A stretch of 64,000 nt of DNA, taken from NCBI GenBank assembly GCA_945935525.1, contig CAMERI010000002.1, positions 188,482 through 252,481 of the forward strand, read 5' to 3'. The notes below the pieces were generated by a model. The model was not told the DNA's origin and did no database searches. It saw nothing but the letters and a program-made list of their open reading frames with translations. Within the stretch, counting starts at the first letter, position 1; each line of letters opens with the position of its first letter. This document shows, piece by piece, positions 1-64,000 of the stretch. The translations under genes and the position numbers were made by a program. This stretch comes from an uncultured bacterium (GTDB lineage Bacteria > Bacillota_I > Bacilli_A > RF39 > UBA660).

Positions 1-47
1 ATATTTTCAATATCATATGTTTTTAATCTCTTCATTAGTTTTTTCAT
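1..47 (-). CDS. 5' end of a minus-strand CDS running off the window (MKKLMKRLKTYDIEN...)
   Basis: RC of 33-58 reads GGAGGTAGGCT-ATG (RBS then ATG at 47), followed by an open frame to the window edge. Confidence 0.25.
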   Translation of the reverse strand, partial: MKKLMKRLKTYDIEN

Positions 48-123
48 AGCCTACCTCCTAATTAAACATTATCATATATTTATATTTATTTCGACCTTTT
101 ATTTAATTGTGTTTAATTACTTT

Positions 124-1026
124 CTAATCAAGCATTTGACATCTAAGTATAAAGCTTTCTCTACTCTTGTAACTATAGATAAAATATATAAATGTTAGCA
201 TGAATAAAATTATATTTATAATTAGAAGTACATAACCATCTTGTATTATTTGCCATGCATATATGTCTTGCATAGTACAGTTTTCAAATACAACATTAAA
301 TTTCTTTGATAGTGTTATACCACCAAATATAGTTATGAAATAATTAAGTAGATAGTTTATGATAGTGCTTATTAGTAGACATTTTTTATAACTTTTTATA
401 TTCTTTAATAAAATTAGACCTATGTTAATTATAGATAAAGTGTTAAAAATAATTATTAAAAAATAATAAATGTATGTCTTATAATTTGTATAGAATGAAA
501 GCATGTTATCACCTATTTTACCTAATCCTATATCCATTAGAGGATTATAGTTAAAATTAGATAGTTTTAATGATATAAGTCCATAAATAATTAGAACTAG
601 AAGTACTAGAAATATATATTTATATGACTTTAATAGTATTCTTTTAACATAGCTTTTATATTTATGATTTTCTAAATACTTCTTAATGTAGTCATCATTA
701 TATTCTAAGTGAAGTGAATATAATATTGGATATAAAATTACTAGTGGAAGTAAATAATATATTATTATTTTGTTTATGCCTGTTCCTAGTAAATATCTAT
801 AATAGTAAAAGAAACTTCCTTGTTTTATATTTTTATCTAGTGCTTCGCAGTAATATTTATCTTTTTCTGTTAGTTCATCTATATTATTACATATTTCACT
901 ATTAGATTCTACATTCATATTTAGATATTGTTTTACTTCTCTATTGTTTTTAATACTTGAAGTGCTTATTATAATTAGTAAAATTATTATTACAAAATAA
1001 ATTATTATATTTTTCTTCATAGTCAC
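124..1026 (-). CDS. polytopic integral membrane protein, function unknown
   Basis: 300-aa ORF with many hydrophobic segments; first gene of a membrane-protein/GT2/hybrid-HK run. Confidence 0.5.
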   Translation of the reverse strand: MTMKKNIIIYFVIIILLIIISTSSIKNNREVKQYLNMNVESNSEICNNIDELTEKDKYYCEALDKNIKQGSFFYYYRYLLGTGINKIIIYYLLPLVILYPILYSLHLEYNDDYIKKYLENHKYKSYVKRILLKSYKYIFLVLLVLIIYGLISLKLSNFNYNPLMDIGLGKIGDNMLSFYTNYKTYIYYFLIIIFNTLSIINIGLILLKNIKSYKKCLLISTIINYLLNYFITIFGGITLSKKFNVVFENCTMQDIYAWQIIQDGYVLLIINIILFMLTFIYFIYSYKSRESFILRCQMLD

Positions 1027-1027
1027 C

Positions 1028-1717
1028 TCAAATAATTATTATAATTAACACTATTAATATGATTAATAAAGGTATAATCCATTTATGAATTAGTATTGAA
1101 TCTCTTATAACATGAAAGTGTGATCCTGAATTATTGTCTTCATATATTGTATCTATATCTATACATTTAAAATTTATTTTGTTTTTTGCGATGTTATAAA
1201 GAAAGTTCATTTCATATTCGTATCTGCTTCCACTAGTATTTAGACAAAGATCTTTATATTTTATATTTATTCCTCTTAGACCGGTTTGTGTGTCTTTTAG
1301 AGTTATACTAGTTTTTATTTTGAAAACAAATGATGAGATTTTATTACCAAATTTACTAGTGAATGGTACATTCTTTTTATTAAAGTTTCTTGTACCTAGT
1401 ACGATATCATTATTTCGTAGTTCTTCTTGAATCCTTAAAACATCTTTTGGACTATGTTGAAGATCTGCATCTACTGTTATGAATGCATCTGTATCTTTTA
1501 AACTTTTTATAGCTGTTTTTAAGGCTTCTCCTTTACCTTTGTTTATATCATGATAAATGATTTTTACATTAGAAAGTTCTTTATAAATCTTTTTTGCCTC
1601 TTCTGTACTTCCGTCATCAACTATTAAAATATCATTAAAATCTTTTTGAAGAAGACTTACAAGCTTTATTAACTTTTTAGTTGGATTGTATGATGGAATA
1701 ATAATAGTTACTTTCAT
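1028..1717 (-). CDS. family-2 glycosyltransferase (polyprenol-phosphate sugar transferase-like) with C-terminal TM anchor
   Basis: N-terminal IIIPSYN...DDGS and VDADLQH(S) motifs typical of GT2 (DxD type); hydrophobic C-terminus. Confidence 0.75.
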   Translation of the reverse strand: MKVTIIIPSYNPTKKLIKLVSLLQKDFNDILIVDDGSTEEAKKIYKELSNVKIIYHDINKGKGEALKTAIKSLKDTDAFITVDADLQHSPKDVLRIQEELRNNDIVLGTRNFNKKNVPFTSKFGNKISSFVFKIKTSITLKDTQTGLRGINIKYKDLCLNTSGSRYEYEMNFLYNIAKNKINFKCIDIDTIYEDNNSGSHFHVIRDSILIHKWIIPLLIILIVLIIIII

Positions 1718-1718
1718 G

Positions 1719-3497
1719 TTAGTCTCCTAGTAACTCTTTTAGTTTTTGTTCAAGTTCTTCTTTTTTGAATGGTTTTGGTATGTAGTCAGTAAAACCTGTT
1801 TTTATATATTTATTCTTTGATGTAGATAAAGCATCTGCGGTTAGAGCTACTACTTTAGTATTAAAGTTCTTGTTAGATTTTAATTTCTTTAATGTATCTA
1901 TTCCATTCATATCAGGCATCATTATATCCATAAGTATTAGGTCATAGTGTTCACCATTATTAATCTTATCTATGCATTCTATACCTCTTTCACAAGTATC
2001 TAGTTCTATATCATAAATATTTAATAATCTTTTAAGAATTCTATTATTAAGTCTATCATCATCTACTAGTAATATTCTTTTGTTAATAAACTTTGTTGTA
2101 TTAGTTTGTTCTATAGTTTCAAGTTCATTTTTTAATCTTTGAGGTATTTTAATAGTGAATACACTACCACTTCCATAATAACTACATACTGTTATAGTTC
2201 CGCCTAATAGGCTTACTAAATCTTTTGTTATTAATAGTCCTAGTCCATCTCTATCAACATCATTATTTATCTCATTATCTATGTCACTACCATTAAATAT
2301 CTTATTTAAGTCTTCTGATTTAATACCTATTCCAGTATCTTTTATTTCAATAATTAAATTACATATATCACTTACTATTTCACTATTTATAGTTAGAGAT
2401 ATACTACCTTTATCAGTATATTTAAATGAATTATCTAATACATTATTTATAATTTCTTTTATTTTAGTTTTGTCTCCAAATAAGTTTTGAGGTGTATTTT
2501 CAGAAATGGAATACTTAAATATTACATTTTCTTTATTATATTTTTTAATATTCATTTTGATTAGTTTTTCTACTGTTTCTTTAATACTATAATTCTTTTC
2601 TTTAAGATCATAGATTTTATTTTCAATCTTATTTATATCTATTACATTACCTACGATATCTAAAAGTGATGAAGATGAATCTACAATATCATTTATAGTA
2701 TCTTTAAATTCAGGTGGTAAATTATAATTCTTTATTTCATCTATAGAAGATATAATTGAAGCAAGTGGTGTTCTTAGTTCATGACTTATATTACTTAAGA
2801 AATCCGTTTTATTCATATTAGCCTTTAGAGCTCTAAGTCTTAAATTATTAATTATTTCATATTCTTTTAAAGCTGGATTTTCTATAGTTAGAAATACTAA
2901 GTATGTTATAAATAAAAGTATAGTTGTTATTATATTAAGTTCATACTTTAATTCTAAAAATGTACATATAGATAATAGTATAAGTGCTACATATATATAA
3001 TTACATTTAGTAATAGATATTACATTTCTATTAAGTATGGTTCTTAAAAATAAAATACATAACATAGATGGAAGTAATACTTTAAAAATATTTATAGAGT
3101 TTCCACTTAGATATATAAAATTAGTTGTATCTATATTAAGTGGTAAAAGTATAATAGATAAAGAAGATACTAATGTAAGAAGAGCATATAAAATCATTAT
3201 AGTTTTATTTAAAGTATCATCTTTTTTACTAATAAGAAATGTATAAACACTAAATATTGAGAACCAACATACTATAAATATTAAATATAGTTTAGTATAT
3301 ACTTCTAACATAACAGGTTTAAGTGTTAAAGTACTTAGAAAATTAATAATTAATTCTAAAATAAAACCTATAAGTAAACTAAGTGATAATATAAAGAATG
3401 TATTATTAGATAGTAAGTTATTTTTTTTCTTTATTTTAAAAACTAATATTAAAAGTAATGTAAACATTATACCTGTTATTATATATATTGTATTCAT
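1719..3497 (-). CDS. hybrid sensor histidine kinase / response regulator
   Basis: Multi-TM N-terminus; H-box SHELRTPL; HATPase motifs DTGIGI and GLGLLI; C-terminal receiver domain LLVDDD...DLILMDIMMP. Confidence 0.85.
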   Translation of the reverse strand: MNTIYIITGIMFTLLLILVFKIKKKNNLLSNNTFFILSLSLLIGFILELIINFLSTLTLKPVMLEVYTKLYLIFIVCWFSIFSVYTFLISKKDDTLNKTIMILYALLTLVSSLSIILLPLNIDTTNFIYLSGNSINIFKVLLPSMLCILFLRTILNRNVISITKCNYIYVALILLSICTFLELKYELNIITTILLFITYLVFLTIENPALKEYEIINNLRLRALKANMNKTDFLSNISHELRTPLASIISSIDEIKNYNLPPEFKDTINDIVDSSSSLLDIVGNVIDINKIENKIYDLKEKNYSIKETVEKLIKMNIKKYNKENVIFKYSISENTPQNLFGDKTKIKEIINNVLDNSFKYTDKGSISLTINSEIVSDICNLIIEIKDTGIGIKSEDLNKIFNGSDIDNEINNDVDRDGLGLLITKDLVSLLGGTITVCSYYGSGSVFTIKIPQRLKNELETIEQTNTTKFINKRILLVDDDRLNNRILKRLLNIYDIELDTCERGIECIDKINNGEHYDLILMDIMMPDMNGIDTLKKLKSNKNFNTKVVALTADALSTSKNKYIKTGFTDYIPKPFKKEELEQKLKELLGD

Positions 3498-3500
3498 TTA

Positions 3501-3974
3501 TTAGTTCTCCCTTGGTAAAGCTGGTGTAACAGTGTTTCTATCTTGACGTTTATTACATTTAATATCTTTGTAGTAATCAACATCTGATGCTTCTGTTTTA
3601 TCTACTATAGTATAAGATTCTTTATTAAGTACTAAGTAATCTTCTTTTAATTCATATTCTCTATTTATTGAGTCATTACTTGATTCACACATACTATTAT
3701 CATACTTCTTAGTTTCAGTACTTAGTTTATTATCTTTAATAGTATATGTTCCCTTCTCTAGTTCACATGAATATTCACAGTTGGCTATTACTACTACTCC
3801 ATCTTTACTAAGAAAAATTTCTTTTTTAATAGACTCATTTTGATAAAGATAATATGAGTCTTCTTTCACTTCAAATTTTGGGGTATCATTTGTGTTATTT
3901 GGTTTATTTTCTTTTTTGCCACATCCTGTTAAAACTAATAGAATTATTAATATTAAACTTATATATTTTTTCAT
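3501..3974 (-). CDS. lipoprotein, unknown function
   Basis: Signal peptide with lipobox LTGC. Confidence 0.55.
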   Translation of the reverse strand: MKKYISLILIILLVLTGCGKKENKPNNTNDTPKFEVKEDSYYLYQNESIKKEIFLSKDGVVVIANCEYSCELEKGTYTIKDNKLSTETKKYDNSMCESSNDSINREYELKEDYLVLNKESYTIVDKTEASDVDYYKDIKCNKRQDRNTVTPALPREN

Positions 3975-3996
3975 ATCGTCACCTATTTTAATTATA

Positions 3997-4023
3997 ACAA
4001 AAAGAATTCCAAAAAGGAATTCT
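3997..4023 (-). terminator. Rho-independent terminator after parC
   Basis: Perfect inverted repeat AGAATTCC-aaaaa-GGAATTCT, followed on the minus strand by a T-run. Confidence 0.5.
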
Positions 4024-6589
4024 ATATTTTAAATTCTTCGAAGAAATCACTCATTGTTAGTTGACTCTTAGTTTCTTTCTTTTCTTTTTTAACTTCAGGA
4101 GTCTTTGTTTCTTCTTTTATTTCTTGTTTTTCTTCTGCCACATCTTTAATTTCTTCGTTATTTAATTTTATTTCTTTTAGTTTAGTAACTACGAATATGT
4201 CTTCTATATTCTTTTTAGTTATTGTGCTTCCAACACTTTGTTTATCCATTATATTTATATCACTTGATTTCATATAACCTATGTCTCCATCAAGTATACC
4301 AAATATTGTTTTTGAGTTTGTGTTGAATCCTTTGAATAAGTTATATGTTTTTGATTTAGGACTCTTTATGATAGATGAACCTTTTTTAGCTCTTGTTGTT
4401 TTTGGTATTTCATCTATTTTAACTCTTTTAGCAGTGTTTCTATCAGTGAACAATGTTACATATTCTTTAGAAGTGCTTACTACGAATGCACTAATTACTT
4501 CGTCTTTGCCACTTAAGTTAATAGATTTGACTCCACTTGTTCTAAGGCCTACTACTGGTATTTCACTAGTGTTATATTTTAATGCGTTGCCTTCTTTAGT
4601 TATAACAAGTGTTTCTTCACCATTGTTTTTATTTATAGATATTAACTCATCATTATCTTTTAGTTTGAACATTGTGATAGGTTTTGTGTATCTTGATACT
4701 TCAAAGTCTTTAAGTACCATTCTTTTTACCATACCAAGTTTAGTGAATGCTGTAATAATTGTATCATCGAATTTAGCTACTCCGATAGATTTAACTACCT
4801 TTTCTCCATCACTAACTTTAATATAATTTGATATATGAGTACCTATATCTTTATATTTTGCTTCTTGTATTTCTCTTACTGGTAAGAATAAATAATTACC
4901 TAAGTTTGTGAATAATAATACAGTATCTATATTATTAATCTTATAGAAGCCTTCAATATAATCATTTTCTCTTACTCCTGGATATTCATTGTTAGTCATA
5001 TTATATGATTTTAATGATACTTTCTTAACATATCCATTATTAGAGATACATACTATAAAGTCTTCTTTACTAATCATATCTAGTGTATCTATTTTGATTT
5101 CACTTACTTCATCTTTAATAGTTGTACGTCTTGGATCAGCAAATTCTTTCTTAATACTTCTTAGTTTATCTTTGATAACGCCCATTAATTTTTCTTCACT
5201 AGCAAGTATTTCTCTAAAGTAAGCTATTTCTTTTGTAAGAGCATCAAATTCATTTTTTAGTTCTGTTACATCAGTGTTAGTTAATTTATATAGTTGCATC
5301 ATTACGATAGCTTCTGCTTGTGCTTTAGTGAATTCATATTCATGCATTAAGTTTTCTATAGCATCACTTTTGTTTTTACTTTTACGAATAGTTTTAATTA
5401 CTTCATCTAGTATATCTAGTGCTTTTATGAAGCCTTCGATAATATGTATTTTCTTTAAATCTACATCTAGATCAAATTTAGTTCTTTTAGTTACTACTTC
5501 TTTATTGTGAACTATGAATGCATCTAACATTTCTAGGATACCTAGTGTTTTTGGTGTTCTATTAACGATAGCAACCATATTAAATGCATAGTTTGTTTGT
5601 AAGTCAGTATTTTTAAGTAAGTAGTTTATTATTAAATCTTTGTTAGCATCTTTCTTTAAATCTATTACTATTCTAAGTTCATCATTTTTATCAGATTCAT
5701 CACGTACTTCAACGATACCATCTATTTTCTTATCTAGTCTTATTTCTTCAATCTTACGAATTATATTGCACTTTAATGTATCGTATGGTATTTCTGTTAT
5801 TACGATTTGATCTTTACCTTTTACTGATTCGAATGAGTATCTTGCTTTTACTACTACTTTTCCTTTTCCTGTAGTGTATGCTTTTATAAGTGCGTCTTTT
5901 CCTTCGACTATACCTCCGGTTGGGAAGTCTGGACCTTTTACGATATCCATAATAGTATCTAGTCTACAGTTTGGACTATCTATTCTTTTAATAGTAGCAT
6001 CTATTACTTCACCTAAGTTATGTGGTGGAATGTTAGTTGCATATCCTGCGCTTATACCAGTTGAACCATTTACTAAAAGGTTTGGAAAGTATGCAGGAAG
6101 TACTGTTGGTTCATAGCTATAGTCATCGAATGTAAGAGCCATTTCTACTGAATCTTTTTCTATGTCTTCTAAAAGTATATTACTTATTTTAGCTAATCTT
6201 GCCTCAGTATAACGCATTGCGGCTGGTCCATCACCATCTATTGAACCATTGTTTCCTTGCATATCTACAAGTATTACTCTTTGTTTCCATTTTTGACTAA
6301 GTCTTACCATCGCATCGTATACTGATGTATCTCCGTGTGGATGGTAATTACCTATAACGTTACCTACAGTCTTTGCTGATTTTCTGGTTTCTTTGTCATA
6401 AGTATTTTTGTCTTTGTACATTGAATAAAGTATTCTTCTTTGTACTGGTTTTAGTCCATCACGAACATCTGGAAGAGCTCTATCTTGGATTATGTATTTA
6501 GCATATCTACCAAAACGTTCTCCCATTATTTCTTCAAGGGCAAAGTCATTTATCTTTTCTATAATTGTTGTTTCTTTTTCTTTAGCCAT
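4022..6589 (-). CDS. parC: DNA topoisomerase IV subunit A
   Basis: GyrA/ParC N-terminal domain with active-site region; AMVRLSQKWKQRVIL resembles the ParC signature (AMVRLSQDWK) rather than GyrA's AMVRMAQDF; sits directly downstream of the GyrB/ParE-type gene. Confidence 0.8.
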   Translation of the reverse strand: MAKEKETTIIEKINDFALEEIMGERFGRYAKYIIQDRALPDVRDGLKPVQRRILYSMYKDKNTYDKETRKSAKTVGNVIGNYHPHGDTSVYDAMVRLSQKWKQRVILVDMQGNNGSIDGDGPAAMRYTEARLAKISNILLEDIEKDSVEMALTFDDYSYEPTVLPAYFPNLLVNGSTGISAGYATNIPPHNLGEVIDATIKRIDSPNCRLDTIMDIVKGPDFPTGGIVEGKDALIKAYTTGKGKVVVKARYSFESVKGKDQIVITEIPYDTLKCNIIRKIEEIRLDKKIDGIVEVRDESDKNDELRIVIDLKKDANKDLIINYLLKNTDLQTNYAFNMVAIVNRTPKTLGILEMLDAFIVHNKEVVTKRTKFDLDVDLKKIHIIEGFIKALDILDEVIKTIRKSKNKSDAIENLMHEYEFTKAQAEAIVMMQLYKLTNTDVTELKNEFDALTKEIAYFREILASEEKLMGVIKDKLRSIKKEFADPRRTTIKDEVSEIKIDTLDMISKEDFIVCISNNGYVKKVSLKSYNMTNNEYPGVRENDYIEGFYKINNIDTVLLFTNLGNYLFLPVREIQEAKYKDIGTHISNYIKVSDGEKVVKSIGVAKFDDTIITAFTKLGMVKRMVLKDFEVSRYTKPITMFKLKDNDELISINKNNGEETLVITKEGNALKYNTSEIPVVGLRTSGVKSINLSGKDEVISAFVVSTSKEYVTLFTDRNTAKRVKIDEIPKTTRAKKGSSIIKSPKSKTYNLFKGFNTNSKTIFGILDGDIGYMKSSDINIMDKQSVGSTITKKNIEDIFVVTKLKEIKLNNEEIKDVAEEKQEIKEETKTPEVKKEKKETKSQLTMSDFFEEFKI

Positions 6590-8502
6590 TATTTACCCCC
6601 TTTATAATCATCTTCAAGTGTGAATTCTACATTTTCTTCTATCCATTCTTTACGTACTTCTGAGTCATCTCCCATTAGGACTCCTACTCTTTTTTCAGCT
6701 AGTGCTTTATCATCTATTTTAATTTTAACTAATGTACGAGTAGCTGGATCCATTGTTGTTTCCCATAACTGGTCTGCATTCATTTCACCAAGTCCTTTAT
6801 ATCTTTGAATAGTGTATTTTCCTTTGAATGTATCTTTAAATTCATTTAATTCTTCATTTGTATTTATATATTTTTTATCTTTACCATATTTAACTAAGTA
6901 TAGAGGTGGCACTGCTATATAAAGCATTCCATGTTCTATTAAGTCTCTCATCCATCTATAGAAGAATGTTAGAAGTAATGTTTGAATGTGAGCACCATCA
7001 TCATCGGCATCGGTCATTATTATAACTTTTCCATAGTTTGATTCAGTGTAGTCAAATTCTGCTCCTACTCCTGCTCCTATAGCGTGAACTATTGTATTTA
7101 TTTCTTCATTTTTGAAAAGGTCAGCTACTGTTGACTTTTCACAGTTAATTATTTTACCTCTTAGTGGTAGTATTGCTTGATGACGTTTATCACGACCACT
7201 TTTTGCTGTACCACCTGCACTGTTTCCTTCGACTATAAATAGTTCGTTTTTATTATATTCTTTGCTTTGAGCAGGTGTTAGTTTACCAAGTAATACTTTT
7301 TCACGGCCACTCTTGCCTTTTCCAGCTCTTGCTTCTGCTCTTGCTTTTCTTGCTGCTTCACGGGCTAGTTTACTCTTTAAAGCTTTATCCATTATAGTAG
7401 TTGCTGCTTCTTTATTTTCTTCTAAATAATAAGATAACTTTTCATATACTATACTTTCTACTACTGTTCTTGCTTGAGGAGTACCTAATTTACCTTTAGT
7501 TTGTCCTTCAAATTGTAATAGATTTTCTGGTATTTTTAAACTTATTATTGCTGTTAAGCCTTCACGAGTATCAGTTCCATCTAATCCATCTTTACTCTTT
7601 AATAAGTTGTTACTTTTAATATATTCATTAAATACTTTAGTAAGTGCTGTTTTATATCCTACTTCGTGACTACCACCATCTACAGTTTTAACATTGTTAA
7701 CAAATGACATTATGTTTTCATTATATGTGTTTGTGTACTGCATTGCGATATCTACTTCAATACCATTCTTTTCTCCACTAAAGCTTATTGTTTTATGTAG
7801 TGGTTCTTTTCCTTCATTTACATATTCTACGAATGATACAAGTCCATTGTCATAACTAAATACACTATGTTTATCATCTTCTTCATCAATAACTTCCATA
7901 GTTAGTCCATTTATAAGAAAAGCACTTTCTTGCATTCTTTCACATATAGTTGTGTAACTGAATCTAGCATTACCAAATATTTCTTCGTCTGGGAAGAATT
8001 CAACAGTAGTACCAGTTTGTTTAGTTGTACCTATTTGTTTTAGTTCTTTATCTACGTGTCCACCATTTTTAAATGATATTTCACATATTTTACCTTCTCT
8101 ACATATAGTTACTTTCATCCATTTAGATAATGCGTTAACCACTGATGAACCTACTCCGTGAAGACCACCAGATACTTTGTATCCATCTGTTTCAAATTTA
8201 CCACCTGCGTGTAATACAGTGTAGATTACTTCTGGAGTTGATTTTCCTGATGAGTGTTTTCCAATTGGTACTCCACGTCCTTCATCACTTACTCTTACGC
8301 TTCCAATTTTAGTAAGTGTTACTGTTATTTTTTTACCATAACCATTGATAGCTTCATCTATTGAGTTATCAACAATTTCCCATACTAAATGGTGAAGTCC
8401 TCTTTTATCAGTACTTCCTATATACATACCAGGTCTTTTTCTTACTGCTTCAAGACCTTCTAATATCTTAATTGATTTTTCATTATATTCTGCCATAATC
8501 AC
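6589..8502 (-). CDS. parE: DNA topoisomerase IV subunit B
   Basis: GHKL ATPase plus TOPRIM domain; N-terminal SIKILEGLEAVRKRPGMYIGST is ParE-like; 1-nt overlap with parC. Confidence 0.8.
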   Translation of the reverse strand: MIMAEYNEKSIKILEGLEAVRKRPGMYIGSTDKRGLHHLVWEIVDNSIDEAINGYGKKITVTLTKIGSVRVSDEGRGVPIGKHSSGKSTPEVIYTVLHAGGKFETDGYKVSGGLHGVGSSVVNALSKWMKVTICREGKICEISFKNGGHVDKELKQIGTTKQTGTTVEFFPDEEIFGNARFSYTTICERMQESAFLINGLTMEVIDEEDDKHSVFSYDNGLVSFVEYVNEGKEPLHKTISFSGEKNGIEVDIAMQYTNTYNENIMSFVNNVKTVDGGSHEVGYKTALTKVFNEYIKSNNLLKSKDGLDGTDTREGLTAIISLKIPENLLQFEGQTKGKLGTPQARTVVESIVYEKLSYYLEENKEAATTIMDKALKSKLAREAARKARAEARAGKGKSGREKVLLGKLTPAQSKEYNKNELFIVEGNSAGGTAKSGRDKRHQAILPLRGKIINCEKSTVADLFKNEEINTIVHAIGAGVGAEFDYTESNYGKVIIMTDADDDGAHIQTLLLTFFYRWMRDLIEHGMLYIAVPPLYLVKYGKDKKYINTNEELNEFKDTFKGKYTIQRYKGLGEMNADQLWETTMDPATRTLVKIKIDDKALAEKRVGVLMGDDSEVRKEWIEENVEFTLEDDYKGGK

Positions 8503-8523
8503 CTAATCTCCATCTCATATTAT

Positions 8524-8564
8524 ACAAAAATAAACAAAAAGTGTAAACATTAACTTTACACTTT
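8524..8564 (-). terminator. Rho-independent terminator after the LRR surface protein gene
   Basis: 10-bp perfect stem AAAGTGTAAA / TTTACACTTT, followed on the minus strand by a T-rich tract. Confidence 0.5.
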
Positions 8565-8573
8565 TATTTACTA

Positions 8574-11500
8574 TTACTTTGCTCCCCAAGTGACACATCC
8601 GTTTGTTACATTACTTGTATTGTTTTTTACACAGGTTACGTCTGATGCCCATCCCCAGCCTGGTGAATAAGTTGTAAATTCATTACTCGATGATTTTCCT
8701 TGAATAGTAACTTGTTTTAAATTATTATTTCTAAATGCATCCCAAGATATTGATGTTATACTTTTCGGTATTGTTACACTTGTTAAATTATTGCTTTCAA
8801 ACGCATGACTATTTATTGTCGTTACTCCACTTGGTATGATAATATTCTTATTCTTTCCACCGTAACTTACTATTGTTGTTTTATCTTCACTGCCATCAGT
8901 ATTTCTTTTATAAATAAATGCTTGTGAATCTGATAGTTCATTATTATTGAATGCTTGTTCTTGTATTGACGATACACTATTTGGTATTGTTATACTTGTT
9001 AATTTATTATTTGCAAATGCTGAGTTTCCTATCGTTGTTACACTACTTGGCAGTGTTATACTTGTTAATTTATTATTTGCAAATGCGTAATTGCCTATTG
9101 ATGTTACACTATTTGGTATCGTAATGCTTGTTAAATTATTATTTGAAAATGCATAAATACCTATCGATGTTATTTTATTTGATAAAGTTACACTTGTTAA
9201 ATTATTATTTAAAAATGCATAATTTCCTAATGTCGTTACACTATTTGGAATTGTTAAGTTTGTTAACTTATTATCTGAAAAGGCCGAATTTCCTATTGAT
9301 GTAACTCCGCTTGATATTGTTAAACTTGTTAATTTATTGGCTCGAAATGCATTTTCTCCTATTGAGGTTACACTACTTGGAATTATTACACTTGTTAAAT
9401 TATTATTTTCAAATGCTGAACTTCCTATTGATGTTACACTATTTGGAATTATTACACTTGCTAAATTATTTTTTTCAAATGCTGAACTTCCTATTGTTTT
9501 TATACCATTTGGTATTTTAACTTCTTTATTTTTTCCACCATAACTTATAATTGTTGTTTTGTCTTCACTGCCGTCAGTATTTCTTTTGTAAATAAATGCT
9601 TGCGAATCTTCTAATTGATTATTGTTAAAAGCACTATGTCCAATGCTTTTTACACTCTTTGATATATTTATATTTGTCAATTTATTATTTTCAAATGCTG
9701 AACTTCCTATTGATGTTACGCTATTTGGTATTGTTATACTTGTTAATTCATTATTTTCGAATGCCCAATTCCCTATTGATGTTACACTATCTGGTATTGT
9801 TATACTTGTTAATTTATTATTTGAAAATGCATAAATACCTATTGATGTTACACTACTTGGTATTGTTATACTTGCTAAGTTATTATTTGCAAACGCTGAT
9901 CCACCTATTGATGTTACACTATTTGGTATTGTTATACTTGTTAATTCATTATTTTTGAATGTATAACTTCCTATTGATGTTACACCATTTGGTATTGTTA
10001 TACTTGTTAATTTATTATTTTTGAATGCTGAACCTCCTATTGATGTTACACTATTTGGTATTGTTACACTTGTTAATTTATTATTTGAAAATGCCGAATT
10101 CTCTATTGATGTTACACCATTTGGTATTGTTACACTTGTTAAATTGTTATTTGAAAATGCATTACTTCTTATTGTTGTTACACTATCTGGTATTGTCACA
10201 CTTGTTAATTTATTATTTGAAAAAACACCGTATTCTATTGTTGTTACACTATTTGGTATTGTTACATTTGTTAATTTATTATTTGAAAATGCATTACCTT
10301 CTATTGATGTTACACCATTTGGTATTGTTACACTTGTTAATTTATTATTTGAAAATGCCGAATTCTCTATTGATGTTACACCATTTGGTATTGTTACACT
10401 TGTTAAATTATTATTTGAAAATGCATTACCTTCTATTGTTGTTACACTATTTGGTATTGTTACACTTGTTAATTTATTATTTGAAAATGCATAACCTCCT
10501 ATTGATGTTACACCATTAGGTATTTCTACTTTTTTATTCTTACCACCATAACTTACTATTGTTGTTTTATCTTCACTACCATCATTATTCCTTTTGTATA
10601 TAATAGCTTGTAAATCTTCTAATTGATTATTATTAAAAGCTCCGTTTCCAATATTTTTAACACTCTTTGGTATATCTATATTTGTTAAATCATTATCTTT
10701 GAATGCATCATATGAAATATTCTCTATAGTATCAGGAATAATTACTTTCTTTAATCCTCGTCCTGCAAAAACATTTGAATAATATGAGCATGCATAGTGT
10801 TTTTTTTCTAATGATGTTATTTTTACTCCATTTACTTTTGAAGGAATTATTAATTCTTTAGGGCATTTATCATTTGTATTTGAATAATACTCTATAATAG
10901 CACTTCCAGATACACCAAAACATTCATCTGGTGGTACTATAAGATTCTCTATTGAATCTAATTTATTATCTTCTGTTAATTTAATTGTATTTGTAAATTC
11001 TGTTAGAGAACTGTCGATGTAAATTATTGAGTCATTTGTAATATTTGATTCTTTCTTTTGTGTTATTTCAATATTCTTTGTATCTAGTGTATTTCCATTG
11101 CTATCTTTTACATATAATTCGTGTTTACCTGAAACTATTCCCGATATTCTTACATAACCATTTTCATCGGTAATACCACTTTTTACGTCTGAATGTAGTT
11201 CTACTGTCATATTAGCAAGTGGATTATCATTTTGATCAACAACTCTTGTATACATAGTATATTCTGTTTGAAATGCTAGTTTTGTAGAATCTTCTATGTT
11301 AATTACACCATTAAATTTCTTTCCTTGATTGTAGTCTTGTGCTTTATTTAATTCTTTAAATTCGAAATTTAATGTTATAGTTTGTACTTCACCTGGATAT
11401 ATTATTATATTTTCAGATATTGCATTCTTGCTTGAAGGAACTGTTTTATTTTGAAAATTTATTGTCGCACAAGTATCAGTACTTGATTCACATTCTAAAC

Positions 11501-11813
11501 TCATAACTAGTTCATCATTAGTTATCTCATTTACTAAATCTTTCCAGAAAATAGTATAAAATGCATCTAATGTACCGGTATTTTCTATAGTGATTGTTTT
11601 TGTAGCTTTCCATCCTGGACTTATGTTTACTCCATTAATTGCTGTACCATCAGTATAAGTTAAACTTAATGTACCTGTTTGTACTACTTGGTCTTTTACA
11701 TCTTTATTAACTAAAGTTGCTGCAAAATATGCATATGAGAAACCAATTGTCGCTAAAAATAAAAATACTATTCCTATTCCAAATACTATTTTTTTATCAT
11801 TTAAATTTTTCAT
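8574..11813 (-). CDS. large secreted/cell-surface protein with about 30 BspA-type leucine-rich repeats
   Basis: N-terminal TM/signal segment; central array of about 23-aa repeats ([22 protein letters not shown]); a 26-aa module [26 protein letters not shown] occurs three times. Confidence 0.8.
8890..10560 (-). repeat. tandem 69-bp coding repeats (LRR units) inside the surface-protein gene
   Basis: Units of the form cctattgatgttacac(t/c)atttggtattgttacacttgttaatttattatttgaaaatgc recur many times; this periodicity generates the spurious plus-strand ORFs 9311-10519. Confidence 0.7.
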
Positions 11814-13002
11814 AATTACTTCCTTTCATTATTCTTACTTGTTCTTCATTATAGAAATAATCTTTACTATATGATGTGAAGTTAGATAACTTTTTCTTTT
11901 TTAAATTTAGTATTCTAGTTACTGATTCATTAATCTTGTTTTCTAACGTTGGATCTTTTGATACTAGTTCTGTAATAATATTTATTGCATTTGTTGAATT
12001 AGATGGCATTATGAATAAGTCTACTCCTGCCTCAATTCCATATTTATATATTTCTTCTTCTGTATAATTATCCGATAGAGCTTTCATATTTATTGCATCT
12101 ATCATAACTACTCCGTTGTATCCTAATTCATTTCTTAAGAAATCAGTTATTATTTCTTTTGAAATTGAAGCTGGTTTATCTGAAAGTTTTGGATAAGTGG
12201 AGTGTCCTAACATAATCATATCAATACTACCCATTTGTTTTATAAATGGAAGTGCATCACTTTTTAGTAGTTCTTCCTTTGATTTATCTATTATCGACAC
12301 ACCATCGTGCGTATCTATTTTGGCACTTCCAATTCCAGGAAAGTGTTTATATACTGAAATCACTCCTTGACTTTCTATTCCTTTTCCTATGCTTGATGCC
12401 ATTTCAAAAACTTTATTTGGATCACTACTAAATGCTCTATCTTCAGTTGTCTTTCCTTTTATATCCATTACTGGAGCAAATACTGTATTTAACCCTAAAC
12501 TTCTTGATTGCTCCGCAATTATTTTACCTATGTTATAGGCATATTCTTTATCATTAGTTTTTCCTACTGTTTCAGCACTTGGTATATCTAGTGTTTTATC
12601 ACTCATATATTTTATTCTTTGTACGTTTCCACCTTCTTGGTCAACACACATAAATAGTGGTATTGCTGTATAACTATTTATTTTTTCAACAAACTCTTTT
12701 GTTTTCTCGTAAGTTGTAAAATTTTCTCCTTGTACTATAAAGCCACCAGGTTGGTTCTTAATAATTATATTTGATAAAGTATTATCAACATAATCTGATG
12801 TATAACCAACTATTAACATTTGAGCAATTTTTTCTTCTAAAGTTAAATCATTAGCTGTTACACTTTCTAGAGTATATTTACCTTCGAATGCTTTTTTATC
12901 ATTATAGTTATTTTGTACTTTTGCAACTAAAATTGCTGTTATAGTTACAGCAATTATTATAGATATAATTATTATTAATACTTTCTTTTTCATACTTCTC
13001 AT
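11797..13002 (-). CDS. glycoside hydrolase family 3 beta-N-acetylhexosaminidase (NagZ-like), membrane-anchored
   Basis: N-terminal TM; GH3 N-domain motifs KHFPGIGS...DTHDG. Confidence 0.7.
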
Positions 13003-13727
13003 AAATCTATAAATTCTACTTCATCTTTTTTATCTAGTTCAGTTGTGAATTTACTTTGTGGTTTCTTTTGTTCCTCAGGTTCTTCTTCTACTGGTTTTGG
13101 TGGCTCTACTTGTTCTATTGGTTTAAACATATCTTCTTGTGGTGTAGATTGTTTTAATTTTTCCATTCCAAGTAAATCTACTTTAGCTGCTTTATACGGA
13201 GCTACTTCTTCCATCATCTCTATGTCTGATTTAAAAATAGAATCTACATGAGGTTTTTCTTCTATAGGAGCATTGTTCTCTGCTTTTATTTCCTCTTGAG
13301 TCATTAAGTTTATACTTTCACCTTTAGCATTATCAAGTGCTTTAAAGTATTCTTCGTCATTTAGTTTGTATGCTTTGTCTCCGAATGCTAACATTGGATA
13401 AAAAACTATTGGTAGAACTACTAAGCCTATTTTGTAAAACATAGAAGTATTAAATGCAGAACCTAATCTATAAAATAATATTGATAAAACTACTACATTT
13501 ACGATTGGAACAAAAAATAATATTCCTAGGAATGTTGATGTTTCTGTTATATCTAATAATGTAAATAGATTAACTAAAGGATAGAATGCTGTTGATTCTT
13601 TTTTAGAGGCTTTTTTGAATAAATTCTTTCCACCTACCATAACTAATATAGATCTTGTGAATGTCATAGATAACATTACTAGTGCAATTGTTACAAAAGT
13701 ATTGATTGTTGATACCTCTATCCTCAT
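12999..13727 (-). CDS. membrane protein with acidic C-terminal tail, unknown function
   Basis: Several TM helices followed by an E/P/K-rich tail; 4-nt overlap with the downstream gene. Confidence 0.45.
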   Translation of the reverse strand: MRIEVSTINTFVTIALVMLSMTFTRSILVMVGGKNLFKKASKKESTAFYPLVNLFTLLDITETSTFLGILFFVPIVNVVVLSILFYRLGSAFNTSMFYKIGLVVLPIVFYPMLAFGDKAYKLNDEEYFKALDNAKGESINLMTQEEIKAENNAPIEEKPHVDSIFKSDIEMMEEVAPYKAAKVDLLGMEKLKQSTPQEDMFKPIEQVEPPKPVEEEPEEQKKPQSKFTTELDKKDEVEFIDL

Positions 13728-13828
13728 AAATTTCCTCCTATTTTCATATTAATTTTACAATAAAAGGCTTATTTTTGCAATATTTTATAAAATTTATTAA
13801 AAATGTTTATATTTTTGTTAAAAAAGTG

Positions 13829-13857
13829 TTGCATTATTAGAAAAAATACTGTATTAT
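13829..13857 (+). promoter_or_regulatory. sigma-A-type promoter for the tRNA-Ile/tRNA-Glu pair
   Basis: TTGCAT, 17-nt spacer, TATTAT; about 30 nt upstream of the tRNA 5' end. Confidence 0.45.
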
Positions 13858-13887
13858 TAAGTAGTCAGCCGATTAAGTGGCGATTAG

Positions 13888-13964
13888 GGGCCTGTAGCTC
13901 AGCTGGTTAGAGCGTTCGTCTGATAAGCGAAAGGTCGATGGTTCAAGTCCATTCAGGCCCACCA
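13888..13964 (+). tRNA. tRNA-Ile (anticodon GAT)
   Basis: Cloverleaf with 7-bp acceptor stem GGGCCTG/CAGGCCC, anticodon loop CTGATAA, encoded CCA. Confidence 0.9.
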
Positions 13965-13973
13965 TTAATAAAT

Positions 13974-14049
13974 GGCCCGTTGGTGAAACGGTTAACACAC
14001 ACGCCTTTCACGCGTGCATTTATGGGTTCAAATCCCGTACGGGTCACCA
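13974..14049 (+). tRNA. tRNA-Glu (anticodon TTC)
   Basis: Acceptor stem GGCCCGT/ACGGGTC, anticodon loop CTTTCAC, encoded CCA; close to Bacillus tRNA-Glu. Confidence 0.9.
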
Positions 14050-14059
14050 TTTGAATATT

Positions 14060-14083
14060 AGTTCTCTATTGAGAACTTTTTTT
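14060..14083 (+). terminator. Rho-independent terminator after the tRNA pair
   Basis: AGTTCTC-tatt-GAGAACT followed by TTTTTT. Confidence 0.6.
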
Positions 14084-14145
14084 ATGTGTTAAAAGCCATT
14101 TATTAATGGTTTATTTTTTTATATAAATTAAAAAGAAATGTTTCA

Positions 14146-15435
14146 TTACATTTCTTTTAGTGTTTTTACTAAGTCATCTATTTTAACTAATTCTTGATTA
14201 CCAGTTATCATATCTTTAAGAGTTACTGAGTTTTGTTTAAGTTCATCTTCTCCAATGATAATAACTTTATCAATATTTTCTCTATTAGCAGTATTCATAG
14301 CTTTCTTTAGTTTTATATTATTAAGTTCTGTAAGTACTCTATATCCATTTTCTCTTAACATACTTGATATTTCAAATAAGTTTTTATCATTTGTGAATGC
14401 ATATACATAAATATCATATTTCTTTAATGTTTCTGACCATTTTTCCTTTAATAAAGCATAAATAGGTTCTAAGCCAAATGACATACCTATAGCTGGATAT
14501 TCTTCTCCATTGTGTAAGAATTTAGTTATAATATTATCATATCTTCCTCCTCCACCTAGAGCTGACTTAAATTCTCCGGTTCTATCAAATACTTCCCATA
14601 CACATCCAGTATAGATTTCAAGTCCTCTTGCTAAGAAAGGTTTAAATACACATATATCTAAATTTAAATCTTTAATTAGTTTATTTAAATCATTTAGTTC
14701 TTTTAATCCTTCACTTAAAAGTTCTACGTTTGTATCTTTAAGTTCATTAGTCAATTCATCTAAACTCAATTTAAAGTATTCAAATATCTTATCAACATTT
14801 TCTTTAGAAGTACAATCTTCTAGTTCTTCTTCAATGTCTTCTCTTTCTAGTTTATCTAGTTTATCAACTAATGTAATGAACTCTCCAACTCTTTCTTTTG
14901 GTACATTACAGTATTCTAAAAGCCCACTTAAGAATTTTCTATTGTTGTATCTTATTTCAATATCAATATCAAATTTTTGGAATGCTTCTTTTACCATCAT
15001 AAAGTATTCTATTTCTGCATAAGGTGATTCTGTTCCACAAGCATCTACATCACATTGATAAAATTCACGTGCTCTTCCTAGTTTAACAGGACCATCTCTA
15101 AATACTTTACCTATTTCATATCTTTTGAATGGTAATATTAGTCCTTTATTCATACCAATTACTTTTGAGAATGGTACAGTTAAATCATAACGTAAACCTA
15201 TATCTCTAAGTCCTTGATCTTTAAATTTATATACTTCTTTTAGTATTTCAGCTCCACCTGCATATTTACTCGCTAGTAAATCATAATAACATAATATTGG
15301 TGTCTCAAGTGGTAAGAAACCATATTTTTCAAATGTACTTTTTAAGGTATCAGTGATTTTATTTCTAATAATTTGTTCTTCTGGTAAGAAGTCACTAGTA
15401 CCTTTAAGATTCATTAATTTAAATTCTTCTTTCAT
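14146..15435 (-). CDS. hisS: histidyl-tRNA synthetase
   Basis: Class II aaRS motifs including GGGGRYD; C-terminal anticodon-binding domain. Confidence 0.85.
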   Translation of the reverse strand: MKEEFKLMNLKGTSDFLPEEQIIRNKITDTLKSTFEKYGFLPLETPILCYYDLLASKYAGGAEILKEVYKFKDQGLRDIGLRYDLTVPFSKVIGMNKGLILPFKRYEIGKVFRDGPVKLGRAREFYQCDVDACGTESPYAEIEYFMMVKEAFQKFDIDIEIRYNNRKFLSGLLEYCNVPKERVGEFITLVDKLDKLEREDIEEELEDCTSKENVDKIFEYFKLSLDELTNELKDTNVELLSEGLKELNDLNKLIKDLNLDICVFKPFLARGLEIYTGCVWEVFDRTGEFKSALGGGGRYDNIITKFLHNGEEYPAIGMSFGLEPIYALLKEKWSETLKKYDIYVYAFTNDKNLFEISSMLRENGYRVLTELNNIKLKKAMNTANRENIDKVIIIGEDELKQNSVTLKDMITGNQELVKIDDLVKTLKEM

Positions 15436-15893
15436 TATCTACTTCTTCCTTCACTTATTTTTTCTTCATAAATTGAACCATTCATATAGTTCATATATAA
15501 TTTTTGATTATAATTCTTTTTAAATTCTTCTTCAATAATTATTAATTTAGTAAGCAGAGCTTTATATTCACTTACTTTCATATATTCTTTATATTTTTTA
15601 ATAACTATTCCTTTTAATTTATTTATTTCATCTAGTACCATACCTACGTCGCCTTCAGTGGTATCTTCATCATTTAATATACGTAACATAAATTTAATAA
15701 CTCTATCTATCTTTTTATTTATTCTTTGTTTTATATAGGCATCTCTAAGTTCTGGGTCAATTAGTATTACTTTTTTGGCTTTGATAGTAAGTCCTGGAAC
15801 ACCATTTTTAGGTTCGACGTTAAGACCTACCATATTAACACTATAGTATACTAGTTTCATATCTTTGCCATTTTTTTCTATTACGTATTTCAT
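15435..15893 (-). CDS. hypothetical protein (152 aa)
   Basis: ORF between trmD and hisS; no recognisable motif. Confidence 0.35.
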   Translation of the reverse strand: MKYVIEKNGKDMKLVYYSVNMVGLNVEPKNGVPGLTIKAKKVILIDPELRDAYIKQRINKKIDRVIKFMLRILNDEDTTEGDVGMVLDEINKLKGIVIKKYKEYMKVSEYKALLTKLIIIEEEFKKNYNQKLYMNYMNGSIYEEKISEGRSR

Positions 15894-15902
15894 TTTACCA
15901 CC

Positions 15903-16562
15903 CTATAATAAATCGTCTCTATATTCCTTTGTTATTCTTCTTCTTTCACTTTCTCTATATTCATTAATAAGTTTATGGTTACCATTTACTAGTACTTCTG
16001 GTACTTCCATTCCTCTAAAATTTCTTGGCTTAGTATATACTGGATAATCAAGTAAGTTATCATTGAAACTTTCAAACTCTAAACTTGTACTTGTTATAAC
16101 TCCATCTATTAGTCTTACTACTGAATCTGTTATCATCATTGATGGAAGTTCTCCTCCCGTTAAGATGAAGTCACCTATTGATATTAGTTCATCTGCTAAA
16201 GTGTATATTCTTTCATCAAATCCTTCGTAGTGTCCGCATATGATTATTAAATGTTTTTTGTCTTTTAATTCATATGCTTTCTTTTCATTATATGTTTTTC
16301 CTCTAGGTGTTAAAAGTATTACATGTGAATCCTTTGTTTTAATACTTTCTACTGCATTAAATACTGGTTCACACATCATAATCATTCCACCACCGCCACC
16401 AAATTGATAGTCATCAACTTGATTATTTTTATATGGTGTATAGTCTCTTATATCTATTATATTTATTTCTACTTTTCCTTTTTCAATGGCTCTTTTCATT
16501 ATACTTTCTGTTAAGAATCCGTCAAACATATGAGGAAATAGTGTTAGTATATCTATTTTCAT
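15903..16562 (-). CDS. trmD: tRNA (guanine37-N1)-methyltransferase
   Basis: IDILTLFP...GGGGM...ICGHYEGFDER motifs of TrmD. Confidence 0.9.
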   Translation of the reverse strand: MKIDILTLFPHMFDGFLTESIMKRAIEKGKVEINIIDIRDYTPYKNNQVDDYQFGGGGGMIMMCEPVFNAVESIKTKDSHVILLTPRGKTYNEKKAYELKDKKHLIIICGHYEGFDERIYTLADELISIGDFILTGGELPSMMITDSVVRLIDGVITSTSLEFESFNDNLLDYPVYTKPRNFRGMEVPEVLVNGNHKLINEYRESERRRITKEYRDDLL

Positions 16563-17038
16563 AAGAATACTCCTATATCATGAAAATGTATTTCTCTATT
16601 TTGTTTATCTATTTTAGATATAAAGTCTTTATTATATGGAACAAGTTTATCATTAACTCTTACATTCTTATTACCATTGTCTTCTCTATATTCAGTTATA
16701 GTTCCAACTAAAGTATTATCATTATATGCTTTCATGCCAATTAATTCTTCAGTTAGAATCTCATCATCGTTAAGATGTAAATCTTCTTCATTTATAAATA
16801 CGCTTGCGCCTTTATATTTAATAACATCATTAATATTATCTATACCAACGAATTTAACCATATCATATTGTTTATGTCGTCTATATGTTTCGATTACTTC
16901 TTCAGTTTTTAAATGTCCTACATATAGTTTAAATCCTTTAGTGAATACTTTATCTTTAAATTCAAAATTACTTAATATTCTTATTTCGCCCTTAAGGGCA
17001 TGTGTATTAGTCACCTTTCCTATGTAAATAAATCTCAT
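16559..17038 (-). CDS. rimM: 16S rRNA processing protein RimM
   Basis: N-terminal GKVTNTHALKGEIR RimM signature; immediately upstream of trmD. Confidence 0.85.
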   Translation of the reverse strand: MRFIYIGKVTNTHALKGEIRILSNFEFKDKVFTKGFKLYVGHLKTEEVIETYRRHKQYDMVKFVGIDNINDVIKYKGASVFINEEDLHLNDDEILTEELIGMKAYNDNTLVGTITEYREDNGNKNVRVNDKLVPYNKDFISKIDKQNREIHFHDIGVFL

Positions 17039-17050
17039 AATAATTCCCCT

Positions 17051-17776
17051 TTATTTATATAAATGATATAAGACTATAGATGCTGAAACACCAACATTTA
17101 AACTTTCACATGATGGGTTCATATCTATTCTAATAATTTCATCACACTTACATAGAATATTTTCTCTTACACCATTACCTTCGTTTCCAAATATTATAGC
17201 AAATTCCTTTATTTTTTCAAGTTCTTCAAGTGATTTTGATTTTTTTAATGAAGTTCCTACTACTTTTATATTCTTTTCTTTTATTTTATCTATTAATTCT
17301 TCTAAGTCACCAATTATAATATTTGTATTATATATCATACCACCAGTACTTCTTAGTACTTTTTCATTATATGGACTAACTGAGTCTTTTGAAAATATAA
17401 CTGTGTCTGCATCAAATGCTACGCTTGATCTTATTATAGTTCCTGCATTACCTGGATCTTGTATATTGTCAAGTATTACTATTTTATTTCCAATTTCACT
17501 AGTATTATGTATCTTTGAAACTCCTAAAAGTCTTGGAGTACTTTTTAAATCACTTATGCTTTTCATAACATCTTCTGTTACATAATCATAGTTAAAGTCA
17601 TAATTACAAGCAGTACCTTCTAAAACATATAACTCTTTTAACATATGATTTTTAATAGCTTCTTCTATTAAGTTTTCACCTTCTATTACGAATAATCCTT
17701 TTTCTAAAGAGTATTTCTTAGTTAGAAGTTTTCTTATTTCTTTTATTCTATTATTATCTTTAGATGTTATAAGCAT
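17051..17776 (-). CDS. TrmH/SpoU-family RNA 2'-O-methyltransferase
   Basis: SPOUT motifs ILDNIQDPGNAGTIIRS and LNVGVSASIVLY. Confidence 0.8.
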   Translation of the reverse strand: MLITSKDNNRIKEIRKLLTKKYSLEKGLFVIEGENLIEEAIKNHMLKELYVLEGTACNYDFNYDYVTEDVMKSISDLKSTPRLLGVSKIHNTSEIGNKIVILDNIQDPGNAGTIIRSSVAFDADTVIFSKDSVSPYNEKVLRSTGGMIYNTNIIIGDLEELIDKIKEKNIKVVGTSLKKSKSLEELEKIKEFAIIFGNEGNGVRENILCKCDEIIRIDMNPSCESLNVGVSASIVLYHLYK

Positions 17777-17777
17777 A

Positions 17778-18413
17778 TTATTCCTCCTTTAGTACTTTAG
17801 TATTTTCTTTATAATTTGGTTTATATTTCTTAACATATTTCCAGAAGTTTTTTGAATGATTAAATTCTAAGAAATGACATAATTCATGAATAATAACATA
17901 ATCTATTTCATCTATACTATATTTAATTAATTCAGAATTTAATTTTATAAGTTCTTGTCTTTTATTACAATAACCCCATTTTCTTTTCATTTTACCTATC
18001 ATTACTTTAGGATAAGGAATATCTTCCTCAAATAAATTATAACATATTTTTGCTCTTTCATTAAATATTCTTTCACATTCATTCTTTAGAAAAGTATTTA
18101 AGTATGTTTTGTTTTTAACAAACACTTGGTTTCCTACGAATTCTATTTTAGATATAGTGTTTAGAACTACTACATCATAACTATTTCCTAGATAGTAGAA
18201 TTCTTCATTCTTTTTTTCTTTTCTTTGTACTGTTTCATACATTCTAATTATATCTTCTTCATTTTTCATTATGAATGATTTAATCATAGAGGCAGTTACA
18301 AAGTAATTACAAGAAATATATATACCATCTTTTTTAACTCTTAGATACATATTCTTATTATTTTTTCTTGTTATAAATACGTTAAATGTTTGATTATTTA
18401 GTGTTATTGTCAT
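17778..18413 (-). CDS. YgjP/DUF45 (SprT-like) zinc metallohydrolase
   Basis: C-terminal HELCHFLEFNHSKNFW motif. Confidence 0.7.
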   Translation of the reverse strand: MTITLNNQTFNVFITRKNNKNMYLRVKKDGIYISCNYFVTASMIKSFIMKNEEDIIRMYETVQRKEKKNEEFYYLGNSYDVVVLNTISKIEFVGNQVFVKNKTYLNTFLKNECERIFNERAKICYNLFEEDIPYPKVMIGKMKRKWGYCNKRQELIKLNSELIKYSIDEIDYVIIHELCHFLEFNHSKNFWKYVKKYKPNYKENTKVLKEE

Positions 18414-18485
18414 AATGTTTCCTCTGGTAGTATTATATCATTTTTCAAGACATTTAAAAAGCATTCGTATGTGAATGCTTAATCT

Positions 18486-20027
18486 TTATAAATTTGTTTC
18501 AGTTTCTATTGGTGTCTCTACTACTGGTGGTGTTAGTTCTGTTTCTTCTACTGGTTCATCTCTTTCAATAGTTAATTCAGTTGTTTCACCTTCAGTACTG
18601 TTATCTTCTAGAACTGTTGTATCTTCATTTGTTTTATCTTGTTCTTTCCATTTAGCTACTAATTCGTTATCAGTATTATCTTCTGGCTTGTAGTTTTCAT
18701 CTACATCAACTAATGTTTCATTTCCTTCTTCATCAGTTTCTTTAGTTTGCCATCCATCAAATTCTTTTTCAAGTTCTTCTACTGAGTCACCAACTTCTAT
18801 AGTTTCATTTTCTCCTGCTTTAGCTTTAGCATCTGATAATCTTATTTGATCTTCAAGTGCTTCTTTAACTTCATCAGGAACTACTTCTTTAGCATTTGGA
18901 TTAGTTTTATCAACTTTTACAAAATATGTTGGAGCTTCAATTCCTACTTCATCAGGTGTTGGTAAATTATAATCTCCTAAGTCTTCAGTAGTCATGCCTA
19001 CAGTTACAAGTTCTCCTTCACTTTCATAAATTACTTTAGCTGTTCCAACTACCATATATAAATCGATATCACTAGTTAAATCAATTTTTTGATTTTGTTG
19101 ATATTTGATAACTTTACTATCTTTGCTTGTACTATAGCCAAGTAGTTTCATTCCTTCTGGAACTGAAGCACTAAAATCAAATAATTGAACTGGAAGTTCA
19201 TCCTTTGATTGAATATGTTGAACTTCTGATAATTCACCGTTAAGATTATAGTATCTTATTACATATCCATCTACTATTTTAGCATATAGATAAATTTCAT
19301 TATCTGAGTTTGCTATTTTTGTCAAGTTTCTTCCTAAGTAATCAACTTTTTCTCCATCAAAGTTTGGAGTTGTATACCATCCTTCAAATAATCCAGTTTC
19401 AAGTTCTGCGTCACTTAAAGCTACTTTACCACTCTTAACTGTGTATTCTTTTGGCGAAGTTGTTTCTCTATCATAAATAATCTTATAAGTAGTAAAACTA
19501 CAACTAGTATAAATATTAGTGTTTTCTGTTATAGTCTTAGTAAAATCAAATTCACTAGTTAACTTTTCATCACTATAATATTTACAAGAATCATAACCAT
19601 ATGGTAAATATGGCCTTACTTTTCCATCTTTAGCTTCTACTGTATAGATACTATCATCATCTAATAAATTGAATGATACTACATAAGTTTTTTCTTCATC
19701 TTCTTTAGTAGTTGTATCATTTGATTTAGTAGTTACTTTTCTAATTACTGTTTTAGTAGTATTTGTTTCCTCCTTCTTGTCATCTTCTTTTATTTTGTCA
19801 TCATCGACTGGAACTATTACGTTATCTTTTGGTTTAGATGGATCTTTGTCATCTTCTTTTTTCTCACAACCAACAAGAAGTCCAATAATAGTACCAATAA
19901 TTACTAAGATTGCTATTGCTACAAAAATAATAACTCTGTTGTCACTATCGTCATCAAGAAAATTATCTTCAATCTTTACTACTTTTACAGCAGGGCTCTT
20001 CTTAGTAACTTTCTTACTATCTTTCAT
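18486..20027 (-). CDS. membrane-anchored acidic (D/E/K/T-rich) protein, unknown function
   Basis: Single TM followed by a lipobox-like LVGC; long charged low-complexity regions. Confidence 0.45.
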   Translation of the reverse strand: MKDSKKVTKKSPAVKVVKIEDNFLDDDSDNRVIIFVAIAILVIIGTIIGLLVGCEKKEDDKDPSKPKDNVIVPVDDDKIKEDDKKEETNTTKTVIRKVTTKSNDTTTKEDEEKTYVVSFNLLDDDSIYTVEAKDGKVRPYLPYGYDSCKYYSDEKLTSEFDFTKTITENTNIYTSCSFTTYKIIYDRETTSPKEYTVKSGKVALSDAELETGLFEGWYTTPNFDGEKVDYLGRNLTKIANSDNEIYLYAKIVDGYVIRYYNLNGELSEVQHIQSKDELPVQLFDFSASVPEGMKLLGYSTSKDSKVIKYQQNQKIDLTSDIDLYMVVGTAKVIYESEGELVTVGMTTEDLGDYNLPTPDEVGIEAPTYFVKVDKTNPNAKEVVPDEVKEALEDQIRLSDAKAKAGENETIEVGDSVEELEKEFDGWQTKETDEEGNETLVDVDENYKPEDNTDNELVAKWKEQDKTNEDTTVLEDNSTEGETTELTIERDEPVEETELTPPVVETPIETETNL

Positions 20028-20125
20028 TTAACCCTCCTATAGTATTAGCTTTAAGCTATCTACTCTCATATTCATTATATAAAATTGTTCAAGTGTAAAT
20101 CAATATACATTGTAAATATTTTGTA

Positions 20126-20148
20126 AATAAAAAGAGCTTTACGCTCTT
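20126..20148 (-). terminator. Rho-independent terminator after ftsZ
   Basis: AAGAGC-tttac-GCTCTT, followed on the minus strand by TTTTTATTT. Confidence 0.5.
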
Positions 20149-21205
20149 AGAAATCTCTATTTCTTAGGAATGCTGGCATTTCAAGTTCTTCGTCATCTTC
20201 TATTTCTTGAATTGCTTTCTTTTCTCCTTCGATTGATCTATATAGTGGTTCAGTTGAATCTTCAAACCCTGTTGCAATTACTGTAACTACTATTTCATCA
20301 GTAAGTGCTTCGTTGATAACTGCACCAAATATAATGTTTACATCTGTATTTGCTACTGCTCTTACAACTTCTACTGCATCTTCTGCTTCGAATAATGTCA
20401 TTGAGTTACCACCAGTGATATTTACAATACAATCTGTTGCTCCATTAATAGTTTGTTCAAGTAATGGACTATTTACAGCTTGTTTTGCAGCTTCTACTGC
20501 TCTATTATCACCGAATCCAACACCTATTCCAATAAGTGCATCTCCTCTATCTTCCATTATTGTTCTAACATCAGCAAAGTCTAAGTTTACAAGTCCTGGA
20601 ACACTAATTAAGTCAGATATAGATTGAACACCTAATCTAAGTACGTTATCTACTTCTTTGAATGCAGCATTTAATGGTGTACTTCTATCTATCAAGTCTC
20701 TTAATTTATCATTTGGAATTACTACTATAGTATCTACATGTTTTCTAAGTTCATCTAAACCTACTAAAGCATAATCCATTCTTTTCTTACCTTCGAATTT
20801 GAATGGTTTTGTAACTATAGCTACTGTTAAGCAACCTAGGTTTTGAGCTATTTCAGCAACTACTGGAGCAGCACCTGTACCAGTACCACCACCAAGTCCA
20901 CAAGTTACGAATACCATATCTGCTCCGCGTAAAGAATCTTCAATTTCTTCTTTAGCTTCAAGTGCAGCTTCTCTTCCTACTTCTGGTCTTGTTCCAGCTC
21001 CTCTTCCTTTAGTTATAGTTTTTCCTAATTGTATTTTGTGTTCTGCATGGGAAACATTTAATACTTGTTGATCAGTATTTGCTACGATAAATTCAACACC
21101 ACGAAGTCCTGAATCTATCATTCTGTTTACAGCATTACATCCACCGCCACCGACACCAATTACTTTTATGTCAGCTATTTGATCCATCTCTAGTTTATTA
21201 TTCAT
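20147..21205 (-). CDS. ftsZ: cell division GTPase FtsZ
   Basis: [13 protein letters not shown] and GGGTGTG tubulin signature motifs. Confidence 0.95.
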
Positions 21206-21215
21206 ATTTCACTCC

Positions 21216-22451
21216 TTAATCGTTGAAAAAATATCCATATATTTTTCCGAGTACTGTATTATTATTAGATTTCTTTATATTAATTAATTCTTCTTGCAAA
21301 TTCTCATCAACTGTGTATGCAAGCTTATTTCTAAAAGCCAATTTATCATGATAGTATTTGATAAGACCTAATGAACTAGAGTATTTATTACTTCTACATC
21401 CAATCTCATTTACGTGATATCTTTCCATCTCTCTTCCAAATACTTCATCAACTACTAAGTTAAAATCATTAACTTCAGTTGTTCCCCCTGTAAATATTAT
21501 ATAACTTATTTCCAACTTTGTTAAGAGGTTTATTTGCTTTTTAGTAAGGTCTAATAACTCTTTTATTCTAGAACATATTATCTCACTAATCTCATATTGA
21601 TTTATTTTAATATTTTCTTTAGAGTTTGTCAACACGTCCTCACTCCAACTAGTTGATGCATTTCTCTTACTAGCAAGAGCAAATTTTTCTTTTAACTCTT
21701 TAGCTTTCTTTCTACTTATATCATATATATAACAAATATCTCTGTCAATATTTTTGCCACCTACTTCGATATTTTCTGTGTCTACTAATATTCCTTTTTT
21801 GAAAATACTTACTTCTGTTTTTTCTTCTCCGATGTTTACTACTGCCACGTTTTTAGAATCTAATGTTTTAGTTTTGAATTCGTAATAGTCGGCTACACTT
21901 CCAAAGTTTATGTCTACTATTCCTACTCCAATACTATCTAGTAACGATACTGCAGCATATACATTCTTTTTAGGAGCTAAACTCATTACTGCTTTGCATC
22001 TTAGCACTTTTGCTTGTTTTCCTTTTGGATCTTTTGTTTTTTCTTCATCATCAAGCATAAATTCTATAGGCATAATTGATACAAATTCTTTATTGTTTGG
22101 TACTTTGTTGTAAACACATGATTGAAGTACTTTTACTATGTCATTTCCCGTCACTATTGAGTCTTCACTTTTGATATTTGTTTTTCCTTCTACCATAACG
22201 AACTCTGCATAGTATGATGGAATTGTTAATACTACTTTATTTATTCTTATATTTAGCATTTCTTCACATCTATTAAATACTTCTTTTAATGATATTAATG
22301 TTTCTTCTGGGTTTACTATAATACCTTTTTTAACTCCCTTTGATTTTACTTCAGATACAGCAAGAACGTGTACTTCGTTTTCGTACACTTCGCCTACTAC
22401 TAACTTAACTGTAGAACTACCAATATCTAAACTTGATATTATTTCTTTCAT
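21216..22451 (-). CDS. ftsA: cell division protein FtsA (start probably MKEIISSLDIG)
   Basis: Actin-fold N-terminus LDIGSSTVK; the position upstream of ftsZ is conserved; AGGAGG RBS sits before the internal ATG at 22451. Confidence 0.85.
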   Translation of the reverse strand: MKEIISSLDIGSSTVKLVVGEVYENEVHVLAVSEVKSKGVKKGIIVNPEETLISLKEVFNRCEEMLNIRINKVVLTIPSYYAEFVMVEGKTNIKSEDSIVTGNDIVKVLQSCVYNKVPNNKEFVSIMPIEFMLDDEEKTKDPKGKQAKVLRCKAVMSLAPKKNVYAAVSLLDSIGVGIVDINFGSVADYYEFKTKTLDSKNVAVVNIGEEKTEVSIFKKGILVDTENIEVGGKNIDRDICYIYDISRKKAKELKEKFALASKRNASTSWSEDVLTNSKENIKINQYEISEIICSRIKELLDLTKKQINLLTKLEISYIIFTGGTTEVNDFNLVVDEVFGREMERYHVNEIGCRSNKYSSSLGLIKYYHDKLAFRNKLAYTVDENLQEELINIKKSNNNTVLGKIYGYFFND

Positions 22452-22497
22452 GTATCCTCCTATAATCATTATCATTATATCAAAAATTTTTTTTTTT

Positions 22498-22998
22498 TTA
22501 AAGAATTACTTCATCAAAAACGTATTTTATACTAAATTCATAGTATGGTTGTTCTATTATGTCTTTACCATTATACGTTATTTTTATATTTAGTTTTTCA
22601 GTTTTACCACCTTCAATAATATTATTTTTATCTAGTGATAAATCTATATTTACGTTTTTTGTATCTATGTTTGTAAATATGTTTTCTATGTACATATTTG
22701 TTATTTTAGCATTTATGTTTCCTATGTTTGTTACGTCTACACTAAATGAGTTTGTCTTTCTAAATTTGTTTAGGTCTGGTACTTTAACTGTTATTGTGTT
22801 ATTATCACTATCTATTTTTACTGTCATATCAGTGTCATAGTCTATTGTTACATTACTAAACTTAATGTCATAATATTTCTTTTTAATATCAGCATTTCCT
22901 CTTACTGTGAAGTTATTTAAAAGATAAAATAGTGAACCTGCGAAAACAAGTAAACTGAATAATAATACAATTAGTGTGTATGTTATTTTTTCTTTCAT
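22498..22998 (-). CDS. N-terminally membrane-anchored protein, unknown function (occupies the divIB/ftsQ position upstream of ftsA)
   Basis: Single TM followed by a beta-rich extracytoplasmic region; no POTRA motif visible. Confidence 0.35.
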   Translation of the reverse strand: MKEKITYTLIVLLFSLLVFAGSLFYLLNNFTVRGNADIKKKYYDIKFSNVTIDYDTDMTVKIDSDNNTITVKVPDLNKFRKTNSFSVDVTNIGNINAKITNMYIENIFTNIDTKNVNIDLSLDKNNIIEGGKTEKLNIKITYNGKDIIEQPYYEFSIKYVFDEVIL

Positions 22999-23036
22999 AG
23001 TACCCTTCCTATTCTATAGATATAATAACATAAATA

Positions 23037-23064
23037 AAGAAAAAAAGCATTAGTTTCCTAATAC
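23037..23064 (-). terminator. hairpin plus T-run (copy A of a repeated terminator-like element)
   Basis: The 20-mer attagtttcctaatactatt is identical to the one at 24798-24817; stem ATTAG/CTAAT; an A-run lies on the plus side. Confidence 0.4.
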
Positions 23065-23069
23065 TATTG

Positions 23070-23211
23070 TTATTCTGTTATAAAATTAATGATTAAATCA
23101 ATTAATATTTCTTTTTATTTTAGATTAGACTTTGCTAGTAATGTATTATTTTCTATTACTCTCTTTTCGAACTGTCACAAAATTTGCGACCGTTGATAGT
23201 GGTTGTTGCAT
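23070..23211 (-). pseudogene. decayed, internally deleted copy of the adjacent Fic/RhuM-family gene
   Basis: RC encodes MQQPLSTVANFVTVRKESNRK*, which matches residues around 55-75 of the full gene (VAKFATVQKEGNRK). A second frame encodes LLAKSNLK*KEILIDLIINFITE*, which matches its C-terminus (LLVAQSNPKEKEIIIDLIINFITK). Confidence 0.55.
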
Positions 23212-23272
23212 TTTTTGCAACTACCACTTATCAATAATTTTGTCTTATCGGTGTGTACATTAATATTTATGA

Positions 23273-23698
23273 TTATTCGTAGATTATTCCTTCTTTATAT
23301 TTTTCAATGCATTTTTTACTTGGATTATATAAATTGGTTGGTAAATCATTTAAATCGAACCATTTCCATTCTAATATTGTTTCTGGTTCCATTGCTTTTG
23401 CTTCTCCAGTGTATTCTCTTACTATAAACCCAACAGTAACATAGTGTGCAGTATTTGTCATGTCGTCTGATATACATAATAAATCTAGTTTTGTTGCTTT
23501 TAAGCTTGTTTCTTCTTCTAATTCTCTTTTTGCTGCATCAACCAATTTTTCCATGAATTCTACTTTTCCACCAGGCATAGTCCAAGTTCCTTGACCTTGT
23601 AGTTCACTACTTGCCTTTTCTTTGTTTGGATTTCTTAATCCTAATAATATCTTCCCTTCTTTTATTATCATTACTCCCACACCTAAACCTGGTTTCAT
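23273..23698 (-). CDS. NUDIX hydrolase
   Basis: Nudix box GGKVEFMEKLVDAAKRELEEETSL. Confidence 0.8.
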   Translation of the reverse strand: MKPGLGVGVMIIKEGKILLGLRNPNKEKASSELQGQGTWTMPGGKVEFMEKLVDAAKRELEEETSLKATKLDLLCISDDMTNTAHYVTVGFIVREYTGEAKAMEPETILEWKWFDLNDLPTNLYNPSKKCIEKYKEGIIYE

Positions 23699-23784
23699 TT
23701 ATCTTCACCTCTACGCTGATTATATCATAGTTTAAGTCATGTGTACTAATATAGTTTAAAATTGGACACACATATTCTTATATT

Positions 23785-24729
23785 TTATTTTGTTATGAAG
23801 TTAATAATTAAATCAATTATTATTTCTTTTTCTTTTGGATTAGACTGTGCTACTAAAAGTGTTATAGCAGCTAATGTGTTATTATCAATTATTTGATTAT
23901 TATCTTTATTCAATATACCATAAAAATTTAAAAAATATATAAATAATGCTGCAGCAATTCTTTTATTTCCATCTATATAAATATGATTTTTAACTATAAG
24001 ATATAGAAAATTTGATGCCTTTTCTTCTACACTTTTATATACTTCTTCTCCGTCAAAAGTTTGATACAAATCATTTATAATTGATTCTAAACCTTTATTC
24101 CTTTCTATCGCAAATAAATTACTTTCGATATTAAATTTTAGTTTATTAATAATATTTACACATTCTTCATATTTAATTTGTTCTTTACTATTACTTCCTT
24201 TAGGTTTTGATAATGTTTTATGGTCATAATCATCTAAAAGATTAAGTGCTTTTGAATAGTTACCTATAACTTTTAATATTTCCCCTGCATCACCATTATT
24301 TAGTTTTCCATCTATTCTATTAGCAATATCAATTAATTTAACTGTTTTTTCTAAATATTCTAATCTTTTTTGATTTACCGCATAACCTTTAATCATATAG
24401 TCTTTCAGTATTTTATTTGCCCATTTTCTAAATGTCACTCCTTGAGGTGATTTTACCCTGTATCCAATACTTATAATCATATCGAGATTGTAATATTCAA
24501 TACTACGAATTATCTTTCTATTTCCCTCTTTTTGAACTGTTGCAAATTTTGCAACAACTGAACTATCTAGTTCTTCTTTTATTGAATTTTTTATATGTCT
24601 TGAAATAACAGATTTATCTCTATCAAATAATTTGGCCATTTGTTCTAAAGATAGCCATACTGTTTCATCCTTCATATTAACTTCTAATTTTACCTTTTGA
24701 TTCTCAAATAATACTATTTCATTTTTCAT
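23785..24729 (-). CDS. Fic/DOC-family protein with RhuM-like N-terminal region
   Basis: C-terminal Fic motif HIYIDGNKRIAAA (HxFx(D/E)GNGR-like); the N-terminus resembles RhuM virulence-family proteins. Confidence 0.7.
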   Translation of the reverse strand: MKNEIVLFENQKVKLEVNMKDETVWLSLEQMAKLFDRDKSVISRHIKNSIKEELDSSVVAKFATVQKEGNRKIIRSIEYYNLDMIISIGYRVKSPQGVTFRKWANKILKDYMIKGYAVNQKRLEYLEKTVKLIDIANRIDGKLNNGDAGEILKVIGNYSKALNLLDDYDHKTLSKPKGSNSKEQIKYEECVNIINKLKFNIESNLFAIERNKGLESIINDLYQTFDGEEVYKSVEEKASNFLYLIVKNHIYIDGNKRIAAALFIYFLNFYGILNKDNNQIIDNNTLAAITLLVAQSNPKEKEIIIDLIINFITK

Positions 24730-24787
24730 TGTTCTATCCTCCTAATATTATAGTTAGACAAAACTTTGTAAAACACTTCAAATTGTA

Positions 24788-24813
24788 TTAAAAAAGTATT
24801 AGTTTCCTAATAC
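24788..24813 (-). terminator. Rho-independent terminator after the 24813-25793 gene (copy B of the repeated element)
   Basis: GTATTAG-tttc-CTAATAC with a T-run on the minus strand; overlaps the TAG stop. Confidence 0.45.
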
Positions 24814-25793
24814 TATTTAGTTAGAGATACTACTGATGTTGATGAAGCTACTTTTAGAAGTTCTTCGTTTGTTAGGTTTTCACCTATGATGTAGTAATCT
24901 TTTCCATTCATATTCCAGTTTAGAGATGAACCTGTTAGATTACCTAATACATTTTCATAGAATACTAGTTCTCCTGATACACTTGTTACTTCGAAATCTT
25001 TTGGAGCTTTTGCTGCCTCTTCTATTAAGATAAATGATTTGTCACCGGTGAATGTTAATATTACTCTTTCTGAATCTTTTGATTTAACAGTTTCTTCACT
25101 TTTGAATTTTGTACCAGTTGGCAAGTACATTGGATAAACTATTTCATCAATTTTACTTACATCTTTGCAGCATTCTTCACCCGCATTACTTTCTACATCG
25201 AAATAATCTTCTTTGAAGTCAGGTTTAAAATCTATTTTAGATATTTTAAATGTTATATTAGCAACTCCGTCTTTATTAAATACATTTACTTCTTCTGGAT
25301 TCATATCTTTGTTAAATACTATTTTTTGACTTATCAGTGAACTATTATTAGGATAATTTACTGACGAAGATAAGATATATTTTTCTTCACTTTCTTCTAA
25401 AATTACATTTGAATCATTTTCTAAATCTTTTAAAAGCGATGATAATATATATGCTTGACTACTATTGTATGGCCATTCACTTTGAAATTTAAAGCTTTTA
25501 TTTAGTGATGGTGTTACGACATAAACTCCATCTTTGTTCTTTAATATTATTTGTTCATGATTATTATCTTTATTAGTTAGTGATGCTTTATAATAGTCTC
25601 CCTCCATATAATCTACTTTAACATCATAATGATATAGTTCTTCATTACTAACAATATCCATTTGACCAGTTAATGTATATTTTGAATTGTCATTTAAAAG
25701 TTTTTTATATTCGTTTATTGCTTTTTTAGAATCCATTTTATTACAACCTACTAAAAGAAAACATGATACTAGTAATAATATTACTTTTTTTAT
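24813..25793 (-). CDS. lipoprotein; probable non-canonical ATA/ATT start (the ORF track begins at the internal Met at 25736)
   Basis: The in-frame upstream extension encodes a textbook lipoprotein signal peptide IKKVILLLVSCFLLVGC-NK with no ATG/GTG/TTG; an AAGGGGGA Shine-Dalgarno sits 7 nt before ATA at 25793. Confidence 0.45.
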   Translation of the reverse strand: MKKVILLLVSCFLLVGCNKMDSKKAINEYKKLLNDNSKYTLTGQMDIVSNEELYHYDVKVDYMEGDYYKASLTNKDNNHEQIILKNKDGVYVVTPSLNKSFKFQSEWPYNSSQAYILSSLLKDLENDSNVILEESEEKYILSSSVNYPNNSSLISQKIVFNKDMNPEEVNVFNKDGVANITFKISKIDFKPDFKEDYFDVESNAGEECCKDVSKIDEIVYPMYLPTGTKFKSEETVKSKDSERVILTFTGDKSFILIEEAAKAPKDFEVTSVSGELVFYENVLGNLTGSSLNWNMNGKDYYIIGENLTNEELLKVASSTSVVSLTK

Positions 25794-25891
25794 ATTAATT
25801 CCCCCTTCACACTAAATTATATTTTAGTTTGTATTTTATATGAATAGAAAATCTAAAATGAGTGAATAATAATAGTGTGTAAGGAGGAAAG

Positions 25892-26098
25892 ATGAATACG
25901 CTTTATAAAGTTGCACTTACATTTACTATAATAGGTGCTATTAACTGGGGTATGGTTGGAATATTTAATGTTAACTTAGTATCTTTACTATTTGGTGTTG
26001 ATTCTATGCTAACTAATCTTGTATATGCTATTGTTGGTATATGTGGTCTTATATCAACTGGTATATTATTAAAACCACTAGATGAAAAAATCAAATAG
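25892..26098 (+). CDS. DUF378-family small membrane protein
   Basis: 68-aa two-TM protein with the INWGMVG motif; AAGGAGGA RBS 5 nt upstream of the ATG. Confidence 0.65.
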   Translation: MNTLYKVALTFTIIGAINWGMVGIFNVNLVSLLFGVDSMLTNLVYAIVGICGLISTGILLKPLDEKIK

Positions 26099-26147
26099 TG
26101 GTTTTTTTCATTTTAAAAGCAGTATTTCTACTGCTTTATTTGTTTTA

Positions 26148-26837
26148 TTATAATCCTAGAGATGCTTTATCTACTTTTACACCAGGACCCATAGTTGTTG
26201 AAACACTAATGTTTTTAACAAAAGTACCTTTAACAGCTGTTGGTTTGTTTTTAACTATTTCATTAACGATTGCTCTTAAGTTTTCTTCAAGTTTTTCTTC
26301 GCTAAATGATAGTTTTCCGATTGACATATGAACGTTTCCATAAGAATCATTCTTATATTCAACCATACCTTTTTTAATATTAGTTATTGCATCTTTAACA
26401 TTAGTAGTAACTGTTCCAAGTTTTGGGTTTGGCATTAATCCTTTAGGACCTAAAACTTTACCAAGTTTTCCTAATAATGGCATCATTTCTGGAGTAGCTA
26501 CGATTGTATCGAATTCGAACCAATTTTCTTTTTCGATTTTTTCGATCATATCTTCTGCTCCACAATAATCTGCTTCGCCAGCTTCATCAGCTTTAGTTTT
26601 AGTAACAACTAATATTCTTTTAGTCTTACCAGTTCCGTTTGGAAGAACGAAACTTCCTCTAATATTTTGATCAGTCTTTTTAGCATCAATGTTTAATTTT
26701 AATGCTAAGTCTACAGATTCATCAAATTTTCTAGGTTTAAGACTTTTAAGTACTTTTATCGCTTCAGTAACATCATAACTTTTAGTTTTATCAACGTTAC
26801 TTAATGCTTCCACATACATCTTACTATGTTTTTTCAT
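26148..26837 (-). CDS. rplA: 50S ribosomal protein L1
   Basis: Strong family similarity; downstream of rplK. Confidence 0.95.
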   Translation of the reverse strand: MKKHSKMYVEALSNVDKTKSYDVTEAIKVLKSLKPRKFDESVDLALKLNIDAKKTDQNIRGSFVLPNGTGKTKRILVVTKTKADEAGEADYCGAEDMIEKIEKENWFEFDTIVATPEMMPLLGKLGKVLGPKGLMPNPKLGTVTTNVKDAITNIKKGMVEYKNDSYGNVHMSIGKLSFSEEKLEENLRAIVNEIVKNKPTAVKGTFVKNISVSTTMGPGVKVDKASLGL

Positions 26838-26907
26838 AAACTTAACCTCCTTATGTGGTATTTGGATTATCTATATTTTCTCACGAATAATTTCAATTTT
26901 TATTTAA

Positions 26908-27516
26908 TTATTCTTCGCTTGCTTTTTCTTCGTCTTCTTTAACTTGTTCTGTTGATTCTACTTCAACATTAGCACCTTCAGCCATAGCTTTAGCACTTTC
27001 TTCCATTTCTTCAAGAGCTTCTTCTAATTTAGCAGCTTGAGCTTCTGCTTCAGCAGCTTCTTTAGCATGTTCAGCTAATTCTGAATCATTAAGTCCCTTA
27101 ATAGCAACACCCATATTTCTAGCTGTACCAGCAACTGTATTAATAGCAGCAGCTTGATCATATGCATTTAAATCTGGCATTTTGATTTCAGCTATTTTAA
27201 CGATGTCATCTTTTGAAATAGTTGCAACAATGTTATTAGCACCTTTTGTACTACCCTTTTCAATTCCAGCTGCTTTCTTAATTAATGATGCAGTTGGTGG
27301 AGTCTTTAATACGAAGTCAAATGTTCTATCATCATAAATAGATACTTCAACTGGTATGATATCTCCCATCTTATCTCTTGTTGCTTCATTGTATTTTGTA
27401 CAGAATTCTTGTAGATTAATTCCTGTAGGTCCAAGTCCAGTACCGATTGGTGGAGCTGGTGTAGCTTTACCTGCTGGAATTTGTAATTTGATTTTCTTTA
27501 CAACATCCTTTGCCAC
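26908..27516 (-). CDS. rplK: 50S ribosomal protein L11 with an unusual ~60-aa acidic/Ala-rich C-terminal extension (start at the second GTG, MAKDVVKKIKLQ)
   Basis: KIKLQIPAGKATPAPPIGTGLGP signature; AGGAGG lies 8 nt before the GTG at 27516 (the track's first GTG at 27525 lies inside the RBS); C-terminal tail AEHAKEAAEAEAQAAKLEEALEEMEE... Confidence 0.85.
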   Translation of the reverse strand: MAKDVVKKIKLQIPAGKATPAPPIGTGLGPTGINLQEFCTKYNEATRDKMGDIIPVEVSIYDDRTFDFVLKTPPTASLIKKAAGIEKGSTKGANNIVATISKDDIVKIAEIKMPDLNAYDQAAAINTVAGTARNMGVAIKGLNDSELAEHAKEAAEAEAQAAKLEEALEEMEESAKAMAEGANVEVESTEQVKEDEEKASEE

Positions 27517-27625
27517 GAAAAACACCTCCTATATATTTTAGTTATTTTTTTTCGCGAGTGGTTCCGCGATAATCCTTAAATCTCCCACTTCTAATTTATA
27601 TCCACCGATATAAATCGACTACTTG

Positions 27626-27654
27626 ATAATAGCATAAAAGTTGTATAAAATCAA
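27626..27654 (-). promoter_or_regulatory. sigma-A-type promoter of rplK-rplA, with a ~100-nt structured leader
   Basis: TTGATT, 17-nt spacer, TATTAT (minus strand); the leader contains GGGAGATTTAAGG and the hairpin CGCGGAACCACTCGCG at 27553-27568. Confidence 0.4.
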
Positions 27655-27674
27655 GGAAAATACGCATAATATTA

Positions 27675-28211
27675 GTGATTATTATGAAAAAAATTAAAAT
27701 TATTGGTGTTTTTGTTATTATGGGATTATCTGTTTTATCTCATTTTATGTATGAATGGTTTAATAACTTTGTATTCAGTATACTTTTTCCTGTTAATGAA
27801 AGTATATGGGAACACATGAAATTACTTGTTACTCCTGTATTAATTTATTCATTTATTGAGTATTTTATTTATAGAAAGAAAGGTATAAGATTTAATAATT
27901 TTTCTTTATCATATGGTATTTCTATATTAATTGGTATTGTTTCATATCTTATTATTTATTTACCAATAGATCATTTCTTTGGGCATAATATGATTGTATC
28001 TATAGCACTATTATTTTTTGATTATGTACTTATTTCATATATTAGTTATTCAATTCTTAATACTAGAAAGATTAAATATTCTAATATTATTGGTACATTA
28101 CTAATCGTATTTATATACTTTATATTCTATTATCTTACATATTATCCTGTACATTCTTATATTTTTTATGATACTAAGGATAAAGTTTATGGCATTAAAA
28201 AAGAGGATTAA
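27675..28211 (+). CDS. multi-pass membrane protein, unknown function
   Basis: 178 aa, about 5 hydrophobic helices. Confidence 0.45.
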   Translation: MIIMKKIKIIGVFVIMGLSVLSHFMYEWFNNFVFSILFPVNESIWEHMKLLVTPVLIYSFIEYFIYRKKGIRFNNFSLSYGISILIGIVSYLIIYLPIDHFFGHNMIVSIALLFFDYVLISYISYSILNTRKIKYSNIIGTLLIVFIYFIFYYLTYYPVHSYIFYDTKDKVYGIKKED

Positions 28212-28219
28212 TTCCTCTT

Positions 28220-29266
28220 TTAAAGTTCAATGATTTTATGTTTATTTGGATCTATTAGTATTTTAACTGCATCATCCATACCATTTGTTAATCTTTCAAA
28301 TGCTTTTTGTACATCATCAAGTGTTACGATATCATCTATATATTTTTCTAAATTAATTTTTCCTTTAGAAGCTAGTTCAATAACTTCATCAAATTCTTCT
28401 CTTTTATATGCGATAGAGCCTTTGATATTTACTTCTTTCATAACTCCCATAACTAATGGTATTTGTACCATACCTAGTGATATACCAACTAATGTTAAGT
28501 TTCCATTTGGTTTAGTATACATAAGTCCACTAGATAATGCAGGACTATTGCCACAACAATCGCATACTATATCGAATCCTTCTCCGTTAGTACGAGTCAT
28601 TAGTTTTTCAGTTAATTTTGGATCAAGTGCATTAAACCATTCATCTGCAGCTCCTAATTTAACTGATTTAGAACCTCTTGCTTCGTTAGTTTCTGTTAAT
28701 GCAACGTAAGAAGCACCTTTTAGTTTTAGAAATTCAGCTGTTAAAAGTCCTATGATTCCACCACCTATAACTAAGCATTTATCTCCTTTTTTAACGTTTG
28801 ATACATTTGCTGCTCTTAAACCTACTGCTGCTGGTTCAATCATTGCACCTACTTCAAAACTTACAGTATTTGGAAGATGTCTTACCATATCTTCACGAAC
28901 TAATACTCTACCACCAAATCCACCTGGAAAGTCTAAGCTAAGTCCAACTGCATGTGTCCAAGTTTCACTACATAATTGTACATTTCCTTCTTTACAATTT
29001 TTGCATTTTAAGCATGGACTAATTGGAAGAGCAGTAACTCTATCTCCTTCTTTATATTTCTTACTGTTGGCAGCATCAATAACAATACCACTAAATTCAT
29101 GACCCATTACTAGATTCCTAGGATTTCCTTCTACCCAATAATGTATATCAGAACCACAGATGCCTACTTTTAATACATCTATTAAAATATATCCTTCTTT
29201 GCCAACCATATTTTCTTTTTTCTCTACTTCTATTTTTCTAGCACCTTTTAATACAGCACTTCTCAT
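28220..29266 (-). CDS. zinc-dependent alcohol/polyol dehydrogenase (sorbitol/threonine dehydrogenase-like)
   Basis: GICGSDIHYW zinc-ADH motif and a GxGxxG Rossmann region; probable start MRSAVL at 29266, preceded by a TAGGGTG RBS. Confidence 0.8.
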   Translation of the reverse strand: MRSAVLKGARKIEVEKKENMVGKEGYILIDVLKVGICGSDIHYWVEGNPRNLVMGHEFSGIVIDAANSKKYKEGDRVTALPISPCLKCKNCKEGNVQLCSETWTHAVGLSLDFPGGFGGRVLVREDMVRHLPNTVSFEVGAMIEPAAVGLRAANVSNVKKGDKCLVIGGGIIGLLTAEFLKLKGASYVALTETNEARGSKSVKLGAADEWFNALDPKLTEKLMTRTNGEGFDIVCDCCGNSPALSSGLMYTKPNGNLTLVGISLGMVQIPLVMGVMKEVNIKGSIAYKREEFDEVIELASKGKINLEKYIDDIVTLDDVQKAFERLTNGMDDAVKILIDPNKHKIIEL

Positions 29267-29308
29267 TAATATCACACCCTATTCTTTAAATATTTTATCA
29301 TAACAAAA

Positions 29309-29340
29309 TAAAAAATGCATTATTTTTTAATGCATTTTAT
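29309..29340 (-). terminator. bidirectional hairpin terminator after the rubrerythrin gene
   Basis: AAAATGCATTA-tttttt-TAATGCATTTT. Confidence 0.5.
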
Positions 29341-29879
29341 TAATAATTTTCAGCTTTTAATTCCATATAACTTTCTGGATGCTTGCAAACTGGACAAACC
29401 TTTAATGCTGTTTTTCCTTTGTATACATGTCCACAGTTTCTACATATCCAAATTTTTTCTTCATTACGTTCAAATACTAAATTATTTTCAATATTACCAA
29501 CTAATTTCATATATCTTTCTTCATGATGTTTTTCAATTTCACCTACTTGTTCAAATAGTTTGGCAATATTATCAAATCCTTCTTCTTTAGCAGTTTTGGC
29601 AAATTCTTTGTACATTTCTGTCCATTCATAATTTTCACCAGCAGCTGCATCTTTTAGATTTTCTATTGTACTAGGTACGCTTCCACCATGTAATTCTTTA
29701 AACCACATTTTAGCATGTTCTTTTTCATTGTTAGCTGTTTCTTCAAATATTGCAGCTATTTGTTCATAACCATCTTTCTTTGCTTGACTAGCATAATAAG
29801 TATATTTATTTCTAGCTTGACTCTCACCAGCAAATGCCGCTAAAAGATTTGCTTCTGTTTTACTTCCTTTTAATTCCAT
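29340..29879 (-). CDS. rubrerythrin
   Basis: Di-iron ferritin-like ExxH motifs plus a C-terminal rubredoxin-like CxxC...CxxC. Confidence 0.9.
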
Positions 29880-29944
29880 TTTATTACCTCCTATGTAAGT
29901 TTTTCTTACTATTTAAGTATATCATCTAAATATAAAAAGTCAAT

Positions 29945-30406
29945 TTAATTTTCACTAGATTGACTTTTTTTGTTACCATTTTCTACTTCAGTATAAAGTT
30001 CTGGTGTTATAATTTCATCTTCATAAAATTTACCAGTTTTACTAAGTATTTTTATATTTAAATCACTATCAACTTCTACTATATATTTTATACTATAATC
30101 TTTTTCTTTATCTTCTTTAGAAGTGTTTATATATTTTATTTCTATTTCTGCACTTCCTGCTTCTAGAGCTTTGAATGTTATCTTTTGTACTGTTTCTAGT
30201 ACGTTGTCTTGATCTTTATAAAGAAATTCATCGCCTACTGATTTAATTACATTAGAATTTAATATTGTTGTTTGCCATAGATAACCATTTTCAGCATCAC
30301 AATTTAGTTCTAACTTCATCATATTTCCTTTTTGTTCTGTTTGCTTACATCCAGTTATCAAGAATAACATAAGTAGTATTACGCTTAAAACTTTTAATTT
30401 TTTCAT
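29945..30406 (-). CDS. lipoprotein, unknown function
   Basis: Lipobox LITGC. Confidence 0.5.
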   Translation of the reverse strand: MKKLKVLSVILLMLFLITGCKQTEQKGNMMKLELNCDAENGYLWQTTILNSNVIKSVGDEFLYKDQDNVLETVQKITFKALEAGSAEIEIKYINTSKEDKEKDYSIKYIVEVDSDLNIKILSKTGKFYEDEIITPELYTEVENGNKKSQSSEN

Positions 30407-30433
30407 AATTCCTCCGATAATTTATATCTGAAA

Positions 30434-30985
30434 TTACATTTCATCTACTCTTTTAGATACTTGAATTAAGTCTACTTCTACTGGTGTTTCTTGTCCAAAT
30501 AAGTCGATAAGAACTGTTAGTTTTTCATTTTCTTTATCTTCACTTTCAATCTTACCATACATTCCTTTGAATGGACCATCTATGATTGTAACAGTGTCTC
30601 CTACTTCTACATTTGTATTGATTGCTGCTGTTGTATCTACTCCATCACCTATAAATTTCTTAACTTCTTCTGGTGATAGTGGAATTGGTTTAGCACCTTT
30701 TCCTGATGAACCTATGAATCCTGTTACTCCTGGAGTGTTACGTACAACATACCAAGCTTCATCGCTCATTATCATTTCAATAAGAACGTATCCTGGGAAC
30801 ATCTTTTTAACTCTTTCTTTTTTAACTCCATCTTTTACTTCGATTTCTGTTCTTTCTGGAATAATAACTCTAAAAATATTATTTTCCATTCCCATACTTT
30901 CACGTCTTGATTCTAAATAATCTTTAACTTTTTGTTCATGTCCACTGTATGCGTTAACAACATACCATAATTTCTTTTCTTCCAT
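30434..30985 (-). CDS. nusG: transcription antitermination factor NusG
   Basis: NGN and KOW domains; conserved secE-nusG-rplK-rplA order. Confidence 0.9.
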   Translation of the reverse strand: MEEKKLWYVVNAYSGHEQKVKDYLESRRESMGMENNIFRVIIPERTEIEVKDGVKKERVKKMFPGYVLIEMIMSDEAWYVVRNTPGVTGFIGSSGKGAKPIPLSPEEVKKFIGDGVDTTAAINTNVEVGDTVTIIDGPFKGMYGKIESEDKENEKLTVLIDLFGQETPVEVDLIQVSKRVDEM

Positions 30986-31173
30986 TAGAATAGCCCCCTA
31001 ACTAGTGCGAATAATGCATCTAATCCATAAAAGAATAAACCAAAGAATACTAGCATTACCACTGTTATACAAGAATATTTTACTAATGTTTTTCCATCTG
31101 GCCATTTTACAGTCTTAGCTTCTTTTTTTACACCTTTAAAGAAACTTTTAATCTTTTTCATTCTACCCTCCAA
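30985..31173 (-). CDS. secE: preprotein translocase subunit SecE
   Basis: 62 aa, single TM; sits immediately upstream of nusG. Confidence 0.8.
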   Translation of the reverse strand: MEGRMKKIKSFFKGVKKEAKTVKWPDGKTLVKYSCITVVMLVFFGLFFYGLDALFALVRGLF

Positions 31174-31235
31174 AAAAAAACACTTTCATGTGTTACCTAG
31201 ATAATACCATAATTATTAGGTAAATTCAAGTGTTT

Positions 31236-31541
31236 TTAGTTAATTTCAATTATATCTTTTATCATTATTTTAGTCCCATCTATTGTTAGAAGATAGTCAT
31301 AACTTTTAGATATTATTATATAATCTTTTTCTTCATTTATAGTTTTTATGTGAAATTTCTTTTTATAGATGAAATCATTTGATCTAAAGAGTTCATTTAT
31401 TTTTCTTTGAAGAGTGTATTCATCTAATCTCTTTGGTTCTTCTATTATTTCATCAGTATCTTTATATGAATAGAATACTTCTTTGTTGTTATCAATTTTC
31501 TTATTTATTTTGTTTACGAATATCTCAGGTATTTTTTTCAT
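31236..31541 (-). CDS. hypothetical protein (101 aa)
   Basis: Lys-rich ORF between smpB and secE. Confidence 0.3.
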   Translation of the reverse strand: MKKIPEIFVNKINKKIDNNKEVFYSYKDTDEIIEEPKRLDEYTLQRKINELFRSNDFIYKKKFHIKTINEEKDYIIISKSYDYLLTIDGTKIMIKDIIEIN

Positions 31542-31567
31542 TTTACCACCTAAGATATTATATTAGT

Positions 31568-31996
31568 TTAGTATTCTATATATTCGTGTCTTTTTATATC
31601 TCTTTCTTTTATTGACTCGCGTTTATCATATAATTTTTTACCTTGACATACACCAAGTTCTACTTTTGCTTTACCTCTTGTGAAATATATTTTTAATGGA
31701 ATTAGTGTATATCTTTTAGTAGTTATTTCTGAATCTATTTTTAAGATTTCTCTTTTATGAAGTAATAGTTTTCTTTCTCTTCTTTCATCATGATTGAATA
31801 TATTACCTTCTTCATATTTTGCAATATACATATTAGTTAGATATACTTCTCCATTTTTAATTCTTGCGTATGAGTCGTTTATATTAGCATTTCCTTTTCT
31901 TAAACTTTTTATTTCTGTTCCTTGCAGTTCTATTCCAGCTTCGTAAGTTTCTTTTATAAAATAATCATAATGTGCTTTTCTATTAAGTATTTCCAT
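31568..31996 (-). CDS. smpB: SsrA-binding protein SmpB
   Basis: Family similarity; downstream of rnr as in many Firmicutes. Confidence 0.9.
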
Positions 31997-31997
31997 T

Positions 31998-34346
31998 TTA
32001 TAATTTCCTTACTAGTGCGAAGTCTATTTCACGTTTATCTGGATTGCTTCCTATACAAGAAACTAGTATTTTGTCTCCATATCTATAAACTACTCTACCT
32101 TTTTTAGTATATCCATATACTGCATCGTTGTATTCATATGGGAAAGGTTTTACGTGTTCAGCGATGAACTGTTCTATTTCATTAGGATCTGTTAGTGTCT
32201 CTAATTCTTTAGCATCTTCTTCATTAATTATGAAGTCTACTTTTCCATCTATGTATTTGTCAGTTGTTTCTGCAAAGAATGAGTTTTGCATTGGACTATC
32301 AAGTGTTGCTTCGAATGTTTTACCTATTTTGTCTTGCATATACACTGCATCATAGTAGTCATCTACTGCATATTCACATTCAGCACTTGTTCTTTCACAT
32401 TCTGATATATGGTCACATACTTCTGTTAGGTATGAAGCCCAAAATCTTAAGTTTTCTTCACTATAATCTTTTTCTATTATGAATACTCTAAATATTGTAT
32501 GTACAAGTAAGTCTGACATTCTTCTAATTGGAGAAGTAAAGTGACAGTAATCTTCTTGTCCTAAACCAAAGTGTCCTTCGTTTTCTGGTGAGTATCTTGC
32601 TTTTTGCATACTTCTTAATAGTTTTTTACTAAATACATTGTAGTGATCACTATCTTTTAAGTATTCAAGTAAGTCTCTTATATCTCTACTACTTACGTTT
32701 TCTGGATTTATCTTTTTAGGATAATTTACTCCGAATACACTAAGCATTGTCATAAAGTCTTCTATCTTCTTAGGATTTGGTTTTTCGTGAATTCTAAATA
32801 CGAATGGTACCATTTGAGGAATAATTTGTGCTAAAGCGCCACATACGAATCTTGTGAATCCAACGTTAGCATAAATCATATGGTTTTCAATTATATGTTC
32901 TGCTTCTCTTTGTACTCTTGGCTGTATGTCGATTAGTTTATCATTTTCATCAAATATTTGTTTCTTTTCGCCGTTTGAATCAAAGTCACACTTTCCATCT
33001 TTAGCAAGTCTTGAATCCATTACTTTAGAAACTTTATACATTAATTTAATAATATCACTAATTGGTATATTTACTTCATTACCTGGTTTAAAGTCTTCTA
33101 ATTTATTAAATTCTAATAATCTTTCAGGTGTAATGCAATTTTTAAATGCGATATCATCTATTGTTTCGTTTTCTTTTACTGTATATTTTACTGTCGTATA
33201 GTCTTTAGTATCTTCTGTTTCTTTACCTTCTAAAATATCTTGAACTGCATCGTAGTTCATTTTCTTTTTAGATCTTATAACTGATAAGAATACATCTTGA
33301 TTTACTATACGACCTGAATGATCTATTTCAAGTCTACAACTTACTGCGTATCTGTCTTCATTTGGATTTAATGAACATATTCCATTTGAAAGTTCTATTG
33401 GAAGCATTGGTCCAACTTTGTTAGCTAGATAGTCTGAGTTACCTTTACTTTCTGCATATTTCCATATAGCACTTCCCATTTTGACATAATAGCTAACGTC
33501 TGCGATGTCTATCGTTGATTGGAAGTTTGCATTTGGACATATTTCATCATGTACGGCGTCATCTATATCTTTAGTATCTTTTCCATCCATTGTTGTTGTT
33601 GGGTCTCCTCTTAAGTCACGTCTTCCTAGTTTTATTTCCTTTTCTATCTCGATTGGATCTAATTTTTTTGGAAACTTCTTTGCTTCTTCTTTAGCATCTT
33701 CAGGTACTTGTACACTTACTCCAAATTCACTTGCTATCATTGTGATTACAGTATCATTTCCTGGAGCATTTTTGTGTCCGATTACTCTATCTATTTTAGC
33801 TAAGACTTTTCCTTTGGATAAATCTCTTACATAATCAATGTGAACTATTAAGCCATCTACTAAACTAAAATCAGTATTATCTGTATCAACCACTATTTCA
33901 TATGGAAGATCTTTATCTAGTGGAACTATTTTATATACGCCATCAACGTCTACTACTTCTGCTAAACTTCTGCCTAGTGAACGTTTTAATACTCTTACTA
34001 CTTTTCCTTCGTTCTTTTCTTTATTTACATAATCAACAAGAACCGTATCATTGTCAGTAGCACCTTTCATATTATTTTTAGCTATGAAAATATCTTGTCC
34101 ATCTTTTACTAGAAGGTGTGCATTACCTTTTTCATGCATATCTAAAACACCAGTAATTAATTCATTCTTTTTATAAGCGTTTCCACTTGTTTGTCTGAGT
34201 ATTCCATCTCTACATAAACTATCAAGTTCATCCATTACTTTTCTATAGTCTTCTACTGTACTATTTTTATATAGCATATTAACTATTTCAATTGGATTTA
34301 AATTCTTATTTTCTCTTTCGATTATTTCTAATATTTTTTCTCTCAT
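31998..34346 (-). CDS. rnr: ribonuclease R
   Basis: RNB catalytic domain plus a C-terminal S1 domain; 782 aa. Confidence 0.9.
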
Positions 34347-34418
34347 AATTACCTCTATTTACATTTTATCATAGAAATTAAAAAGTTCATAATAGAATTA
34401 CGAACTTTATTAACATTT

Positions 34419-34631
34419 TTATACTGATAAAATCATTGAAAGAATTATAAATGCAAAACCTAATGCATAAGTAAGTCTTGTTATAAACTTTTCAAATCCT
34501 CTTTCTTTTGATTTACCTAAAAGTACACTATTTCCACCAGTTATTATTTGACTTGCGTCACTTGCTTTATTACTTTGTAATAAAACTACTACGATTAATA
34601 TAACTGATATTACTAATAAAACTTTTTCCAT
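34419..34631 (-). CDS. secG: preprotein translocase subunit SecG
   Basis: 70 aa, two TM helices; conserved secG-rnr-smpB neighbourhood. Confidence 0.75.
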   Translation of the reverse strand: MEKVLLVISVILIVVVLLQSNKASDASQIITGGNSVLLGKSKERGFEKFITRLTYALGFAFIILSMILSV

Positions 34632-34683
34632 GTTTTTCTCCCTCGAGTGATATTATACTATATTTATTATTTATTTACAAGAA

Positions 34684-35922
34684 TTAGTTTTTTTCTTCTA
34701 ATTCTTCTTCTATTTTAAGAAGTCTATTGAATTTGCAAATTCTTTCTCCACGTGATACTGAACCAGTTTTTACAAATGGTATGTTTAGAGCTACTGCTGC
34801 ATCTATTATGAATGTATCTGTTGTTTCTCCACTTCTATGTGACATAATGCATGTGTAATTATTCTTTTTAGCAAGCACTATTGTTTCAAGCATTTCATAG
34901 AAAGTACCTATTTGATTTGGTTTGATTAGAATTGAATTACATAGTCCATTTTCAATACCATGTTCTAGTTCTTTTTTATTTGTTACGAATAAATCGTCTC
35001 CAACTATGTTTATTTCTTTACCAAGCCTATCTGTTATTAGTTTGAATCCTTCATAATCATTTTCATCATATGGATCTTCTATTGAGATGATTGGATAATT
35101 CTTAACTAAATCTAAATAATAATCTAGAAGTTCTTCTTTATTTAAGAATTTGTCTTCTATTTTATATGTTTTTGTTGTTTCATTATATAGTGAAGATGCT
35201 GCAACATCTAGTGCAATAAATACATCTTTTCCTGGAACGTATCCTGCTGTTTCAGTTGCTTTTACTATGTAGTTAAGTGCTGTTTTATTTGTCTCTAGAT
35301 TTGGTGCAAATCCTCCCTCATCTCCTACTGATGTTGTAAGTCCTTCGTTATCTAGAAGTTTCTTTAATGCATGGAATACTTCACTTGCACATCTAAGTCC
35401 TTCTTTAAATGATTCTCTTTTTGGAACAATCATAAATTCTTGAATATCTAAATTATTTTTAGCATGCATTCCACCATTAATTATGTTAAACATAAGTCTT
35501 GGAATTTTCTTTTCTCTTGGATTTAAGTATTCATATACTTCTTTACCCGCTTCCGCAGCTGCTGCTTTTACACATGCAAGACTTACTCCTAGAGTTGCAT
35601 TTGCTCCTAGTTTACTTTTATTTGGTGTTCCATCTAACTCTATCATTTTAGTATCTATTTCTTTTATTTGTGATACGTCAAATCCTAAAACTGCATCTTT
35701 TATAAGAGTATTTACATTATTAACTGCTTTTAATACACCTTTTCCACAGTATCTTTCATCATTATCTCTAAGTTCTAATGCTTCTCTACTTCCAGTTGAA
35801 GCTCCTGATGGTACTGCAGCAACTGCTTTTATACCTTTTTCAGTAGTTACTTCTACTTCAACAGTTGGATAGCCTCTAGAGTCTAAAATTTCTCTTGCTT
35901 TAATATTTGTTATTTTACTCAT
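34684..35922 (-). CDS. eno: enolase (start MSKITNIKAREILDSRG)
   Basis: Full-length enolase signature; GGAGGG RBS before the ATG at 35922. Confidence 0.95.
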   Translation of the reverse strand: MSKITNIKAREILDSRGYPTVEVEVTTEKGIKAVAAVPSGASTGSREALELRDNDERYCGKGVLKAVNNVNTLIKDAVLGFDVSQIKEIDTKMIELDGTPNKSKLGANATLGVSLACVKAAAAEAGKEVYEYLNPREKKIPRLMFNIINGGMHAKNNLDIQEFMIVPKRESFKEGLRCASEVFHALKKLLDNEGLTTSVGDEGGFAPNLETNKTALNYIVKATETAGYVPGKDVFIALDVAASSLYNETTKTYKIEDKFLNKEELLDYYLDLVKNYPIISIEDPYDENDYEGFKLITDRLGKEINIVGDDLFVTNKKELEHGIENGLCNSILIKPNQIGTFYEMLETIVLAKKNNYTCIMSHRSGETTDTFIIDAAVALNIPFVKTGSVSRGERICKFNRLLKIEEELEEKN

Positions 35923-36011
35923 AAATATACCCTCCAATTATTTACATAATCATTATACTATTTTTTTTAATATTATGCTATAATATTCTTGTTAAAAAAG
36001 GGAGACAAGTT

Positions 36012-37277
36012 ATGGATATAAAAGAAATTAAACCAGAAGTTTTTAGTGAGTATGCTAAAAATCATATACTTAAAAACTTCTTTCAAACTAAAGAATATGG
36101 GGATTTAATGAAGCATAGTGATTTTTCTGTTATGTATGTAGGTGCTTATCATAAAGGATTAATCGTAGGTGCAAGTTTAATTTTATATAAATCTATAGGT
36201 CCTAATATGAAATATGGATATGCTCCTCGTGGATTCTTAGTTGATTTTTATGATGAAGCGTTACTTAAGATGTTTACTAAGAAAATTAAAGAATATTTTT
36301 TAATGAAAGGATTTGCTTTTATAAAGATTAATCCTGAGGTAACATATTCAGTAGTTAATTTTGATGATAAGAGTAAACTTGTTAATTCTAAAAGTAAAGA
36401 TTTAGTCTTAAGACTTAAAGAATTAGGATATGATAAATTAAGAGATAACTTATATTTTGAATCATTACTTCCTAAATATACGCCAGTTATAAACTTACCT
36501 AACTATGATTTTAGTGTTCTTGATGAAAAATTAATTAATAATATGAAAGATGCTGAAATATCTGGTATAAGTATGTCTATTGGAAATGAAGAAGATATTG
36601 AGAAATTTTATTCTTTTGTAAATGATAAGGAAAGTAAGACTTCTACATATTATAAATTCTTTTATAAAGAGTTTAAAAAAAGTGATATGGTTGATTTACT
36701 AATGGTTAATCTTAATTATGAAACATATGTTAAATATTTACAAAAACAATATATAGTTGAACAAGAAACTAATGATGCTTTAAATAGACAGTTTGAAATG
36801 ACTCCTAATGATGCTGCTTTATATGCTAAGAAAACTAGAAGTGATGATATTATGAATAGAATATCTGCTGATATGGCTTTAGCAAATCAAAGAATGCAAG
36901 AAAATAATCCTAAAGAAGTACTTGGTGCGGCATTTGTTGTTAAATATGAAGGAAGAGTTACTATAATAATATCTGGATATAACAAAGATTTTCAAGGTAT
37001 TGATGTTAAATCATATATTTTCTATAAAATTATTGAAGAATATAAGAAAGCTGGTTATTTATACTTAGACTTATATGGAATAACTGCTGACTTTACTGAT
37101 AGTAATCCATATAAGGCTCTTAATGATTTTAAACTTAAGTTTAAACCTACTGTATATGAGTATATTGGTGAATTTGATTTAATTGTTAATAAGCCATTCC
37201 ATCAATTATTATGGTCAACTAATCAAATACAAAAAGAATTTTATAAGCCTGCGATTAAGAGAACTGGAGCAAACTAA
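36012..37277 (+). CDS. FemAB-family peptidoglycan interpeptide-bridge aminoacyltransferase
   Basis: About 420 aa; GYAPRGF motif and a central coiled region typical of FemA/FemB/FemX. Confidence 0.75.
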   Translation: MDIKEIKPEVFSEYAKNHILKNFFQTKEYGDLMKHSDFSVMYVGAYHKGLIVGASLILYKSIGPNMKYGYAPRGFLVDFYDEALLKMFTKKIKEYFLMKGFAFIKINPEVTYSVVNFDDKSKLVNSKSKDLVLRLKELGYDKLRDNLYFESLLPKYTPVINLPNYDFSVLDEKLINNMKDAEISGISMSIGNEEDIEKFYSFVNDKESKTSTYYKFFYKEFKKSDMVDLLMVNLNYETYVKYLQKQYIVEQETNDALNRQFEMTPNDAALYAKKTRSDDIMNRISADMALANQRMQENNPKEVLGAAFVVKYEGRVTIIISGYNKDFQGIDVKSYIFYKIIEEYKKAGYLYLDLYGITADFTDSNPYKALNDFKLKFKPTVYEYIGEFDLIVNKPFHQLLWSTNQIQKEFYKPAIKRTGAN

Positions 37278-37278
37278 A

Positions 37279-37312
37279 AGAATTTCATTAAATTTGAAAT
37301 TCTTTTTTATTC
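37279..37312. terminator. bidirectional hairpin terminator between the femAB-like gene and the 37307-38908 gene
   Basis: AAGAATTTCA-ttaaat-TTGAAATTCTT followed by TTTT. Confidence 0.5.
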
Positions 37313-38908
37313 TAGTATATATGGGTCAGTATAAATTCCTGTTCCACTTGTTACTTTTATTGTTGGTTTTAATGATATTACCGGATAAATTGCCCCTTCT
37401 CTACCAAATACACTATCAAAGTCTAAACTACCATTATTTCTAACTTGCACCATATTTGCTTGTTTTACCATTAATTTACTTGTAAAGAAAGCTGGTGTCA
37501 TTGTTAAATACCATTCTCCTGTATATAAGTAATAACTATTATTTTGAGTTGCTGAGTTATTAGATGTGTATCTTACCCCTCCTGCGAAAACTCCTTCATC
37601 TCCAGTTAACAAACCTATTGGATACTTAAGCATATTATTACCATATCCTGATGTACCACCACTTGCTTCTGATAAAGTGAATGAATCGTTTACTTGAGGG
37701 CATCTAAATGTAGGTTTTCCTCCTGAAAGTGGAGCCCAAGAATCTGTAGCAACTACTCTTTCAGTAAATCCGTAGAATGTTATATTTGCTGCATATCCTT
37801 TTTTAGTATTTGATGTGTTACCTATTTTATCTCTTGTAGCAAGTGATCTATCATTACAATAAATTACATTATCAACTTTACTTTTATATGTTTCATTACT
37901 TTCAATATTTGTCTTATACCAGTTATCTAGTGTTTGTTTTGCATTACTTTCATTTATGTTTGCATGTTCTTCTTCGTATGATGAACTTCCTGCTGTTCCA
38001 TACATGTAACCCATACCTGCATTATTACTAGATGCGCTTGAGAAAGCTATTGTATCTATTGATGCAGTATTTCCTGTTTGTACGCAATTTCCGTTTACAA
38101 GGCTTCCATCATATCTTAATCTTATACCACCATTTTCATTAGTTCTTATTATTCTCCAGCAATATCCACCAAACAAAGCATAATTATTTGTGACTGCTCC
38201 TCTATAATAGTAAACTCTTCTTCCCTCTTCTGTTTGAATTCCTGAAGTATAATATAATCCTTTTCCATTAGTATCACTTGATATTTTAGCAAAGTCTATT
38301 CCATTAGCAGATGTTACATGTTCACTTGCTTCTGTGTCACTATGAGGAGTATCTGCTTCTACCATTTTGCAATTTAAATTATCTGTATTTGAGTCACATG
38401 TATAATACCATTTACTTACTTCTTCATTTATTTCTTTATATCCAGTTGGTACTATTACATCACCTAATTCATTAAAACTATAGCCACCATATACAGATAA
38501 TTCAACATCTATATTATTTAATGATTTATTATCTATTGATATTTTTATAGTGTTAGTATTTGATTTGCTTGTTAGTGTTCCATATGGTAGTGCATTATCT
38601 TTAAAATATGTTATTTCTATATTATCATCTTCTTTATAAGCTAGTTTGAATTTTGTATCTATATTGTTATTTGAATTTACAACTAATTCTATATTGTTTT
38701 CTCCTGGTTCTACTGTTAACTTTGTTATTTCTGTAGAATCTTTAATAATTTTATAAGTTAACTCTGTTACATACATTTCACTTACTCTATGATTATCTGA
38801 TGTTACAAAGAATCGTGCGTATGTTACAGCTAGAGTTATGCATAAAGTTATAACAATAATAGAAGATAAAATCCATTTTTTTGTTAAAATGCTTACAAAC
38901 AACTTCAT
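37307..38908 (-). CDS. secreted protein with a SipW-cognate-type (TasA/camelysin-class) signal peptide, G/S/T/N-rich
   Basis: N-terminus ...ITLAVTYARFFVTSD resembles the camelysin/TasA signal region (GGTFAYFSD); no other recognisable domain. Confidence 0.4.
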   Translation of the reverse strand: MKLFVSILTKKWILSSIIVITLCITLAVTYARFFVTSDNHRVSEMYVTELTYKIIKDSTEITKLTVEPGENNIELVVNSNNNIDTKFKLAYKEDDNIEITYFKDNALPYGTLTSKSNTNTIKISIDNKSLNNIDVELSVYGGYSFNELGDVIVPTGYKEINEEVSKWYYTCDSNTDNLNCKMVEADTPHSDTEASEHVTSANGIDFAKISSDTNGKGLYYTSGIQTEEGRRVYYYRGAVTNNYALFGGYCWRIIRTNENGGIRLRYDGSLVNGNCVQTGNTASIDTIAFSSASSNNAGMGYMYGTAGSSSYEEEHANINESNAKQTLDNWYKTNIESNETYKSKVDNVIYCNDRSLATRDKIGNTSNTKKGYAANITFYGFTERVVATDSWAPLSGGKPTFRCPQVNDSFTLSEASGGTSGYGNNMLKYPIGLLTGDEGVFAGGVRYTSNNSATQNNSYYLYTGEWYLTMTPAFFTSKLMVKQANMVQVRNNGSLDFDSVFGREGAIYPVISLKPTIKVTSGTGIYTDPYILE

Positions 38909-38982
38909 TCCTTTTACCTCTTTTCTATAATTCTAAATTAATTATAACATGAAACACGCTTAAACAAAATAAAAAATATGTT

Positions 38983-39228
38983 TTACACATACTTTTCAAG
39001 ATCCTTTGGTACTTTATCATTTACTATCATATCTATTATTTTATTTTCTTTTTCTTCTGATACTTCTTTCCCAGTTATATCAGATAGTTCATGTATTATT
39101 TCTTTTAGAGTGTTTCTATCTTTGAAGTTTCCTTCTTGTAGTTTTCTTGCTAAACCTATTATTGTATCTTTATCTACGTTTGTTTTTTCTGTTATCCTAT
39201 TAAAAAGATTATCATTCACATATATCAC
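38983..39228 (-). CDS. small hypothetical protein (81 aa)
   Basis: ORF only. Confidence 0.3.
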   Translation of the reverse strand: MIYVNDNLFNRITEKTNVDKDTIIGLARKLQEGNFKDRNTLKEIIHELSDITGKEVSEEKENKIIDMIVNDKVPKDLEKYV

Positions 39229-39270
39229 CTAACTTATTATATGTAAATAATAAACTTTTGTTCATTTGTC

Positions 39271-40458
39271 CTAAAAATTAAACATTAACCATTCTGGTTT
39301 ATATATCATTAGTATTCCAATTGTAATCATTATAAGTCCACCTATTAAGTGTGAATACTTTCCATATTTATTTGATATTACTTTTATCTCTAGTGTTTTC
39401 ATAGCAATTATAAATATTATAATATCATCTATCATAAAGAATAAAATATATATTAATGAATAAAGTATTTGTCCAAACTTGCTTACTTCATTTATTGTTA
39501 ATATTTGTGTGAACATTACAGGTAAGCCTAATGAGCAAAGAAGTTCTACGATATTAACTGAAGCTGCTAATAATATTATTCCTAAAAGTGCTAGTATGAA
39601 TGATTTTTCTTTAACAATTTTTTGAATTGATTTTATTATTTTCTTTCTATTTTTTGTATCTACTACTTCACATCCATCATCTTTTTTAAAGAAGAATGAG
39701 TTTACTTGAATTACACCAAATAAAACGGCTACGAATGCAATTGCAACTCTAATATATAGTATTTTATTTAAGAATACTGCTAGATTTAACCAAGATATTA
39801 GGAATAAGAAATATACTAGAGCTGATGATACTAAGAATGTTATGCCTAGAGTCCACATTCTTTTTCTATTTTTCATTCCAAGTAACATTGATATAAGAAA
39901 TAAAAGTATCCACATTGCACAAGGATTGAATCCATCAACTAAGCCAATCACAACTGCTGATAGACCTATTGAAACATCTTTTATTTTTTGTTTACCAAGT
40001 ATAGGTATTTTCACTTCTGATTCTTGATAATCTGTTTTTGTTTCTTCTTCGTTTTTATCTTCAACTATTCCAAGATAAATACCTACTTTATCTTTATAAT
40101 TTATATTTTTATAATATTCTACTGCATTTTTTATTCTTTCTGGAGTTATTTCTTCATCGAATCCTGAGATTACTGTTTCTCCAATTATCAAATATGGAAT
40201 TCCACTAGATGTATCATTTAATATGTCATGCACTTTTGAATATTTTTCTTGATTATCTTTGTTATACCACACTTCATATCTATGTATTTTTATGTAATCA
40301 TTTTTCTTCAAATAAGATTCGAACCATTTTTCCTCTTCTTTACAGTGAGGACATCCATCACCATAAAATAAATAAATATTTAAATCTTTTTCACTTCCAA
40401 ATACTAAGAATGGAATAAATAGAAGTAAAAATAATAATACTTTTAATGTCTTTTTCAT
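39271..40458 (-). CDS. thiol:disulfide interchange protein: extracytoplasmic thioredoxin-like domain fused to a CcdA/DsbD-type membrane domain
   Basis: Signal peptide; GCPHC active site; membrane domain contains the NPCAMW motif. Confidence 0.7.
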   Translation of the reverse strand: MKKTLKVLLFLLLFIPFLVFGSEKDLNIYLFYGDGCPHCKEEEKWFESYLKKNDYIKIHRYEVWYNKDNQEKYSKVHDILNDTSSGIPYLIIGETVISGFDEEITPERIKNAVEYYKNINYKDKVGIYLGIVEDKNEEETKTDYQESEVKIPILGKQKIKDVSIGLSAVVIGLVDGFNPCAMWILLFLISMLLGMKNRKRMWTLGITFLVSSALVYFLFLISWLNLAVFLNKILYIRVAIAFVAVLFGVIQVNSFFFKKDDGCEVVDTKNRKKIIKSIQKIVKEKSFILALLGIILLAASVNIVELLCSLGLPVMFTQILTINEVSKFGQILYSLIYILFFMIDDIIIFIIAMKTLEIKVISNKYGKYSHLIGGLIMITIGILMIYKPEWLMFNF

Positions 40459-40709
40459 AGTTCACCTTCTATAATCCTTATAAATTCTTCCTTTTTGTGT
40501 TCTCCACATAGTCTGGTTATTTCTTTGTCATTTTTGTAAAAGATAAATACTGGAAGAATTTTACCTACGTTAAATTTTTCTATATCATCAAAATCAAAGT
40601 CGTAGTCTTCATATTCTATATCTTCATATTCTTTTTTTAACTCATTTATTATCTTATTCATTATTATGCATGATGGACATCCTAGTGAGTTTATTTTTAC
40701 TATTTTCAT
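40455..40709 (-). CDS. small thioredoxin-family protein
   Basis: CPSC redox motif; 84 aa. Confidence 0.6.
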   Translation of the reverse strand: MKIVKINSLGCPSCIIMNKIINELKKEYEDIEYEDYDFDFDDIEKFNVGKILPVFIFYKNDKEITRLCGEHKKEEFIRIIEGEL

Positions 40710-40717
40710 AATTGCTC

Positions 40718-41470
40718 CTATTTTAATGATTTAGATTTTTGTATTTTGTATGTACATTTTACTATGAATTTCCTAGTGAATAGTCTATTTGCAAATACTC
40801 CTAGTTTTATAGTAAATCCTGGTATAATTATTAATTTATTTTTATTCATACACTTTAATGTATACTTTACAACATCTTTACTTTGTAGTGATTTTACTCC
40901 AAATTTTACGTGTGCTCTTTCATTAAAGCCAGTGTCAACTGGACCAGGACATAGGATATGGATTTTTACATTACTTTTATCTCTTCTTAATTCTTCATAT
41001 ATTCCCATGCTTAGATTATAAACATATGATTTGGTTGCATAGTATGTTGACATAAGTGGTCCAGGCTCAAATGCGGCAGAGGAAGCAACATTAAGTATTT
41101 CACCTTTATCTTTCTTAACAAAGTCTTGTAAGAATAGTTTAGTTAACATATGATAAGTAATAACATTTAAATCTATCATATTAAGTTCGTTATCTAAATC
41201 AGTATCAATAAATTTACCAAATGCTCCGAATCCTGCATTATTGATTAATAAATCTACTTTTCCTTTATACTTATTATACAATTTATAAACATTTTCTTTT
41301 ACACTTAGATCCATTACTTCGATTTCAACATTTGTTTTCAATTCTTTAGCAAGTTTTTCTAATTTATCTTTTGATCTTGCTACCAAAATTAAATCATAGC
41401 CTTCTTTTGAAAGTTCTTTTGCAAAATCTGCTCCTAGACCATTAGAAGCTCCTGTTATCAAAGCTTTCAT
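40718..41470 (-). CDS. short-chain dehydrogenase/reductase (SDR)
   Basis: TGASNGLG cofactor motif and a YxxxK catalytic region. Confidence 0.85.
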   Translation of the reverse strand: MKALITGASNGLGADFAKELSKEGYDLILVARSKDKLEKLAKELKTNVEIEVMDLSVKENVYKLYNKYKGKVDLLINNAGFGAFGKFIDTDLDNELNMIDLNVITYHMLTKLFLQDFVKKDKGEILNVASSAAFEPGPLMSTYYATKSYVYNLSMGIYEELRRDKSNVKIHILCPGPVDTGFNERAHVKFGVKSLQSKDVVKYTLKCMNKNKLIIIPGFTIKLGVFANRLFTRKFIVKCTYKIQKSKSLK

Positions 41471-41508
41471 TCTATCACCTAGTAATTATTTTAACATAGT
41501 TTTTACCT

Positions 41509-41534
41509 AAAAAAAAGATTGTTGTTACAATCTT
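41509..41534 (-). terminator. Rho-independent terminator ending the vWA/kinase/PurA-like operon
   Basis: AAGATTGT-tgtt-ACAATCTT followed on the minus strand by TTTTTTTT. Confidence 0.55.
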
Positions 41535-42460
41535 CTTCCTTTGTTTGTATTTGGTTTTAATGATAAACTCATTCCTATATCTGTGTTAACATTTGCTATC
41601 TCAGTACTATTTGATAATTCTTGTAATGACTTTGTTACTCCTTCAATTCTAGTAGTAGTTTGCCCTCTTCCTTTCATATCAAGAGCATATACTTCTAAAT
41701 CTTGTTTTTGAATAGCTATAACTCCTAATATTAAATCTATAATTGCCTTTTCTTCTGGTATTCTAACTACATGCTCTGGAGGTAATACCTCTTTCCATGC
41801 ATCAGTAATATCACTTCTAAATTTATTTCCACAGTATCTATTTAGCATTACAAATACATTATCTTTAAATTTCTTATTTAATGCTTCAAATGGTTTATAT
41901 CCTTTTTCTGCTGGAATTCCTATACCTTCTGCTTGACTAAGATTTAAATCTTTATAAGGTGCTTCATCCGCTACAAAGAATACCATTGGATTTGCATCTT
42001 TTCTAAATTCTGTATTGTTTGCTAAGTAATGTGCCATTAATTCATATGATTCTTGTACTTGTCCTCCCCCAGCTCCTTCAAGAACCAACTTTTCTAAATT
42101 ACTATCTATTTCTAATCCTTTAGCAAAGTCATTTATTTGTATTGGATAATCATCTGTGTACGCGTCTCCAACTGCACAAATTGATATATCAAAATCTTTT
42201 AAATAACCTTTTTGTTCTAATTCTCCATAGAACATTGGAAATTTATCATATACTAATCTTGCAAAATTAATATTTGAACCTGTAACATCTAATACTATTA
42301 CAATTGGTGTTTTAGCATCACTTTTTATTATTTTTCCCTTTGGTAACATTTTACTATCTAGTGAAGTACTATTTAACTTGCTTGATGAATAATCGCTTGC
42401 TCCCCAACTATCATAACTACTTCCACTATAAACATCTCTATCATAACTATAACTTCCCAT
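41525..42460 (-). CDS. von Willebrand factor A (vWA) domain protein with a Ser/Tyr/Asp-rich N-terminal tail
   Basis: MIDAS-like VLDVTGS motif; N-terminus MGSYSYDRDVYSGSSYDSWGASDYSSS. Confidence 0.7.
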   Translation of the reverse strand: MGSYSYDRDVYSGSSYDSWGASDYSSSKLNSTSLDSKMLPKGKIIKSDAKTPIVIVLDVTGSNINFARLVYDKFPMFYGELEQKGYLKDFDISICAVGDAYTDDYPIQINDFAKGLEIDSNLEKLVLEGAGGGQVQESYELMAHYLANNTEFRKDANPMVFFVADEAPYKDLNLSQAEGIGIPAEKGYKPFEALNKKFKDNVFVMLNRYCGNKFRSDITDAWKEVLPPEHVVRIPEEKAIIDLILGVIAIQKQDLEVYALDMKGRGQTTTRIEGVTKSLQELSNSTEIANVNTDIGMSLSLKPNTNKGRRL

Positions 42461-42469
42461 ATAATCCTC

Positions 42470-43504
42470 CTAATTTACTTTTCTTTCTAGTGTTTTAAAT
42501 CTTTGATGACCATACACTTCATTTCTTATTTGTATTAGTTCGTTCCATAATGCCCACGCATCATTTTCTTTTTCACTTAGTAATTTTCTAATGAATGACC
42601 TTACTTTCACATCTACATTTACTGGCAAAGCTACCCTATCCATATCACCTCCTAATAAATCTATTGCTAACATACCAACTGCATATATATCCACATTTGG
42701 AATGACTTTTGCATCCTTACCGACATATTTTGGTGAGAATGTCTCATTTACTATTTTATATTTACTCGTTTCTTTATTAGCTTCTTCAATACAAAGTGAA
42801 TAATCAGTAACTGACACATTGTGAGTAGATGGGTCAATTAAAACATTTTCTCTTTTTATATTTCCATGAACGATTTTCTTAGAATGCAAATATCCAACTA
42901 CTGAAAGTAATCTTTCTAATATCCAGCAAATATGTTCACCGCTTAAATTTCCATAATATTTTTTTATTTCTTCTATAGTGAGTCCATCTTTTCTTTCTAC
43001 TATTACGGCATTTCTGCCATTTATTTTTGCTTTTGAAATTAATTTTGGTATTGATAAATGATCTAACTCACTTAGAATTTTTCCTTCTTCTTTTATCAAA
43101 TCATCATCTGATTCATCGCTTGCAATTTTCAATTCTATTAATTGTTCATCAAGTAGTCCCTCATAAACTGTTGCAACGTCTTCACATCTTGATACTTTAT
43201 AAAATTTATATTCTCTTCCTTTTAATTCAAATTCAAATAATGGAGATGCTCTTTTTAAAAGTTCTTTTTCATCTAATATTTGGTATGTTCCATCTTGAAT
43301 TTCTTTTTGTGCGAGAGTGTAGTACTCATTTAATATTTTTGTTGCTTTTTCTGCTAACGCTTTTTCTTCTTCTTTTGCTAAATCTGGATGACATATTTTT
43401 GCATAATTTCTATACACCTTTTTTATTTCATTTTCATTACTACCAAATATCTCAATTGGCCTTTTAGCATTTATAAGTAACTCTGTAATTTCTTTGATAG
43501 ACAT
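42470..43504 (-). CDS. J-domain protein fused to a protein-kinase-like domain (catalytic HRD replaced by HGN, so probably a pseudokinase)
   Basis: J-domain IKKVYRNYAKICHPD (HPD motif); kinase-like lobes with beta3 Lys (IELKIA), alphaC Glu, catalytic loop VHGNIKRENVLID, a TDY segment in place of DFG, and SPKYV. Confidence 0.6.
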   Translation of the reverse strand: MSIKEITELLINAKRPIEIFGSNENEIKKVYRNYAKICHPDLAKEEEKALAEKATKILNEYYTLAQKEIQDGTYQILDEKELLKRASPLFEFELKGREYKFYKVSRCEDVATVYEGLLDEQLIELKIASDESDDDLIKEEGKILSELDHLSIPKLISKAKINGRNAVIVERKDGLTIEEIKKYYGNLSGEHICWILERLLSVVGYLHSKKIVHGNIKRENVLIDPSTHNVSVTDYSLCIEEANKETSKYKIVNETFSPKYVGKDAKVIPNVDIYAVGMLAIDLLGGDMDRVALPVNVDVKVRSFIRKLLSEKENDAWALWNELIQIRNEVYGHQRFKTLERKVN

Positions 43505-44043
43505 TTTATATTTTCACCTCCATCTAATATGATGTCTGCATCTTTCTTTTGTGGTTCAATGTGTGTTCTATATATGCATAAAATTACATCATTAAAGTAT
43601 TTTCTTATTTCTTCTTCACTAATTCCATAACTTTTATCTCTTTTTATTCTTCTTTCAAGAGAAATGTTTTTATCTATTTCAATAAATACTTTTAATGTGT
43701 CTCTTAAATCTTTTAATGCATCTATCGTGTGTAATCCTTCAAATATTACTCTTCCATTTGTTCTAATAATTCTTGATTTGTCTACTCTTTTATTTGCTGA
43801 TAAATCATATGTTGGAATTATTACTTTTTTCTTTTCAATTAAAGTTTTTGAGTCATTTACAAACTCTTCAATATTAAAAGCATTTGGTAAGTCCATTAAG
43901 TATCCTTTTCTAGATAGTGGTATATCTTTTTTATCTTTAAAATACCAGTCTTCCTCAAAATGACTCATATTATATTCTTTCGATAAATAGTTACTTAATG
44001 TAGTTTTGCCTGAGCAAGTCATTCCAGAAATTATAATATTCAT
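43471..44043 (-). CDS. uridine/cytidine-kinase-like P-loop nucleoside kinase
   Basis: Walker A GMTCSGKTT; IPTYDLSANKR resembles the Udk VPIYDFSTHSR motif. Confidence 0.65.
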   Translation of the reverse strand: MNIIISGMTCSGKTTLSNYLSKEYNMSHFEEDWYFKDKKDIPLSRKGYLMDLPNAFNIEEFVNDSKTLIEKKKVIIPTYDLSANKRVDKSRIIRTNGRVIFEGLHTIDALKDLRDTLKVFIEIDKNISLERRIKRDKSYGISEEEIRKYFNDVILCIYRTHIEPQKKDADIILDGGENIKCLSKKLQSYL

Positions 44044-45437
44044 TTTAAAATCCTTTCTAATTTTTGATTTCTATTTGGCCCTACGCCTATTAAAGATATT
44101 TTTGAATTTATTAAGTATTCTATTAGTTCTATAAAATTTATACATTCTTCTGGTAAATCTTCTACTCTTTTAATATCACTTATATCTTGATTCCATCCAT
44201 CAATTGTTATATATAATGGGAGCGTTTTAGCTAAATATTTTCTTAAATCCGGACTATTTCTTTTTATATTTTTAATTATTATTTTATTTCCATCTTTGTA
44301 ATATTCGAATGTTTCTTTAAACTCTTCATCTATTTGTCCTATGTAAATGTATGAGTCACAAATCTTAATTTCTTTAAATGGTGACAATCTATCAAGTGCC
44401 GATAAGAAGAAATAATCATTTTTATTAATAGAGTTAGCATATCTTGTGAGTACTGCATCAAACCATCCATATCTTGGCCTTCCTTGATAATAACTTTCTG
44501 ATTGGTTTTCATCCTTTATTAATGCTTCAACTTTCTTATCATAAGTTGGAAGAACTCCCATACCATGTCTACTTGTTAATGCAGATATAGCACCTATCTT
44601 ATGAATATTAGTATTTAATTCGTTTGCTAAAACTATCCCATTTTGATTTGTTGTATTTAATAATGTTGTGTTTGGCCTTATACCATAATCTCTATCAATT
44701 AATAACCCCTGTGAGCCTTCAAATACAATATCACTGTCAGTGTGAAATGTTCTTATATCTTTTGTAACATTGATGAAACCACTTCTTAGTAAATTCTCAT
44801 AGCATCTAATTATGTATTCTCTATTTTTAGATTCAGTTAAGTGTGATATGTCATCAGTTCTAATGAGTCTGCTTATAAGTTCTTTATTTTGAGAACTCTT
44901 ATAAAATTTTTGAGCATAACCAAATAATTCTTTTAATTTTTCTTTGTATACTTCACTATTGAAGTCACTCATCAATAGTTTAATTCCTGTTTCTTCAAAT
45001 GTTCTTGTTACTTCACTTACACCACTTCCAACAGAACCCCTTCTATTATTCTTACTTTCAATTTCTCTTAAATTATCAATTAATTTGTGATAAGGTGTCA
45101 CGATAGGTACTTCACTATCTACAAATACTCTTTTTAATATTTCTTCTCTTGGTACTTTTGTTTTTTCACTTAAGAAATTACTTTCACTAATTATGTTAAA
45201 GAGATTTACCACTGTGTATTTCGATAGAAAAGTTCTAGTGTCTTCATTTAGAAACGCTGAACCCAGTTGACTAAATTTGTGTGTTAGACCATCATTGACA
45301 ACTGTATGACTTGCTTGACTTCCACCATTATATCTAACGTTTTCTTTTATATCTTTAGTACTTGCTAGATAATCAACTAAAGTCCCTTTTCCTTCGTCAC
45401 CAAATAATGTTCCAGATACTATATAACTATTATTCAT
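44040..45437 (-). CDS. divergent adenylosuccinate-synthetase (PurA)-family ligase
   Basis: PurA motifs GDEGKG(T), QASHT (PurA has NAGHT), GSVGSGVSE (PurA has TGRGIGP), ALDRLS (PurA has KLDVL) and a C-terminal IGVGPNRNQ. Confidence 0.75.
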   Translation of the reverse strand: MNNSYIVSGTLFGDEGKGTLVDYLASTKDIKENVRYNGGSQASHTVVNDGLTHKFSQLGSAFLNEDTRTFLSKYTVVNLFNIISESNFLSEKTKVPREEILKRVFVDSEVPIVTPYHKLIDNLREIESKNNRRGSVGSGVSEVTRTFEETGIKLLMSDFNSEVYKEKLKELFGYAQKFYKSSQNKELISRLIRTDDISHLTESKNREYIIRCYENLLRSGFINVTKDIRTFHTDSDIVFEGSQGLLIDRDYGIRPNTTLLNTTNQNGIVLANELNTNIHKIGAISALTSRHGMGVLPTYDKKVEALIKDENQSESYYQGRPRYGWFDAVLTRYANSINKNDYFFLSALDRLSPFKEIKICDSYIYIGQIDEEFKETFEYYKDGNKIIIKNIKRNSPDLRKYLAKTLPLYITIDGWNQDISDIKRVEDLPEECINFIELIEYLINSKISLIGVGPNRNQKLERILK

Positions 45438-46329
45438 ATAAGAAACTCCTCCATCCTTTTAATGCTTTTTCTAATTTAGGTCCTTGTATTTCATCTTGTA
45501 ACATAAATGTTTTATATCCATATAAATACATAAGTTCTAAATCTTCCATATCAGGTAATGAAATTTCGGACTCTTTATTTAACGATGAAAATAATCTCGA
45601 TGCACATATGGTTGATGGATATTTTTTTATTATTTCTTGTAATGCTTTTAAGACATTTATATCATCTTTACATTCGAGCCATAAATCATCTCTTGCTGCC
45701 ATAGGTTGTATTGCTATATTATTTGATAAAGCAAAGCGTAAACCTTTTAATGATTCTATTTTTGCAACTATTGTTGCATTTGTATTTAAAGAAAGTATTT
45801 CTACTAAATCATCAAATGATTCTAAAAATGATGCCATATAATTATTCATTCCTAATTCTTTTGATTCTTTTATGAATTCTTTATCAAGTTGAGTTAAGTA
45901 TCCTTCTATTATTAAACTTTTTGCTTTTACATTTACTGATTGTCCTTTTCCTACAGCTCTTTCAGGAGGTTCTTCTAAAATAATTTTATTTCCTTTTGTA
46001 TGCATAATATTTGATGTATTCCCACCTCTAAAAATTACTTTTGCTGGATATTCTATATCTATTTTGTGATTTAGTTCTATTGCTTCATAACTAGTATCTG
46101 CCCAACTATTAACTCTTAGTTGTCTTCCCTTTAAATCTATCCATATTTTTTTGTTAAATTTTTCTTCTAATGATTTTAATATTTCAATTATTTTCTTTTC
46201 CTCTAAAAGTTCATTCACTCCTGTATTAAATCTTACTTCACTAATGTATTCACTTGACATCATTTCTTCTACTGCCTTCTTGTTATGAATATGTGGAAGA
46301 GTTCCAATTAATTTTATATCCTTTTTCAT
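45430..46329 (-). CDS. pyruvate-kinase-like TIM-barrel protein lacking the PK C-terminal domain
   Basis: Collinear with the PK barrel motifs: KLIGTLP (TIGP-like), EVRFNTGV (RLNFSHG-like), IDLKGRQLRV (DTKGPEIR-like), AKIESLKGL (KIEN-like), MAARDDLWLEC (MVARGDLG-like). Confidence 0.55.
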   Translation of the reverse strand: MKKDIKLIGTLPHIHNKKAVEEMMSSEYISEVRFNTGVNELLEEKKIIEILKSLEEKFNKKIWIDLKGRQLRVNSWADTSYEAIELNHKIDIEYPAKVIFRGGNTSNIMHTKGNKIILEEPPERAVGKGQSVNVKAKSLIIEGYLTQLDKEFIKESKELGMNNYMASFLESFDDLVEILSLNTNATIVAKIESLKGLRFALSNNIAIQPMAARDDLWLECKDDINVLKALQEIIKKYPSTICASRLFSSLNKESEISLPDMEDLELMYLYGYKTFMLQDEIQGPKLEKALKGWRSFLYE

Positions 46330-46338
46330 ATTTATTCC

Positions 46339-46362
46339 TTTATGTGTATTTTTTACACTTTA
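46339..46362 (-). promoter_or_regulatory. putative NrtR-like operator (copy 2), 15-30 nt upstream of the PK-like gene's start codon
   Basis: TATGTGTATTTTTTACACTT is identical over 20 nt to the copy at 47078-47099; core palindrome GTGTA-n5-TACAC. Confidence 0.4.
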
Positions 46363-46382
46363 TATTGCTTTTTAAAAGCATT

Positions 46383-47057
46383 TTAAAATATGCTTTTCTT
46401 TGTTATTTTTGAATTGAATTTATATAACTTAGCAGGTTTTTTTCCTTTATAAGTTATTGTTTTATTTATATCTTCAATAAGCTTTAAACTTAACATTTTT
46501 TTTCTGAAATTTCTTCTATCAATTTCTTTATTTAATATTGACTCATATACATTGTGTAGTTCTGGTAAAGTAAATTCATAAGGAAATAATGATTTTAGAA
46601 TATCACTAGATATTATATCCTTTTTTAATTCATCAATTCCTCCTTTTAATATTTCATTATGGTCATATGCTAATTTTGGAACTTCATCTAGTGAAAACCA
46701 ATCTGAGTTTGAAGTCTTGTTTGTTTTTGTTATTAGTTCTGCTTTTTTTATGTCTATAACGCCTATAAATAGTATAGCTATCAATCTTTTTATTGGTGAC
46801 CTATCTAATTTATCATAGATGCCGCATTGTCTTAACTCAATATTATCTAAACCAGTTTTTTCTTTTAATTCTCTTTTTGCCCCATCAATTAGTAATTCAT
46901 CATTATATAGTCCACCACCAGGTAATGCCCAATAATCTTTAAATGGTTCATTCGTTCTTCTGATTAATAATACTTTTGTTACTCCCTTATCAATTGTAAA
47001 TATAGTACTTACTACATGAATACCAATGTTTTTATAAAGCGGATTTTTTAATTCCAT
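46383..47057 (-). CDS. NrtR-family regulator (NUDIX domain plus C-terminal winged-helix DNA-binding domain)
   Basis: Nudix box GGLYNDELLIDGAKRELKEKTGL; C-terminal FTLPELHNVYESILNKEIDRRNFRKKM...KPAKLYKF matches the NrtR wHTH pattern. Confidence 0.7.
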   Translation of the reverse strand: MELKNPLYKNIGIHVVSTIFTIDKGVTKVLLIRRTNEPFKDYWALPGGGLYNDELLIDGAKRELKEKTGLDNIELRQCGIYDKLDRSPIKRLIAILFIGVIDIKKAELITKTNKTSNSDWFSLDEVPKLAYDHNEILKGGIDELKKDIISSDILKSLFPYEFTLPELHNVYESILNKEIDRRNFRKKMLSLKLIEDINKTITYKGKKPAKLYKFNSKITKKSIF

Positions 47058-47075
47058 ATCATCACTTCCATTTTC

Positions 47076-47104
47076 ATTATATGTGTATTTTTTACACTTG
47101 TCAA
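47076..47104 (-). promoter_or_regulatory. consensus sigma-A promoter of the NrtR-like gene, with an operator palindrome in the spacer
   Basis: TTGACA, 17-nt spacer, TATAAT on the minus strand; the palindrome GTGTAtttttTACAC at 47083-47097 lies between -35 and -10. Confidence 0.5.
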
Positions 47105-47113
47105 TATATTTTA

Positions 47114-47149
47114 AGAAAAATAAAAAAGAAGTTACTATTTAGCAACTTC
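47114..47149 (-). terminator. Rho-independent terminator after rny
   Basis: GAAGTT...AACTTC hairpin followed on the minus strand by TTTTTTATTTTT. Confidence 0.5.
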
Positions 47150-48688
47150 TTCAGCTCTTGTTTCTCTAATTACAACAACTTTTATTGTGCCAGGATATTG
47201 CATTGTATCTTCAATCTTTTCTTTGATTTCCCTTGCTATTTTATAACTTGATAAGTCATCAATTTCATCTGGCTTAACCATAACACGTAATTCTCTTCCA
47301 GCTTGCATTGCAAATGTCTTTTCAACGCCTTCCATTGAGTTACCTATGCTTTCTAACTCTTCAAGTCTCTTAACATAGTTTTCTAAAGAATCATTTCTAG
47401 CACCTGGTCTTGAAGCACTTAATGCATCTGCAACTGCTACTAATTCAGAAATAACATATTCAGCTTTTTTATCTCCATGATGTGATTCAATTGCATTTAT
47501 TACAACTTTATCTTCTCCATGTTTCTTAGCAACATCTGCTCCAATTTCTACATGACTTCCTTCAACTTCAAAGTCAATTGCTTTTCCTATATCATGAAGT
47601 AAACCTGCTCTTTTAGCTAATTGAACATTTTCACCTAATTCACTTGCCATTAAACCAGCTAAGTGTGCAACCTCTTTACTATGAGCAAGTGCATCTTGTC
47701 CATAACTAGTTCTAAATGCTAATTTACCAATTAATTCAACTATCTCAGGAGCAACTTTTGATATACCAAGTTCAAATAATGCTTCTTCACCTTTTTCACG
47801 AATTATTTTTTTATAATCTTCACATACTTTATCATATAATTCTTCAATTCTTGCTGGGTGAATTCTTCCATCTTTGATAAGTGTTTCAAGAGTTACTTTT
47901 GCAATTTCTCTTCTTAGTGGGTCGAATGATGATAACACAATTACTTCTGGGGTATCATCAATTATTAAATCGACTCCGGTTACAGCTTCAATTGTTCTAA
48001 TATTTCTACCTTCCCTGCCAATGATTCTTCCTTTCATTTCATCATTTGGAAGTTCTACAGTACTAACTGTTTGTTCACTAGTAACATCACTAGAATATCT
48101 TTGCATACTAGATACAATTAATTCTTTTGCTTTTCTATCTGCTTCAAGTTTTGCTTCATCTTCACGTTCTTTTAAGTAGACTGAAATTTCTCTTCCCATT
48201 TCTTCTTCTACTTTTTTTAGTATAGTTTCTCTTGCTTTTTCCTTCGAAAAACCAGAGATTTTTTCTAAAAGAGCTATTTGCTCCTTTATTATACTCTCCA
48301 TTTTTGCATCTTTTTCTTGAATTTCTTTTTGTTGTGCCAATAAATCTTTATCTTTTTGGTCTAGGTTTTTTTCTCTTTCAGTTAATAATTCATCACGTTT
48401 ATCTAAACTCTTTTCGCGGTTATCAATTCTTTGATTTAGATCATTAAGTTCTTTTTTCTTTTCCTTAATTTCTGCATCAGTTTGATTTTTTAACTTGTAA
48501 CTTTCTTCTTTTAATTCTAAAATGCCATCTCTTTTTGCTTTTTCAGCTTCTTTTTTAGCATCTTGAATTAGTTTATCAGCTTCTTTTTGTGCAGCACTTA
48601 CTTTTAATTTGTTAATTATAATCATTATGAAAGCGCCTACAAGCAATCCAACTACTACAAGCAAAATGGAGATAATTACATCATTCAT
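47135..48688 (-). CDS. rny: ribonuclease Y
   Basis: N-terminal TM, coiled coil, KH domain and HD domain; 517 aa. Confidence 0.95.
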   Translation of the reverse strand: MNDVIISILLVVVGLLVGAFIMIIINKLKVSAAQKEADKLIQDAKKEAEKAKRDGILELKEESYKLKNQTDAEIKEKKKELNDLNQRIDNREKSLDKRDELLTEREKNLDQKDKDLLAQQKEIQEKDAKMESIIKEQIALLEKISGFSKEKARETILKKVEEEMGREISVYLKEREDEAKLEADRKAKELIVSSMQRYSSDVTSEQTVSTVELPNDEMKGRIIGREGRNIRTIEAVTGVDLIIDDTPEVIVLSSFDPLRREIAKVTLETLIKDGRIHPARIEELYDKVCEDYKKIIREKGEEALFELGISKVAPEIVELIGKLAFRTSYGQDALAHSKEVAHLAGLMASELGENVQLAKRAGLLHDIGKAIDFEVEGSHVEIGADVAKKHGEDKVVINAIESHHGDKKAEYVISELVAVADALSASRPGARNDSLENYVKRLEELESIGNSMEGVEKTFAMQAGRELRVMVKPDEIDDLSSYKIAREIKEKIEDTMQYPGTIKVVVIRETRAEEVAK

Positions 48689-48797
48689 AATTTTCCTCCA
48701 TTACTTCCTAGAAGTATTTTTAAACTTCTATATCTATTGTAAAGTTTTATCGTTTTAAAGTCAATATTTAATTTTGTTTATAAAAAAACGCAGAATA

Positions 48798-50036
48798 CTA
48801 TCCCGTGATTCTATGTTTGCGTCTTTTTCTTCTTCTATTCTTTTTACTAATTAATGCAAAAAGATAAAGTATAATAATTGCTGCTATAGCGTAAAACTTG
48901 TTTTCCCAAATAAATTGCCATATGCTGAAACTTAATGTTTCATTGTAATTTATTGTAAATTCTTTTAATACTTCATTTTTATATTTTATTTTTACTGTTC
49001 CAAGTTTCGTACCTTTTTTTGTGAAATAAGAAATTTCTTTAATTCCATCATAATCATATACTAAATCTTCCTTTTTAAAATCATTTTTTAAATAACTTGT
49101 AAATTCTTCATCATGATGTATACCTATCTCTTTTTCTTTTGCATACTTTGTTTTTAATTTTACAATTGTATCATTTTTATCTAAAATATTTTTATAAGAA
49201 TAATTGGTCGAAAAATACTTATATGTTGCTGTTGCATCAAGTATATGTGGAGATTTTTTTGATGTGTATGCATTTAGTGTAACTAACAAATAGTTAACAT
49301 TATCGATAGTTGCTGTTGACGCTAAGCATCTTCCTGCTTCATCAATAAATCCGGTCTTTGCACCAGTTATATATGATATATCTTCTCCAATTTTTTCATT
49401 ATAGCTTTTTAGTGTACTCTTCACTTTTTTTCCAGTCGTTAAAATATATTCTTTTTTTTCAAATACTTCTTTGAATTTCTTACTTTTTAAACTATATTTT
49501 AATAATTCAGCTACATCATAAGCAGTACTATAATTTTCTTTACTATATAATCCAACTGGATTTTCAAAATGAGTATTTTTAAGTCCTAATTCATTTGCTT
49601 TGCTGTTCATCATTTCTACAAATTTGTCAATGCTTCCACCTATTGATATTGCAAGCCCATTTGCGCAGTCTGCAGCACTAGGCAACATTGTGCAAAACAG
49701 CAAATCATTATACGTTACAACTTGTCCTTTTTTTAAGCCAATCTTTGCAACGTCCCATTCAATATTATCTATCATTTCACTCGTTATTGTAACTTTTTTA
49801 TCGTAATCTTTTATGTTTTCAGTTGCAACAAGTACCGTCATAAGTTTTGTTAGACTTGCTATTTGTGTTCGAGTATTCTCTTCCTTCTTCATCAAAACCT
49901 TGTTGTCATTTAAATTATATAAAATATATTTATCACTTATCAATTCTAATTCTTTTGCAGATATCGTTGGCAAAATCATCAAAAAAATCATTGTGAGTGA
50001 TATTATTACATTTTTAATGTTAATTACCTTTTCCAT
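48798..50036 (-). CDS. serine-type D-Ala-D-Ala carboxypeptidase (PBP5/DacA-like) with a C-terminal membrane anchor
   Basis: SxxK motif (IASLTK); basic tail KKNRRRKRRKHR; start probably at MEKVINIK. Confidence 0.75.
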   Translation of the reverse strand: MEKVINIKNVIISLTMIFLMILPTISAKELELISDKYILYNLNDNKVLMKKEENTRTQIASLTKLMTVLVATENIKDYDKKVTITSEMIDNIEWDVAKIGLKKGQVVTYNDLLFCTMLPSAADCANGLAISIGGSIDKFVEMMNSKANELGLKNTHFENPVGLYSKENYSTAYDVAELLKYSLKSKKFKEVFEKKEYILTTGKKVKSTLKSYNEKIGEDISYITGAKTGFIDEAGRCLASTATIDNVNYLLVTLNAYTSKKSPHILDATATYKYFSTNYSYKNILDKNDTIVKLKTKYAKEKEIGIHHDEEFTSYLKNDFKKEDLVYDYDGIKEISYFTKKGTKLGTVKIKYKNEVLKEFTINYNETLSFSIWQFIWENKFYAIAAIIILYLFALISKKNRRRKRRKHRITG

Positions 50037-50454
50037 ACTTCTTCTTTTCACTCATCATGAATTCAGTAATTTTTGTTTCTATTTCAACTGCTCCTTTTGG
50101 ATCTATGTTAGAAATATAAATATTTTCTTTTACTGTATCAATTTCGATGTCACTCCATATTAAATTTTTTGTAACCTTAAGATCATTATATAAATCCGGT
50201 GTTATAGTTGTAAAAAAATAACCCCATAATAATCTTTTTTGACCTATTAATATTCTTTTATTTGTTATTGCAATTACACAGGAATTTATTATCATAAATG
50301 AACTAACATTTTTTTGCGCACAAAAAGCATATGTTACTTTTTCACCAGGATTCAAATGTTCCTCCACTACTGATGCATGCGCACTTGTTCTAAATGCTAC
50401 CGTTCTTGGAAACTTTCTTTTAAATTTTCTTACCATTCTATTCACTTCATTCAT
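50020..50454 (-). CDS. bacterial PH-domain-like protein, unknown function
   Basis: GEKVTYAFCAQ...VIAITNKRILIG pattern resembles the bPH_2 family. Confidence 0.35.
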   Translation of the reverse strand: MNEVNRMVRKFKRKFPRTVAFRTSAHASVVEEHLNPGEKVTYAFCAQKNVSSFMIINSCVIAITNKRILIGQKRLLWGYFFTTITPDLYNDLKVTKNLIWSDIEIDTVKENIYISNIDPKGAVEIETKITEFMMSEKKKYGKGN

Positions 50455-50507
50455 ATTATCACCTCTTTGATTTTACCTTATTATAGAAAAAAAGACAAGT
50501 TTGTGTT

Positions 50508-51386
50508 CTATTTTCGATTTATAATATTCATTACATCATTTAATATTGTTGTTGCTCTAGAGGCCACAAAATTATATTTCCACTTCATAAAGTTATTTTT
50601 ATAACTAAAGAATACATATGTTTTTGGAATGTTATAATCTATCCATATGCCAAGAAAATTTTGCATTGTTTTTATTATATTTTCATATTCATCCATTCCT
50701 TTTATTCCAAATGATTCTATATATCCACTTTCAAAATTCAAATATTCAAATTGATATTTTTTATGACCATTGAATAATGCATTTTTAACCCCTCTTGTTA
50801 AATCAGTCGGCTTAAAATATTTTTTGAAAAGTTCATCATAATTTATGTTAAATCCCAATTCTTTAATTAATGCTTCATCACTTGATTTATATCTTGATGA
50901 TTTTCCAAATGTCGAATCATTTAAAAAGGCCATAAAGATTTCGTATTTTTGTTCTGATGAAAAATCATATATCTCTTTAAAAAATTTATATAAAAATAGA
51001 GATGTGGCACAACAATCCGTTATTATTACGTTTTTTACTTTTCTACTATTTGGATGATGATCAATACATCCTATTATATTTGCATCTGGACCAACTGATT
51101 GTAGAAAGTCATTATGATCAACCAAAAAGAAATTATATTTTTTAATATTTTGTTTTGAAATTTTCTTGGGTTCAAATTTTGTACATTCCTCTAACATAGA
51201 TTTGTTATATTCATCAAAAATGTAATTGCTATCCAATATGGCATAGTTTGCCTTAATTCCGAAAAAGCTTAGTATTTCAGATAATAGTTTTGATGAAATA
51301 GCAGAATCAATGTCTATGTTTGAATGTCCAATTACATATATTGGTTCATATTTTTTTAGTTCATTTATATATTTTCTTTTATTCAT
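50508..51386 (-). CDS. DHH-family phosphoesterase
   Basis: N-terminal motifs and CIDHHP (the DHH motif). Confidence 0.65.
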   Translation of the reverse strand: MNKRKYINELKKYEPIYVIGHSNIDIDSAISSKLLSEILSFFGIKANYAILDSNYIFDEYNKSMLEECTKFEPKKISKQNIKKYNFFLVDHNDFLQSVGPDANIIGCIDHHPNSRKVKNVIITDCCATSLFLYKFFKEIYDFSSEQKYEIFMAFLNDSTFGKSSRYKSSDEALIKELGFNINYDELFKKYFKPTDLTRGVKNALFNGHKKYQFEYLNFESGYIESFGIKGMDEYENIIKTMQNFLGIWIDYNIPKTYVFFSYKNNFMKWKYNFVASRATTILNDVMNIINRK

Positions 51387-51398
51387 TTTACACCTATA

Positions 51399-51947
51399 TT
51401 ACATATTGCTTATTATGTTTTTAATAATTAAATTTATTGATTCAATAACAAAATTATAATTGTTTCGATTTATTTCGGTTCTTATTTCATCAGTATCTAT
51501 ATTTATTCTTGATATTATTTCTTCATTTAAGTTTCTATTATCATACACAAAAATTAATGACTTTATGTTCTCTATAAAATTATTTGAAATATTTTTAGGA
51601 AAGTTTTGTTGATTTTTCTTCGATATTTTTTCTATGAGTTTTACAGTAGACGCCTTAATTTCTGAAGTGTTACTCTTTTTTTCAACAAATTGTTGAATTA
51701 TTTTCTCATATTTTTCTAATAAGTTAATATATTTATCAATTATCTCTTCATTATTTTCAAACATTCCATTTACTAAGTTTTCTTCTATACTTTTGTTTAT
51801 AATATTTTTATTAAATGGTATAGTATATTTTTCAAATATTTTTACCATACGACTCGAAAGTCTATTTTGATATGCTACAATTAAAAAATTGTTATCTTTG
51901 ATAACATCATTAGCATTACTTTTAAGTTTTTCTATTATACTTTTCAT
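51399..51947 (-). CDS. hypothetical protein (182 aa)
   Basis: ORF only; no recognisable motif. Confidence 0.3.
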   Translation of the reverse strand: MKSIIEKLKSNANDVIKDNNFLIVAYQNRLSSRMVKIFEKYTIPFNKNIINKSIEENLVNGMFENNEEIIDKYINLLEKYEKIIQQFVEKKSNTSEIKASTVKLIEKISKKNQQNFPKNISNNFIENIKSLIFVYDNRNLNEEIISRINIDTDEIRTEINRNNYNFVIESINLIIKNIISNM

Positions 51948-52068
51948 ATTTTTATATTAACACTAAATAAGTCATTTTTTTACCTTTTTATATAAATTTA
52001 ACAATTAATTTACTTTTTTGAAGTGTTTTATTCTTTGGTGTCTAATTATAATATTAGGGAGGAATAAA

Positions 52069-52794
52069 ATGAATGATATATTTTCAGAACTAATATTCAA
52101 GTTTACTATTATAAAACGAAAAGGTTTTGTAAAATCATTATATTATGATAGTGGTGCAGCAGGAAAAATGTTTGAAACCCTGCTAAACAAAAAACTTGAC
52201 AATAAATGTTTGCCTGATTTTGAATCGATTGAAATTAAAACATTATCAAATTCTAACAAATATCCAATTACACTTTTTAGCTGTTTGCCTGTAAAAAATG
52301 GATATACACCAGGCAAAGTTATAGAATATTTATTAAATAATTATGGATATAATAAAGACATTGATTGTAAATGTTTAATGATAAATGTTAAAGATGGCAA
52401 AATTAAATACTGTAAAAATAAATTTGGATTCATGATTAAAGTTTCAAATAAATGGAAGAAAATTTACCTTTGTATTTTTTATAAGAATAAAATATTTGAT
52501 ACAAGCATTCATTGGAATTTTAATGAAATTCACAATATTTTTAATACAAAATTAAAACATTTAGTTTGTGTAAAATATATACAAAATATCACTCACAGTG
52601 ATAAAATGTTTTATTATTATAATATTAATTGCTATGTTCTTAAATCATTTGATGACGTTTTGTTTGCAATTAAAAAAGGTATTATTACAATTAATTTTAA
52701 CTTTTCTATTTCAAATGGAATTGTTAAATATCATGGGATTAATTTTGTTATATATGAAAACGACTTACCTTTCATTTATAAAAAAATTATGTAA
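52069..52794 (+). CDS. MutH/Sau3AI-family PD-(D/E)xK endonuclease (orphan; no methyltransferase partner in the window)
   Basis: GAAGKMFETLLN...LPDFESIEIKT matches the MutH/Sau3AI motifs (G..G.LE; D-x6-E-x-K); GGGAGGA RBS before the ATG at 52069. Confidence 0.55.
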   Translation: MNDIFSELIFKFTIIKRKGFVKSLYYDSGAAGKMFETLLNKKLDNKCLPDFESIEIKTLSNSNKYPITLFSCLPVKNGYTPGKVIEYLLNNYGYNKDIDCKCLMINVKDGKIKYCKNKFGFMIKVSNKWKKIYLCIFYKNKIFDTSIHWNFNEIHNIFNTKLKHLVCVKYIQNITHSDKMFYYYNINCYVLKSFDDVLFAIKKGIITINFNFSISNGIVKYHGINFVIYENDLPFIYKKIM

Positions 52795-52833
52795 TTGTAA
52801 AATTTACAAAATTTAAATTTCATTTTCTTATGT

Positions 52834-52856
52834 AAAAAAAGTTCCTAAATAGGAAC
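52834..52856 (-). terminator. Rho-independent terminator closing the 12-tRNA array
   Basis: GTTCCT-aaat-AGGAAC followed on the minus strand by TTTTTTT. Confidence 0.55.
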
Positions 52857-52868
52857 TTTGACGACTAA

Positions 52869-52945
52869 TGGTCGGGAAGACAGGATTTGAACCTGCAACC
52901 CCTTGGTCCCAAACCAAATGCTCTACCAAGTTGAGCCACTTCCCG
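52869..52945 (-). tRNA. tRNA-Pro (TGG)
   Basis: Cloverleaf; anticodon loop TTTGGGA; encoded CCA. Confidence 0.85.
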
Positions 52946-52951
52946 ATCTAA

Positions 52952-53028
52952 TGGTGCGCCCAATAGGAGTCGAACCCATAACCTTTTGATCCGTAGTCAA
53001 ATGCTCTATCCAATTGAGCTATGAGCGC
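52952..53028 (-). tRNA. tRNA-Arg (ACG)
   Basis: Anticodon loop CTACGGA; acceptor stem GCGCTCA/TGGGCGC. Confidence 0.85.
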
Positions 53029-53095
53029 GTTTAAATTTCCCTCGGAATCGCTTTGAAATTTTCTGTCTTGCATTTGTATTATTAATTTAACAAAA

Positions 53096-53171
53096 TGGTG
53101 GCTTCAGTTGGAATCGAACCAACGACACCAAGATTTTCAGTCTTGTGCTCTGCCAACTGAGCTATGAAGCC
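53096..53171 (-). tRNA. tRNA-Phe (GAA)
   Basis: Anticodon loop CTGAAAA. Confidence 0.85.
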
Positions 53172-53174
53172 ATT

Positions 53175-53250
53175 TGGCGGTTCCGACGGGACTTGAACCC
53201 GCGATCCCTCGCGTGACAGGCGAGTGTGATAACCACTACACCACGGAACC
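53175..53250 (-). tRNA. tRNA-Asp (GTC)
   Basis: Anticodon loop CTGTCAC; discriminator G. Confidence 0.85.
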
Positions 53251-53253
53251 ATT

Positions 53254-53330
<77 letters not shown>

Positions 53331-53358
53331 ATATTTGAAATTCACTGTACTTATCATA

Positions 53359-53451
53359 TGGCGGAGGAAAAGGGATTCGAACCCCTGCGCCAATTTCTTG
53401 ACCTCCCGGTTTTCAAGACCGGTCCCTTCAACCAGACTTGGGTATTCCTCC
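53359..53451 (-). tRNA. tRNA-Ser (TGA)
   Basis: Long variable arm; anticodon loop CTTGAAA; discriminator G. Confidence 0.85.
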
Positions 53452-53466
53452 AATAATATTTAAAGT

Positions 53467-53555
53467 TGGTGCCCCAGATCGGACTTGAACCGATATGAGC
53501 TTTTACACTCGCAGGATTTTAAGTCCTGTGCGTCTACCTATTCCGCCACTGAGGC
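53467..53555 (-). tRNA. tRNA-Leu (TAA)
   Basis: Long variable arm; anticodon loop CTTAAAA; Leu-type D-arm. Confidence 0.85.
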
Positions 53556-53563
53556 ACATAAAT

Positions 53564-53639
53564 TGGTGTCTCGCTGGGGATTCGAACCCCAGACCCCTTG
53601 ATTAAAAGTCAAGTGCTCTACCGGCTGAGCTAGCGAGAC
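53564..53639 (-). tRNA. tRNA-Lys (TTT)
   Basis: Anticodon loop CTTTTAA. Confidence 0.85.
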
Positions 53640-53658
53640 GTTCTATATGATAAATTTT

Positions 53659-53734
53659 TGGTTGCCTCGGCTGGATTCGAACCAGCGGAATGCAAGAGTC
53701 AAAGTCTTGTGCCTTACCACTTGGCTACGAGGCA
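53659..53734 (-). tRNA. tRNA-Gln (TTG)
   Basis: Anticodon loop CTTTGAC; U1-A72 as usual for Gln. Confidence 0.85.
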
Positions 53735-53744
53735 AAATTACAAG

Positions 53745-53828
53745 TGGTGGAGAGAGGTGGATTCGAACCACCGAACCCGAAGGAACAGATTTACAGTCTG
53801 CCGCGTTTAGCCTCTTCGCTATCTCTCC
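53745..53828 (-). tRNA. tRNA-Tyr (GTA)
   Basis: Long variable arm; anticodon loop CTGTAAA. Confidence 0.85.
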
Positions 53829-53831
53829 AAG

Positions 53832-53907
<76 letters not shown>

Positions 53908-53912
53908 AATTA

Positions 53913-53989
53913 TGGTGGGCGATGAGAGACTCGAACTCCCGACCCCCTGCTTGTAAGGCAGATGCTCTAACCAACTGAGCTAATCGCCC
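53913..53989 (-). tRNA. tRNA-Val (TAC)
   Basis: Anticodon loop CTTACAA; acceptor stem GGGCGAT/ATCGCCC. Confidence 0.85.
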
Positions 53990-54016
53990 ATAATATTTCT
54001 CCTGCTGACGCTATTA

Positions 54017-54045
54017 AATATAACATTTATTAGTTTTGATGTCAA
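54017..54045 (-). promoter_or_regulatory. sigma-A-type promoter of the 12-tRNA array
   Basis: TTGACA, 17-nt spacer, TATATT on the minus strand, about 20 nt upstream of the tRNA-Val 5' end. Confidence 0.5.
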
Positions 54046-54074
54046 TACAAAATATAAGATTTTTTAAATATATT

Positions 54075-54422
54075 TTATTTTTTTTCGATTTCTTCCATCT
54101 TTTCTTTTATCCATTCACTCAAATTTTGCTTTAATGGTTCAAATCCTTTTCCTTTTTCTTCTATACCTTTTCTTTTGGTTTGCTTACCTATTTTCTTTAT
54201 TGATAGCTTAACTTGCAATTTATTTTCATCAATTGATAATACTTTTACTCTTATTAAATCTCCTATCTTAAATATGTTATTTAAATCTTCTATATATTTA
54301 TTTGATACCTCTGATATATGTATCATTCCGGTATAATTATCTTCTAGGCTAACAAATACTCCATATTTTGTCACGCCAGTAATTTGTCCCTCAACTATCT
54401 TACCTATTTTTATATTGCTCAT
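54075..54422 (-). CDS. S1 RNA-binding domain protein (YabR / general stress protein 13-like)
   Basis: S1 fold motifs GKIVEGQITGVTKYGVFV...GMIHISE. Confidence 0.75.
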   Translation of the reverse strand: MSNIKIGKIVEGQITGVTKYGVFVSLEDNYTGMIHISEVSNKYIEDLNNIFKIGDLIRVKVLSIDENKLQVKLSIKKIGKQTKRKGIEEKGKGFEPLKQNLSEWIKEKMEEIEKK

Positions 54423-54456
54423 TATTTATCACCACATGTAAAGTATACCATATTTT

Positions 54457-55356
54457 TTAATCTTCTACCAACCATTTAATATATTTTTTATTTATTACTC
54501 TATTTTGAATGTATAATATAAATTGTTCCGTTTTTTTGATTCTTTTTACGTTTTCCACTATTGCTTTTTCATCCATTTTTTCTTCCAATATTTTATTCAT
54601 TCTTTCAAATGCTTCTGTCGGGAAAACAACTATTGATAAAAATATTTTCTTATCATCTTCATCTTCCAAATTTTTTTTTGCACTTTCTAATTCTTCGTAA
54701 TCTATTTCATCAATATATAACTTATACTTAAAATAATTTGCCACGTCATATAGTTTCAATGTTTTAATATATGCAAATGGGTCTACATAATTCTTGTAAT
54801 TATATTTATTTTCCTTTATTAATCTTCCTAAATATTTTTCTTTCTCTTTCGTAGCTTTTGTTTCACCCAATAATTGAATTGCATTCTCTGCTAATCCAAT
54901 ATAATAATTTGCATATTTCATTATTAATTGAAATTCCTTATTATATTTGACTATGTTTTCTTCAAAATTATCTATAATTTTTTTCCACTCATTATATATA
55001 TCGTAATTTTTTATTGTATGATCTTTGATTTCAATTGTTCCTGCTATTATGTCATTGTAATTTAATACAGTATTTTCAGCTTTATTAGCCATTAATAACG
55101 CCATTTTCCTATTTTTGTGTTTTATTGTATGTTTGCCCTGCCTATTTATCAAAAATGTCTCAGTTGGTTTGTTTTTACTATACAAATCATTTGTAAGTTT
55201 TATCAATTCGTCTATTTCTTTTTCATTGCTTTCTCCAACACTTTTAATATATATTTTTTTATCATTCACAAAAAAATAACTTTCATTTTCATTTTTATAA
55301 ATTTTATCTATTTTTAAATTATAGTTATCTTGTATTTCGTTTTTGATATATATCAC
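54457..55356 (-). CDS. hypothetical protein (299 aa)
   Basis: ORF only. Confidence 0.3.
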   Translation of the reverse strand: MIYIKNEIQDNYNLKIDKIYKNENESYFFVNDKKIYIKSVGESNEKEIDELIKLTNDLYSKNKPTETFLINRQGKHTIKHKNRKMALLMANKAENTVLNYNDIIAGTIEIKDHTIKNYDIYNEWKKIIDNFEENIVKYNKEFQLIMKYANYYIGLAENAIQLLGETKATKEKEKYLGRLIKENKYNYKNYVDPFAYIKTLKLYDVANYFKYKLYIDEIDYEELESAKKNLEDEDDKKIFLSIVVFPTEAFERMNKILEEKMDEKAIVENVKRIKKTEQFILYIQNRVINKKYIKWLVED

Positions 55357-55491
55357 CTTTTTATTTTTCTTTTATTAATCTTATTATTTTAATATCTTAT
55401 ATATTCTATTTACAGTTGCTTTTTTATTATAATTTTCCATATAAAAAGAAGATATTTATTTATCTTCTATGATTATATAATAATTATTCTA

Positions 55492-56616
55492 CTATGCCGC
55501 TAACCTCATTGTTGGTTCATTTTCTTTAGAAAGCATAGGATTTTCAAGTGTCATTGGAGAAATATCATTTGTGGCCGTTTCCACTTTACTTATATCTTCT
55601 TTTTCTAGATTCTTATTTTTTGACATTTCATTTAATAGTCCCATAAATTCTTCATAAGATGCATTGTATGCTATTTCAGTTACTTTACTAGATATTATGC
55701 TTGAAACTATACTTGCAAGTTTTTTTGCCATTTCTTGTTTTTCTGTTTCGTTCATTGTACTCAAAATTGGTGTTCTATTTTCTGATGTTTGTTGTGCCAC
55801 CGCTTGTTGTTCTATGACAGGACTGTTTGGTGTATTTAAAGGCATAAATGGTACAGGTGTAATTTCTTCTGTATGTGCTTCTAACGGTTTAATTTCTGCT
55901 CTTGGTTCAAATGACAAAGGTGCTGGTGCTGTTGGTTCTGAAGCAACATTTGCTGTATTATTTAGTGGTTCTACTGGAACAGTTTGAGCAATTGGTGCAA
56001 CTGATTTAGGAGGTATTGTAGATGTAACTGCTGCTATTGATTCAGTTGGAACTTCTATTGTATTTTCTGTTGGAGCTGGTGCAGATGCAAATAATTGTTC
56101 ATTTACTCCTGTTGGTTCTGTTGCTAGAACTTCTTGTGGTGTTGCAACTGGTTCTGCTACTGGCACAGCTATTTCTGGCACTTCAACTTTTGCTTCTGTT
56201 GGAGCAGGTATTGATTTTGTAATTTCAGCTATTGAATTTTTAATTGGTTCTGCTACCTCTTTCACAGTTGATAAATTTCCTAAATCTGTTGGAATTTCAA
56301 CATTCACTGCTTCAGTTGATATGGAATCATTCAAAGTCGGAGTTGGAATTGTTGTTGGTTGTCCTGATGTTGGTTCTTGAATAGGAACAGCTTGATTAGG
56401 GTTTGTTCCTAATACTTTTTCTGCAACCTCAGCTAAACTTTCTTTTACTTCAGGTACAAAAGCAGTTTGTTTTGATAATGGTGCAATTCCTGTTGCTGGA
56501 TTAGGTGTTATTGTTGGAGTGCCTATTCCAATTATTCTTTTGTTTGCATCATACTCTATTGTTGATACAACTATACCTTTTTCTAAGTTTTCGATTTCAC
56601 TTACCATTCTATTCAC
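55492..56616 (-). CDS. Pro/Thr/Ala/Val-rich low-complexity protein, unknown function
   Basis: Globular N-terminus followed by a long PT-rich region; terminator hairpin GAAGATA...TATCTTC at about 55440-55470. Confidence 0.35.
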   Translation of the reverse strand: MNRMVSEIENLEKGIVVSTIEYDANKRIIGIGTPTITPNPATGIAPLSKQTAFVPEVKESLAEVAEKVLGTNPNQAVPIQEPTSGQPTTIPTPTLNDSISTEAVNVEIPTDLGNLSTVKEVAEPIKNSIAEITKSIPAPTEAKVEVPEIAVPVAEPVATPQEVLATEPTGVNEQLFASAPAPTENTIEVPTESIAAVTSTIPPKSVAPIAQTVPVEPLNNTANVASEPTAPAPLSFEPRAEIKPLEAHTEEITPVPFMPLNTPNSPVIEQQAVAQQTSENRTPILSTMNETEKQEMAKKLASIVSSIISSKVTEIAYNASYEEFMGLLNEMSKNKNLEKEDISKVETATNDISPMTLENPMLSKENEPTMRLAA

Positions 56617-56907
56617 CTAACTTTCAACTATTTGTTTCATTGCTTCTTTTACTTTTTGCCATATTTGGTCATCTTTTATTCCAACCAAGCTATAAACGCC
56701 AGGTTCGTTTTCTACAAATTCTGATATATAAATTTTACTCATACCCTCACCTGCAGACTCACCCTTTGATAAAATTACAAATCTTTTATTAATTTCGTTA
56801 ATTTTGAATGCATTTACTAAATCAACTTCTTCCATAGTTCCATCCATATTTTTTATTGAAATTCTACTCATACCTTTTTCCTCTCTATTCTCATATAATT
56901 CTAACAT
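56617..56907 (-). CDS. DUF1292-family protein
   Basis: Length and central pattern (VDLVNAF...ILSKGES...YISEFVE) are typical of the Firmicutes DUF1292 family. Confidence 0.5.
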   Translation of the reverse strand: MLELYENREEKGMSRISIKNMDGTMEEVDLVNAFKINEINKRFVILSKGESAGEGMSKIYISEFVENEPGVYSLVGIKDDQIWQKVKEAMKQIVES

Positions 56908-56937
56908 ATAATAAAAATAATATCAATTAATTTGATA

Positions 56938-57228
56938 TTATTTGCCATTTTTTTCATTTGTTTTTTCCAATATAAAATACTTACAGTCATATGCACAATT
57001 TTCACTGATATATTTTTTTACATTTTCAAAATCATTTATTTTGTTTAATCCTTTATTATTTTTTTTATTAAACCCTTTTAATCTTAATTTTGAGTATGCA
57101 ATGTCTCCTACAATGTAATCATAGTTTTCAAAATAATTTGTATATCTTGCCAAAAATTCTTCTTTATCAAATGCATCCCTATAGTTTTCTTTCAATTTAT
57201 ATAAAGTGCCTTCTACTTCAATTTCCAT
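56938..57228 (-). CDS. YutD-like (DUF1027) protein
   Basis: NYRDAF...YDYIVGDIAYSKLRLKGF matches the YutD family pattern. Confidence 0.5.
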   Translation of the reverse strand: MEIEVEGTLYKLKENYRDAFDKEEFLARYTNYFENYDYIVGDIAYSKLRLKGFNKKNNKGLNKINDFENVKKYISENCAYDCKYFILEKTNEKNGK

Positions 57229-57324
57229 ACTTGTTCACCCTGGAATTTATTATATCATTTTAAATTTAATGGGTAAAGTTTATTGCTTTTATTTATATGA
57301 ATTTTTTGCATACTTGTCTTATTT

Positions 57325-58044
57325 TTATGTTCTTGCACTTATCATGCCACCATAATATTCAGGTATTTTTCCTTGAATTATTTTCGTACTAATTGGAATT
57401 TTCTTTTTAATCGTTGTTTTTTCTGAGGTGAATGGTAAAATTATTTGAATATTTATTTCAATCTCTAGTAATAGTTCTACTAATGAATTATTTATTCCAT
57501 ATTCTTTTACATTTGTTAATATATTATTTGTAGAACTACCTAGTATCTCTATTTTAAATGGAATTCTGGGTCCTATTCCAATTAAAGCTGGCTTTCCATT
57601 TATTACATTAAATGGAACTTGAAAAATAATATTCTTATTATCAAAAAAATTATTATTCAATTTATTTTTTACTATTTCATCATTACCATTTTCAATTGTT
57701 TTTATATTATTTAACATACTATAATTTACTTTATATAATATTTTATTTGTTAGTGTGTTATTAAAATTTACCCCTACGATTTCGTTACTTTCATTTTTAA
57801 CTATTTCTAACATATTATTTATTTTTTCATCTAGTATAGATTCTTTTATTGATTCATTAATTATTATCGTGGATAGTTCAACGGATTTGTTTTTTGCGTA
57901 TTCTAATAGTATTGTTTTACTTTTTTCAGTAAAAAGTTTTATCAATATGTATGTCAAGATTAGTATTATTACCAATATTAAGATTATCTTATCTTCTTTT
58001 TTTATAAATAACGACTTTCGTAATTTCATTTTTTGTCTAGTCAT
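57325..58044 (-). CDS. yunB: sporulation protein YunB
   Basis: N-terminal TM; C-terminal IGIGPRIPF...EYGINN...IILPFTSEKT...GKIPEYYGG closely parallels B. subtilis YunB. Confidence 0.65.
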   Translation of the reverse strand: MTRQKMKLRKSLFIKKEDKIILILVIILILTYILIKLFTEKSKTILLEYAKNKSVELSTIIINESIKESILDEKINNMLEIVKNESNEIVGVNFNNTLTNKILYKVNYSMLNNIKTIENGNDEIVKNKLNNNFFDNKNIIFQVPFNVINGKPALIGIGPRIPFKIEILGSSTNNILTNVKEYGINNSLVELLLEIEINIQIILPFTSEKTTIKKKIPISTKIIQGKIPEYYGGMISART

Positions 58045-58084
58045 AGTAAAGTATATAAAAAAAGAAGCTATTAATGCTTCCTTA

Positions 58085-59125
58085 TTAGATTATATTCCAT
58101 TCAAGTACTGAATTAAGTATTAAGAATGTTGTGGCTAAAAGTATTAGGATTATAAGCACGATGCCTATTTTTGCAAGTATTCCACTCTTTTTTTCACTCT
58201 TTTCTAAATCTTCAAATCCTTCAAAGTCTGTTTTGTTAAATGATATTGAGTTTGTATAAAACGACTTGTCTATACTACTGATTTTTGGAGCATCATTATC
58301 ACTCTCATCATCATTTTTATTTGTTTTAGTTTCTTCTTCATTTACTGACTTAAGTTGATATTGTTGCTTAATTCTTTCTTTTTCTAATATTAAATCTTGG
58401 GTAAGATCGTTTATTGGTTCTTTTATTGAATCTAATTCTCTTGTCATATCTAGAAGCACGTCTTTTATGTTGCTTTCATTTGCTTCGTTTTCGTCAATTG
58501 GAGCCATCACAATTGTATTTTCATTATCACCCATTAACTCTTTGAATAAATCTTTTGTATTGTCATTTGTATTAGTTTCGTTAGGCTTACTTTCTTTTGA
58601 TTTTCCATTTTGTATGTCTTGAATCAAATTAACAATTGTTTTTTCTTGAGTATTTAACTCGTCTATAGGTGAAGTGAATTCATCTTTATCTATATTTTTT
58701 TCTTTTTCTTCTTGTTCTTCTTTAATTTTTATATTCTTTAGAATATCATAGCCTGTATTATTTAGTTTCCTATGTCTTTCTTCTTCGTAATTTGATTCTT
58801 TCTTTTCTCTTGCTTGTTCTAAAACTGAGTTGATATCATATGTTCTTTGTTCTTTTCTTTCAACAACTTTTTCTTCTGGTTCAGGAAAGTCAAGAGAAAT
58901 TTTTTTTCTTTTTTGTTCCTCTTCATTATTTAATGCGTTTAAGTATTTTTTTATTTTTTCTATATCTATTTCTTTTGGCGCATCAGAAATAACACTAACA
59001 TTAGTATTAGTTTTTATTCTAGATAGTTCACTCATATCAGTAGAATTATAAATATCTTGATTTCTCTTTGTTCTACTTAAACTACCTAGTTCTGAATTTT
59101 CATATCTATCCATTCTTGAACTCAT
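58085..59125 (-). CDS. highly charged protein with a C-terminal TM anchor, unknown function
   Basis: E/K/N-rich low-complexity regions; hydrophobic C-terminus ILAKIGIVLIILILLATTFLIL; start probably MSSRMDRYE. Confidence 0.35.
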   Translation of the reverse strand: MSSRMDRYENSELGSLSRTKRNQDIYNSTDMSELSRIKTNTNVSVISDAPKEIDIEKIKKYLNALNNEEEQKRKKISLDFPEPEEKVVERKEQRTYDINSVLEQAREKKESNYEEERHRKLNNTGYDILKNIKIKEEQEEKEKNIDKDEFTSPIDELNTQEKTIVNLIQDIQNGKSKESKPNETNTNDNTKDLFKELMGDNENTIVMAPIDENEANESNIKDVLLDMTRELDSIKEPINDLTQDLILEKERIKQQYQLKSVNEEETKTNKNDDESDNDAPKISSIDKSFYTNSISFNKTDFEGFEDLEKSEKKSGILAKIGIVLIILILLATTFLILNSVLEWNII

Positions 59126-59250
59126 ATCTTTCACCAGTATAATAATAACATAAATGATGAGCAAATTCAATAAAAGTTATTTGACACTATTATAGATTTT
59201 TTGATGTTTTTAATATATAATTATTGTATAATTTATATGGAGGAAATAAA

Positions 59251-59454
59251 ATGGAAAAGATAAAAGTAAATGACACATGTATTGGATGCGGTTTATGTGT
59301 TAGTCAAAAAGAAGAATATTTTGAATTTAATGATGAAGGGCTAAGTCAAGCTAAGGATGTTCCAGTTAAAACTGAAGACAAGAAAGAACTTTTAAATATA
59401 GTTGAGAGTTGTCCAGTTGGAGCTATCGTTATTGAAGAAGAAAAAGAAGCTTAA
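59251..59454 (+). CDS. small 4Fe-4S ferredoxin
   Basis: CIGCGLC...CP cluster motif; GGAGGA RBS before the ATG at 59251. Confidence 0.7.
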   Translation: MEKIKVNDTCIGCGLCVSQKEEYFEFNDEGLSQAKDVPVKTEDKKELLNIVESCPVGAIVIEEEKEA

Positions 59455-59473
59455 TTTTTTTTGAAAGCTTCTT

Positions 59474-60202
59474 TTATTTTATGTTTACATAATTATAAAG
59501 TTGTTTTACTTCTTTTGTTGAAAGTCGTCTATATTCACCTGTTTTAAGACCTTCTAGATTGAAAAATGCATAATTTGTTCTTTTAAGTTTTATTACCTTG
59601 TGACCTAGTGCAGCAAACATATTTTTTACTTGATGATTTCTTCCTTCTGTTATAGTAAGTTCAACGTATGACTTATTATTTTTTTTATCCATTTTTTTGA
59701 GTTTTGCTCTTGCTTTTTTAGTTTTAACACCATCAAGTTCAATACCATTTTCAAGTTCATGTATTTCTTTTCCTGTTACAAGTCCACTTACTTTGGCAAT
59801 GTATGTTTTTTCAATGCTTCCTTTTGGATGAGTTAATTTATTTGTAAGTCCTCCATCGTTTGTAAGAAGCAGTAGTCCTGTTGTGTCATAGTCAAGTCTT
59901 CCGACCGGAAAGATTTTTTCATTTGTTTCAATTAAATCTACTACTGTCACTCTACCCTTGTCATCACTTACAGAGCATATAGTTTTCTCTGGTTTATAAA
60001 GTAGATAATATTCTTTTTGTTTTCTATAAACTTCCATATTTTCCACTTCTACTTCATCTTTGTCAGATACTTTTGTTCCAAGTTCACGAACAACAACACC
60101 ATTTACTTTTACTTTTCCGGCTAAAATTAATTCTTCACTTTTTCTTCTGGATGCAATACCGCAAGAACTTAAATATTTTTGTAATCTTTCCATACTTGCC
60201 AC
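59474..60202 (-). CDS. pseudouridine synthase, RsuA/RluB family
   Basis: N-terminal S4 domain; catalytic GRLDYDTTGLLLLTNDG. Confidence 0.85.
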   Translation of the reverse strand: MASMERLQKYLSSCGIASRRKSEELILAGKVKVNGVVVRELGTKVSDKDEVEVENMEVYRKQKEYYLLYKPEKTICSVSDDKGRVTVVDLIETNEKIFPVGRLDYDTTGLLLLTNDGGLTNKLTHPKGSIEKTYIAKVSGLVTGKEIHELENGIELDGVKTKKARAKLKKMDKKNNKSYVELTITEGRNHQVKNMFAALGHKVIKLKRTNYAFFNLEGLKTGEYRRLSTKEVKQLYNYVNIK

Positions 60203-60224
60203 CTCTCTTAGAGATTATACATTA

Positions 60225-61232
60225 TTATTTCCAAAATAACAATAAGTCTTTTACCTTCTTTAATCTACTTTGATATTTAAGTATATATAGTTTTTCACTA
60301 TGTATAAGATTATTATCTAAATAAACATCTACGTAATTATTATTTTTATTTAAGTTAACACTAATTTTTAATTTTTTGATTTCGTTTTTGGTAAGTAACA
60401 TATTAAAGTCATTTTTGATGAAATAATGGTCATGATTTTTATTCTTTACTTTGAATGAGAAAGTGTTTTTGTCTAATACTTTGTATCTTTCATATTCATC
60501 AAAGTATTTTTCATAAAGTTTTTTGTGTAAATTAAATTTATCACTTTCATTGATTGACGCTATTATGAGTGTTTTATTATCTTTTTTTGCTGCTGATACA
60601 TAGACTTGACCACTTGCTTTTGTGTACCCTATTTTACCACTTATTAAATATTTATAATCACTTAGTAATTTATTTTTGTTATACCAAATATAGTTATCGA
60701 CTTTGTATTTTTTGGTTCTTGTTATATTTAAAAATTCTTTATTTTTGATTGCATATCTCATTAATTTAGACATATCTTCAGCTGTTGAATAGTTTTTGGT
60801 GTCATCGTTTAGTCCATGAGGATTTTCAAAGGTTGAATTGTGCATACCAAGTTTATGTGCTTTTAAATTCATTTGAGCTATAAAGTTATCATAGGACATT
60901 ATTTTGGATGCAATTATCATAGCAGCATCGTTTCCACTTTGAAGCATTAGTCCATGTAGTAAATCATTTAATGTAAATGTTTTGCCTTCCCTCACATATA
61001 TCATCGAACCATTTACTGTTTGTATTTCTTTTCCTACCTTTAATTTATCAGATAACTTTGCATTTTCAAGAGCAATTATAGTTGTCATTATTTTTGTGGT
61101 AGATGCAATCAGTTTTCTTTCACTTTTGTTCTTGCTATAAAGTATCCTTCCAGAGTCTGCATCCATTACTACTATTGATGCTTTAACATTTATGCATAAT
61201 AAAAAGATTAATACTAGTAATATTTTTTTCAT
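60225..61232 (-). CDS. serine-type D-Ala-D-Ala carboxypeptidase (DacB/DacF-like)
   Basis: Signal peptide; SxxK (ASTTKIMT) and SGN motifs. Confidence 0.8.
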   Translation of the reverse strand: MKKILLVLIFLLCINVKASIVVMDADSGRILYSKNKSERKLIASTTKIMTTIIALENAKLSDKLKVGKEIQTVNGSMIYVREGKTFTLNDLLHGLMLQSGNDAAMIIASKIMSYDNFIAQMNLKAHKLGMHNSTFENPHGLNDDTKNYSTAEDMSKLMRYAIKNKEFLNITRTKKYKVDNYIWYNKNKLLSDYKYLISGKIGYTKASGQVYVSAAKKDNKTLIIASINESDKFNLHKKLYEKYFDEYERYKVLDKNTFSFKVKNKNHDHYFIKNDFNMLLTKNEIKKLKISVNLNKNNNYVDVYLDNNLIHSEKLYILKYQSRLKKVKDLLLFWK

Positions 61233-61262
61233 ATTATATCTTATGTTTTCTATTACAAAATA

Positions 61263-62057
61263 TTAATCTTTTAAGAATTTTTCATTTACTATTTTTATAA
61301 AATTATAATCTTTCATTCTTAGAAATTTTATTTTTTTATTTTTTACAAAGCACTCTATACTCTTTACATTTTCATATCTCTTGTTTGTACCATCAAATGT
61401 AATAATTAAGTCTTTTTTGATTGGTTTAATTAATATATTCTTCTTTTCTGGAAGAACTATTGGAGTAAGCAAGTTTCTATATACTTTTGTGTTTAATGGA
61501 GCAATTGGTGTTATTTGTAGTGTGTGTAGTGTGTTATAGATAAGAGCACCATTGAAACTAGTGTTGTATGCGCTACTTCCGACTGAAGTTGAAACTAAAA
61601 TTCCATCTCCTGCAAATGTTTCTAAGAAATATCCATCTATATAAATTTCCATAGTTAAAGCATTTAATTCCATTTGTCTAATAACTATTTCATTTAATGA
61701 GAAGTGTCTTGATACTGAGTCATCAGTGGTTATTTTTGTTTCGAGTGTTCCAATATTATCAACTTTAAAATTATTTTCATTCAAAGATGACACAAAATAT
61801 TCTAAATTATCTGGTTTGATTTCCTGAAGAAAACCTAAAGTACCGGTATTTATCCCAACATAATAGATATTACTATTAAAGTTAGTATTGTTAACCATTC
61901 TTAGAAATGAACCGTCTCCACCTATTGCAATTGCTAAATCATAATTTTCATCAACTAATTCAAAATTATATTTTTCTAATTCTTCTATAAGTTTTAATTT
62001 AATCTTATATGAAACTTCATTTTCATTAGCAAATATTTTTACTTTATTGATTTTTCT
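61263..62057 (-). CDS. nadK: NAD kinase
   Basis: GGDGS/T motif and an NE/D short motif; start probably MRKINKVKIF, just after the nrtR stop. Confidence 0.85.
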   Translation of the reverse strand, partial: RKINKVKIFANENEVSYKIKLKLIEELEKYNFELVDENYDLAIAIGGDGSFLRMVNNTNFNSNIYYVGINTGTLGFLQEIKPDNLEYFVSSLNENNFKVDNIGTLETKITTDDSVSRHFSLNEIVIRQMELNALTMEIYIDGYFLETFAGDGILVSTSVGSSAYNTSFNGALIYNTLHTLQITPIAPLNTKVYRNLLTPIVLPEKKNILIKPIKKDLIITFDGTNKRYENVKSIECFVKNKKIKFLRMKDYNFIKIVNEKFLKD

Positions 62058-62061
62058 CATA

Positions 62062-62880
62062 TTATTTACCTTTGTATTTGAATAGTACACTTGGTCTATG
62101 GCCTTCTCCAGTTTTAATTTTGTCTGTTTTTTCAACTTTATTTGCTATTATTCTTCTGAATGCTGGATCTAATAATTTCTTATTAAGTATTACTTCATAT
62201 ACTTGTTGAAGTTCACCTAATGTAAAATATTCACTCATCATATTAAATACAATATCAGTGTACATAATTTTGTTTTTTAATCTTTCAATTCCACTTACTA
62301 TTACAAGTGGATGGTCAAATGCTAAAGAATCGTTTTTCACTATATCAAATTTATACCTATCAGATGTGCTTTCTTTAAGGGCTTTACTTACTACAAAATT
62401 TAGTGTTTCATTACCATTATCAAGTGTTACATTAAAACTCTTTTCATCTTCAATATAGCTAATGTTAAACCATGATGTGTTTTCATATAAAGAATCGTTT
62501 AGTTTAGTTTTGTCTACTAGGGCCATGTATGAAACACTTAGTACTCTTGTTCTTGGATCTCTATCAATACTATCAAATGTATATAGTTGTTCCATAAATA
62601 TGTTGTGTAGATTTGTTTCACTTGCTAGGACTCTTCTTGCAGCTTCTTCTGTAGTTTCAGTATTCTTTACAAATCCTCCTGGAAGACACCATTTTCCTTT
62701 AAATGGATATTCTTTTCTTTTGACAAGTAAGACACTATAAAACTTATCTTTTAATTTTCTATAATTATTTTGTACTCCGCTTGATACGCTTAATAGTAAA
62801 ACATCACTTGTTACTGATGGATGATCGTATATGCTTGCATCATAGTTTTTTAAAAATTCTTCTTCGCTTTTATATTCCAT
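62062..62880 (-). CDS. nrtR: NrtR-family NUDIX/winged-helix transcriptional regulator of NAD metabolism
   Basis: Nudix box; C-terminal FTLGELQQVYEVILNKKLLDPAFRRII...RPSVLFKY wHTH signature; embedded in the nadD-pncC-nrtR-nadK cluster. Confidence 0.8.
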   Translation of the reverse strand: MEYKSEEEFLKNYDASIYDHPSVTSDVLLLSVSSGVQNNYRKLKDKFYSVLLVKRKEYPFKGKWCLPGGFVKNTETTEEAARRVLASETNLHNIFMEQLYTFDSIDRDPRTRVLSVSYMALVDKTKLNDSLYENTSWFNISYIEDEKSFNVTLDNGNETLNFVVSKALKESTSDRYKFDIVKNDSLAFDHPLVIVSGIERLKNKIMYTDIVFNMMSEYFTLGELQQVYEVILNKKLLDPAFRRIIANKVEKTDKIKTGEGHRPSVLFKYKGK

Positions 62881-62889
62881 ATTGCCTCC

Positions 62890-63360
62890 TTATAATATTT
62901 CTATTAACTTATCTAGTATATCATTTACTATTAGTTCTTTTACCTCTTTACGTGGTTTATTTGGAACTGTTATTTTCATATCAGTGTGTGTACTATTCTT
63001 ACTATTGAATATACTTACAAATACTTCATTATCATTTCCGCTTAAATTATTTTCATCAACTCTATTTATCTTTCCAGTTATGCCAACTCCATAAGTACTT
63101 CCTGCGAACTTACTTATATTTTCACTCATTTCGTGAGCAGTTTCAATGCTATAAACAGAATATTTTTCAATAACTTTAGGGTCAACTCCCATTTTAATTT
63201 TATATTCATTTGAATAAGTAACTGCTGAAAACTTTAGAGCTTCACTTGAACCATCAACGCATGTAATAGTACTTGCAAAATATCCTCCAGTACAACTTTC
63301 CATTGATGCAATTGTTTCTTTTTTATCTATTAATTTTTTTACTACTTCTTTTTCTTTCAT
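62890..63360 (-). CDS. pncC: CinA C-terminal-domain protein / NMN amidohydrolase
   Basis: ESCTGG motif; 156 aa. Confidence 0.75.
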   Translation of the reverse strand: MKEKEVVKKLIDKKETIASMESCTGGYFASTITCVDGSSEALKFSAVTYSNEYKIKMGVDPKVIEKYSVYSIETAHEMSENISKFAGSTYGVGITGKINRVDENNLSGNDNEVFVSIFNSKNSTHTDMKITVPNKPRKEVKELIVNDILDKLIEIL

Positions 63361-63396
63361 AATACCTCTTTTATATAAATTGATTATAACACATTA

Positions 63397-63957
63397 TTAA
63401 CTAACATATAAATTATTTCTTTTAATATAGTCATAAACTTTTAAATCAATATACTTTAATACATCTTTGTTATTATTTAAGATCATGTTTCTTACAATAG
63501 TAGATGATGTCTCTTTACTTGATATTTTGTTTTTGACTATAAAGTTATAATTTTCATACTTCTTATAAATAGATTCTTCTATATCATTTCTTCTAATAAC
63601 TATTATATTGTATTTTAGAATCTCTGATACATTTTTCCATTTATCAAAATCTTTTAGTAAATCATCTCCAATAACTAGATAAATCTTATCATTTTTGTAT
63701 TCATTTTGAATATTTCTTAGTACTTGATATGTAAATTCATAATTATTATTTTTATTATCAATTACTATGTCTTTCGTTTCATATAGTTTTAACATATTAA
63801 TTCTATCTTTAATACTAATTAGATTATTTTTATTCCAGTAACTCATTGTTGGAACTATTATGACTTTATCTACATATTCTTTAAGAATCTTTTTAACTAC
63901 TTTTATGTGACCTTTATGAACTGGATTGAAACTACCTACATAAACAGCTATTTTCAT
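63397..63957 (-). CDS. nadD: nicotinate-nucleotide adenylyltransferase
   Basis: N-terminal GSFNPVHKGH (H/T)xGH nucleotidyltransferase motif. Confidence 0.9.
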   Translation of the reverse strand: MKIAVYVGSFNPVHKGHIKVVKKILKEYVDKVIIVPTMSYWNKNNLISIKDRINMLKLYETKDIVIDNKNNNYEFTYQVLRNIQNEYKNDKIYLVIGDDLLKDFDKWKNVSEILKYNIIVIRRNDIEESIYKKYENYNFIVKNKISSKETSSTIVRNMILNNNKDVLKYIDLKVYDYIKRNNLYVS

Positions 63958-64000
63958 AATTTAAATCTTTTTATTGGGCCTGTTCTTTCAAGCGTTGCTT

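Follow-up and report, generated by a model that had tools for sequence, protein, structure and literature searches.

A conserved N-terminal motif, probably a docking peptide, in a vWA-fold protein encoded beside a PurA-like ligase gene and a predicted J-domain pseudokinase gene

The gene at positions 41525–42460 (minus strand) of the 64-kb stretch of DNA analyzed here (the window) encodes a vWA-fold protein of 311 amino acids, which has a conserved MIDAS-type metal site and belongs to a large family missing from Pfam and NCBIfam. The protein is cytoplasmic and consists of a folded core between two disordered arms, each ending in a conserved short peptide. We found that the N-terminal arm, which the initial annotation had read as a hydroxyl-rich tail serving a neighboring kinase, is conserved as a specific motif, MGG..Y-D-R-D-V, and not in its hydroxyl richness; only the Ser-rich linker is lineage-specific. 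Since a gene for a PurA-like enzyme is the universal partner of the vWA gene, and the kinase-like neighbor has no catalytic Asp, the tail probably acts as a docking peptide and not as a target of phosphorylation. Overall, these results partly supported the interpretation given in the initial annotation.

The annotated ATG start of the vWA gene is the true start. An AGGAGG ribosome-binding site, read directly off the sequence (42466–42471, minus strand), lies at 42471–42466, five bases 5′ of the ATG, and the same Met-Gly start was present in 37/37 aligned homologues (alignment A1) and at 43/43 genomic loci. The spacing of this site and the shared start speak against a mis-called start, a possibility that the initial annotation had itself raised against its reading. 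The AGGAGG overlaps the TAG stop codon (42472–42470) of the upstream J-domain/kinase-fold gene, an overlap which implies that the two genes are translationally coupled. The vWA gene had been described as lying 10 bp downstream of this gene; it is indeed directly downstream, with a measured gap of 9 nt, and both genes share the same frame.

Searches with the vWA protein gave no match in Pfam, up to E=10, nor in NCBIfam, PADLOC or the sequences of the PDB. Seven distant members of the family were likewise without a vWA match in the sequence-model search, and a family profile searched against the PDB sequences retrieved no vWA chain, only a chance match to an aconitase-family chain (E 0.006). The PHROGs entry for the family, phrog_2971, is listed under 'unknown function'.

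The first 40 residues of the protein contain 13 Ser, 5 Tyr and 5 Asp. Their Ser+Thr+Tyr content, 47.5%, was the highest among all 16,587 segments of 40 residues taken from the 60 gene-like ORFs of the 64-kb stretch (mean 17.4%, sd 7.1). The tail is thus as hydroxyl-rich as had been claimed, but it contains the conserved MGG..YDRDV motif and so is not a generic low-complexity sequence. Residues 1–10, MGSYSYDRDV (42431–42460, minus strand), are the hallmark of the family, with the consensus MGG-x(1-3)-Y-[DE]-R-[DE]-V. M1, Y6, D7, R8, D9, V10, S14, S15 and W19 are invariant in A1; down to 29% identity (A2), M1 and G2 do not vary, and G3 and S5 hardly do. Of 108 full-length diverse representatives, 93 have Gly2, 85 have Gly3 and 75 match the Y-D-R-D-V consensus; nine more have Ser or Ala at position 2. 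The oligo-Gly spacer ahead of Y-D-R-D-V varies in length.

The Ser/Tyr-rich linker that follows the motif (residues 11–21, YSGSSYDSWGA; 42398–42430, minus strand) is predicted to be disordered, varies in length and is lineage-specific, with insertions of SSSxFG-type repeats in some homologues in A1. Residues 2–20 are predicted to be disordered with pLDDT <50, so that 'disordered recruitment tail', as the region had been called, is a fair description. The Ser fraction of residues 9–32 is 0.44 in five-gene cassettes and falls via four-gene cassettes to about 0.08 in three-gene cassettes. A tie between Ser richness and the presence of the PK-like gene (see below) was rejected, as the trend tracks phylogeny and is inseparable from it. 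The AF2 model leaves the N-terminal motif undocked (pLDDT <50), which is uninformative because the model has neither metal nor partner. At the other end of the protein, a disordered tail (residues 287–311; 41528–41602, minus strand; pLDDT <50) terminates in a conserved basic ...KGRRL-COOH. The C-terminus is G[KR]RL or xxRL in nearly all prokaryotic and phage homologues, and eukaryotic homologues have a U-box in place of this basic motif.

The core between the two arms adopts an alpha/beta fold of the Rossmann-like type, in which helices flank a mostly parallel central sheet, and is superposable on solved vWA domains; NorD, BchD, midasin-MIDAS and Rpn10 are among the structural neighbors of the model. 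The first MIDAS motif, D58-V-T60-G-S62 (42275–42289, minus strand), has the form DxTxS, a variation on DxSxS, and is located where strand beta-1 ends. In the predicted model, the motif lies at the junction of strand 51–58 and helix 61–84. In alignments A1 and A3, D58, G61 and S62 do not vary and the conservation of T60 is at least 90%; the wider family has mostly a canonical-looking DVTGSMG. The core had been annotated as a 'standard' MIDAS-type vWA domain; the VLDVTGS sequence, the fold and the first motif bear out the assignment, but 'standard' is too strong for a protein without a Pfam match. D165-E166 (41963–41968, minus strand), at the end of strand 159–164, is a candidate for the distal MIDAS aspartate, assigned by topology alone; the pair is invariant in A1 and A2, and D165 also in the diverse alignment A3. 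No conserved Thr corresponding to the distal MIDAS Thr was found by sequence, and the equivalent GGGxxxES loop holds an invariant E137/S138. An ordered N-terminal strap (residues 22–47; 42320–42397, minus strand) packs on the core as a helix (23–28) followed by LDxxMxPxGK leading into the first strand, with pLDDT 72–95 for the residue blocks 21–50; S22, P40, G42, K43 and S47 of the strap are conserved in A1.

The upstream gene (42470–43504, minus strand) encodes a protein of 344 amino acids that combines a J domain with a protein-kinase fold. The description of this neighbor as J-domain/kinase-like was confirmed, as both domains were found in Pfam searches (DnaJ, 29.0 bits against a cut-off of 27.8; protein-kinase domain, E 1.9e-18), and the gene lies immediately upstream of the vWA gene at 41 of the 43 genomic loci and at many metagenomic loci. 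The HPD motif of the J domain occupies residues 39–41 (nt 43382–43390); H39-P40-D41 is invariant in alignment A6, and HPD is kept in 48/55 partners. The J-domain helices 24–38 and 45–70 were modelled with pLDDT of about 90, and the whole protein with 91.9. The J domain with its HPD implies a link to Hsp70/DnaK, and we infer that the protein is a co-chaperone of DnaK.

In the kinase-like domain, alignment to StkP placed HGN (residues 213–215; nt 42860–42868) where the HRD motif is expected, so that the HRD Asp is replaced by N215; the Gly-rich loop is degenerate. The equivalent triplets in 55 full-length partners were HGN (36), HGA (6), HGS (2), HEN (2), HGG (1) and HGL (1). The catalytic Asp was thus present in none of the 48 partners with an identifiable catalytic loop, the remaining seven being unmatched by the pattern. 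The protein of the window retains the VAIK Lys (K126), the alpha-C Glu (E140), the catalytic-loop Asn (N220) and the DFG Asp (D234), the last of which is missing from several Clostridia homologues. The protein thus lacks the full residue set of an active eukaryotic-like protein kinase and is a predicted pseudokinase; given the retained K126, E140, N220 and D234, its kinase-like domain may have residual or atypical catalysis. A Foldseek search with the model matched PknB/PknA and the DNAJB1-PRKACA chimera (J-PKAc; 4wb7 and 8fe5 among the top matches), in which a J domain is likewise N-terminal to a kinase fold. J-PKAc is an active kinase arising from a human oncogenic fusion, whereas in the bacterial protein the fusion is natural and ancient and the catalytic loop is dead. 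Viral J-domain proteins stand beside J-PKAc as the nearest systems to the bacterial protein.

The PurA-like gene is the single universal genomic partner of the vWA gene, the two being adjacent in bacteria and archaea as well as in phages and in contigs of eukaryotic type (L072 and L074). The J-pseudokinase, PK-like, Udk-like and NrtR-like genes are add-ons to this pair. The orders J-pseudokinase then vWA (with 9-nt or overlapping junctions) and PK-like then PurA-like are fixed across distant taxa, namely Bacilli, Clostridia, Leptospiraceae, Verrucomicrobia, Saccharibacteria, Acidimicrobiia and Burkholderiales among bacteria, and, with the same gene orders, Woesearchaeota and Methanosarcinales among archaea. 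The phyletic distribution is patchy over these distant phyla and archaea, and gene clusters at the 43 loci revealed no further conserved neighbor outside the cassette. In the window, the operon is set among housekeeping genes (rny, FemAB, SDR), a synteny kept in related Bacilli. We found the module in phage-like contigs from metagenomes as well as in 210 phage records; about 200 of the phages are Bxz1-like mycobacteriophages, and the vWA and PurA-like genes are adjacent in 201 mycobacteriophage records.

The N-terminal motif is retained at several loci with no adjacent kinase gene, although a kinase might be encoded elsewhere in those genomes. These are two Leptospiraceae-type loci (L034 and L061), Vibrio phage SRILMA, which has the vWA and PurA-like genes next to its ribonucleotide reductase genes and neither an adjacent J-pseudokinase gene nor a U-box, and eukaryotic (protist-type) homologues, in which a U-box fused to the vWA protein stands where prokaryotes have the J-protein. 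Homologues without a neighboring kinase gene thus carry the motif, an outcome that the initial annotation had itself named as refuting its reading.

The PurA-like gene of the window (44040–45437, minus strand) encodes a GTP-dependent ligase-like protein of 465 amino acids (Pfam Adenylsucc_synt, E 4e-75), which resembles PurA in its full-length fold. The GTP P-loop GDEGKG, D13, H41, Q224 and the guanine-specific D333 are retained in 39 cassette homologues and seven more. We take R303, R305, T300 and T301 of E. coli PurA to form the L-aspartate site, and N38, T128/T129 and R143′ to form the IMP 5′-phosphate site. Compared with the E. coli enzyme, the aspartate pocket is changed throughout the family (R303G; R305 to P, I or F; T300 to F or Y; T301 to W or Y), as is the IMP-phosphate pocket (N38Q; T129 to V or C; R143 to a non-basic residue), and V273H is likewise family-wide. 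The protein scored 210 bits against the NCBIfam PurA model (cut-off 402). PurZ of the 2-aminoadenine pathway was rejected as its identity, with 28.4 bits against a cut-off of 300 for NF038379. These low scores, together with the pocket changes, suggest that the enzyme is probably not an adenylosuccinate synthetase.

Between the PurA-like and J-pseudokinase genes lies a gene for a P-loop kinase of the uridine-kinase/PRK family (43471–44043, minus strand; 190 amino acids; Pfam PRK, E 5.4e-17), whose NCBIfam udk score of 103 bits is under the cut-off of 180. This Udk-like gene is accessory, occurring at 29/43 loci and in five-gene cassettes only. A minimal pyruvate-kinase-barrel-like (PK-like) protein of 299 amino acids is encoded at 45430–46329 (minus strand; Pfam PK, E 1.1e-8); it is without the C domain, has a short B domain and keeps the equivalents of K220, E222 and D246 when aligned to PykF. 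Its gene, present at 33/43 loci, always directly precedes the PurA-like gene, in many cases with an overlap. First in the transcription unit is an NrtR-like regulator gene (46383–47057, minus strand), encoding a degenerate Nudix domain and a winged helix (Pfam NrtR_WHD, E 1.6e-21; NUDIX, E 5.8e-16), whose linkage to the cassette is seen in Bacilli and also, independently, in Saccharibacteria. Upstream of it we found a consensus sigma-70 promoter, TTGACA-17-TATAAT (47076–47104, minus strand), matching at 12/12 positions. The promoter spacer contains the palindrome GTGTA-N5-TACAC (47083–47097), a candidate operator of the NrtR-like repressor; the same palindrome occurs in the same place at six loci (L002, L003, L005, L007, L008 and L018), and a related box at L040.

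One explanation for the tail is that offered by the initial annotation, namely that its Ser/Tyr-rich sequence is a phospho-acceptor of the adjacent kinase in a TerY-P-like or ArnB-like switch. The extreme hydroxyl richness and disorder of the tail, the translational coupling of the kinase-fold gene to the vWA gene, and the retention of K126, E140, the catalytic-loop Asn and D234 are all consistent with such a switch, and there are precedents: the TerY-P triad consists of the vWA protein TerY, a PP2C phosphatase and a Ser/Thr kinase (PMC11090510), and the terminal region of the vWA protein ArnB of Sulfolobus is phosphorylated by ArnC/ArnD (PMC6509490). However, the catalytic Asp is replaced in all 48 readable partners of 55 (HRD to HGN here), the DFG Asp is gone in several Clostridia, the Ser fraction of residues 9–32 differs between cassette types (about 0.08 to 0.44) while the acidic-aromatic motif is conserved, loci and organisms with no adjacent kinase still have the motif, and the cassette has neither a phosphatase nor an FHA reader. 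The system does resemble TerY-P in that a MIDAS vWA protein shares an operon with a protein-kinase-fold gene, but the TerY-P kinase carries a C-terminal zinc ribbon or OB fold, whereas the protein here has an N-terminal J domain and no catalytic Asp, and a PurA-like partner is obligatory here. No PP2C was found among the neighbors in the 64-kb stretch or among the gene clusters conserved over the 43 loci; an unrelated sensor of the SpoIIE type is encoded upstream at one Leptospiraceae locus. The vWA protein matched no TerY-like family in PADLOC at E≤0.1 or in NCBIfam, and the PADLOC library of known defense systems presumably covers TerY-P. The absence of a phosphatase, of the catalytic Asp and of a PADLOC match led us to reject membership of a TerY-P-type vWA/kinase triad. 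In ArnA-ArnB, the phospho-sites of ArnB are C-terminal, the kinases ArnC/ArnD are active and ArnA is an FHA reader, in contrast to the degenerate kinase fold, the lack of an FHA protein and the conserved N-terminal acidic-aromatic motif found here. We therefore consider phosphorylation of the tail by its neighbor to be improbable. Still less credible, to the point of being almost untenable, is that the tail is a functionless, compositionally biased extension or an artefact of a mis-called start: the low pLDDT of residues 2–20 and the variable length of the Ser-rich part would agree with it, but it is contradicted by conservation, with a correctly spaced ribosome-binding site, M1, Y6–V10, S14, S15 and W19 invariant in A1, and the motif conserved over three domains of life and phages.

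We prefer an alternative hypothesis, put forward tentatively, that the vWA protein is an adaptor or regulator linking the PurA-like enzyme to DnaK in prokaryotes or to E2~ubiquitin in eukaryotes. The protein would bind a partner, most likely the PurA-like enzyme or a PurA-like/PK-like complex, through coordination of an acidic residue by the MIDAS metal and with the terminal peptides as docking elements, and would pass it to a protein-handling machine, either DnaK via the J domain or E2~ubiquitin via the U-box. The acidic Y-D-R-D-V peptide on its flexible tether, a role that the Ser-rich stretch would play, may itself act as the ligand of the MIDAS, either in cis or in trans, in an integrin-like manner. 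MIDAS ligands of integrin beta-I and alpha-I domains are RGD/LDV-type or 'internal' acidic ligands; unlike integrins, the vWA protein here is a cytoplasmic prokaryotic protein of one domain, without an alpha/beta heterodimer, and the motif is the putative ligand. The kinase-like domain would serve as a scaffold or nucleotide sensor and not as an enzyme phosphorylating the tail. Such an arrangement would follow the logic of the MoxR-vWA enzyme activases, with Hsp70/J replacing the AAA+ ATPase; in those systems the vWA protein is a peptide-binding co-chaperone of MoxR ATPases, and its MIDAS binds Glu/Asp of the partner (PMC7159879, PMC6509490). The MoxR-vWA pairs CbbQ-CbbO, NorQ-NorD, RavA-ViaA and BchI-BchD include an AAA+ protein, whereas no AAA+ gene stands among the conserved neighbors here across 43 + 80 loci; the present system is further set apart by the J-domain link, the conserved terminal peptides on the vWA protein and the U-box in eukaryotes, and the enzyme serviced would be a PurA-like ligase. 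The whole unit would be transcribed from the consensus promoter, and as the overlapping palindrome is presumably bound by the NrtR-like repressor, its expression would be gated by a nucleotide-type ligand. The Vibrio phage, with neither J-protein nor U-box, indicates that the protein-handling partner is not obligatory. The adaptor model leaves unexplained why the extreme N-terminal Gly2-Gly3 is the most conserved feature.

The conservation of these glycines would be explained if Gly2, freed by removal of Met, were itself the amine substrate of the PurA-like ligase, which would first use GTP to phosphorylate a nucleotide of the 6-oxopurine type and would then attach this nucleotide to Gly2, leaving the vWA protein N-terminally nucleotide-tagged; the Udk-like and PK-like enzymes would provide the nucleotide and regenerate GTP. 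Consistent with this, the residues at position 2 (Gly in 93/108, Ser or Ala in 9/108) all permit Met excision, Gly3 (85/108) and a variable oligo-Gly spacer precede Y-D-R-D-V, the PurA-like enzyme is the only universal partner, and this enzyme keeps the phosphotransfer machinery, has lost both aspartate-binding arginines and has changed IMP-phosphate ligands. On the other hand, no PurA-family enzyme with a protein substrate is known to us, loops close off the deep active site of PurA, and Gly-Gly may equally serve flexibility or some other recognition event, so that we regard this reaction as unlikely. Its extension, that the vWA and PurA-like proteins are an ancient substrate–enzyme pair whose nucleotide tag at Gly-Gly, or the lack of it, would be read in prokaryotes and phages by DnaK/J-pseudokinase and in protists by U-box ubiquitination, is more speculative and has little probability in our estimate. 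A further proposal deals with the biological role and can stand alongside the adaptor mechanism: the cassette may be a conflict module, acting in anti-phage defense in cells or counter-defense in phages, in which a nucleotide would be produced or broken down by the PurA-like, PK-like and Udk-like enzymes and the vWA/J-pseudokinase would be a sensor or threshold device. The patchy phyletic spread, the 210 phage records and phage-like contigs, the Vibrio phage copy beside ribonucleotide reductase genes, the Nudix-family ligand-gated repressor heading the operon, and the frequency of vWA-plus-chaperone pairs in conflict systems (PMC7159879) point in this direction. Against it, the vWA, PurA-like and PK-like proteins matched nothing in PADLOC, the operon of the window lies among housekeeping genes with synteny in related Bacilli, eukaryotic homologues exist, and the cassette contains no toxin-like effector; we judge such a role to be a minor, though real, possibility.

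If these assignments hold, a family invisible to Pfam and NCBIfam, with about 1,600 cluster-50 representatives in bacteria, archaea, phages and protists, would share a short N-terminal motif conserved between domains of life, and an Hsp70/J-linked (in eukaryotes, U-box-linked) version would join the known AAA+-linked vWA adaptors. The 'adenylosuccinate synthetase' of about 200 Bxz1-like mycobacteriophages and many gut Firmicutes would then probably not belong to purine biosynthesis, and the PurA-like ligase would have another amine and another nucleotide as substrates and work with a dedicated vWA partner. The neighboring 'Ser/Thr kinase' is a mis-annotation corrected here, being without a catalytic base in all readable partners (48/55). 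Tagging of Gly2, if true, would be a new post-translational modification, and would provide a nucleotide-state-sensing switch common to cells and viruses. Full-text literature searches on the cassette components, related systems and phages gave no description of the module; the sole relevant mention found was that of an adenylosuccinate synthase homologue in Bxz1-like phages (PMC2771037). Among AT-rich contigs, some vWA ORFs were split, and TGA recoding was rejected as the cause, as translation with table 4 was no cure; these ORFs contain instead a 48-nt GT..AG intron.

The vWA gene (41525-42460, minus strand) begins with ATG and encodes a protein of 311 amino acids. An AGGAGG sequence lies 5 bases 5' of the ATG and overlaps the TAG stop codon of the preceding J-pseudokinase gene (42470-43504), which is in the same frame and separated from the vWA gene by a 9-nt gap. 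Since every homologue begins with the same Met-Gly, the start is correctly called, which removes a mis-called start as a source of the tail. The hydroxyl-rich N-terminal stretch described in the initial annotation is real: residues 1-40 contain 13 Ser, 5 Tyr and 5 Asp, and their Ser+Thr+Tyr content (47.5%) was the highest among 16,587 40-residue segments from 60 gene-like ORFs of the window, whose G+C content is 27.7% (mean of the segments 17.4%, sd 7.1).

We found that these 40 residues comprise three parts, namely a conserved motif (residues 1-10, MGSYSYDRDV), a Ser/Tyr-rich linker of variable length (residues 11-21, pLDDT <50) and the beginning of an ordered segment (residues 22-47) that packs on the vWA core in the AF2 model. 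M1, Y6, D7, R8, D9 and V10 of the motif are invariant in close homologues; in homologues with as little as 29% overall identity, M1 and G2 still do not vary, and G3 and S5 hardly do. When 1.84 billion cluster representatives were searched with a profile, 1,590 members of the family were retrieved at E<=1e-3 (280 at E<=1e-30). In a set of 108 full-length representatives, position 2 is occupied by Gly in 93 and by Ser or Ala in 9, position 3 by Gly in 85, and a Y-D-R-D-V consensus follows a few residues further on in 75. This conservation contradicts the idea of a functionless tail. The serine richness itself is not conserved across cassette types, as Ser makes up a fraction of 0.44 of residues 9-32 in five-gene, 0.35 in four-gene and about 0.08 in three-gene cassettes. 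A second disordered arm forms the C-terminus (residues 287-311; 41528-41602, minus strand) and ends in ...G[KR]RL or ...RL. This basic peptide (...KGKRL or ...RL-COOH) persists in homologues from Firmicutes to mycobacteriophages, and it does not occur where a U-box follows. A MAG assigned to Methanosarcinales carries two tandem vWA paralogues (L028:7740-8948 and L028:8949-9977), and in the first ORF the MGG..Y.R.V motif apparently occurs twice (MKQMGGETYSRPV... and ...RMGGGSYSRDV...).

The vWA protein had no Pfam match even at E=10, and none in NCBIfam, PADLOC or PDB sequences; seven distant family members gave no vWA-family match by sequence, and the family profile produced only a chance match to PDB sequences. 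The AF2 model (37 sequences; pTM 0.81, most of the core at pLDDT >90) was matched by Foldseek to integrin beta-I/alpha-I and VWF-A domains with probability 1.0, clearly indicating a predicted vWA fold that is undetectable by sequence. The VLDVTGS motif is present: D58-x-T60-G61-S62 comes after strand beta-1, with D58, G61 and S62 invariant. D165, which lies where a later strand ends, is likewise invariant, whereas a conserved distal Thr of the MIDAS was not found. The earlier description of a standard MIDAS-type vWA domain was thus right in substance, but "standard" does not hold for a family unseen by Pfam and NCBIfam models. In the protein as a whole, a MIDAS-type core bears a flexible arm at each end, and each arm terminates in a conserved peptide.

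The product of the neighbouring gene 42470-43504 contains a DnaJ domain, above the Pfam cut-off, and a protein-kinase domain. H39-P40-D41 of the J domain shows no variation among the close homologues aligned, and HPD was found in 48 of 55 full-length partners. When the kinase domain was aligned with StkP, HRDLKPQN was replaced by HGNIKREN and DFG by DYS. The HRD position reads HGN in 36 of the 55 partners, HGA in 6, HGS and HEN in 2 each, and HGG and HGL in 1 each; none of these matched partners has Asp there, the remaining 7 being unmatched by the search pattern. The DFG Asp is also gone in several Clostridia. Because the catalytic base is missing throughout the family, the J-pseudokinase is not plausible as a canonical kinase for the vWA tail. 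Its Lys, Glu and Asn residues are retained, so nucleotide binding would be possible. The AF2 model (m3bae97f01f67, pLDDT 91.9) had PknB/PknA and the human DNAJB1-PRKACA chimera (4wb7, 8fe5) as its best PDB matches by Foldseek; the latter is an oncogenic fusion with the same J-then-kinase order, which is here natural and ancient.

The vWA gene lies in a fixed cassette across 43 species-level genomes, and 80 metagenomic loci supply many further cassettes. The order is PK-barrel-like/PurA-like/Udk-like/J-pseudokinase/vWA in Bacilli and Clostridia, J/vWA/PK-like/PurA-like in Leptospiraceae, Verrucomicrobia, Woesearchaeota and Methanosarcinales, and J/vWA/PurA-like in Saccharibacteria, Acidimicrobiia and Burkholderiales. 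Two sub-modules retain their gene order: the J gene precedes the vWA gene, and the PK-like gene precedes the PurA-like gene. When all neighbours at the 43 loci were clustered, the only other conserved gene was an NrtR-like Nudix regulator, linked to the cassette in Bacilli and, independently, in Saccharibacteria. The cassette of the window is tightly coupled translationally, with overlaps of 34 nt between the Udk-like and J-pseudokinase genes (43471-43504), 4 nt between the PurA-like and Udk-like genes and 8 nt between the PK-like and PurA-like genes. Two metagenomic contigs with dense, small phage-type ORFs carry four-gene cassettes; one (L070) has two small ORFs between the vWA and PK-like genes, and in the other (L053) the vWA gene precedes the J-kinase gene.

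The universal partner of the vWA gene is the PurA-like gene, not the kinase. In two Leptospiraceae-type loci (L034 and L061), RecQ or other genes are followed by vWA/PK-like/PurA-like with no adjacent J-pseudokinase. Likewise, in Vibrio phage VB_VaC_SRILMA (L128, 47592-51115) the PurA-like gene comes straight after the vWA gene (MGGATWNSADY...), and no J-kinase gene adjoins them; genes for an exonuclease and for anaerobic ribonucleotide reductase lie next to the pair. The ORF upstream encodes a Met/Gly-rich protein of unknown kind. The vWA protein corresponds to phrog_2971 in PHROGs (unknown function, E 3.8e-33), which also holds families for the J-kinase and PurA-like proteins. By tblastn the vWA gene was found in 210 phage records, of which 201 belong to mycobacteriophages, those inspected being Bixzunavirus, cluster C1. 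In the three-gene form of Sebata (L127, 150212-153931), the "Ser/Thr kinase" gp260 has a J domain and HGA, the "hypothetical" gp261 is the vWA protein (MGSGAWDSYTY...TDRL), and a small ORF, gp262, separates it from gp263, annotated "PurA". Phage PurA-like copies carry an adenylosuccinate synthetase annotation, and in the open-access literature searched, the only mention is of this adenylosuccinate synthase homologue in Bxz1-like phages (PMC2771037).

On AT-rich eukaryote-type contigs (L059:7001-8404, L065:4476-5804, L072:7001-8356 and L074), the vWA protein starts with MGGDYYDRDV... or MGGGYYDRDD... and carries a fused U-box at its C-terminus (Pfam E 3e-16), in one case as an R3H and U-box fusion. 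A 48-nt GT..AG intron lies within the MIDAS-encoding region of the L059 gene, and some contigs have an IP3R/RyR-like channel, a P-type ATPase or a TLDc protein as neighbours. Two of the contigs, L072 and L074, have a PurA-like gene bearing the cassette signature beside the vWA gene on the opposite strand, its ORF being 714 aa in L072 (4387-6531) and running off the contig end in L074. These two contigs were assigned to eukaryotes from the U-box fusion, from their composition and by analogy with L059, L065, L084 and L122. Taken together, the vWA protein is obligately linked to the PurA-like ligase, and usually to a J-domain pseudokinase in prokaryotes and phages or to a U-box in eukaryotes.

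The PurA-like protein (44040-45437, minus strand) keeps GDEGKG, D13, K16, H41, Q224, T239 and D333 of E. coli PurA. Ten changes hold family-wide, including the phage and eukaryote-type copies: N38Q, T129 to V/C, R143 to non-basic residues, V273H, T300 to F/Y, T301 to W/Y, G302 to Q/N, R303G, R305 to P/I/F and K331 to small residues. We take N38, T129 and R143 of the E. coli enzyme to be IMP-phosphate ligands, and R303, R305 and T300/T301 to bind aspartate. The protein is not a canonical PurA: besides these pocket changes, it reaches only 210 bits where the NCBIfam PurA model requires 402. Nor is it PurZ in the strict sense, scoring 28 bits with a cut-off of 300. The sequence points to a ligase that likely uses other substrates. 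The PK-like protein (45430-46329, minus strand; 299 aa) is a minimal pyruvate-kinase barrel whose lid is short and which lacks the C-terminal regulatory domain, and it retains the K220, E222 and D246 equivalents; it plausibly regenerates GTP. In the gene maps examined, its gene lies directly upstream of the PurA-like gene.

Our preferred hypothesis, held tentatively and with somewhat less than even confidence, is that the vWA protein may be an adaptor or regulator that engages the PurA-like enzyme and couples it to a protein-handling machine. The MIDAS and the terminal peptides would engage the PurA-like enzyme, or a complex with it, and coupling would be to DnaK via the J domain or to ubiquitination via the U-box. 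Borne on its Ser-rich tether, the acidic Y-D-R-D-V peptide could serve as a ligand of the MIDAS, either in cis or in trans, for which the ligands of the integrin domains, the best structural matches, offer a model. A vWA protein is known to act as a co-chaperone (PMC7159879), and MIDAS binds Glu/Asp of a partner (PMC6509490). The MoxR-vWA activases provide an analogy, although the cassette is not a MoxR-vWA pair because it has no AAA+ gene; the way the protein works may come closest to that of a vWA chaperone-adaptor driven by a different engine. This hypothesis leaves the near-invariance of Gly2-Gly3 unexplained. That feature is accounted for if the N-terminal Gly is the amine substrate of the PurA-like ligase, as are the small residue 2 in 102 of 108 members, the lost aspartate-binding arginines and the universal vWA/PurA-like pairing; we know of no precedent for such a substrate, however, and consider this quite unlikely. 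A more radical reading, in which the vWA N-terminus would carry a nucleotide tag, is likewise quite unlikely.

The initial annotation had suggested that the tail could be a phospho-acceptor for the adjacent kinase in a vWA/kinase triad. ArnB and TerY-P offer precedents, but the cassette is not a TerY-P triad, three of whose defining features were looked for and not found, the catalytic loop of the neighbour is dead, a phosphatase is missing, hydroxyl richness is not conserved, and the same N-terminus is retained in the Leptospiraceae-type loci, phage SRILMA and the eukaryote-type contigs that lack a kinase neighbour. We therefore regard this as very unlikely. The patchy distribution and phage carriage might instead suggest a conflict module of cells and phages, which would fit the adaptor mechanism too; the lack of a PADLOC match, the housekeeping context in the window and the eukaryotic homologues make this rather unlikely.

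The cassette is preceded by the rny terminator (47152-47125) and a perfect promoter, TTGACA-17-TATAAT (47104-47076, minus strand), upstream of the NrtR-like gene (46383-47057). No terminator-like site was found 3' of this promoter through the cassette in a scan of 39000-48000. The promoter spacer contains a palindrome, GTGTA-N5-TACAC (47083-47097), which recurs in the same place in six related Bacilli loci (L002, L003, L005, L007, L008 and L018); a similar box, GTGTATAAATGACAC, is present in the NrtR/J-kinase intergenic region of a Saccharibacteria locus (L040). The palindrome is probably the operator of the NrtR-like Nudix-type repressor, whose Nudix box is degenerate. A 533-aa ORF without a Pfam match (37307-38908, minus strand) has a hydrophobic, probably membrane-spanning N-terminal segment. 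3' of the cassette (39271-41470, minus strand) are genes for an SDR, a small thioredoxin-like protein and a thioredoxin/DsbD-like membrane protein, with no terminator-like site found between them and the vWA gene; they may be co-transcribed with the cassette, since their order is the same in related Bacilli (L002, L005, L007 and L008).

Follow-up and report, generated by a model that had tools for sequence, protein, structure and literature searches.

Adenylosuccinate synthetase (PurA) has long been credited with a single job, and its paralogue PurZ is able to rewrite the DNA alphabet of phages. Two further systems bear on the locus described here: the TerY-P triad (the vWA protein TerY, a Ser/Thr kinase and PP2C), a validated anti-phage system, and the NrtR regulators, Nudix-related proteins that control NAD metabolism and for which ADP-ribose is the typical sensed ligand. 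With PurA (EC 6.3.4.4; E. coli 1ADE/1CG0) our gene shares fold, length class and the GDEGKG P-loop, but it has no purine context and is accompanied by a vWA partner. PurZ and PurZ0 of Z-genome phages are likewise phage-carried PurA paralogues with altered substrate specificity, which for the PurA-like subfamily is a prediction. However, PurZ has Ser13, condenses aspartate and neighbours datZ, mazZ and dpoZ, whereas the subfamily keeps Asp13, has lost the aspartate ligands and neighbours genes for a vWA protein, a J-domain pseudokinase and NrtR. Serine replaces Asp13 in every phage PurZ (PMC12884076), and papers on Z genomes show the non-PurZ phage homologues solely as an outgroup. Cluster C1 mycobacteriophages (Bixzunavirus, e.g. 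Phox gp265, with the kinase gp262 and gp263) have the same subfamily signature and gene order as our locus, and their proteins match phrog_1211, phrog_2971 and phrog_3043, as the window proteins do. Their "PurA-like adenylosuccinate synthetase" is about 32% identical to the window protein, and the phage side lacks the pyruvate-kinase-like (PK-like) and Udk-like genes. For this phage protein the literature yielded annotation and no functional study, and full-text searches of the literature turned up no account of a vWA plus PurA-like module.

The window, by which we mean the whole 64,000-nucleotide stretch analysed, contains a single PurA-family ORF, found on the minus strand exactly where the initial annotation had placed it (Table 1). 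PF00709 (Pfam) covers its product end to end (E = 4.1e-75; residues 6-458 against model positions 1-414 of 416). The altered PurA landmarks that had been listed for it (GDEGKG-T, QASHT, GSVGSGVSE, ALDRLS and IGVGPNRNQ) are all present in the translation, within FGDEGKGT (12-19), GGSQASHT (38-45), RGSVGSGVSEV (133-143), LSALDRLS (346-353) and IGVGPNRNQ (451-459). The protein scores below the NCBIfam equivalog cutoffs for PurA (TIGR00184, 210.4 versus 402 bits; NF002223, 191.5 versus 395.6 bits) and has 25-29% identity to each of nine canonical PurAs, against 37-62% among the nine. This canonical set, drawn from Firmicutes, Proteobacteria, Actinomycetota, Bacteroidota and Archaea, was taken from PLSDB matches; the PLSDB search with the PurA-like protein returned mainly canonical purA genes sited on chromids or mislabelled chromosomes. 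In a neighbor-joining tree the nine form a separate cluster, and the best match to the window protein among the genome contigs covered by the family scan is 69% identical. As the initial annotation had stated, neither a purB-like lyase nor any other purine-pathway gene lies nearby: none was found among the approximately 35 window ORFs put through Pfam or NCBIfam, or in a syntenic locus (L001, precomputed Pfam). On sequence grounds, the gene is a member of a distinct, probably ancient branch of the PurA superfamily, neither housekeeping PurA nor PurZ. Its relatives are labelled "adenylosuccinate synthetase" by their sources, and it matches phrog_1211, labelled "2-aminooxy adenylosuccinate synthetase", which is also the RefSeq label of the homologues in C1 mycobacteriophages and Vibrio phages; both labels would need correction on genes of this subfamily.

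A residue census compared 154 subfamily sequences with the nine canonical PurAs, using PurA position numbers. D13, K16, H41, Q224, T239 and D333 are common to both sets; in PurA, D13 is the catalytic base, H41 the catalytic acid and D333 the guanine-specifying residue. The window protein has D13, K16, H41 and Q224, as do at least 150 of the 154 subfamily members, with Asp at position 13 in 152. Several residues found in 9/9 canonical sequences differ in the subfamily: N38 becomes Q (144/154), T129 becomes C or V (136/154), V273 becomes H (150/154), T301 becomes Q or N (148/154), R303 is variable and R305 is deleted (153/154). Position 143, R in eight canonical sequences and K in one, is deleted; T300 is replaced by an aromatic residue, R131 by a non-basic one and K331 by S, C or H, position 304 is hydrophobic, and the subfamily differs from PurA by an insertion of about 20 residues. 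The window protein itself carries this signature (D14, Q41, V136, H291, Y316 and Q317 in its own numbering, with R305 lost). Of the IMP 5'-phosphate ligands N38, T129, T239 and R143, T239 alone is kept and the other three are replaced or deleted, as are all the L-aspartate ligands (R131, T300/T301, R303 and R305). The initial annotation had taken the gene for a non-canonical PurA paralogue and had proposed aligning its IMP- and aspartate-contact residues with PurA; that alignment bears the assignment out family-wide, with an intact catalytic core and remodelled aspartate and 5'-phosphate sites. With the P-loop, D13, K16, H41, Q224, T239 and D333 retained, the enzyme is expected to phosphorylate a base carbonyl at the expense of GTP, after which an amine would attack. 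Since T239, D13 and Q224 are among the retained residues, the nucleotide may yet be IMP, and the enzyme may have weak adenylosuccinate synthetase activity. The gene may also be the sole member of the PurA family in its genome.

Table 1. Features of the PurA-like locus, in window coordinates and in order of transcription.
Feature	Position	Strand	Details
RNase Y terminator	47125-47152		promoter of the NrtR-like gene just downstream
Sigma-70-type promoter, before the NrtR-like gene	47076..47104	-	TTGACA-17-TATAAT; 12/12 hexamer matches
Predicted operator 1	47081..47098	-	AGTGTAAAAAATACACAT; palindrome GTGTA-N5-TACAC; within the promoter spacer
NrtR/AraR-family regulator	46383..47057	-	224 aa; Nudix + NrtR winged helix; NrtR_WHD 1.6e-21, NUDIX 5.8e-16
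Predicted operator 2	46342..46359	-	18-mer identical to operator 1; 13 nt 5' of the PK-like start codon
PK-like protein, truncated pyruvate-kinase-like TIM barrel	45430..46329	-	299 aa; short lid, no C-terminal regulatory domain
PurA-like ligase, divergent member of the PurA superfamily	44040..45437	-	465 aa; ATG start
Udk-like nucleoside kinase, uridine/cytidine kinase family	43471..44043	-	190 aa; PF00485, 5e-17
J-domain + protein-kinase-fold protein	42470..43504	-	Pkinase 1.9e-18, DnaJ 29 bits (Pfam)
vWA/MIDAS protein	41525..42460	-	311 aa; DxTGS motif; phrog_2971, 3.8e-33

The Udk-like neighbour reported earlier was recovered, but the "non-purine context" in which the gene had been placed proved to be a module whose vWA/MIDAS, J-pseudokinase, NrtR and PK-like partners the initial annotation had missed. 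An 8-nt overlap joins the PK-like stop to the PurA-like start and a 4-nt overlap the PurA-like stop to the Udk-like start, a further overlap of 34 nt follows along the run, and the PK-like, PurA-like, Udk-like, J-pseudokinase and vWA genes form a translationally coupled operon. The PK-like protein matches PF00224 (34.9 bits) and PykF, and scores 47-52 bits against pyruvate kinase equivalog cutoffs of 306-432 (NCBIfam). Among 44 PK-like members, the catalytic barrel residues R32, N34, D66, K220, E222, R244 and D246 of PykF never vary and 42 of the 44 retain K68 and R73, whereas S stands in place of T278. The Udk-like kinase reaches 103 bits with the uridine kinase model (cutoff 180), its best solved match being the uridine kinase of T. 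thermophilus (1.4e-17). In the J-domain protein, which matches phrog_3043 over residues 3-288, the HPD motif is retained, while the kinase part reads HGNIK where HRDLK is expected and the DFG Asp is unconserved in the family alignment; lacking the catalytic Asp, it is predicted to be a pseudokinase or an atypical kinase.

The vWA protein begins with an invariant Met-Gly followed by an acidic stretch rich in Ser and Tyr, and its basic C-terminal tail ends in ...KGRRL. Sequence and profile searches of PDB and Pfam gave no match to it. An AlphaFold2 model built with an alignment of database homologues (pLDDT 79.5, against only 38.7 for single-sequence AlphaFold) had integrin I/betaI domains as its top Foldseek matches (E about 1e-6), confirming the vWA fold. 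The family comprises 1168 representatives at the 50% identity level (E <= 1e-10), among the best 150 of which we found no fusion proteins. The Met-Gly start lies upstream of the MIDAS motif in over 130 vWA-like sequences of bacterial and phage origin, mostly with an aromatic and an acidic residue within about 14 residues, and the extreme N terminus is unusually conserved.

The order PK-like, PurA-like, Udk-like, J-pseudokinase, vWA is kept in 33 of 36 Firmicutes loci, the flanks of which are unrelated. The Udk-like gene occurs in 34 of these 36 cassettes and is absent elsewhere. The vWA-like and PurA-like genes are neighbours in 36 of 51 non-Firmicutes bacterial loci and in 66 of 71 viral loci; 39 of the 71 viral loci have the pair alone. 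The pair, in many cases accompanied by the pseudokinase and NrtR, is found in Clostridia, Myxococcota, Leptospira, CPR and Actinomycetota; PP2C and Nudix genes adjoin the module at a Leptospiraceae locus (L036). With an NrtR-type gene, the module is also carried on megaplasmids of cultured Rhodococcus, Tsukamurella and Allorhizobium, and it occurs in about 200 cluster-C1 mycobacteriophages, where the order is kinase, hypothetical (vWA-like), PurA-like, and in many large viral contigs. Hosts of the plasmid and phage copies should have a chromosomal purA of their own, and at family level these copies should be a second PurA-family copy. Neither the PK-like nor the Udk-like gene belongs to the phage and plasmid versions, so a three-enzyme pathway may be confined to Firmicutes. 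The initial suggestion that the Udk-like kinase could supply the substrate stands to the extent that the kinase is a regular operon partner in Firmicutes; its absence from plasmid and phage versions marks it as an accessory part rather than the key to the chemistry. Beside PurA and PurZ, we thus see a third and far more widespread branch, which is predicted to have kept the activation chemistry and discarded the aspartate pocket. The branch is marked by its vWA partner family (about 1,200 representatives at 50% identity), a pseudokinase and a predicted nucleotide-sensing regulator, and extends from gut Firmicutes and soil Actinomycetota to megaplasmids and well-studied, genetically tractable mycobacteriophages, so that new nucleotide or nucleotide-protein chemistry would be directly testable.

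Taken together, these data lead us to propose, with a probability of about 0.55, that the PurA-like protein is an active ligase of a distinct, non-housekeeping subfamily of the PurA superfamily, acting by a nucleotide-modifying mechanism. The module would most likely serve a dedicated GTP-dependent modification of a nucleotide with an amine other than aspartate, and the product would most likely be a modified nucleotide, not AMP. With GTP, the enzyme would phosphorylate a nucleobase lactam carbonyl, much as PurA phosphorylates O6 of IMP, and the phosphate would then be displaced by the non-aspartate amine to give an N-substituted nucleotide. In Firmicutes, the Udk-like kinase would convert a nucleoside to the NMP supplied to the PurA-like enzyme, and the PK-like barrel, acting with PEP, could regenerate GTP or further phosphorylate the product. 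The vWA/MIDAS protein would be an obligate partner in the role of scaffold, regulator or substrate, and the J-domain pseudokinase would connect the system to DnaK. As for the biological role, the module probably makes or repairs a special nucleotide during phage-host conflict or stress, rather than AMP in bulk.

Two alternatives would return the gene to described enzymes. It could be an ordinary housekeeping PurA, the sole purA of its organism, altered by drift in a small AT-rich genome, in keeping with the full-length PF00709 match, the intact catalytic residues, the "adenylosuccinate synthetase" annotation of its relatives and the lack of a further PurA-family ORF within 64 kb. Yet the residues changed or deleted here are invariant in 9/9 canonical PurAs, archaeal ones included, and the recurrence of one signature across Myxococcota, Actinomycetota, CPR and phages, in about 150 sequences, shows that the substitutions are not lineage drift. 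Firmicutes PurAs (26-29%) resemble the protein no more than E. coli PurA (28%) does; purB and other purine genes are missing from its vicinity, its operon partners are not purine enzymes, and its relatives sit on plasmids and phages whose hosts should own a purA. The housekeeping identity was rejected on the missed equivalog cutoffs and the lost phosphate and aspartate ligands, and we regard it as very unlikely. Less probable still, to the point of being barely credible, is a PurZ-type enzyme turning dGMP into precursors of 2-aminoadenine (Z). Although the phrog_1211 match and the RefSeq phage label speak for it, this reading fails, like the PurZ analogy drawn in the initial annotation, at the defining residue, Asp13 being kept throughout nearly the whole subfamily where phage PurZ has Ser. 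With the PurZ model NF038379 (NCBIfam) the protein reaches 28.4 bits where the cutoff is 300, PurZ uses the aspartate whose ligands are gone in the subfamily, and datZ-, mazZ- or dpoZ-like genes were not found in the cassette; we rejected PurZ on residue, score and neighbourhood.

The two other alternatives concern the biological role and the amine used. In the first, which we hold tentatively and well short of even odds, the module would be an anti-phage defence, and in phages a counter-defence, whose signal is sensed by the vWA/J-pseudokinase pair and whose output is a toxic or signalling nucleotide, or the re-amination of inosine nucleotides left by deaminase defences. This bears on the biological role and can coexist with a nucleotide-modifying ligase. 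It fits the patchy distribution with variable flanks, the presence on megaplasmids and in many phages, and a regulator from a typically ADP-ribose-sensing family. It also fits a likeness to TerY-P, in which a vWA/MIDAS protein again stands beside a kinase-fold protein and whose PP2C has a counterpart, together with a Nudix gene, in the Leptospiraceae version. Unlike TerY-P, however, the module has a J-domain kinase without the catalytic Asp and includes a nucleotide ligase; the triad itself was rejected for the window cassette, where the kinase lacks the HRD Asp, PP2C is missing and no PADLOC model matches the vWA-like protein. PADLOC models likewise gave no match to the PurA-like or PK-like proteins, the window cassette has housekeeping neighbours (RNase Y, tRNAs, ParCE) rather than a defence island around it, and occurrence in hosts and phages alike gives no direction. 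A purely small-molecule pathway, for its part, leaves the constant vWA pairing unexplained. The second alternative is a protein-directed ligase, in which the alpha-amine of the vWA N-terminal Gly, after Met removal, takes the place of aspartate and a purine nucleotide becomes N6-linked to the vWA N terminus. The J-domain pseudokinase with DnaK, plus the Nudix/NrtR protein, would then control or reverse the mark. The vWA-like gene as the one constant neighbour, often with no other partner in viral loci, points this way, as do the Met-Gly start and the unusual conservation of the N-terminal extremity; moreover, where PurA has basic ligands for both aspartate carboxylates, the subfamily has aromatic or hydrophobic side chains, as a neutral amine or a peptide would require. 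The reading is purely inferential, however, and we know of no precedent for N6-linked protein nucleotidylation. Firmicutes loci have the vWA gene three genes off from the PurA-like gene, fusions are missing from the best 150 vWA representatives, and the N-terminal Gly could serve the MIDAS site or stability instead. We consider both the linkage and its proposed control improbable; if true, they would amount to a new post-translational nucleotidylation via the base, common to bacteria, plasmids and large phages.

Upstream of the operon, the NrtR-like gene and the PK-like gene are each preceded by a copy of the same predicted operator (Table 1). The 18-mer has two exact copies in 64 kb and, with up to three mismatches, three matches against 0.66 expected by chance. 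The palindrome recurs upstream of nrtR-like or PK-like genes at seven further loci (L001, L003, L008, L012, L013, L015 and L016). The regulator is closest to AraR (5bs6, 6e-36) among solved structures, followed by NrtR (3gz5), and its Nudix box reads RELKEK, the last Glu thus being lost. The module has an NrtR-type gene beside it in Rhodococcus, Allorhizobium, CPR and viral loci as well. In the nucleotide-modifying pathway that we favour, this adjacent NrtR paralogue would repress the operon at the two identical operators until a nucleotide-like ligand is present. As in NrtR and AraR regulons, a Nudix plus winged-helix regulator is combined with palindromic operators, here predicted, over a promoter; unlike NrtR regulons and AraR of Bacteroides, the target operon in the window contains no NAD or pentose genes. 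A second, canonical NrtR is encoded in the window at 61-64 kb, beside nadD-like, pncC-like and nadK genes.

At the level of sequence, we class the PurA-like enzyme as a functional branch of its own, the third in the PurA superfamily. Its ORF begins with ATG, encodes 465 aa and is the only PurA-family ORF in the 64 kb. PF00709 covers the protein end to end (Pfam, E = 4e-75), E. coli PurA is its top match among solved structures (E = 4.5e-40), and the motifs quoted in the initial annotation (FGDEGKGT, GGSQASHT, RGSVGSGVSEV, LSALDRLS and IGVGPNRNQ) were all found in the translation. The non-purine context proposed there also held, with zero purine-pathway genes among the annotated ORFs of the window. 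Canonical PurA identity was rejected, all NCBIfam PurA equivalogs scoring far below cutoff (210 vs 402). We aligned nine canonical PurAs (E. coli, C. difficile, S. epidermidis, Vescimonas, Azospirillum, Legionella, Arthrobacter, Bernardetia and the archaeon Haladaptatus) with 154 PurA-like sequences from genomes, plasmids and viral contigs. The canonical enzymes share 37-62% identity, across domains of life too; the window protein shares 25-29% with each of them, and Firmicutes PurAs are no nearer to it than E. coli PurA. In a neighbour-joining tree, the canonical PurAs formed a separate cluster.

In PurA, as established by structures from the Honzatko laboratory, D13 serves as catalytic base and H41 as catalytic acid. 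Q224 touches the base and D333 reads guanine, while the IMP phosphate is bound by N38, T129, T239 and R143′, and aspartate by T300/T301, R303, R305 and R131. D13, K16, H41, T239 and D333, present in all nine canonical PurAs, are each kept in at least 146 of the 154 family members, the D13 count being partly circular for the viral set because the patterns used for locus collection included an Asp-containing P-loop; this circularity does not apply to the window, plasmid and cluster-C1 phage proteins, which were found by tblastn. Q224 is similarly retained (8/9 canonical, 150/154 family). Other contact positions differ throughout the family, which probably includes a few canonical PurAs (three sequences with N38). 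Read against the known residue roles, these substitutions bear out the altered PurA described initially: the alignment shows an intact catalytic core and activation machinery, together with conserved remodelling of the pocket for aspartate and of most contacts in the clamp on the phosphate.

Residues that differ between canonical PurAs and the PurA-like family (E. coli PurA numbering)
Residue	Canonical PurAs	PurA-like family
K18	K 7/9	T or S in 143/154
N38	9/9	Q in 144/154
T129	9/9	C or V in 136/154
R143	R 8/9, K 1/9	mostly deleted
V273	9/9	H in 150/154
T300	T 4/9, V 3/9	mostly W, F or Y
T301	9/9	Q or N in 148/154
R303	9/9	variable
R305	9/9	deleted in 153/154

The initial annotation had drawn an analogy to PurZ, and phage members of the family are labelled "2-aminooxy adenylosuccinate synthetase" in PHROG and RefSeq. 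Every phage PurZ carries Ser where PurA has Asp13 (PMC12884076). The PurA-like family, unlike phage PurZ, retains Asp13, and the window protein reaches 28 bits with the NCBIfam PurZ model (cutoff 300); PurZ identity was thus excluded and the analogy abandoned. On the same grounds, the phage label is probably over-extended. Of the 481 phage homologues with PF00709 counted in a 2026 study of Z genomes, only the PurZ/PurZ0 clade was characterised (PMC12884076). Two phage genes, in Mycobacterium phage Phox (L157, 152403-153731) and Vibrio phage VB_VaC_TDDLMA (L158, 48248-49360), are named PurZ by RefSeq and Pharokka, yet their products have Asp13 and lack the aspartate ligands; this naming is probably a mis-annotation spread from phrog_1211.

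The operon is compact, with the PurA-like gene as its second cistron. Upstream, the PK-like protein lacks the C-terminal regulatory domain but keeps PykF residues R32, N34, D66, K220, E222, R244 and D246 throughout the 44 family members, K68 and R73 being conserved in 42 and T278 changed to S; this conservation makes a PEP-dependent phosphotransferase plausible. The product annotated as a Ser/Thr kinase combines a J domain bearing an intact HPD motif with a kinase fold whose catalytic loop reads HGN(I/V) instead of HRD (HGNI/HGAI in the family). The HRD Asp is absent from Firmicutes through mycobacteriophage gp262, and the DFG Asp is often missing across the family (alignment A5). These motifs mark the protein as either a pseudokinase or an enzyme of an atypical kind. 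No terminator was found between the last gene of the cassette and the SDR oxidoreductase gene that follows. Synteny of the SDR gene is limited to close Bacilli relatives, so it probably lies outside the module; genes for a small thioredoxin-like protein and a thioredoxin-fold membrane protein come after it.

Features of the window, with operon junctions measured to the next gene in transcription order
Feature	Coordinates	Strand	Junction or remark
NrtR/AraR-type regulator	46383-47057	-	upstream of PK-like gene
PK-like barrel	45430-46329	-	8-nt overlap with PurA-like
PurA-like	44040-45437	-	4-nt overlap with uridine-kinase-like
Uridine-kinase-like	43471-44043	-	34-nt overlap with J-domain/kinase-fold gene
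J domain + kinase fold	42470-43504	-	9-nt gap to 311-aa gene
vWA-like 311-aa protein	41525-42460	-	unannotated; SDR gene next
SDR oxidoreductase	40718-41470	-	
Small thioredoxin-like	40455-40709	-	
Thioredoxin-fold membrane protein	39271-40458	-	
NadD-like cytidylyltransferase	63397-63957	-	
CinA/PncC-like	62890-63360	-	
Second NrtR regulator	62062-62880	-	272 aa
NAD kinase	61263-62135	-	
12-tRNA cluster	52869-53989	-	
tRNA-Ile (GAT) and tRNA-Glu (TTC)	13888-14049	+	
Leucine-rich-repeat adhesin-like protein	8574-11813	-	1079 aa

The 311-aa protein had zero Pfam or PDB sequence matches. An AlphaFold model built from 36 homologues (pLDDT 79.5) had integrin I/betaI (vWA) domains as Foldseek neighbours, and the protein carries a DxTGS MIDAS motif. 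At E<=1e-10, its family comprises 1168 of 1.84 billion cluster representatives. The extreme termini rank among the most conserved segments: among bacterial and phage vWA-like sequences, more than 130 have a Met-Gly start upstream of the MIDAS motif, and in most an aromatic and an acidic residue follow this start within ~14 residues (MGGSSYDRDV in Firmicutes, MGSGSW... in phages), while the C-terminus closes with a conserved tail of basic or hydrophobic character (...KGRRL, ...DRL, ...EI[ST]W). Since the ligase has lost its aspartate-carboxylate ligands and its obligate partner has an invariant Gly, the free N-terminal Gly is a candidate nucleophile of the PurA-like enzyme, an improbable hypothesis of high value. 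Long vWA-like forms (~490 aa; L054, L070, L046, L084 and other loci outside the window's phylum) contain an inserted domain of ~170 aa with the motif ...DIRASLxWNNRNDLDLH..GGWLDVDMNV...; against Pfam, this insert gave a weak, non-significant DUF2135 match in 1 of 19 aligned sequences (E = 0.046), and nothing else fitted.

Gene content was scored by profile searches over every fetched locus. In Firmicutes, the order PK-like > PurA-like > Udk-like > J-pseudokinase > vWA was found in 33 of 36 loci with unrelated flanks. Among 51 loci of other bacteria (Myxococcota, Leptospira, CPR, Planctomycetota, Actinomycetota and one "archaeon" MAG), vWA-like genes occurred in 36, J-pseudokinase in 28, PK-like in 11 and Nudix in 9. 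A Leptospiraceae MAG (L036, 4187-12452) encodes, in order, a 7TM-DISM/PP2C (SpoIIE) phosphatase, Nudix, kinase-fold, vWA-like, PK-like and PurA-like proteins and an unannotated 326-aa protein, a layout that, of all versions, most resembles a TerY-P-like triad linked to the nucleotide enzymes. Viral loci numbered 71 (69 IMG/VR contigs, many of 100-500 kb, and two INPHARED phage records); in 66 the vWA-like gene directly adjoins the PurA-like gene, and 25 also have the kinase. About 200 cluster-C1 mycobacteriophages encode a kinase (gp262), a hypothetical/vWA protein (gp263) and a "PurA-like" protein (gp265), and the vWA-like/PurA-like pair recurs in a 196-kb Vibrio phage. Plasmids of cultured bacteria carry a set of hypothetical, vWA, "adenylosuccinate synthetase" and NrtR-type Nudix genes (Rhodococcus sp. 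DK17 pDK3, a Tsukamurella tyrosinosolvens plasmid and Allorhizobium ampelinum S4 pAtS4e); on R. jostii RHA1 pRHL1, the match is to the vWA-like gene alone. Plasmid and phage copies presumably come on top of the hosts' own purA. On the conjugative plasmid pAtS4e (L161, 489584-505427), the NrtR, hypothetical, vWA-like and PurA-like genes adjoin those for a MoxR-like AAA ATPase, DUF5682 and DUF4132, with a T6SS VgrG gene nearby.

Past the RNase Y terminator lies a promoter with a perfect TTGACA-17-TATAAT sequence. Its spacer holds AGTGTAAAAAATACACAT, a palindrome of the form GTGTA-N5-TACAC, and a second identical 18-mer lies 13 nt ahead of the PK-like start codon. In seven related loci, the palindrome is again found upstream of the nrtR-like or PK-like orthologue; in two of these, the regulator is non-adjacent. 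The window further contains a canonical NAD cluster (61263-63957). Because the canonical NrtR is grouped with these NAD genes, the cassette regulator is a dedicated paralogue; by this grouping, the genome has two NrtR paralogues, one for the NAD genes and one beside the PurA-like cassette.

Beyond the intact catalytic core, operon, conserved module and operators present here, we propose a working scheme. The PurA-like enzyme would use GTP to activate a 6-oxopurine (or analogous lactam) nucleotide, at which a non-aspartate amine would then substitute. In Firmicutes, the Udk-like kinase could supply the NMP, and the PK-like barrel might use PEP to regenerate GTP or to phosphorylate further. The vWA protein may be a regulator, scaffold or substrate, the J-domain pseudokinase presumably recruits DnaK, and the NrtR paralogue would repress the operon until a nucleotide ligand relieves repression. 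Such patchy, mobile occurrence among plasmids and phages hints at a function in stress or in conflict between phage and host; zero PADLOC model matches for the PurA-like, PK-like and vWA-like proteins and the location of the window cassette outside any defence island argue against the conflict role. As far as searched, the module is previously undescribed: a full-text literature search returned no description of it and no functional study of C1 "PurA-like" genes.

The window is otherwise an ordinary low-GC (~27%) Gram-positive chromosome with genes for ParC/ParE, RNase R, HisS, FtsA, RNase Y and YunB. A local GC rise to 0.36 is caused by the 12-tRNA cluster; two more tRNAs lie elsewhere on the opposite strand. 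The adhesin-like protein has partial HupY/LrrG and Gli349 matches far under cutoffs.

Follow-up and report, generated by a model that had tools for sequence, protein, structure and literature searches.

The window, meaning the whole 64-kb stretch of DNA that was analysed, has a G+C content of about 27% and harbors a compact regulatory locus in which all genes, including the nrtR-like gene after which it is named, lie on the minus strand. The locus is preceded by the intrinsic terminator of rny, the gene for RNase Y (47125-47152, minus strand), which a terminator scan recovers as a 12-pair stem followed by a T-run and which isolates the nrtR promoter from transcription upstream. This sigma-70 promoter (47076-47104, minus strand) is found 3' of the terminator, which runs from 47152 to 47125 in the direction of transcription. 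The promoter reads TTGACA-AGTGTAAAAAATACACA-TATAAT on the minus strand, with the -35 hexamer at 47104-47099, a 17-nt spacer and the -10 hexamer at 47081-47076, and it is the only 12/12 sigma-70 match between 40000 and 49000. The nrtR-like gene itself (46383-47057, minus strand) encodes a protein of 224 residues with an N-terminal Nudix-like domain and a C-terminal NrtR winged-helix domain. An A/U-flanked hairpin (46374-46397, minus strand), with the structure AAAAGCAU-loop-AUGCUUUU, overlaps its stop codon.

Downstream lie five tightly packed genes on the minus strand, as the initial annotation had stated, which are referred to here as the cargo module. The first (45430-46329) encodes a 299-residue truncated, pyruvate-kinase-like (PK-like) TIM barrel, which keeps the active-site motifs of pyruvate kinase and is without the lid or C-terminal domain; it matches the Pfam PK barrel at 1.1e-8, has 442 homologs, and in a profile search of the PDB finds pyruvate kinases at 9e-14. 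The second (44040-45437) encodes a 465-residue divergent paralogue of adenylosuccinate synthetase, referred to as PurA-like (Pfam Adenylsucc_synt, 4e-75), which scores 210 bits with the NCBIfam PurA model, below its cut-off of 402. Aligned to E. coli PurA, it retains the GDEGKG P-loop and the region of the catalytic His, and it differs in the stretches that bind the IMP phosphate and Asp. The third (43471-44043) encodes a 190-residue nucleoside kinase of the uridine kinase family, Udk-like (Pfam PRK, 5e-17). The idea that it is a nicotinamide riboside kinase remains speculation, since PDB uridine kinases match it far better (1e-17) than does NRK1, which aligns only at 4e-5 over the P-loop. The fourth (42470-43504) encodes a 344-residue protein in which a J-domain with its HPD motif is fused to a Ser/Thr protein kinase domain (Pfam DnaJ, 1.1e-6, and Pkinase, 1.9e-18; ICHPDL in the translation).

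The fifth gene (41525-42460) encodes 311 residues that match no Pfam family and no PDB sequence, even by profile. With its AlphaFold2 model (pLDDT 82.9) as query, structural matches are found to integrin beta-I and vWF-A domains (E about 1e-5, probability 1.0), and the protein is thus a vWA domain as identified through its predicted fold alone, with a MIDAS-like DxTGS motif. The core of the module is found in Firmicutes, CPR bacteria, DPANN archaea, Planctomycetota and two large IMG/VR viral contigs. A search of the literature found no description of the module or of its NadE/NMNAT neighborhoods, the NARP3 paper being unrelated to it. With PADLOC-DB v2, the operon proteins gave only generic kinase-domain matches (PD-T4-6, MkoA and PglW) and no known defence system, and the PK-like, PurA-like and vWA proteins matched nothing.

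The regulator and its probable palindromic sites

An exact 20-mer, TATGTGTATTTTTTACACTT, occurs twice in the window, at 46341-46360 and at 47080-47099 on the plus strand. Both copies had been noticed in the initial annotation, which placed them about 2 nt off, at 46339-46358 and 47078-47099. The core inverted repeat that it described, GTGTA-N5-TACAC, is indeed confined in perfect form to these two sites in a scan of all 64 kb, and shuffles of the window contain on average 0.13 matches to the 20-mer when up to three mismatches are allowed. One copy, the predicted operator 1 (O1, 47080-47099), has its palindrome at 47083-47097, where it fills the 17-nt spacer between the TTGACA and TATAAT of the regulator's promoter, exactly where it had been said to sit; the full 20-mer reaches into both hexamers, covering one base of the -35 (its last) and two of the -10 (its first two). 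The other, the predicted operator 2 (O2, 46341-46360; core 46344-46358), begins 23 nt past the nrtR stop codon and is immediately adjacent to AAGGA (46336-46340), the ribosome-binding site of the PK-like gene. It lies just upstream of the ATG of that gene (46329), as had been claimed, although at a distance of 12-31 rather than 15-30 nt.

Judged by its domains, the regulator is a member of the NrtR family, as its initial naming implied. Pfam recognizes NUDIX (PF00293, 5.8e-16, residues 18-136) and NrtR_WHD (PF21906, 1.6e-21, residues 157-214), and the best PDB match is BtAraR of Bacteroides thetaiotaomicron (5bs6, 5.9e-36), with SoNrtR of Shewanella oneidensis (3gz5) at 1.4e-16. The NCBIfam NtrR model scores 133 bits against an equivalog cut-off of 400. 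An impaired Nudix signature, GX5EX7REUXEEXGU, is typical of the family but not universal; in the window protein (GGLYNDE-LLIDGAK-RELKEK-TGL) most of the catalytic residues are kept and a single Glu is lost, the second of the EE pair, which is Lys in all 66 orthologs compared.

Members of the NrtR family bind 21-bp palindromes with a GT-N7-AC core, from which they are released by ADP-ribose in vitro (Rodionov 2008, PMC2330246), and GTGTA-N5-TACAC includes this core. In the crystal structure of BtAraR with DNA, the operator is GTGT-N7-ACAC and is read by K179, R180, N181 and K184 together with K204 and R205 of the wing (PMC4666351). The window protein has at the aligned positions the recognition helix DRRNFRK (residues 180-186; DKRNFRK in BtAraR) and a basic GKK wing, with no change to the helix in 65 of 66 orthologs. 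The 20-mers are therefore very probably DNA sites of the NrtR-family repressor that is encoded between them.

Conservation of the two-site layout

Both sites are maintained, as GYGTA-N5-TACRC, in the TTGACA/TATAAT spacer and before the PK-like ATG of loci whose PK-like proteins are 50-72% identical. O1 occupies the same position in related loci (L010-L019, L058, L085 and L090-L216), and of 12 related genome loci, 11 have O2 at -26 to -31 relative to the PK-like ATG; in one locus, L011, an additional ORF is present between O2 and the PK-like gene. A metagenome scan with the promoter-plus-O1 pattern alone gave at least 120 matches, around 80 of which directly precede an NrtR ortholog of 49-74% identity. 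O2 is present in 52 of 59 distinct nrtR 3' regions, 22-40 nt past the stop codon and a few nucleotides before the next gene's ribosome-binding site, whatever gene follows.

The initial annotation had named a motif common throughout the genome away from promoters as the pattern that would speak against an operator. A census of 1.10 Mb of related DNA finds nearly all matches at the two positions: against 1.4 expected there are 218, of which 198 are at promoter-spacer (about 119 copies) or O2-type positions, while the remaining 20 are mostly O2-like. Only 2 stray GYGTA-N5-TACRC matches occur in 68 other module loci from other phyla (about 0.7 Mb), the Clostridia module loci (L020-L034) have neither NrtR nor motif, and the promoter-operator pattern has no match among 2.9 million viral contigs. 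The possibility that the two copies reflect chance or a recent, functionless duplication in A/T-rich DNA is practically negligible: such repeats are common at about 27% G+C, and 1 of 100 shuffles reached two loose matches, but the comparative data already contradict it, with the positions conserved in dozens of species and in at least 120 loci from metagenomes, and with the census excess of observed over expected matches.

Some related loci (L010 and L012-L015) keep both operators with no nrtR within 6 kb, so the regulator there would have to act in trans. Since such nrtR-less loci retain both sites, a target-site duplication flanking an inserted nrtR was rejected as the origin of the 20-mers. 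A minimal nrtR-less arrangement, the L103 type, has the centres of the two operators 26 bp apart, with O2 3 nt past the -10 and over the transcription start. Further afield, NrtR-like proteins that adjoin the module in CPR bacteria and archaea harbor a DKRNFRK helix, and in at least three of these cases GTGT-N7-ACAC is found just upstream of nrtR or of genes in the cluster.

The probable second operator and a proposed model for the switch

The region between nrtR and the cargo genes is structured. The hairpin at the nrtR stop codon has a free energy of -7.0 kcal/mol, and the 91-nt intergenic region as a whole reaches -10.9 kcal/mol (z = -3.6). A hairpin is found at the equivalent position in all 54 distinct related regions, built from 28 different stem arms, with a mean z of -3.6 and values below -2 in 44 of the 54; a clear T-run follows it in only 24. 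The hairpin may, on this showing, be a weak terminator or attenuator that separates nrtR from the cargo genes. Were it an efficient terminator, the cargo would need a promoter of its own, and none was found.

Such a promoter is nevertheless what one explanation proposes, in that O2 would overlap a separate, weak internal promoter of the PK-like operon, with NrtR repressing two promoters independently. A terminator-like hairpin that precedes O2 in every one of the 54 related regions would make a second promoter useful, in the L103-type arrangement O2 lies over the transcription start, and in the window a TATAAA hexamer abuts O2. However, no sigma-70 match of 9/12 or better exists between 46330 and 46400, and the best -35/-10 scores ahead of O2 in the 54 regions are on a par with those of shuffles (7.13 versus 7.08 out of 12), with 9/12 reached in 7% of regions and in 12% of shuffles. 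The A/T-rich bases beside O2 are explained as flanks of a 19-21-bp palindrome. An internal promoter is thus unlikely, and the lack of a conserved second promoter favors O2 as a roadblock or second operator.

It has also been considered that the downstream copy acts as RNA, with a GUGUA-N5-UACAC hairpin tuning translation or mRNA stability and the promoter copy being unrelated or secondary. O2 is transcribed, and as RNA it is predicted to form a 5-bp hairpin of -3.9 kcal/mol (z = -4.2); its distance to the ribosome-binding site is near-constant, and paired changes (GCGTA..TACGC) are seen 9 times in the second site. Against this, about 119 copies of the same sequence lie in the promoter spacer, which is not transcribed, a pair-breaking C·A (GCGTA..TACAC) is present in 6 of 71 distinct O2 and 9 of 92 O1 sites, and the motif equals the operator crystallized with BtAraR, the nearest homolog of known structure. 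An Rfam scan of the whole window returns tRNAs only, and none at the nrtR locus. As a replacement for DNA binding, an RNA element is very unlikely; the near-fixed spacing and the 5-bp RNA hairpin would permit an RNA-level role for O2 in addition.

That some other transcription factor binds the motif, the NrtR-like protein being an enzyme or a regulator of something else, appears highly improbable. The nearly intact Nudix box and the loci that keep both operators with no nrtR nearby would suit such a division of labor, but nrtR directly follows some 80 of the at least 120 metagenome promoter matches, its recognition helix is invariant while the operators are conserved, half-site and spacing fit the BtAraR contacts, and even distant NrtR-like genes of CPR bacteria and archaea have GTGT-N7-ACAC upstream.

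The initial annotation had proposed an autoregulatory operator at the promoter and a roadblock or second operator before the downstream genes, and this proposal gains support at the level of sequence from the family of the protein, the motif, the retained contact residues, the conservation of both sites and the lack of a promoter before the second. We consider it probable that the 20-mers are O1 and O2 of the encoded NrtR-family repressor dimer, with autoregulation, an O2 roadblock and ligand release taken jointly. The model draws on comparative analysis and structural homology, from which we infer the binding, the repression, the roadblock role and the ligand. Since O1 fills the promoter spacer, a repressor dimer bound there would exclude RNA polymerase from the promoter, giving negative autoregulation and shutting off all transcription that starts from it. 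Transcripts initiated at this promoter would run into the weak A/U-rich terminator hairpin at the nrtR stop codon. Since O2 has no detectable conserved promoter beside it, its most likely role is that of a roadblock, or of a second operator working cooperatively, by which the five-gene module would be shielded from read-through. The ligand of the Nudix-like domain is probably a phosphorylated compound derived from NAD, with ADP-ribose the leading candidate; its binding would detach the repressor from O1 and O2 alike, so that nrtR and the module would be induced at the same time.

Roadblock operators are familiar in Firmicutes, where CcpA, CodY and PurR sites are found inside operons. As in those cases, O2 lies within the transcription unit, downstream of the promoter and before the regulated genes. 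The arrangement differs in that O2 is a copy of the operator in the promoter and stands beside a weak terminator, and in that its roadblock role is a presumptive one.

Related regulators, the probable ligand and the wider meaning

The closest solved relative of the window protein is BtAraR (BT0354; 5bs6/5dd4; Chang et al. 2015, PMC4666351), with which it shares the operator half-site and spacing (GTGT-N7-ACAC), a recognition helix of the form D-K/R-R-N-F-R-K and the basic residues of the wing. In Bacteroides ara promoters, AraR sites occur in tandem, 3 bp apart (PMC4666351), an arrangement that the nrtR-less L103 type resembles. However, BtAraR is a sensor of L-arabinose from the Bacteroidetes lineage, and its phosphate pocket is filled by F36 and L67. 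The window protein comes from a Firmicute and has N36 and K67 at these positions, as in SoNrtR. AraR is marked by the pocket R34, R86, H131, F36 and L67 together with an arabinose-utilization regulon, a combination that the window protein does not show, and no arabinose genes are found at the nrtR locus. It is therefore not an AraR ortholog, even though DNA is read in the same way.

The window protein also resembles SoNrtR and Synechocystis Slr1690 (PMC2330246), which likewise combine Nudix-like and winged-helix domains and bind a palindromic GT-N7-AC operator, and the two-site layout itself mirrors that of C. acetobutylicum '#nrtR-pncA-#pncB'. Equivalents of the SoNrtR pocket residues Arg41, Asn43 and Lys76 are present, and over the 66 orthologs the conserved R34, N36, K67, R86 and H133 match the set of phosphate and ribose contacts. 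The sequence match to SoNrtR is, however, the weaker of the two PDB matches, and Arg98, a contact of ADP-ribose in SoNrtR, aligns with Ile89. The genes regulated here are not known NAD enzymes and form an uncharacterized five-gene module, and the cassette of promoter with O1, nrtR, hairpin, O2 and ribosome-binding site recurs before many different cargo genes.

Both the residues of the pocket and the NAD setting of the regulon are compatible with an ADP-ribose-like ligand. The change of Arg98 to Ile89 and the largely kept Nudix box (RELKEK) mean that the ligand could be another NAD-derived nucleotide, possibly one that is hydrolysed. With NrtR orthologs of 63-65% identity, the same cassette precedes genes for a His-phosphatase and a NadR-like protein. 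In other phyla, CPR bacteria and archaea among them, the neighbors of the module include NMNAT-like proteins (15), NadE (13), ADP-ribosylglycohydrolase (4), NadA (3), PncA-like proteins (3), NAPRTase (2) and NAD kinase (2). Judged from this gene context, the regulon would be tied to NAD metabolism or the handling of ADP-ribose.

A related theme has been described by Iyer, Burroughs, Anantharaman and Aravind (2022; PMC9503650, section 3.8), in which operons with ADP-ribosylglycohydrolases are placed under predicted Nudix-HTH or WYL repressors. These systems share with the window a Nudix-HTH regulator that acts negatively and is predicted to respond to ADP-ribose, as well as variable cargo that differs between close relatives and includes vWA proteins and HAD/HD phosphatases, and archaeal versions of the module adjoin ADP-ribosylglycohydrolase genes. 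In contrast, the window operon has no Pfam ADP_ribosyl_GH match, and so is without the core gene of those systems, which there has no ADP-ribosyltransferase coupled to it; the domain is found beside the module at four distant loci. The neighbors of the module are mainly NAD-biosynthesis enzymes rather than nucleases. Pyruvate kinase, adenylosuccinate synthetase and uridine kinase are not mentioned in that paper (PMC9503650).

As a textbook pairing of an NrtR regulator with its operators, the switch is of an ordinary type and the motif itself is not surprising. Its wider significance can be put forward only tentatively: it is possible that a portable NrtR switch answers to ADP-ribose or a related NAD metabolite and controls interchangeable cargo at an rny-SDR hotspot in uncultured gut Bacilli, and that the five-gene module represents a pathway or stress response, linked to NAD or ADP-ribose, that has yet to be described. 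The association of the D[KR]RNFRK helix with GTGT-N7-ACAC amounts to a testable code that holds for Bacteroides AraR as well as in gut Bacilli, CPR bacteria and archaea, and with it regulons can be predicted for a large share of the NrtR family that is uncultured. The compact cassette, composed of a consensus promoter with its operator, the regulator, a weak terminator, a second operator and a ribosome-binding site, serves cargo that is mostly unannotated. For the widespread five-gene module, the switch would be the mark of a place in NAD or ADP-ribose physiology, and this link offers a starting point for finding its role, in the form of a likely inducer and a reporter.

The repeat and its surroundings

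Two exact copies of the 20-mer TATGTGTATTTTTTACACTT are present on the + strand of the window, at 46341-46360 and 47080-47099; the initial annotation had recognized them as identical but placed them about 2 nt away from these coordinates. When the window is dinucleotide-shuffled, the mean number of matches to the 20-mer is 0.13 even with three mismatches permitted, and the perfect core, GTGTA-N5-TACAC, is found at only two sites in the 64 kb. The sole operator-like match with one mismatch, at 52568-52582, is located inside an MvaI/BcnI-type restriction endonuclease gene and is probably due to chance. This endonuclease gene (about 52069-52794, +; mapped from locus L001 3535-4260) adjoins a cluster of 12 tRNA genes at 52872-53989 (-), which accounts for a local rise in G+C, peaking at 0.36 at 52-54 kb; a tRNA pair is also found at 13888-14046 (+).

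All of the genes around the repeat are on the - strand. The rny gene (47135-48688, -) has an intrinsic terminator at its end (47152-47125, -), and the promoter of the NrtR-like gene, P(nrtR), comes next, found by a sigma-70 scan as TTGACA at 47104-47099, a 17-nt spacer, and TATAAT at 47081-47076 (-), the only 12/12 match across 40000-49000. The first copy, O1, fills this 17-nt spacer, bearing out its proposed position between the -35 and -10 elements. The NrtR-like gene (47057 to 46383, -) encodes a 224-aa protein with a NUDIX domain (5.8e-16) and an NrtR winged-helix domain (1.6e-21). The second copy, O2, starts 23 nt past the stop codon and its 3' end touches the ribosome-binding site AAGGA (46340-46336, -) of the pyruvate-kinase-like (PK-like) gene (ATG at 46329), so that it does lie just upstream of this gene as first suggested. 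Over the nrtR stop codon there is a stem-loop with A-tract and U-tract flanks (46374-46397, -7.0 kcal/mol), and for the 91-nt intergenic region the folding energy is -10.9 kcal/mol (z = -3.6). All 54 of the 54 distinct related regions have a hairpin at this position, built from 28 different stem arms (mean z -3.6; z < -2 in 44/54). The hairpin looks like a weak intrinsic terminator, even though a clear T-run is present in only 24/54.

The five genes downstream of nrtR are overlapping or almost abutting. They encode a 299-aa PK-like barrel that retains the pyruvate-kinase motifs; a divergent, 465-aa adenylosuccinate-synthetase paralogue (PurA-like; 210 bits versus the PurA equivalog cut-off of 402), in which the P-loop and catalytic His region are kept and the IMP-phosphate and Asp-binding stretches are altered; a 190-aa uridine-kinase-family (Udk-like) kinase, for which uridine kinase is a closer relative than NRK1; a 344-aa protein (J-kinase) that joins an HPD-containing J-domain to a Ser/Thr kinase domain; and a 311-aa protein (41525-42460). 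A family assignment was sought for the last of these and none was obtained. Its AlphaFold2 model, built from a 43-homolog alignment (mean pLDDT 82.9), resembles integrin beta-I and von Willebrand A (vWA) domains (E about 1e-5, probability 1.0), and the invariant DxTGS motif is compatible with a MIDAS site. Residues 1-20 form a conserved, low-confidence N-terminal peptide, GxYSYDRDVY, in which Tyr6, Asp7, Arg8, and Tyr11 are invariant in close relatives. The adjacent kinase may dock on this peptide or phosphorylate it.

DNA recognition and the ligand pocket

According to Rodionov et al. 2008 (PMC2330246), NrtR motifs are in most cases palindromes of 21 bp with a GT-N7-AC core, and ADP-ribose suppresses NrtR DNA binding in vitro. 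This core is contained in the window motif. The nearest solved relative of the window protein is Bacteroides thetaiotaomicron AraR, BtAraR (5bs6, E 5.9e-36), which comes before the NrtR of Shewanella oneidensis, SoNrtR (3gz5, 1.4e-16). The operator in the BtAraR-DNA crystal, GCAAAAGTGTTACTTTTACACCCATGC, is GTGT-N7-ACAC, and its GTGT half-site is defined by Lys179, Arg180 (intercalating), Asn181, and Lys184 of the helix DKRNFRK together with Lys204 and Arg205 of the wing (PMC4666351). When aligned to BtAraR, the window protein has the helix DRRNFRK (180-186) and a basic wing, GKK, and this recognition helix is identical in 65/66 distinct orthologs. Module-adjacent NrtR-like proteins of a CPR bacterium (L049) and of archaea (L065, L077), with full NUDIX and NrtR_WHD domains, carry the helix DKRNFRK, and each has GTGT-N7-ACAC a short distance ahead of nrtR or the first cluster gene. 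Judged from sequence, the repeat very probably represents the operators of the NrtR-family repressor encoded between the copies. The two-operator layout matches the predicted '#nrtR-pncA-#pncB' arrangement of C. acetobutylicum.

The window regulator appears to read DNA in the same way as BtAraR, whereas its pocket and regulon differ, and for this reason it is not an AraR ortholog. Residue numbering in the two proteins coincides over 17-110. SoNrtR binds the alpha-phosphate through Asn43 and Lys76; in BtAraR, the space in which SoNrtR accommodates the ADP phosphates is taken up by Phe36 and Leu67 (PMC4666351). Asn36, Lys67, Arg34, Arg86, and His133 of the window protein are invariant or nearly so across the clade, and the presence of these residues favors a phosphorylated, nucleotide-type ligand rather than a neutral sugar. 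Two points qualify this: the position of SoNrtR Arg98 is taken by Ile89, and, since the Nudix box, RELKEK, has lost only one Glu, in every ortholog, some hydrolytic activity is possible.

Conservation of the probable operators and variation of cargo

The PK-like protein has 442 homologs, and a PK-like scan with one genome per species gave 80 loci, in which gene order was mapped by tblastn. The order PK-like, PurA-like, Udk-like, J-kinase, vWA is found in uncultured Bacilli and Clostridia, and a kinase-vWA-PK-like core, often with a PurA-like gene next, in CPR bacteria, DPANN archaea, Planctomycetota, Myxococcota, and Chloroflexota. The Bacilli-clade loci (L010-L019, L058, L085; PK-like identity 50-72%) have the motif at the same two positions as the window, O1 within the promoter as TTGACA-aGYGTAnnnnnTACRCa-TATAAT and O2 as GYGTAnnnnnTACRC at -26 to -31 from the PK-like ATG; the other 68 loci (about 0.7 Mb) hold just two stray matches. 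Both operators and the hairpin between them are present, and nrtR absent within 6 kb, in L010 and L012-L015, the hairpin of nrtR-less loci being kept in short leaders, and in L019 nrtR lies downstream behind an operator-bearing promoter of its own. L011 (5575-6000) has an additional ORF, about 140 aa long and containing Cys-x2-Cys pairs, between O2 and the PK-like gene, so that O2 there precedes this ORF and not the PK-like gene. In Clostridia MAGs (L020-L034) the five-gene module is present, with neither an NrtR gene nor GYGTA-N5-TACRC within 6 kb, and must be under a different regulator. Two IMG/VR contigs classed as viral (L217, 244 kb; L218, 139 kb) carry vWA, PK-like, and PurA-like genes, with the kinase also in L218; the viral collection as a whole contains no match to the nrtR promoter-operator pattern.

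NrtR orthologs at 58-73% identity are numerous. Five loci (L090-L092, L095, L096; NrtR 63-65% identity) have the promoter with O1, the 3' hairpin, and O2 before a ribosome-binding site, as in the window, and their cargo, a histidine-phosphatase gene and a NadR-like (AAA_28) gene, is classical NAD salvage. Scanning metagenome contigs by the promoter-plus-O1 pattern alone (TTGACANGYGTN6TACRCNTATAAT) gave at least 120 matches, and among the matches listed an NrtR ortholog (49-74% identity) immediately follows about 80. The cargo after nrtR includes NadR-like genes with or without the His-phosphatase, 172-191-aa proteins with an N-terminal HAD-like DxDGV motif and no Pfam match, CYTH and HD-CYTH proteins, several families without a Pfam match, and the PK-like module. 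The CYTH-type proteins, among which are a 674-aa HD-plus-CYTH fusion (L155) and a 217-aa stand-alone CYTH (L129), have phosphohydrolase-type domains and may act on nucleotides or polyphosphates. O2 is present in 52/59 distinct nrtR 3' regions, 22-40 nt past the stop and a few nt ahead of the next ribosome-binding site. Across 1.10 Mb of cassette loci the motif was observed 218 times against 1.4 expected, with 119 copies promoter-embedded, 79 just 5' of a ribosome-binding site, and 20 elsewhere, almost all of the latter being O2-like or additional sites adjoining a promoter. In the DNA covered, the motif is thus mostly operator-positioned, which goes against the refuting condition named in the initial annotation, a motif common at non-promoter positions.

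Several loci depart from this layout. A minimal switch without nrtR or hairpin (L103, L120, L124, L133, L136, L138, L154, L183, L206) has O1 in the promoter spacer and O2 from 3 nt past the -10, with centers 26 bp apart, and then the ribosome-binding site; its cargo is a 214-aa protein without a significant Pfam match, which has a Y-x-Y-x-(Y/C)-x-EY motif in common with cargo proteins of L158, L129, and L167. A third operator copy just upstream of the -35 hexamer (L102, about 1124; L142, about 11062) suggests three dimers around the promoter. The flanks of the window cassette, rny (47135-48688) and the SDR-thioredoxin-395-aa membrane protein genes (39271-41470), are kept around the nrtR cassette in L146, L152, L170, and L216, with two or three proteins that match no reference protein between nrtR and SDR, or none in L152; this stretch looks like a cargo hotspot.

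Proposed regulation and the NAD connection

No conserved sigma-70 promoter was detected before O2 (best score 7.13 of 12 versus 7.08 in shuffles), and the window scan gave no 9/12 match there, so that, in the simplest view, read-through from P(nrtR) past the weak terminator would account for transcription of the cargo, with O2 as a roadblock or cooperative second operator. It is possible that O2 works at the RNA level, as its RNA hairpin forms at -3.9 kcal/mol. However, this is unlikely to be its main function, as promoter spacers that are not transcribed contain the identical sequence, C·A combinations are frequent (6/71 O2 sites, 9/92 O1 sites), and the motif is that of a protein operator known from a crystal structure. 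The co-occurrence data contradict both a different binding factor and a chance repeat. Operator binding by the NrtR-like protein is the preferred reading; binding, repression, roadblock role, and ligand are predictions.

The neighbors of the module point to its physiology. The order in L049 is NrtR, isochorismatase-family (PncA-like), J-kinase, vWA, PK-like, PurA-like, and glutamine-dependent NadE, and in L065 it is NMNAT-like, kinase, vWA, PK-like, ADP-ribosylglycohydrolase, NAD kinase, and NrtR. In a Pfam census of 106 co-directional neighbors (L035-L089), the top families are CTP_transf_like (15), NAD_synthase (13), CN_hydrolase (11), and ADP_ribosyl_GH (4), followed by NadA (3), isochorismatase (3), NAPRTase (2), NUDIX (2), and NAD_kinase (2). 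These neighborhoods link the module to NAD or ADP-ribose physiology in several phyla, consistent with NrtR control. Predicted ADP-ribosylglycohydrolase-centered operons under a Nudix-HTH repressor (Iyer et al. 2022, PMC9503650) similarly have variable, partly unannotated cargo, although the ADP-ribosylglycohydrolase is absent from the window. No description of the module was found by PADLOC or in the literature searched. The analysis adds a pointer to this undescribed NAD-linked module, a generalizable recognition code, and a reusable two-operator cassette.
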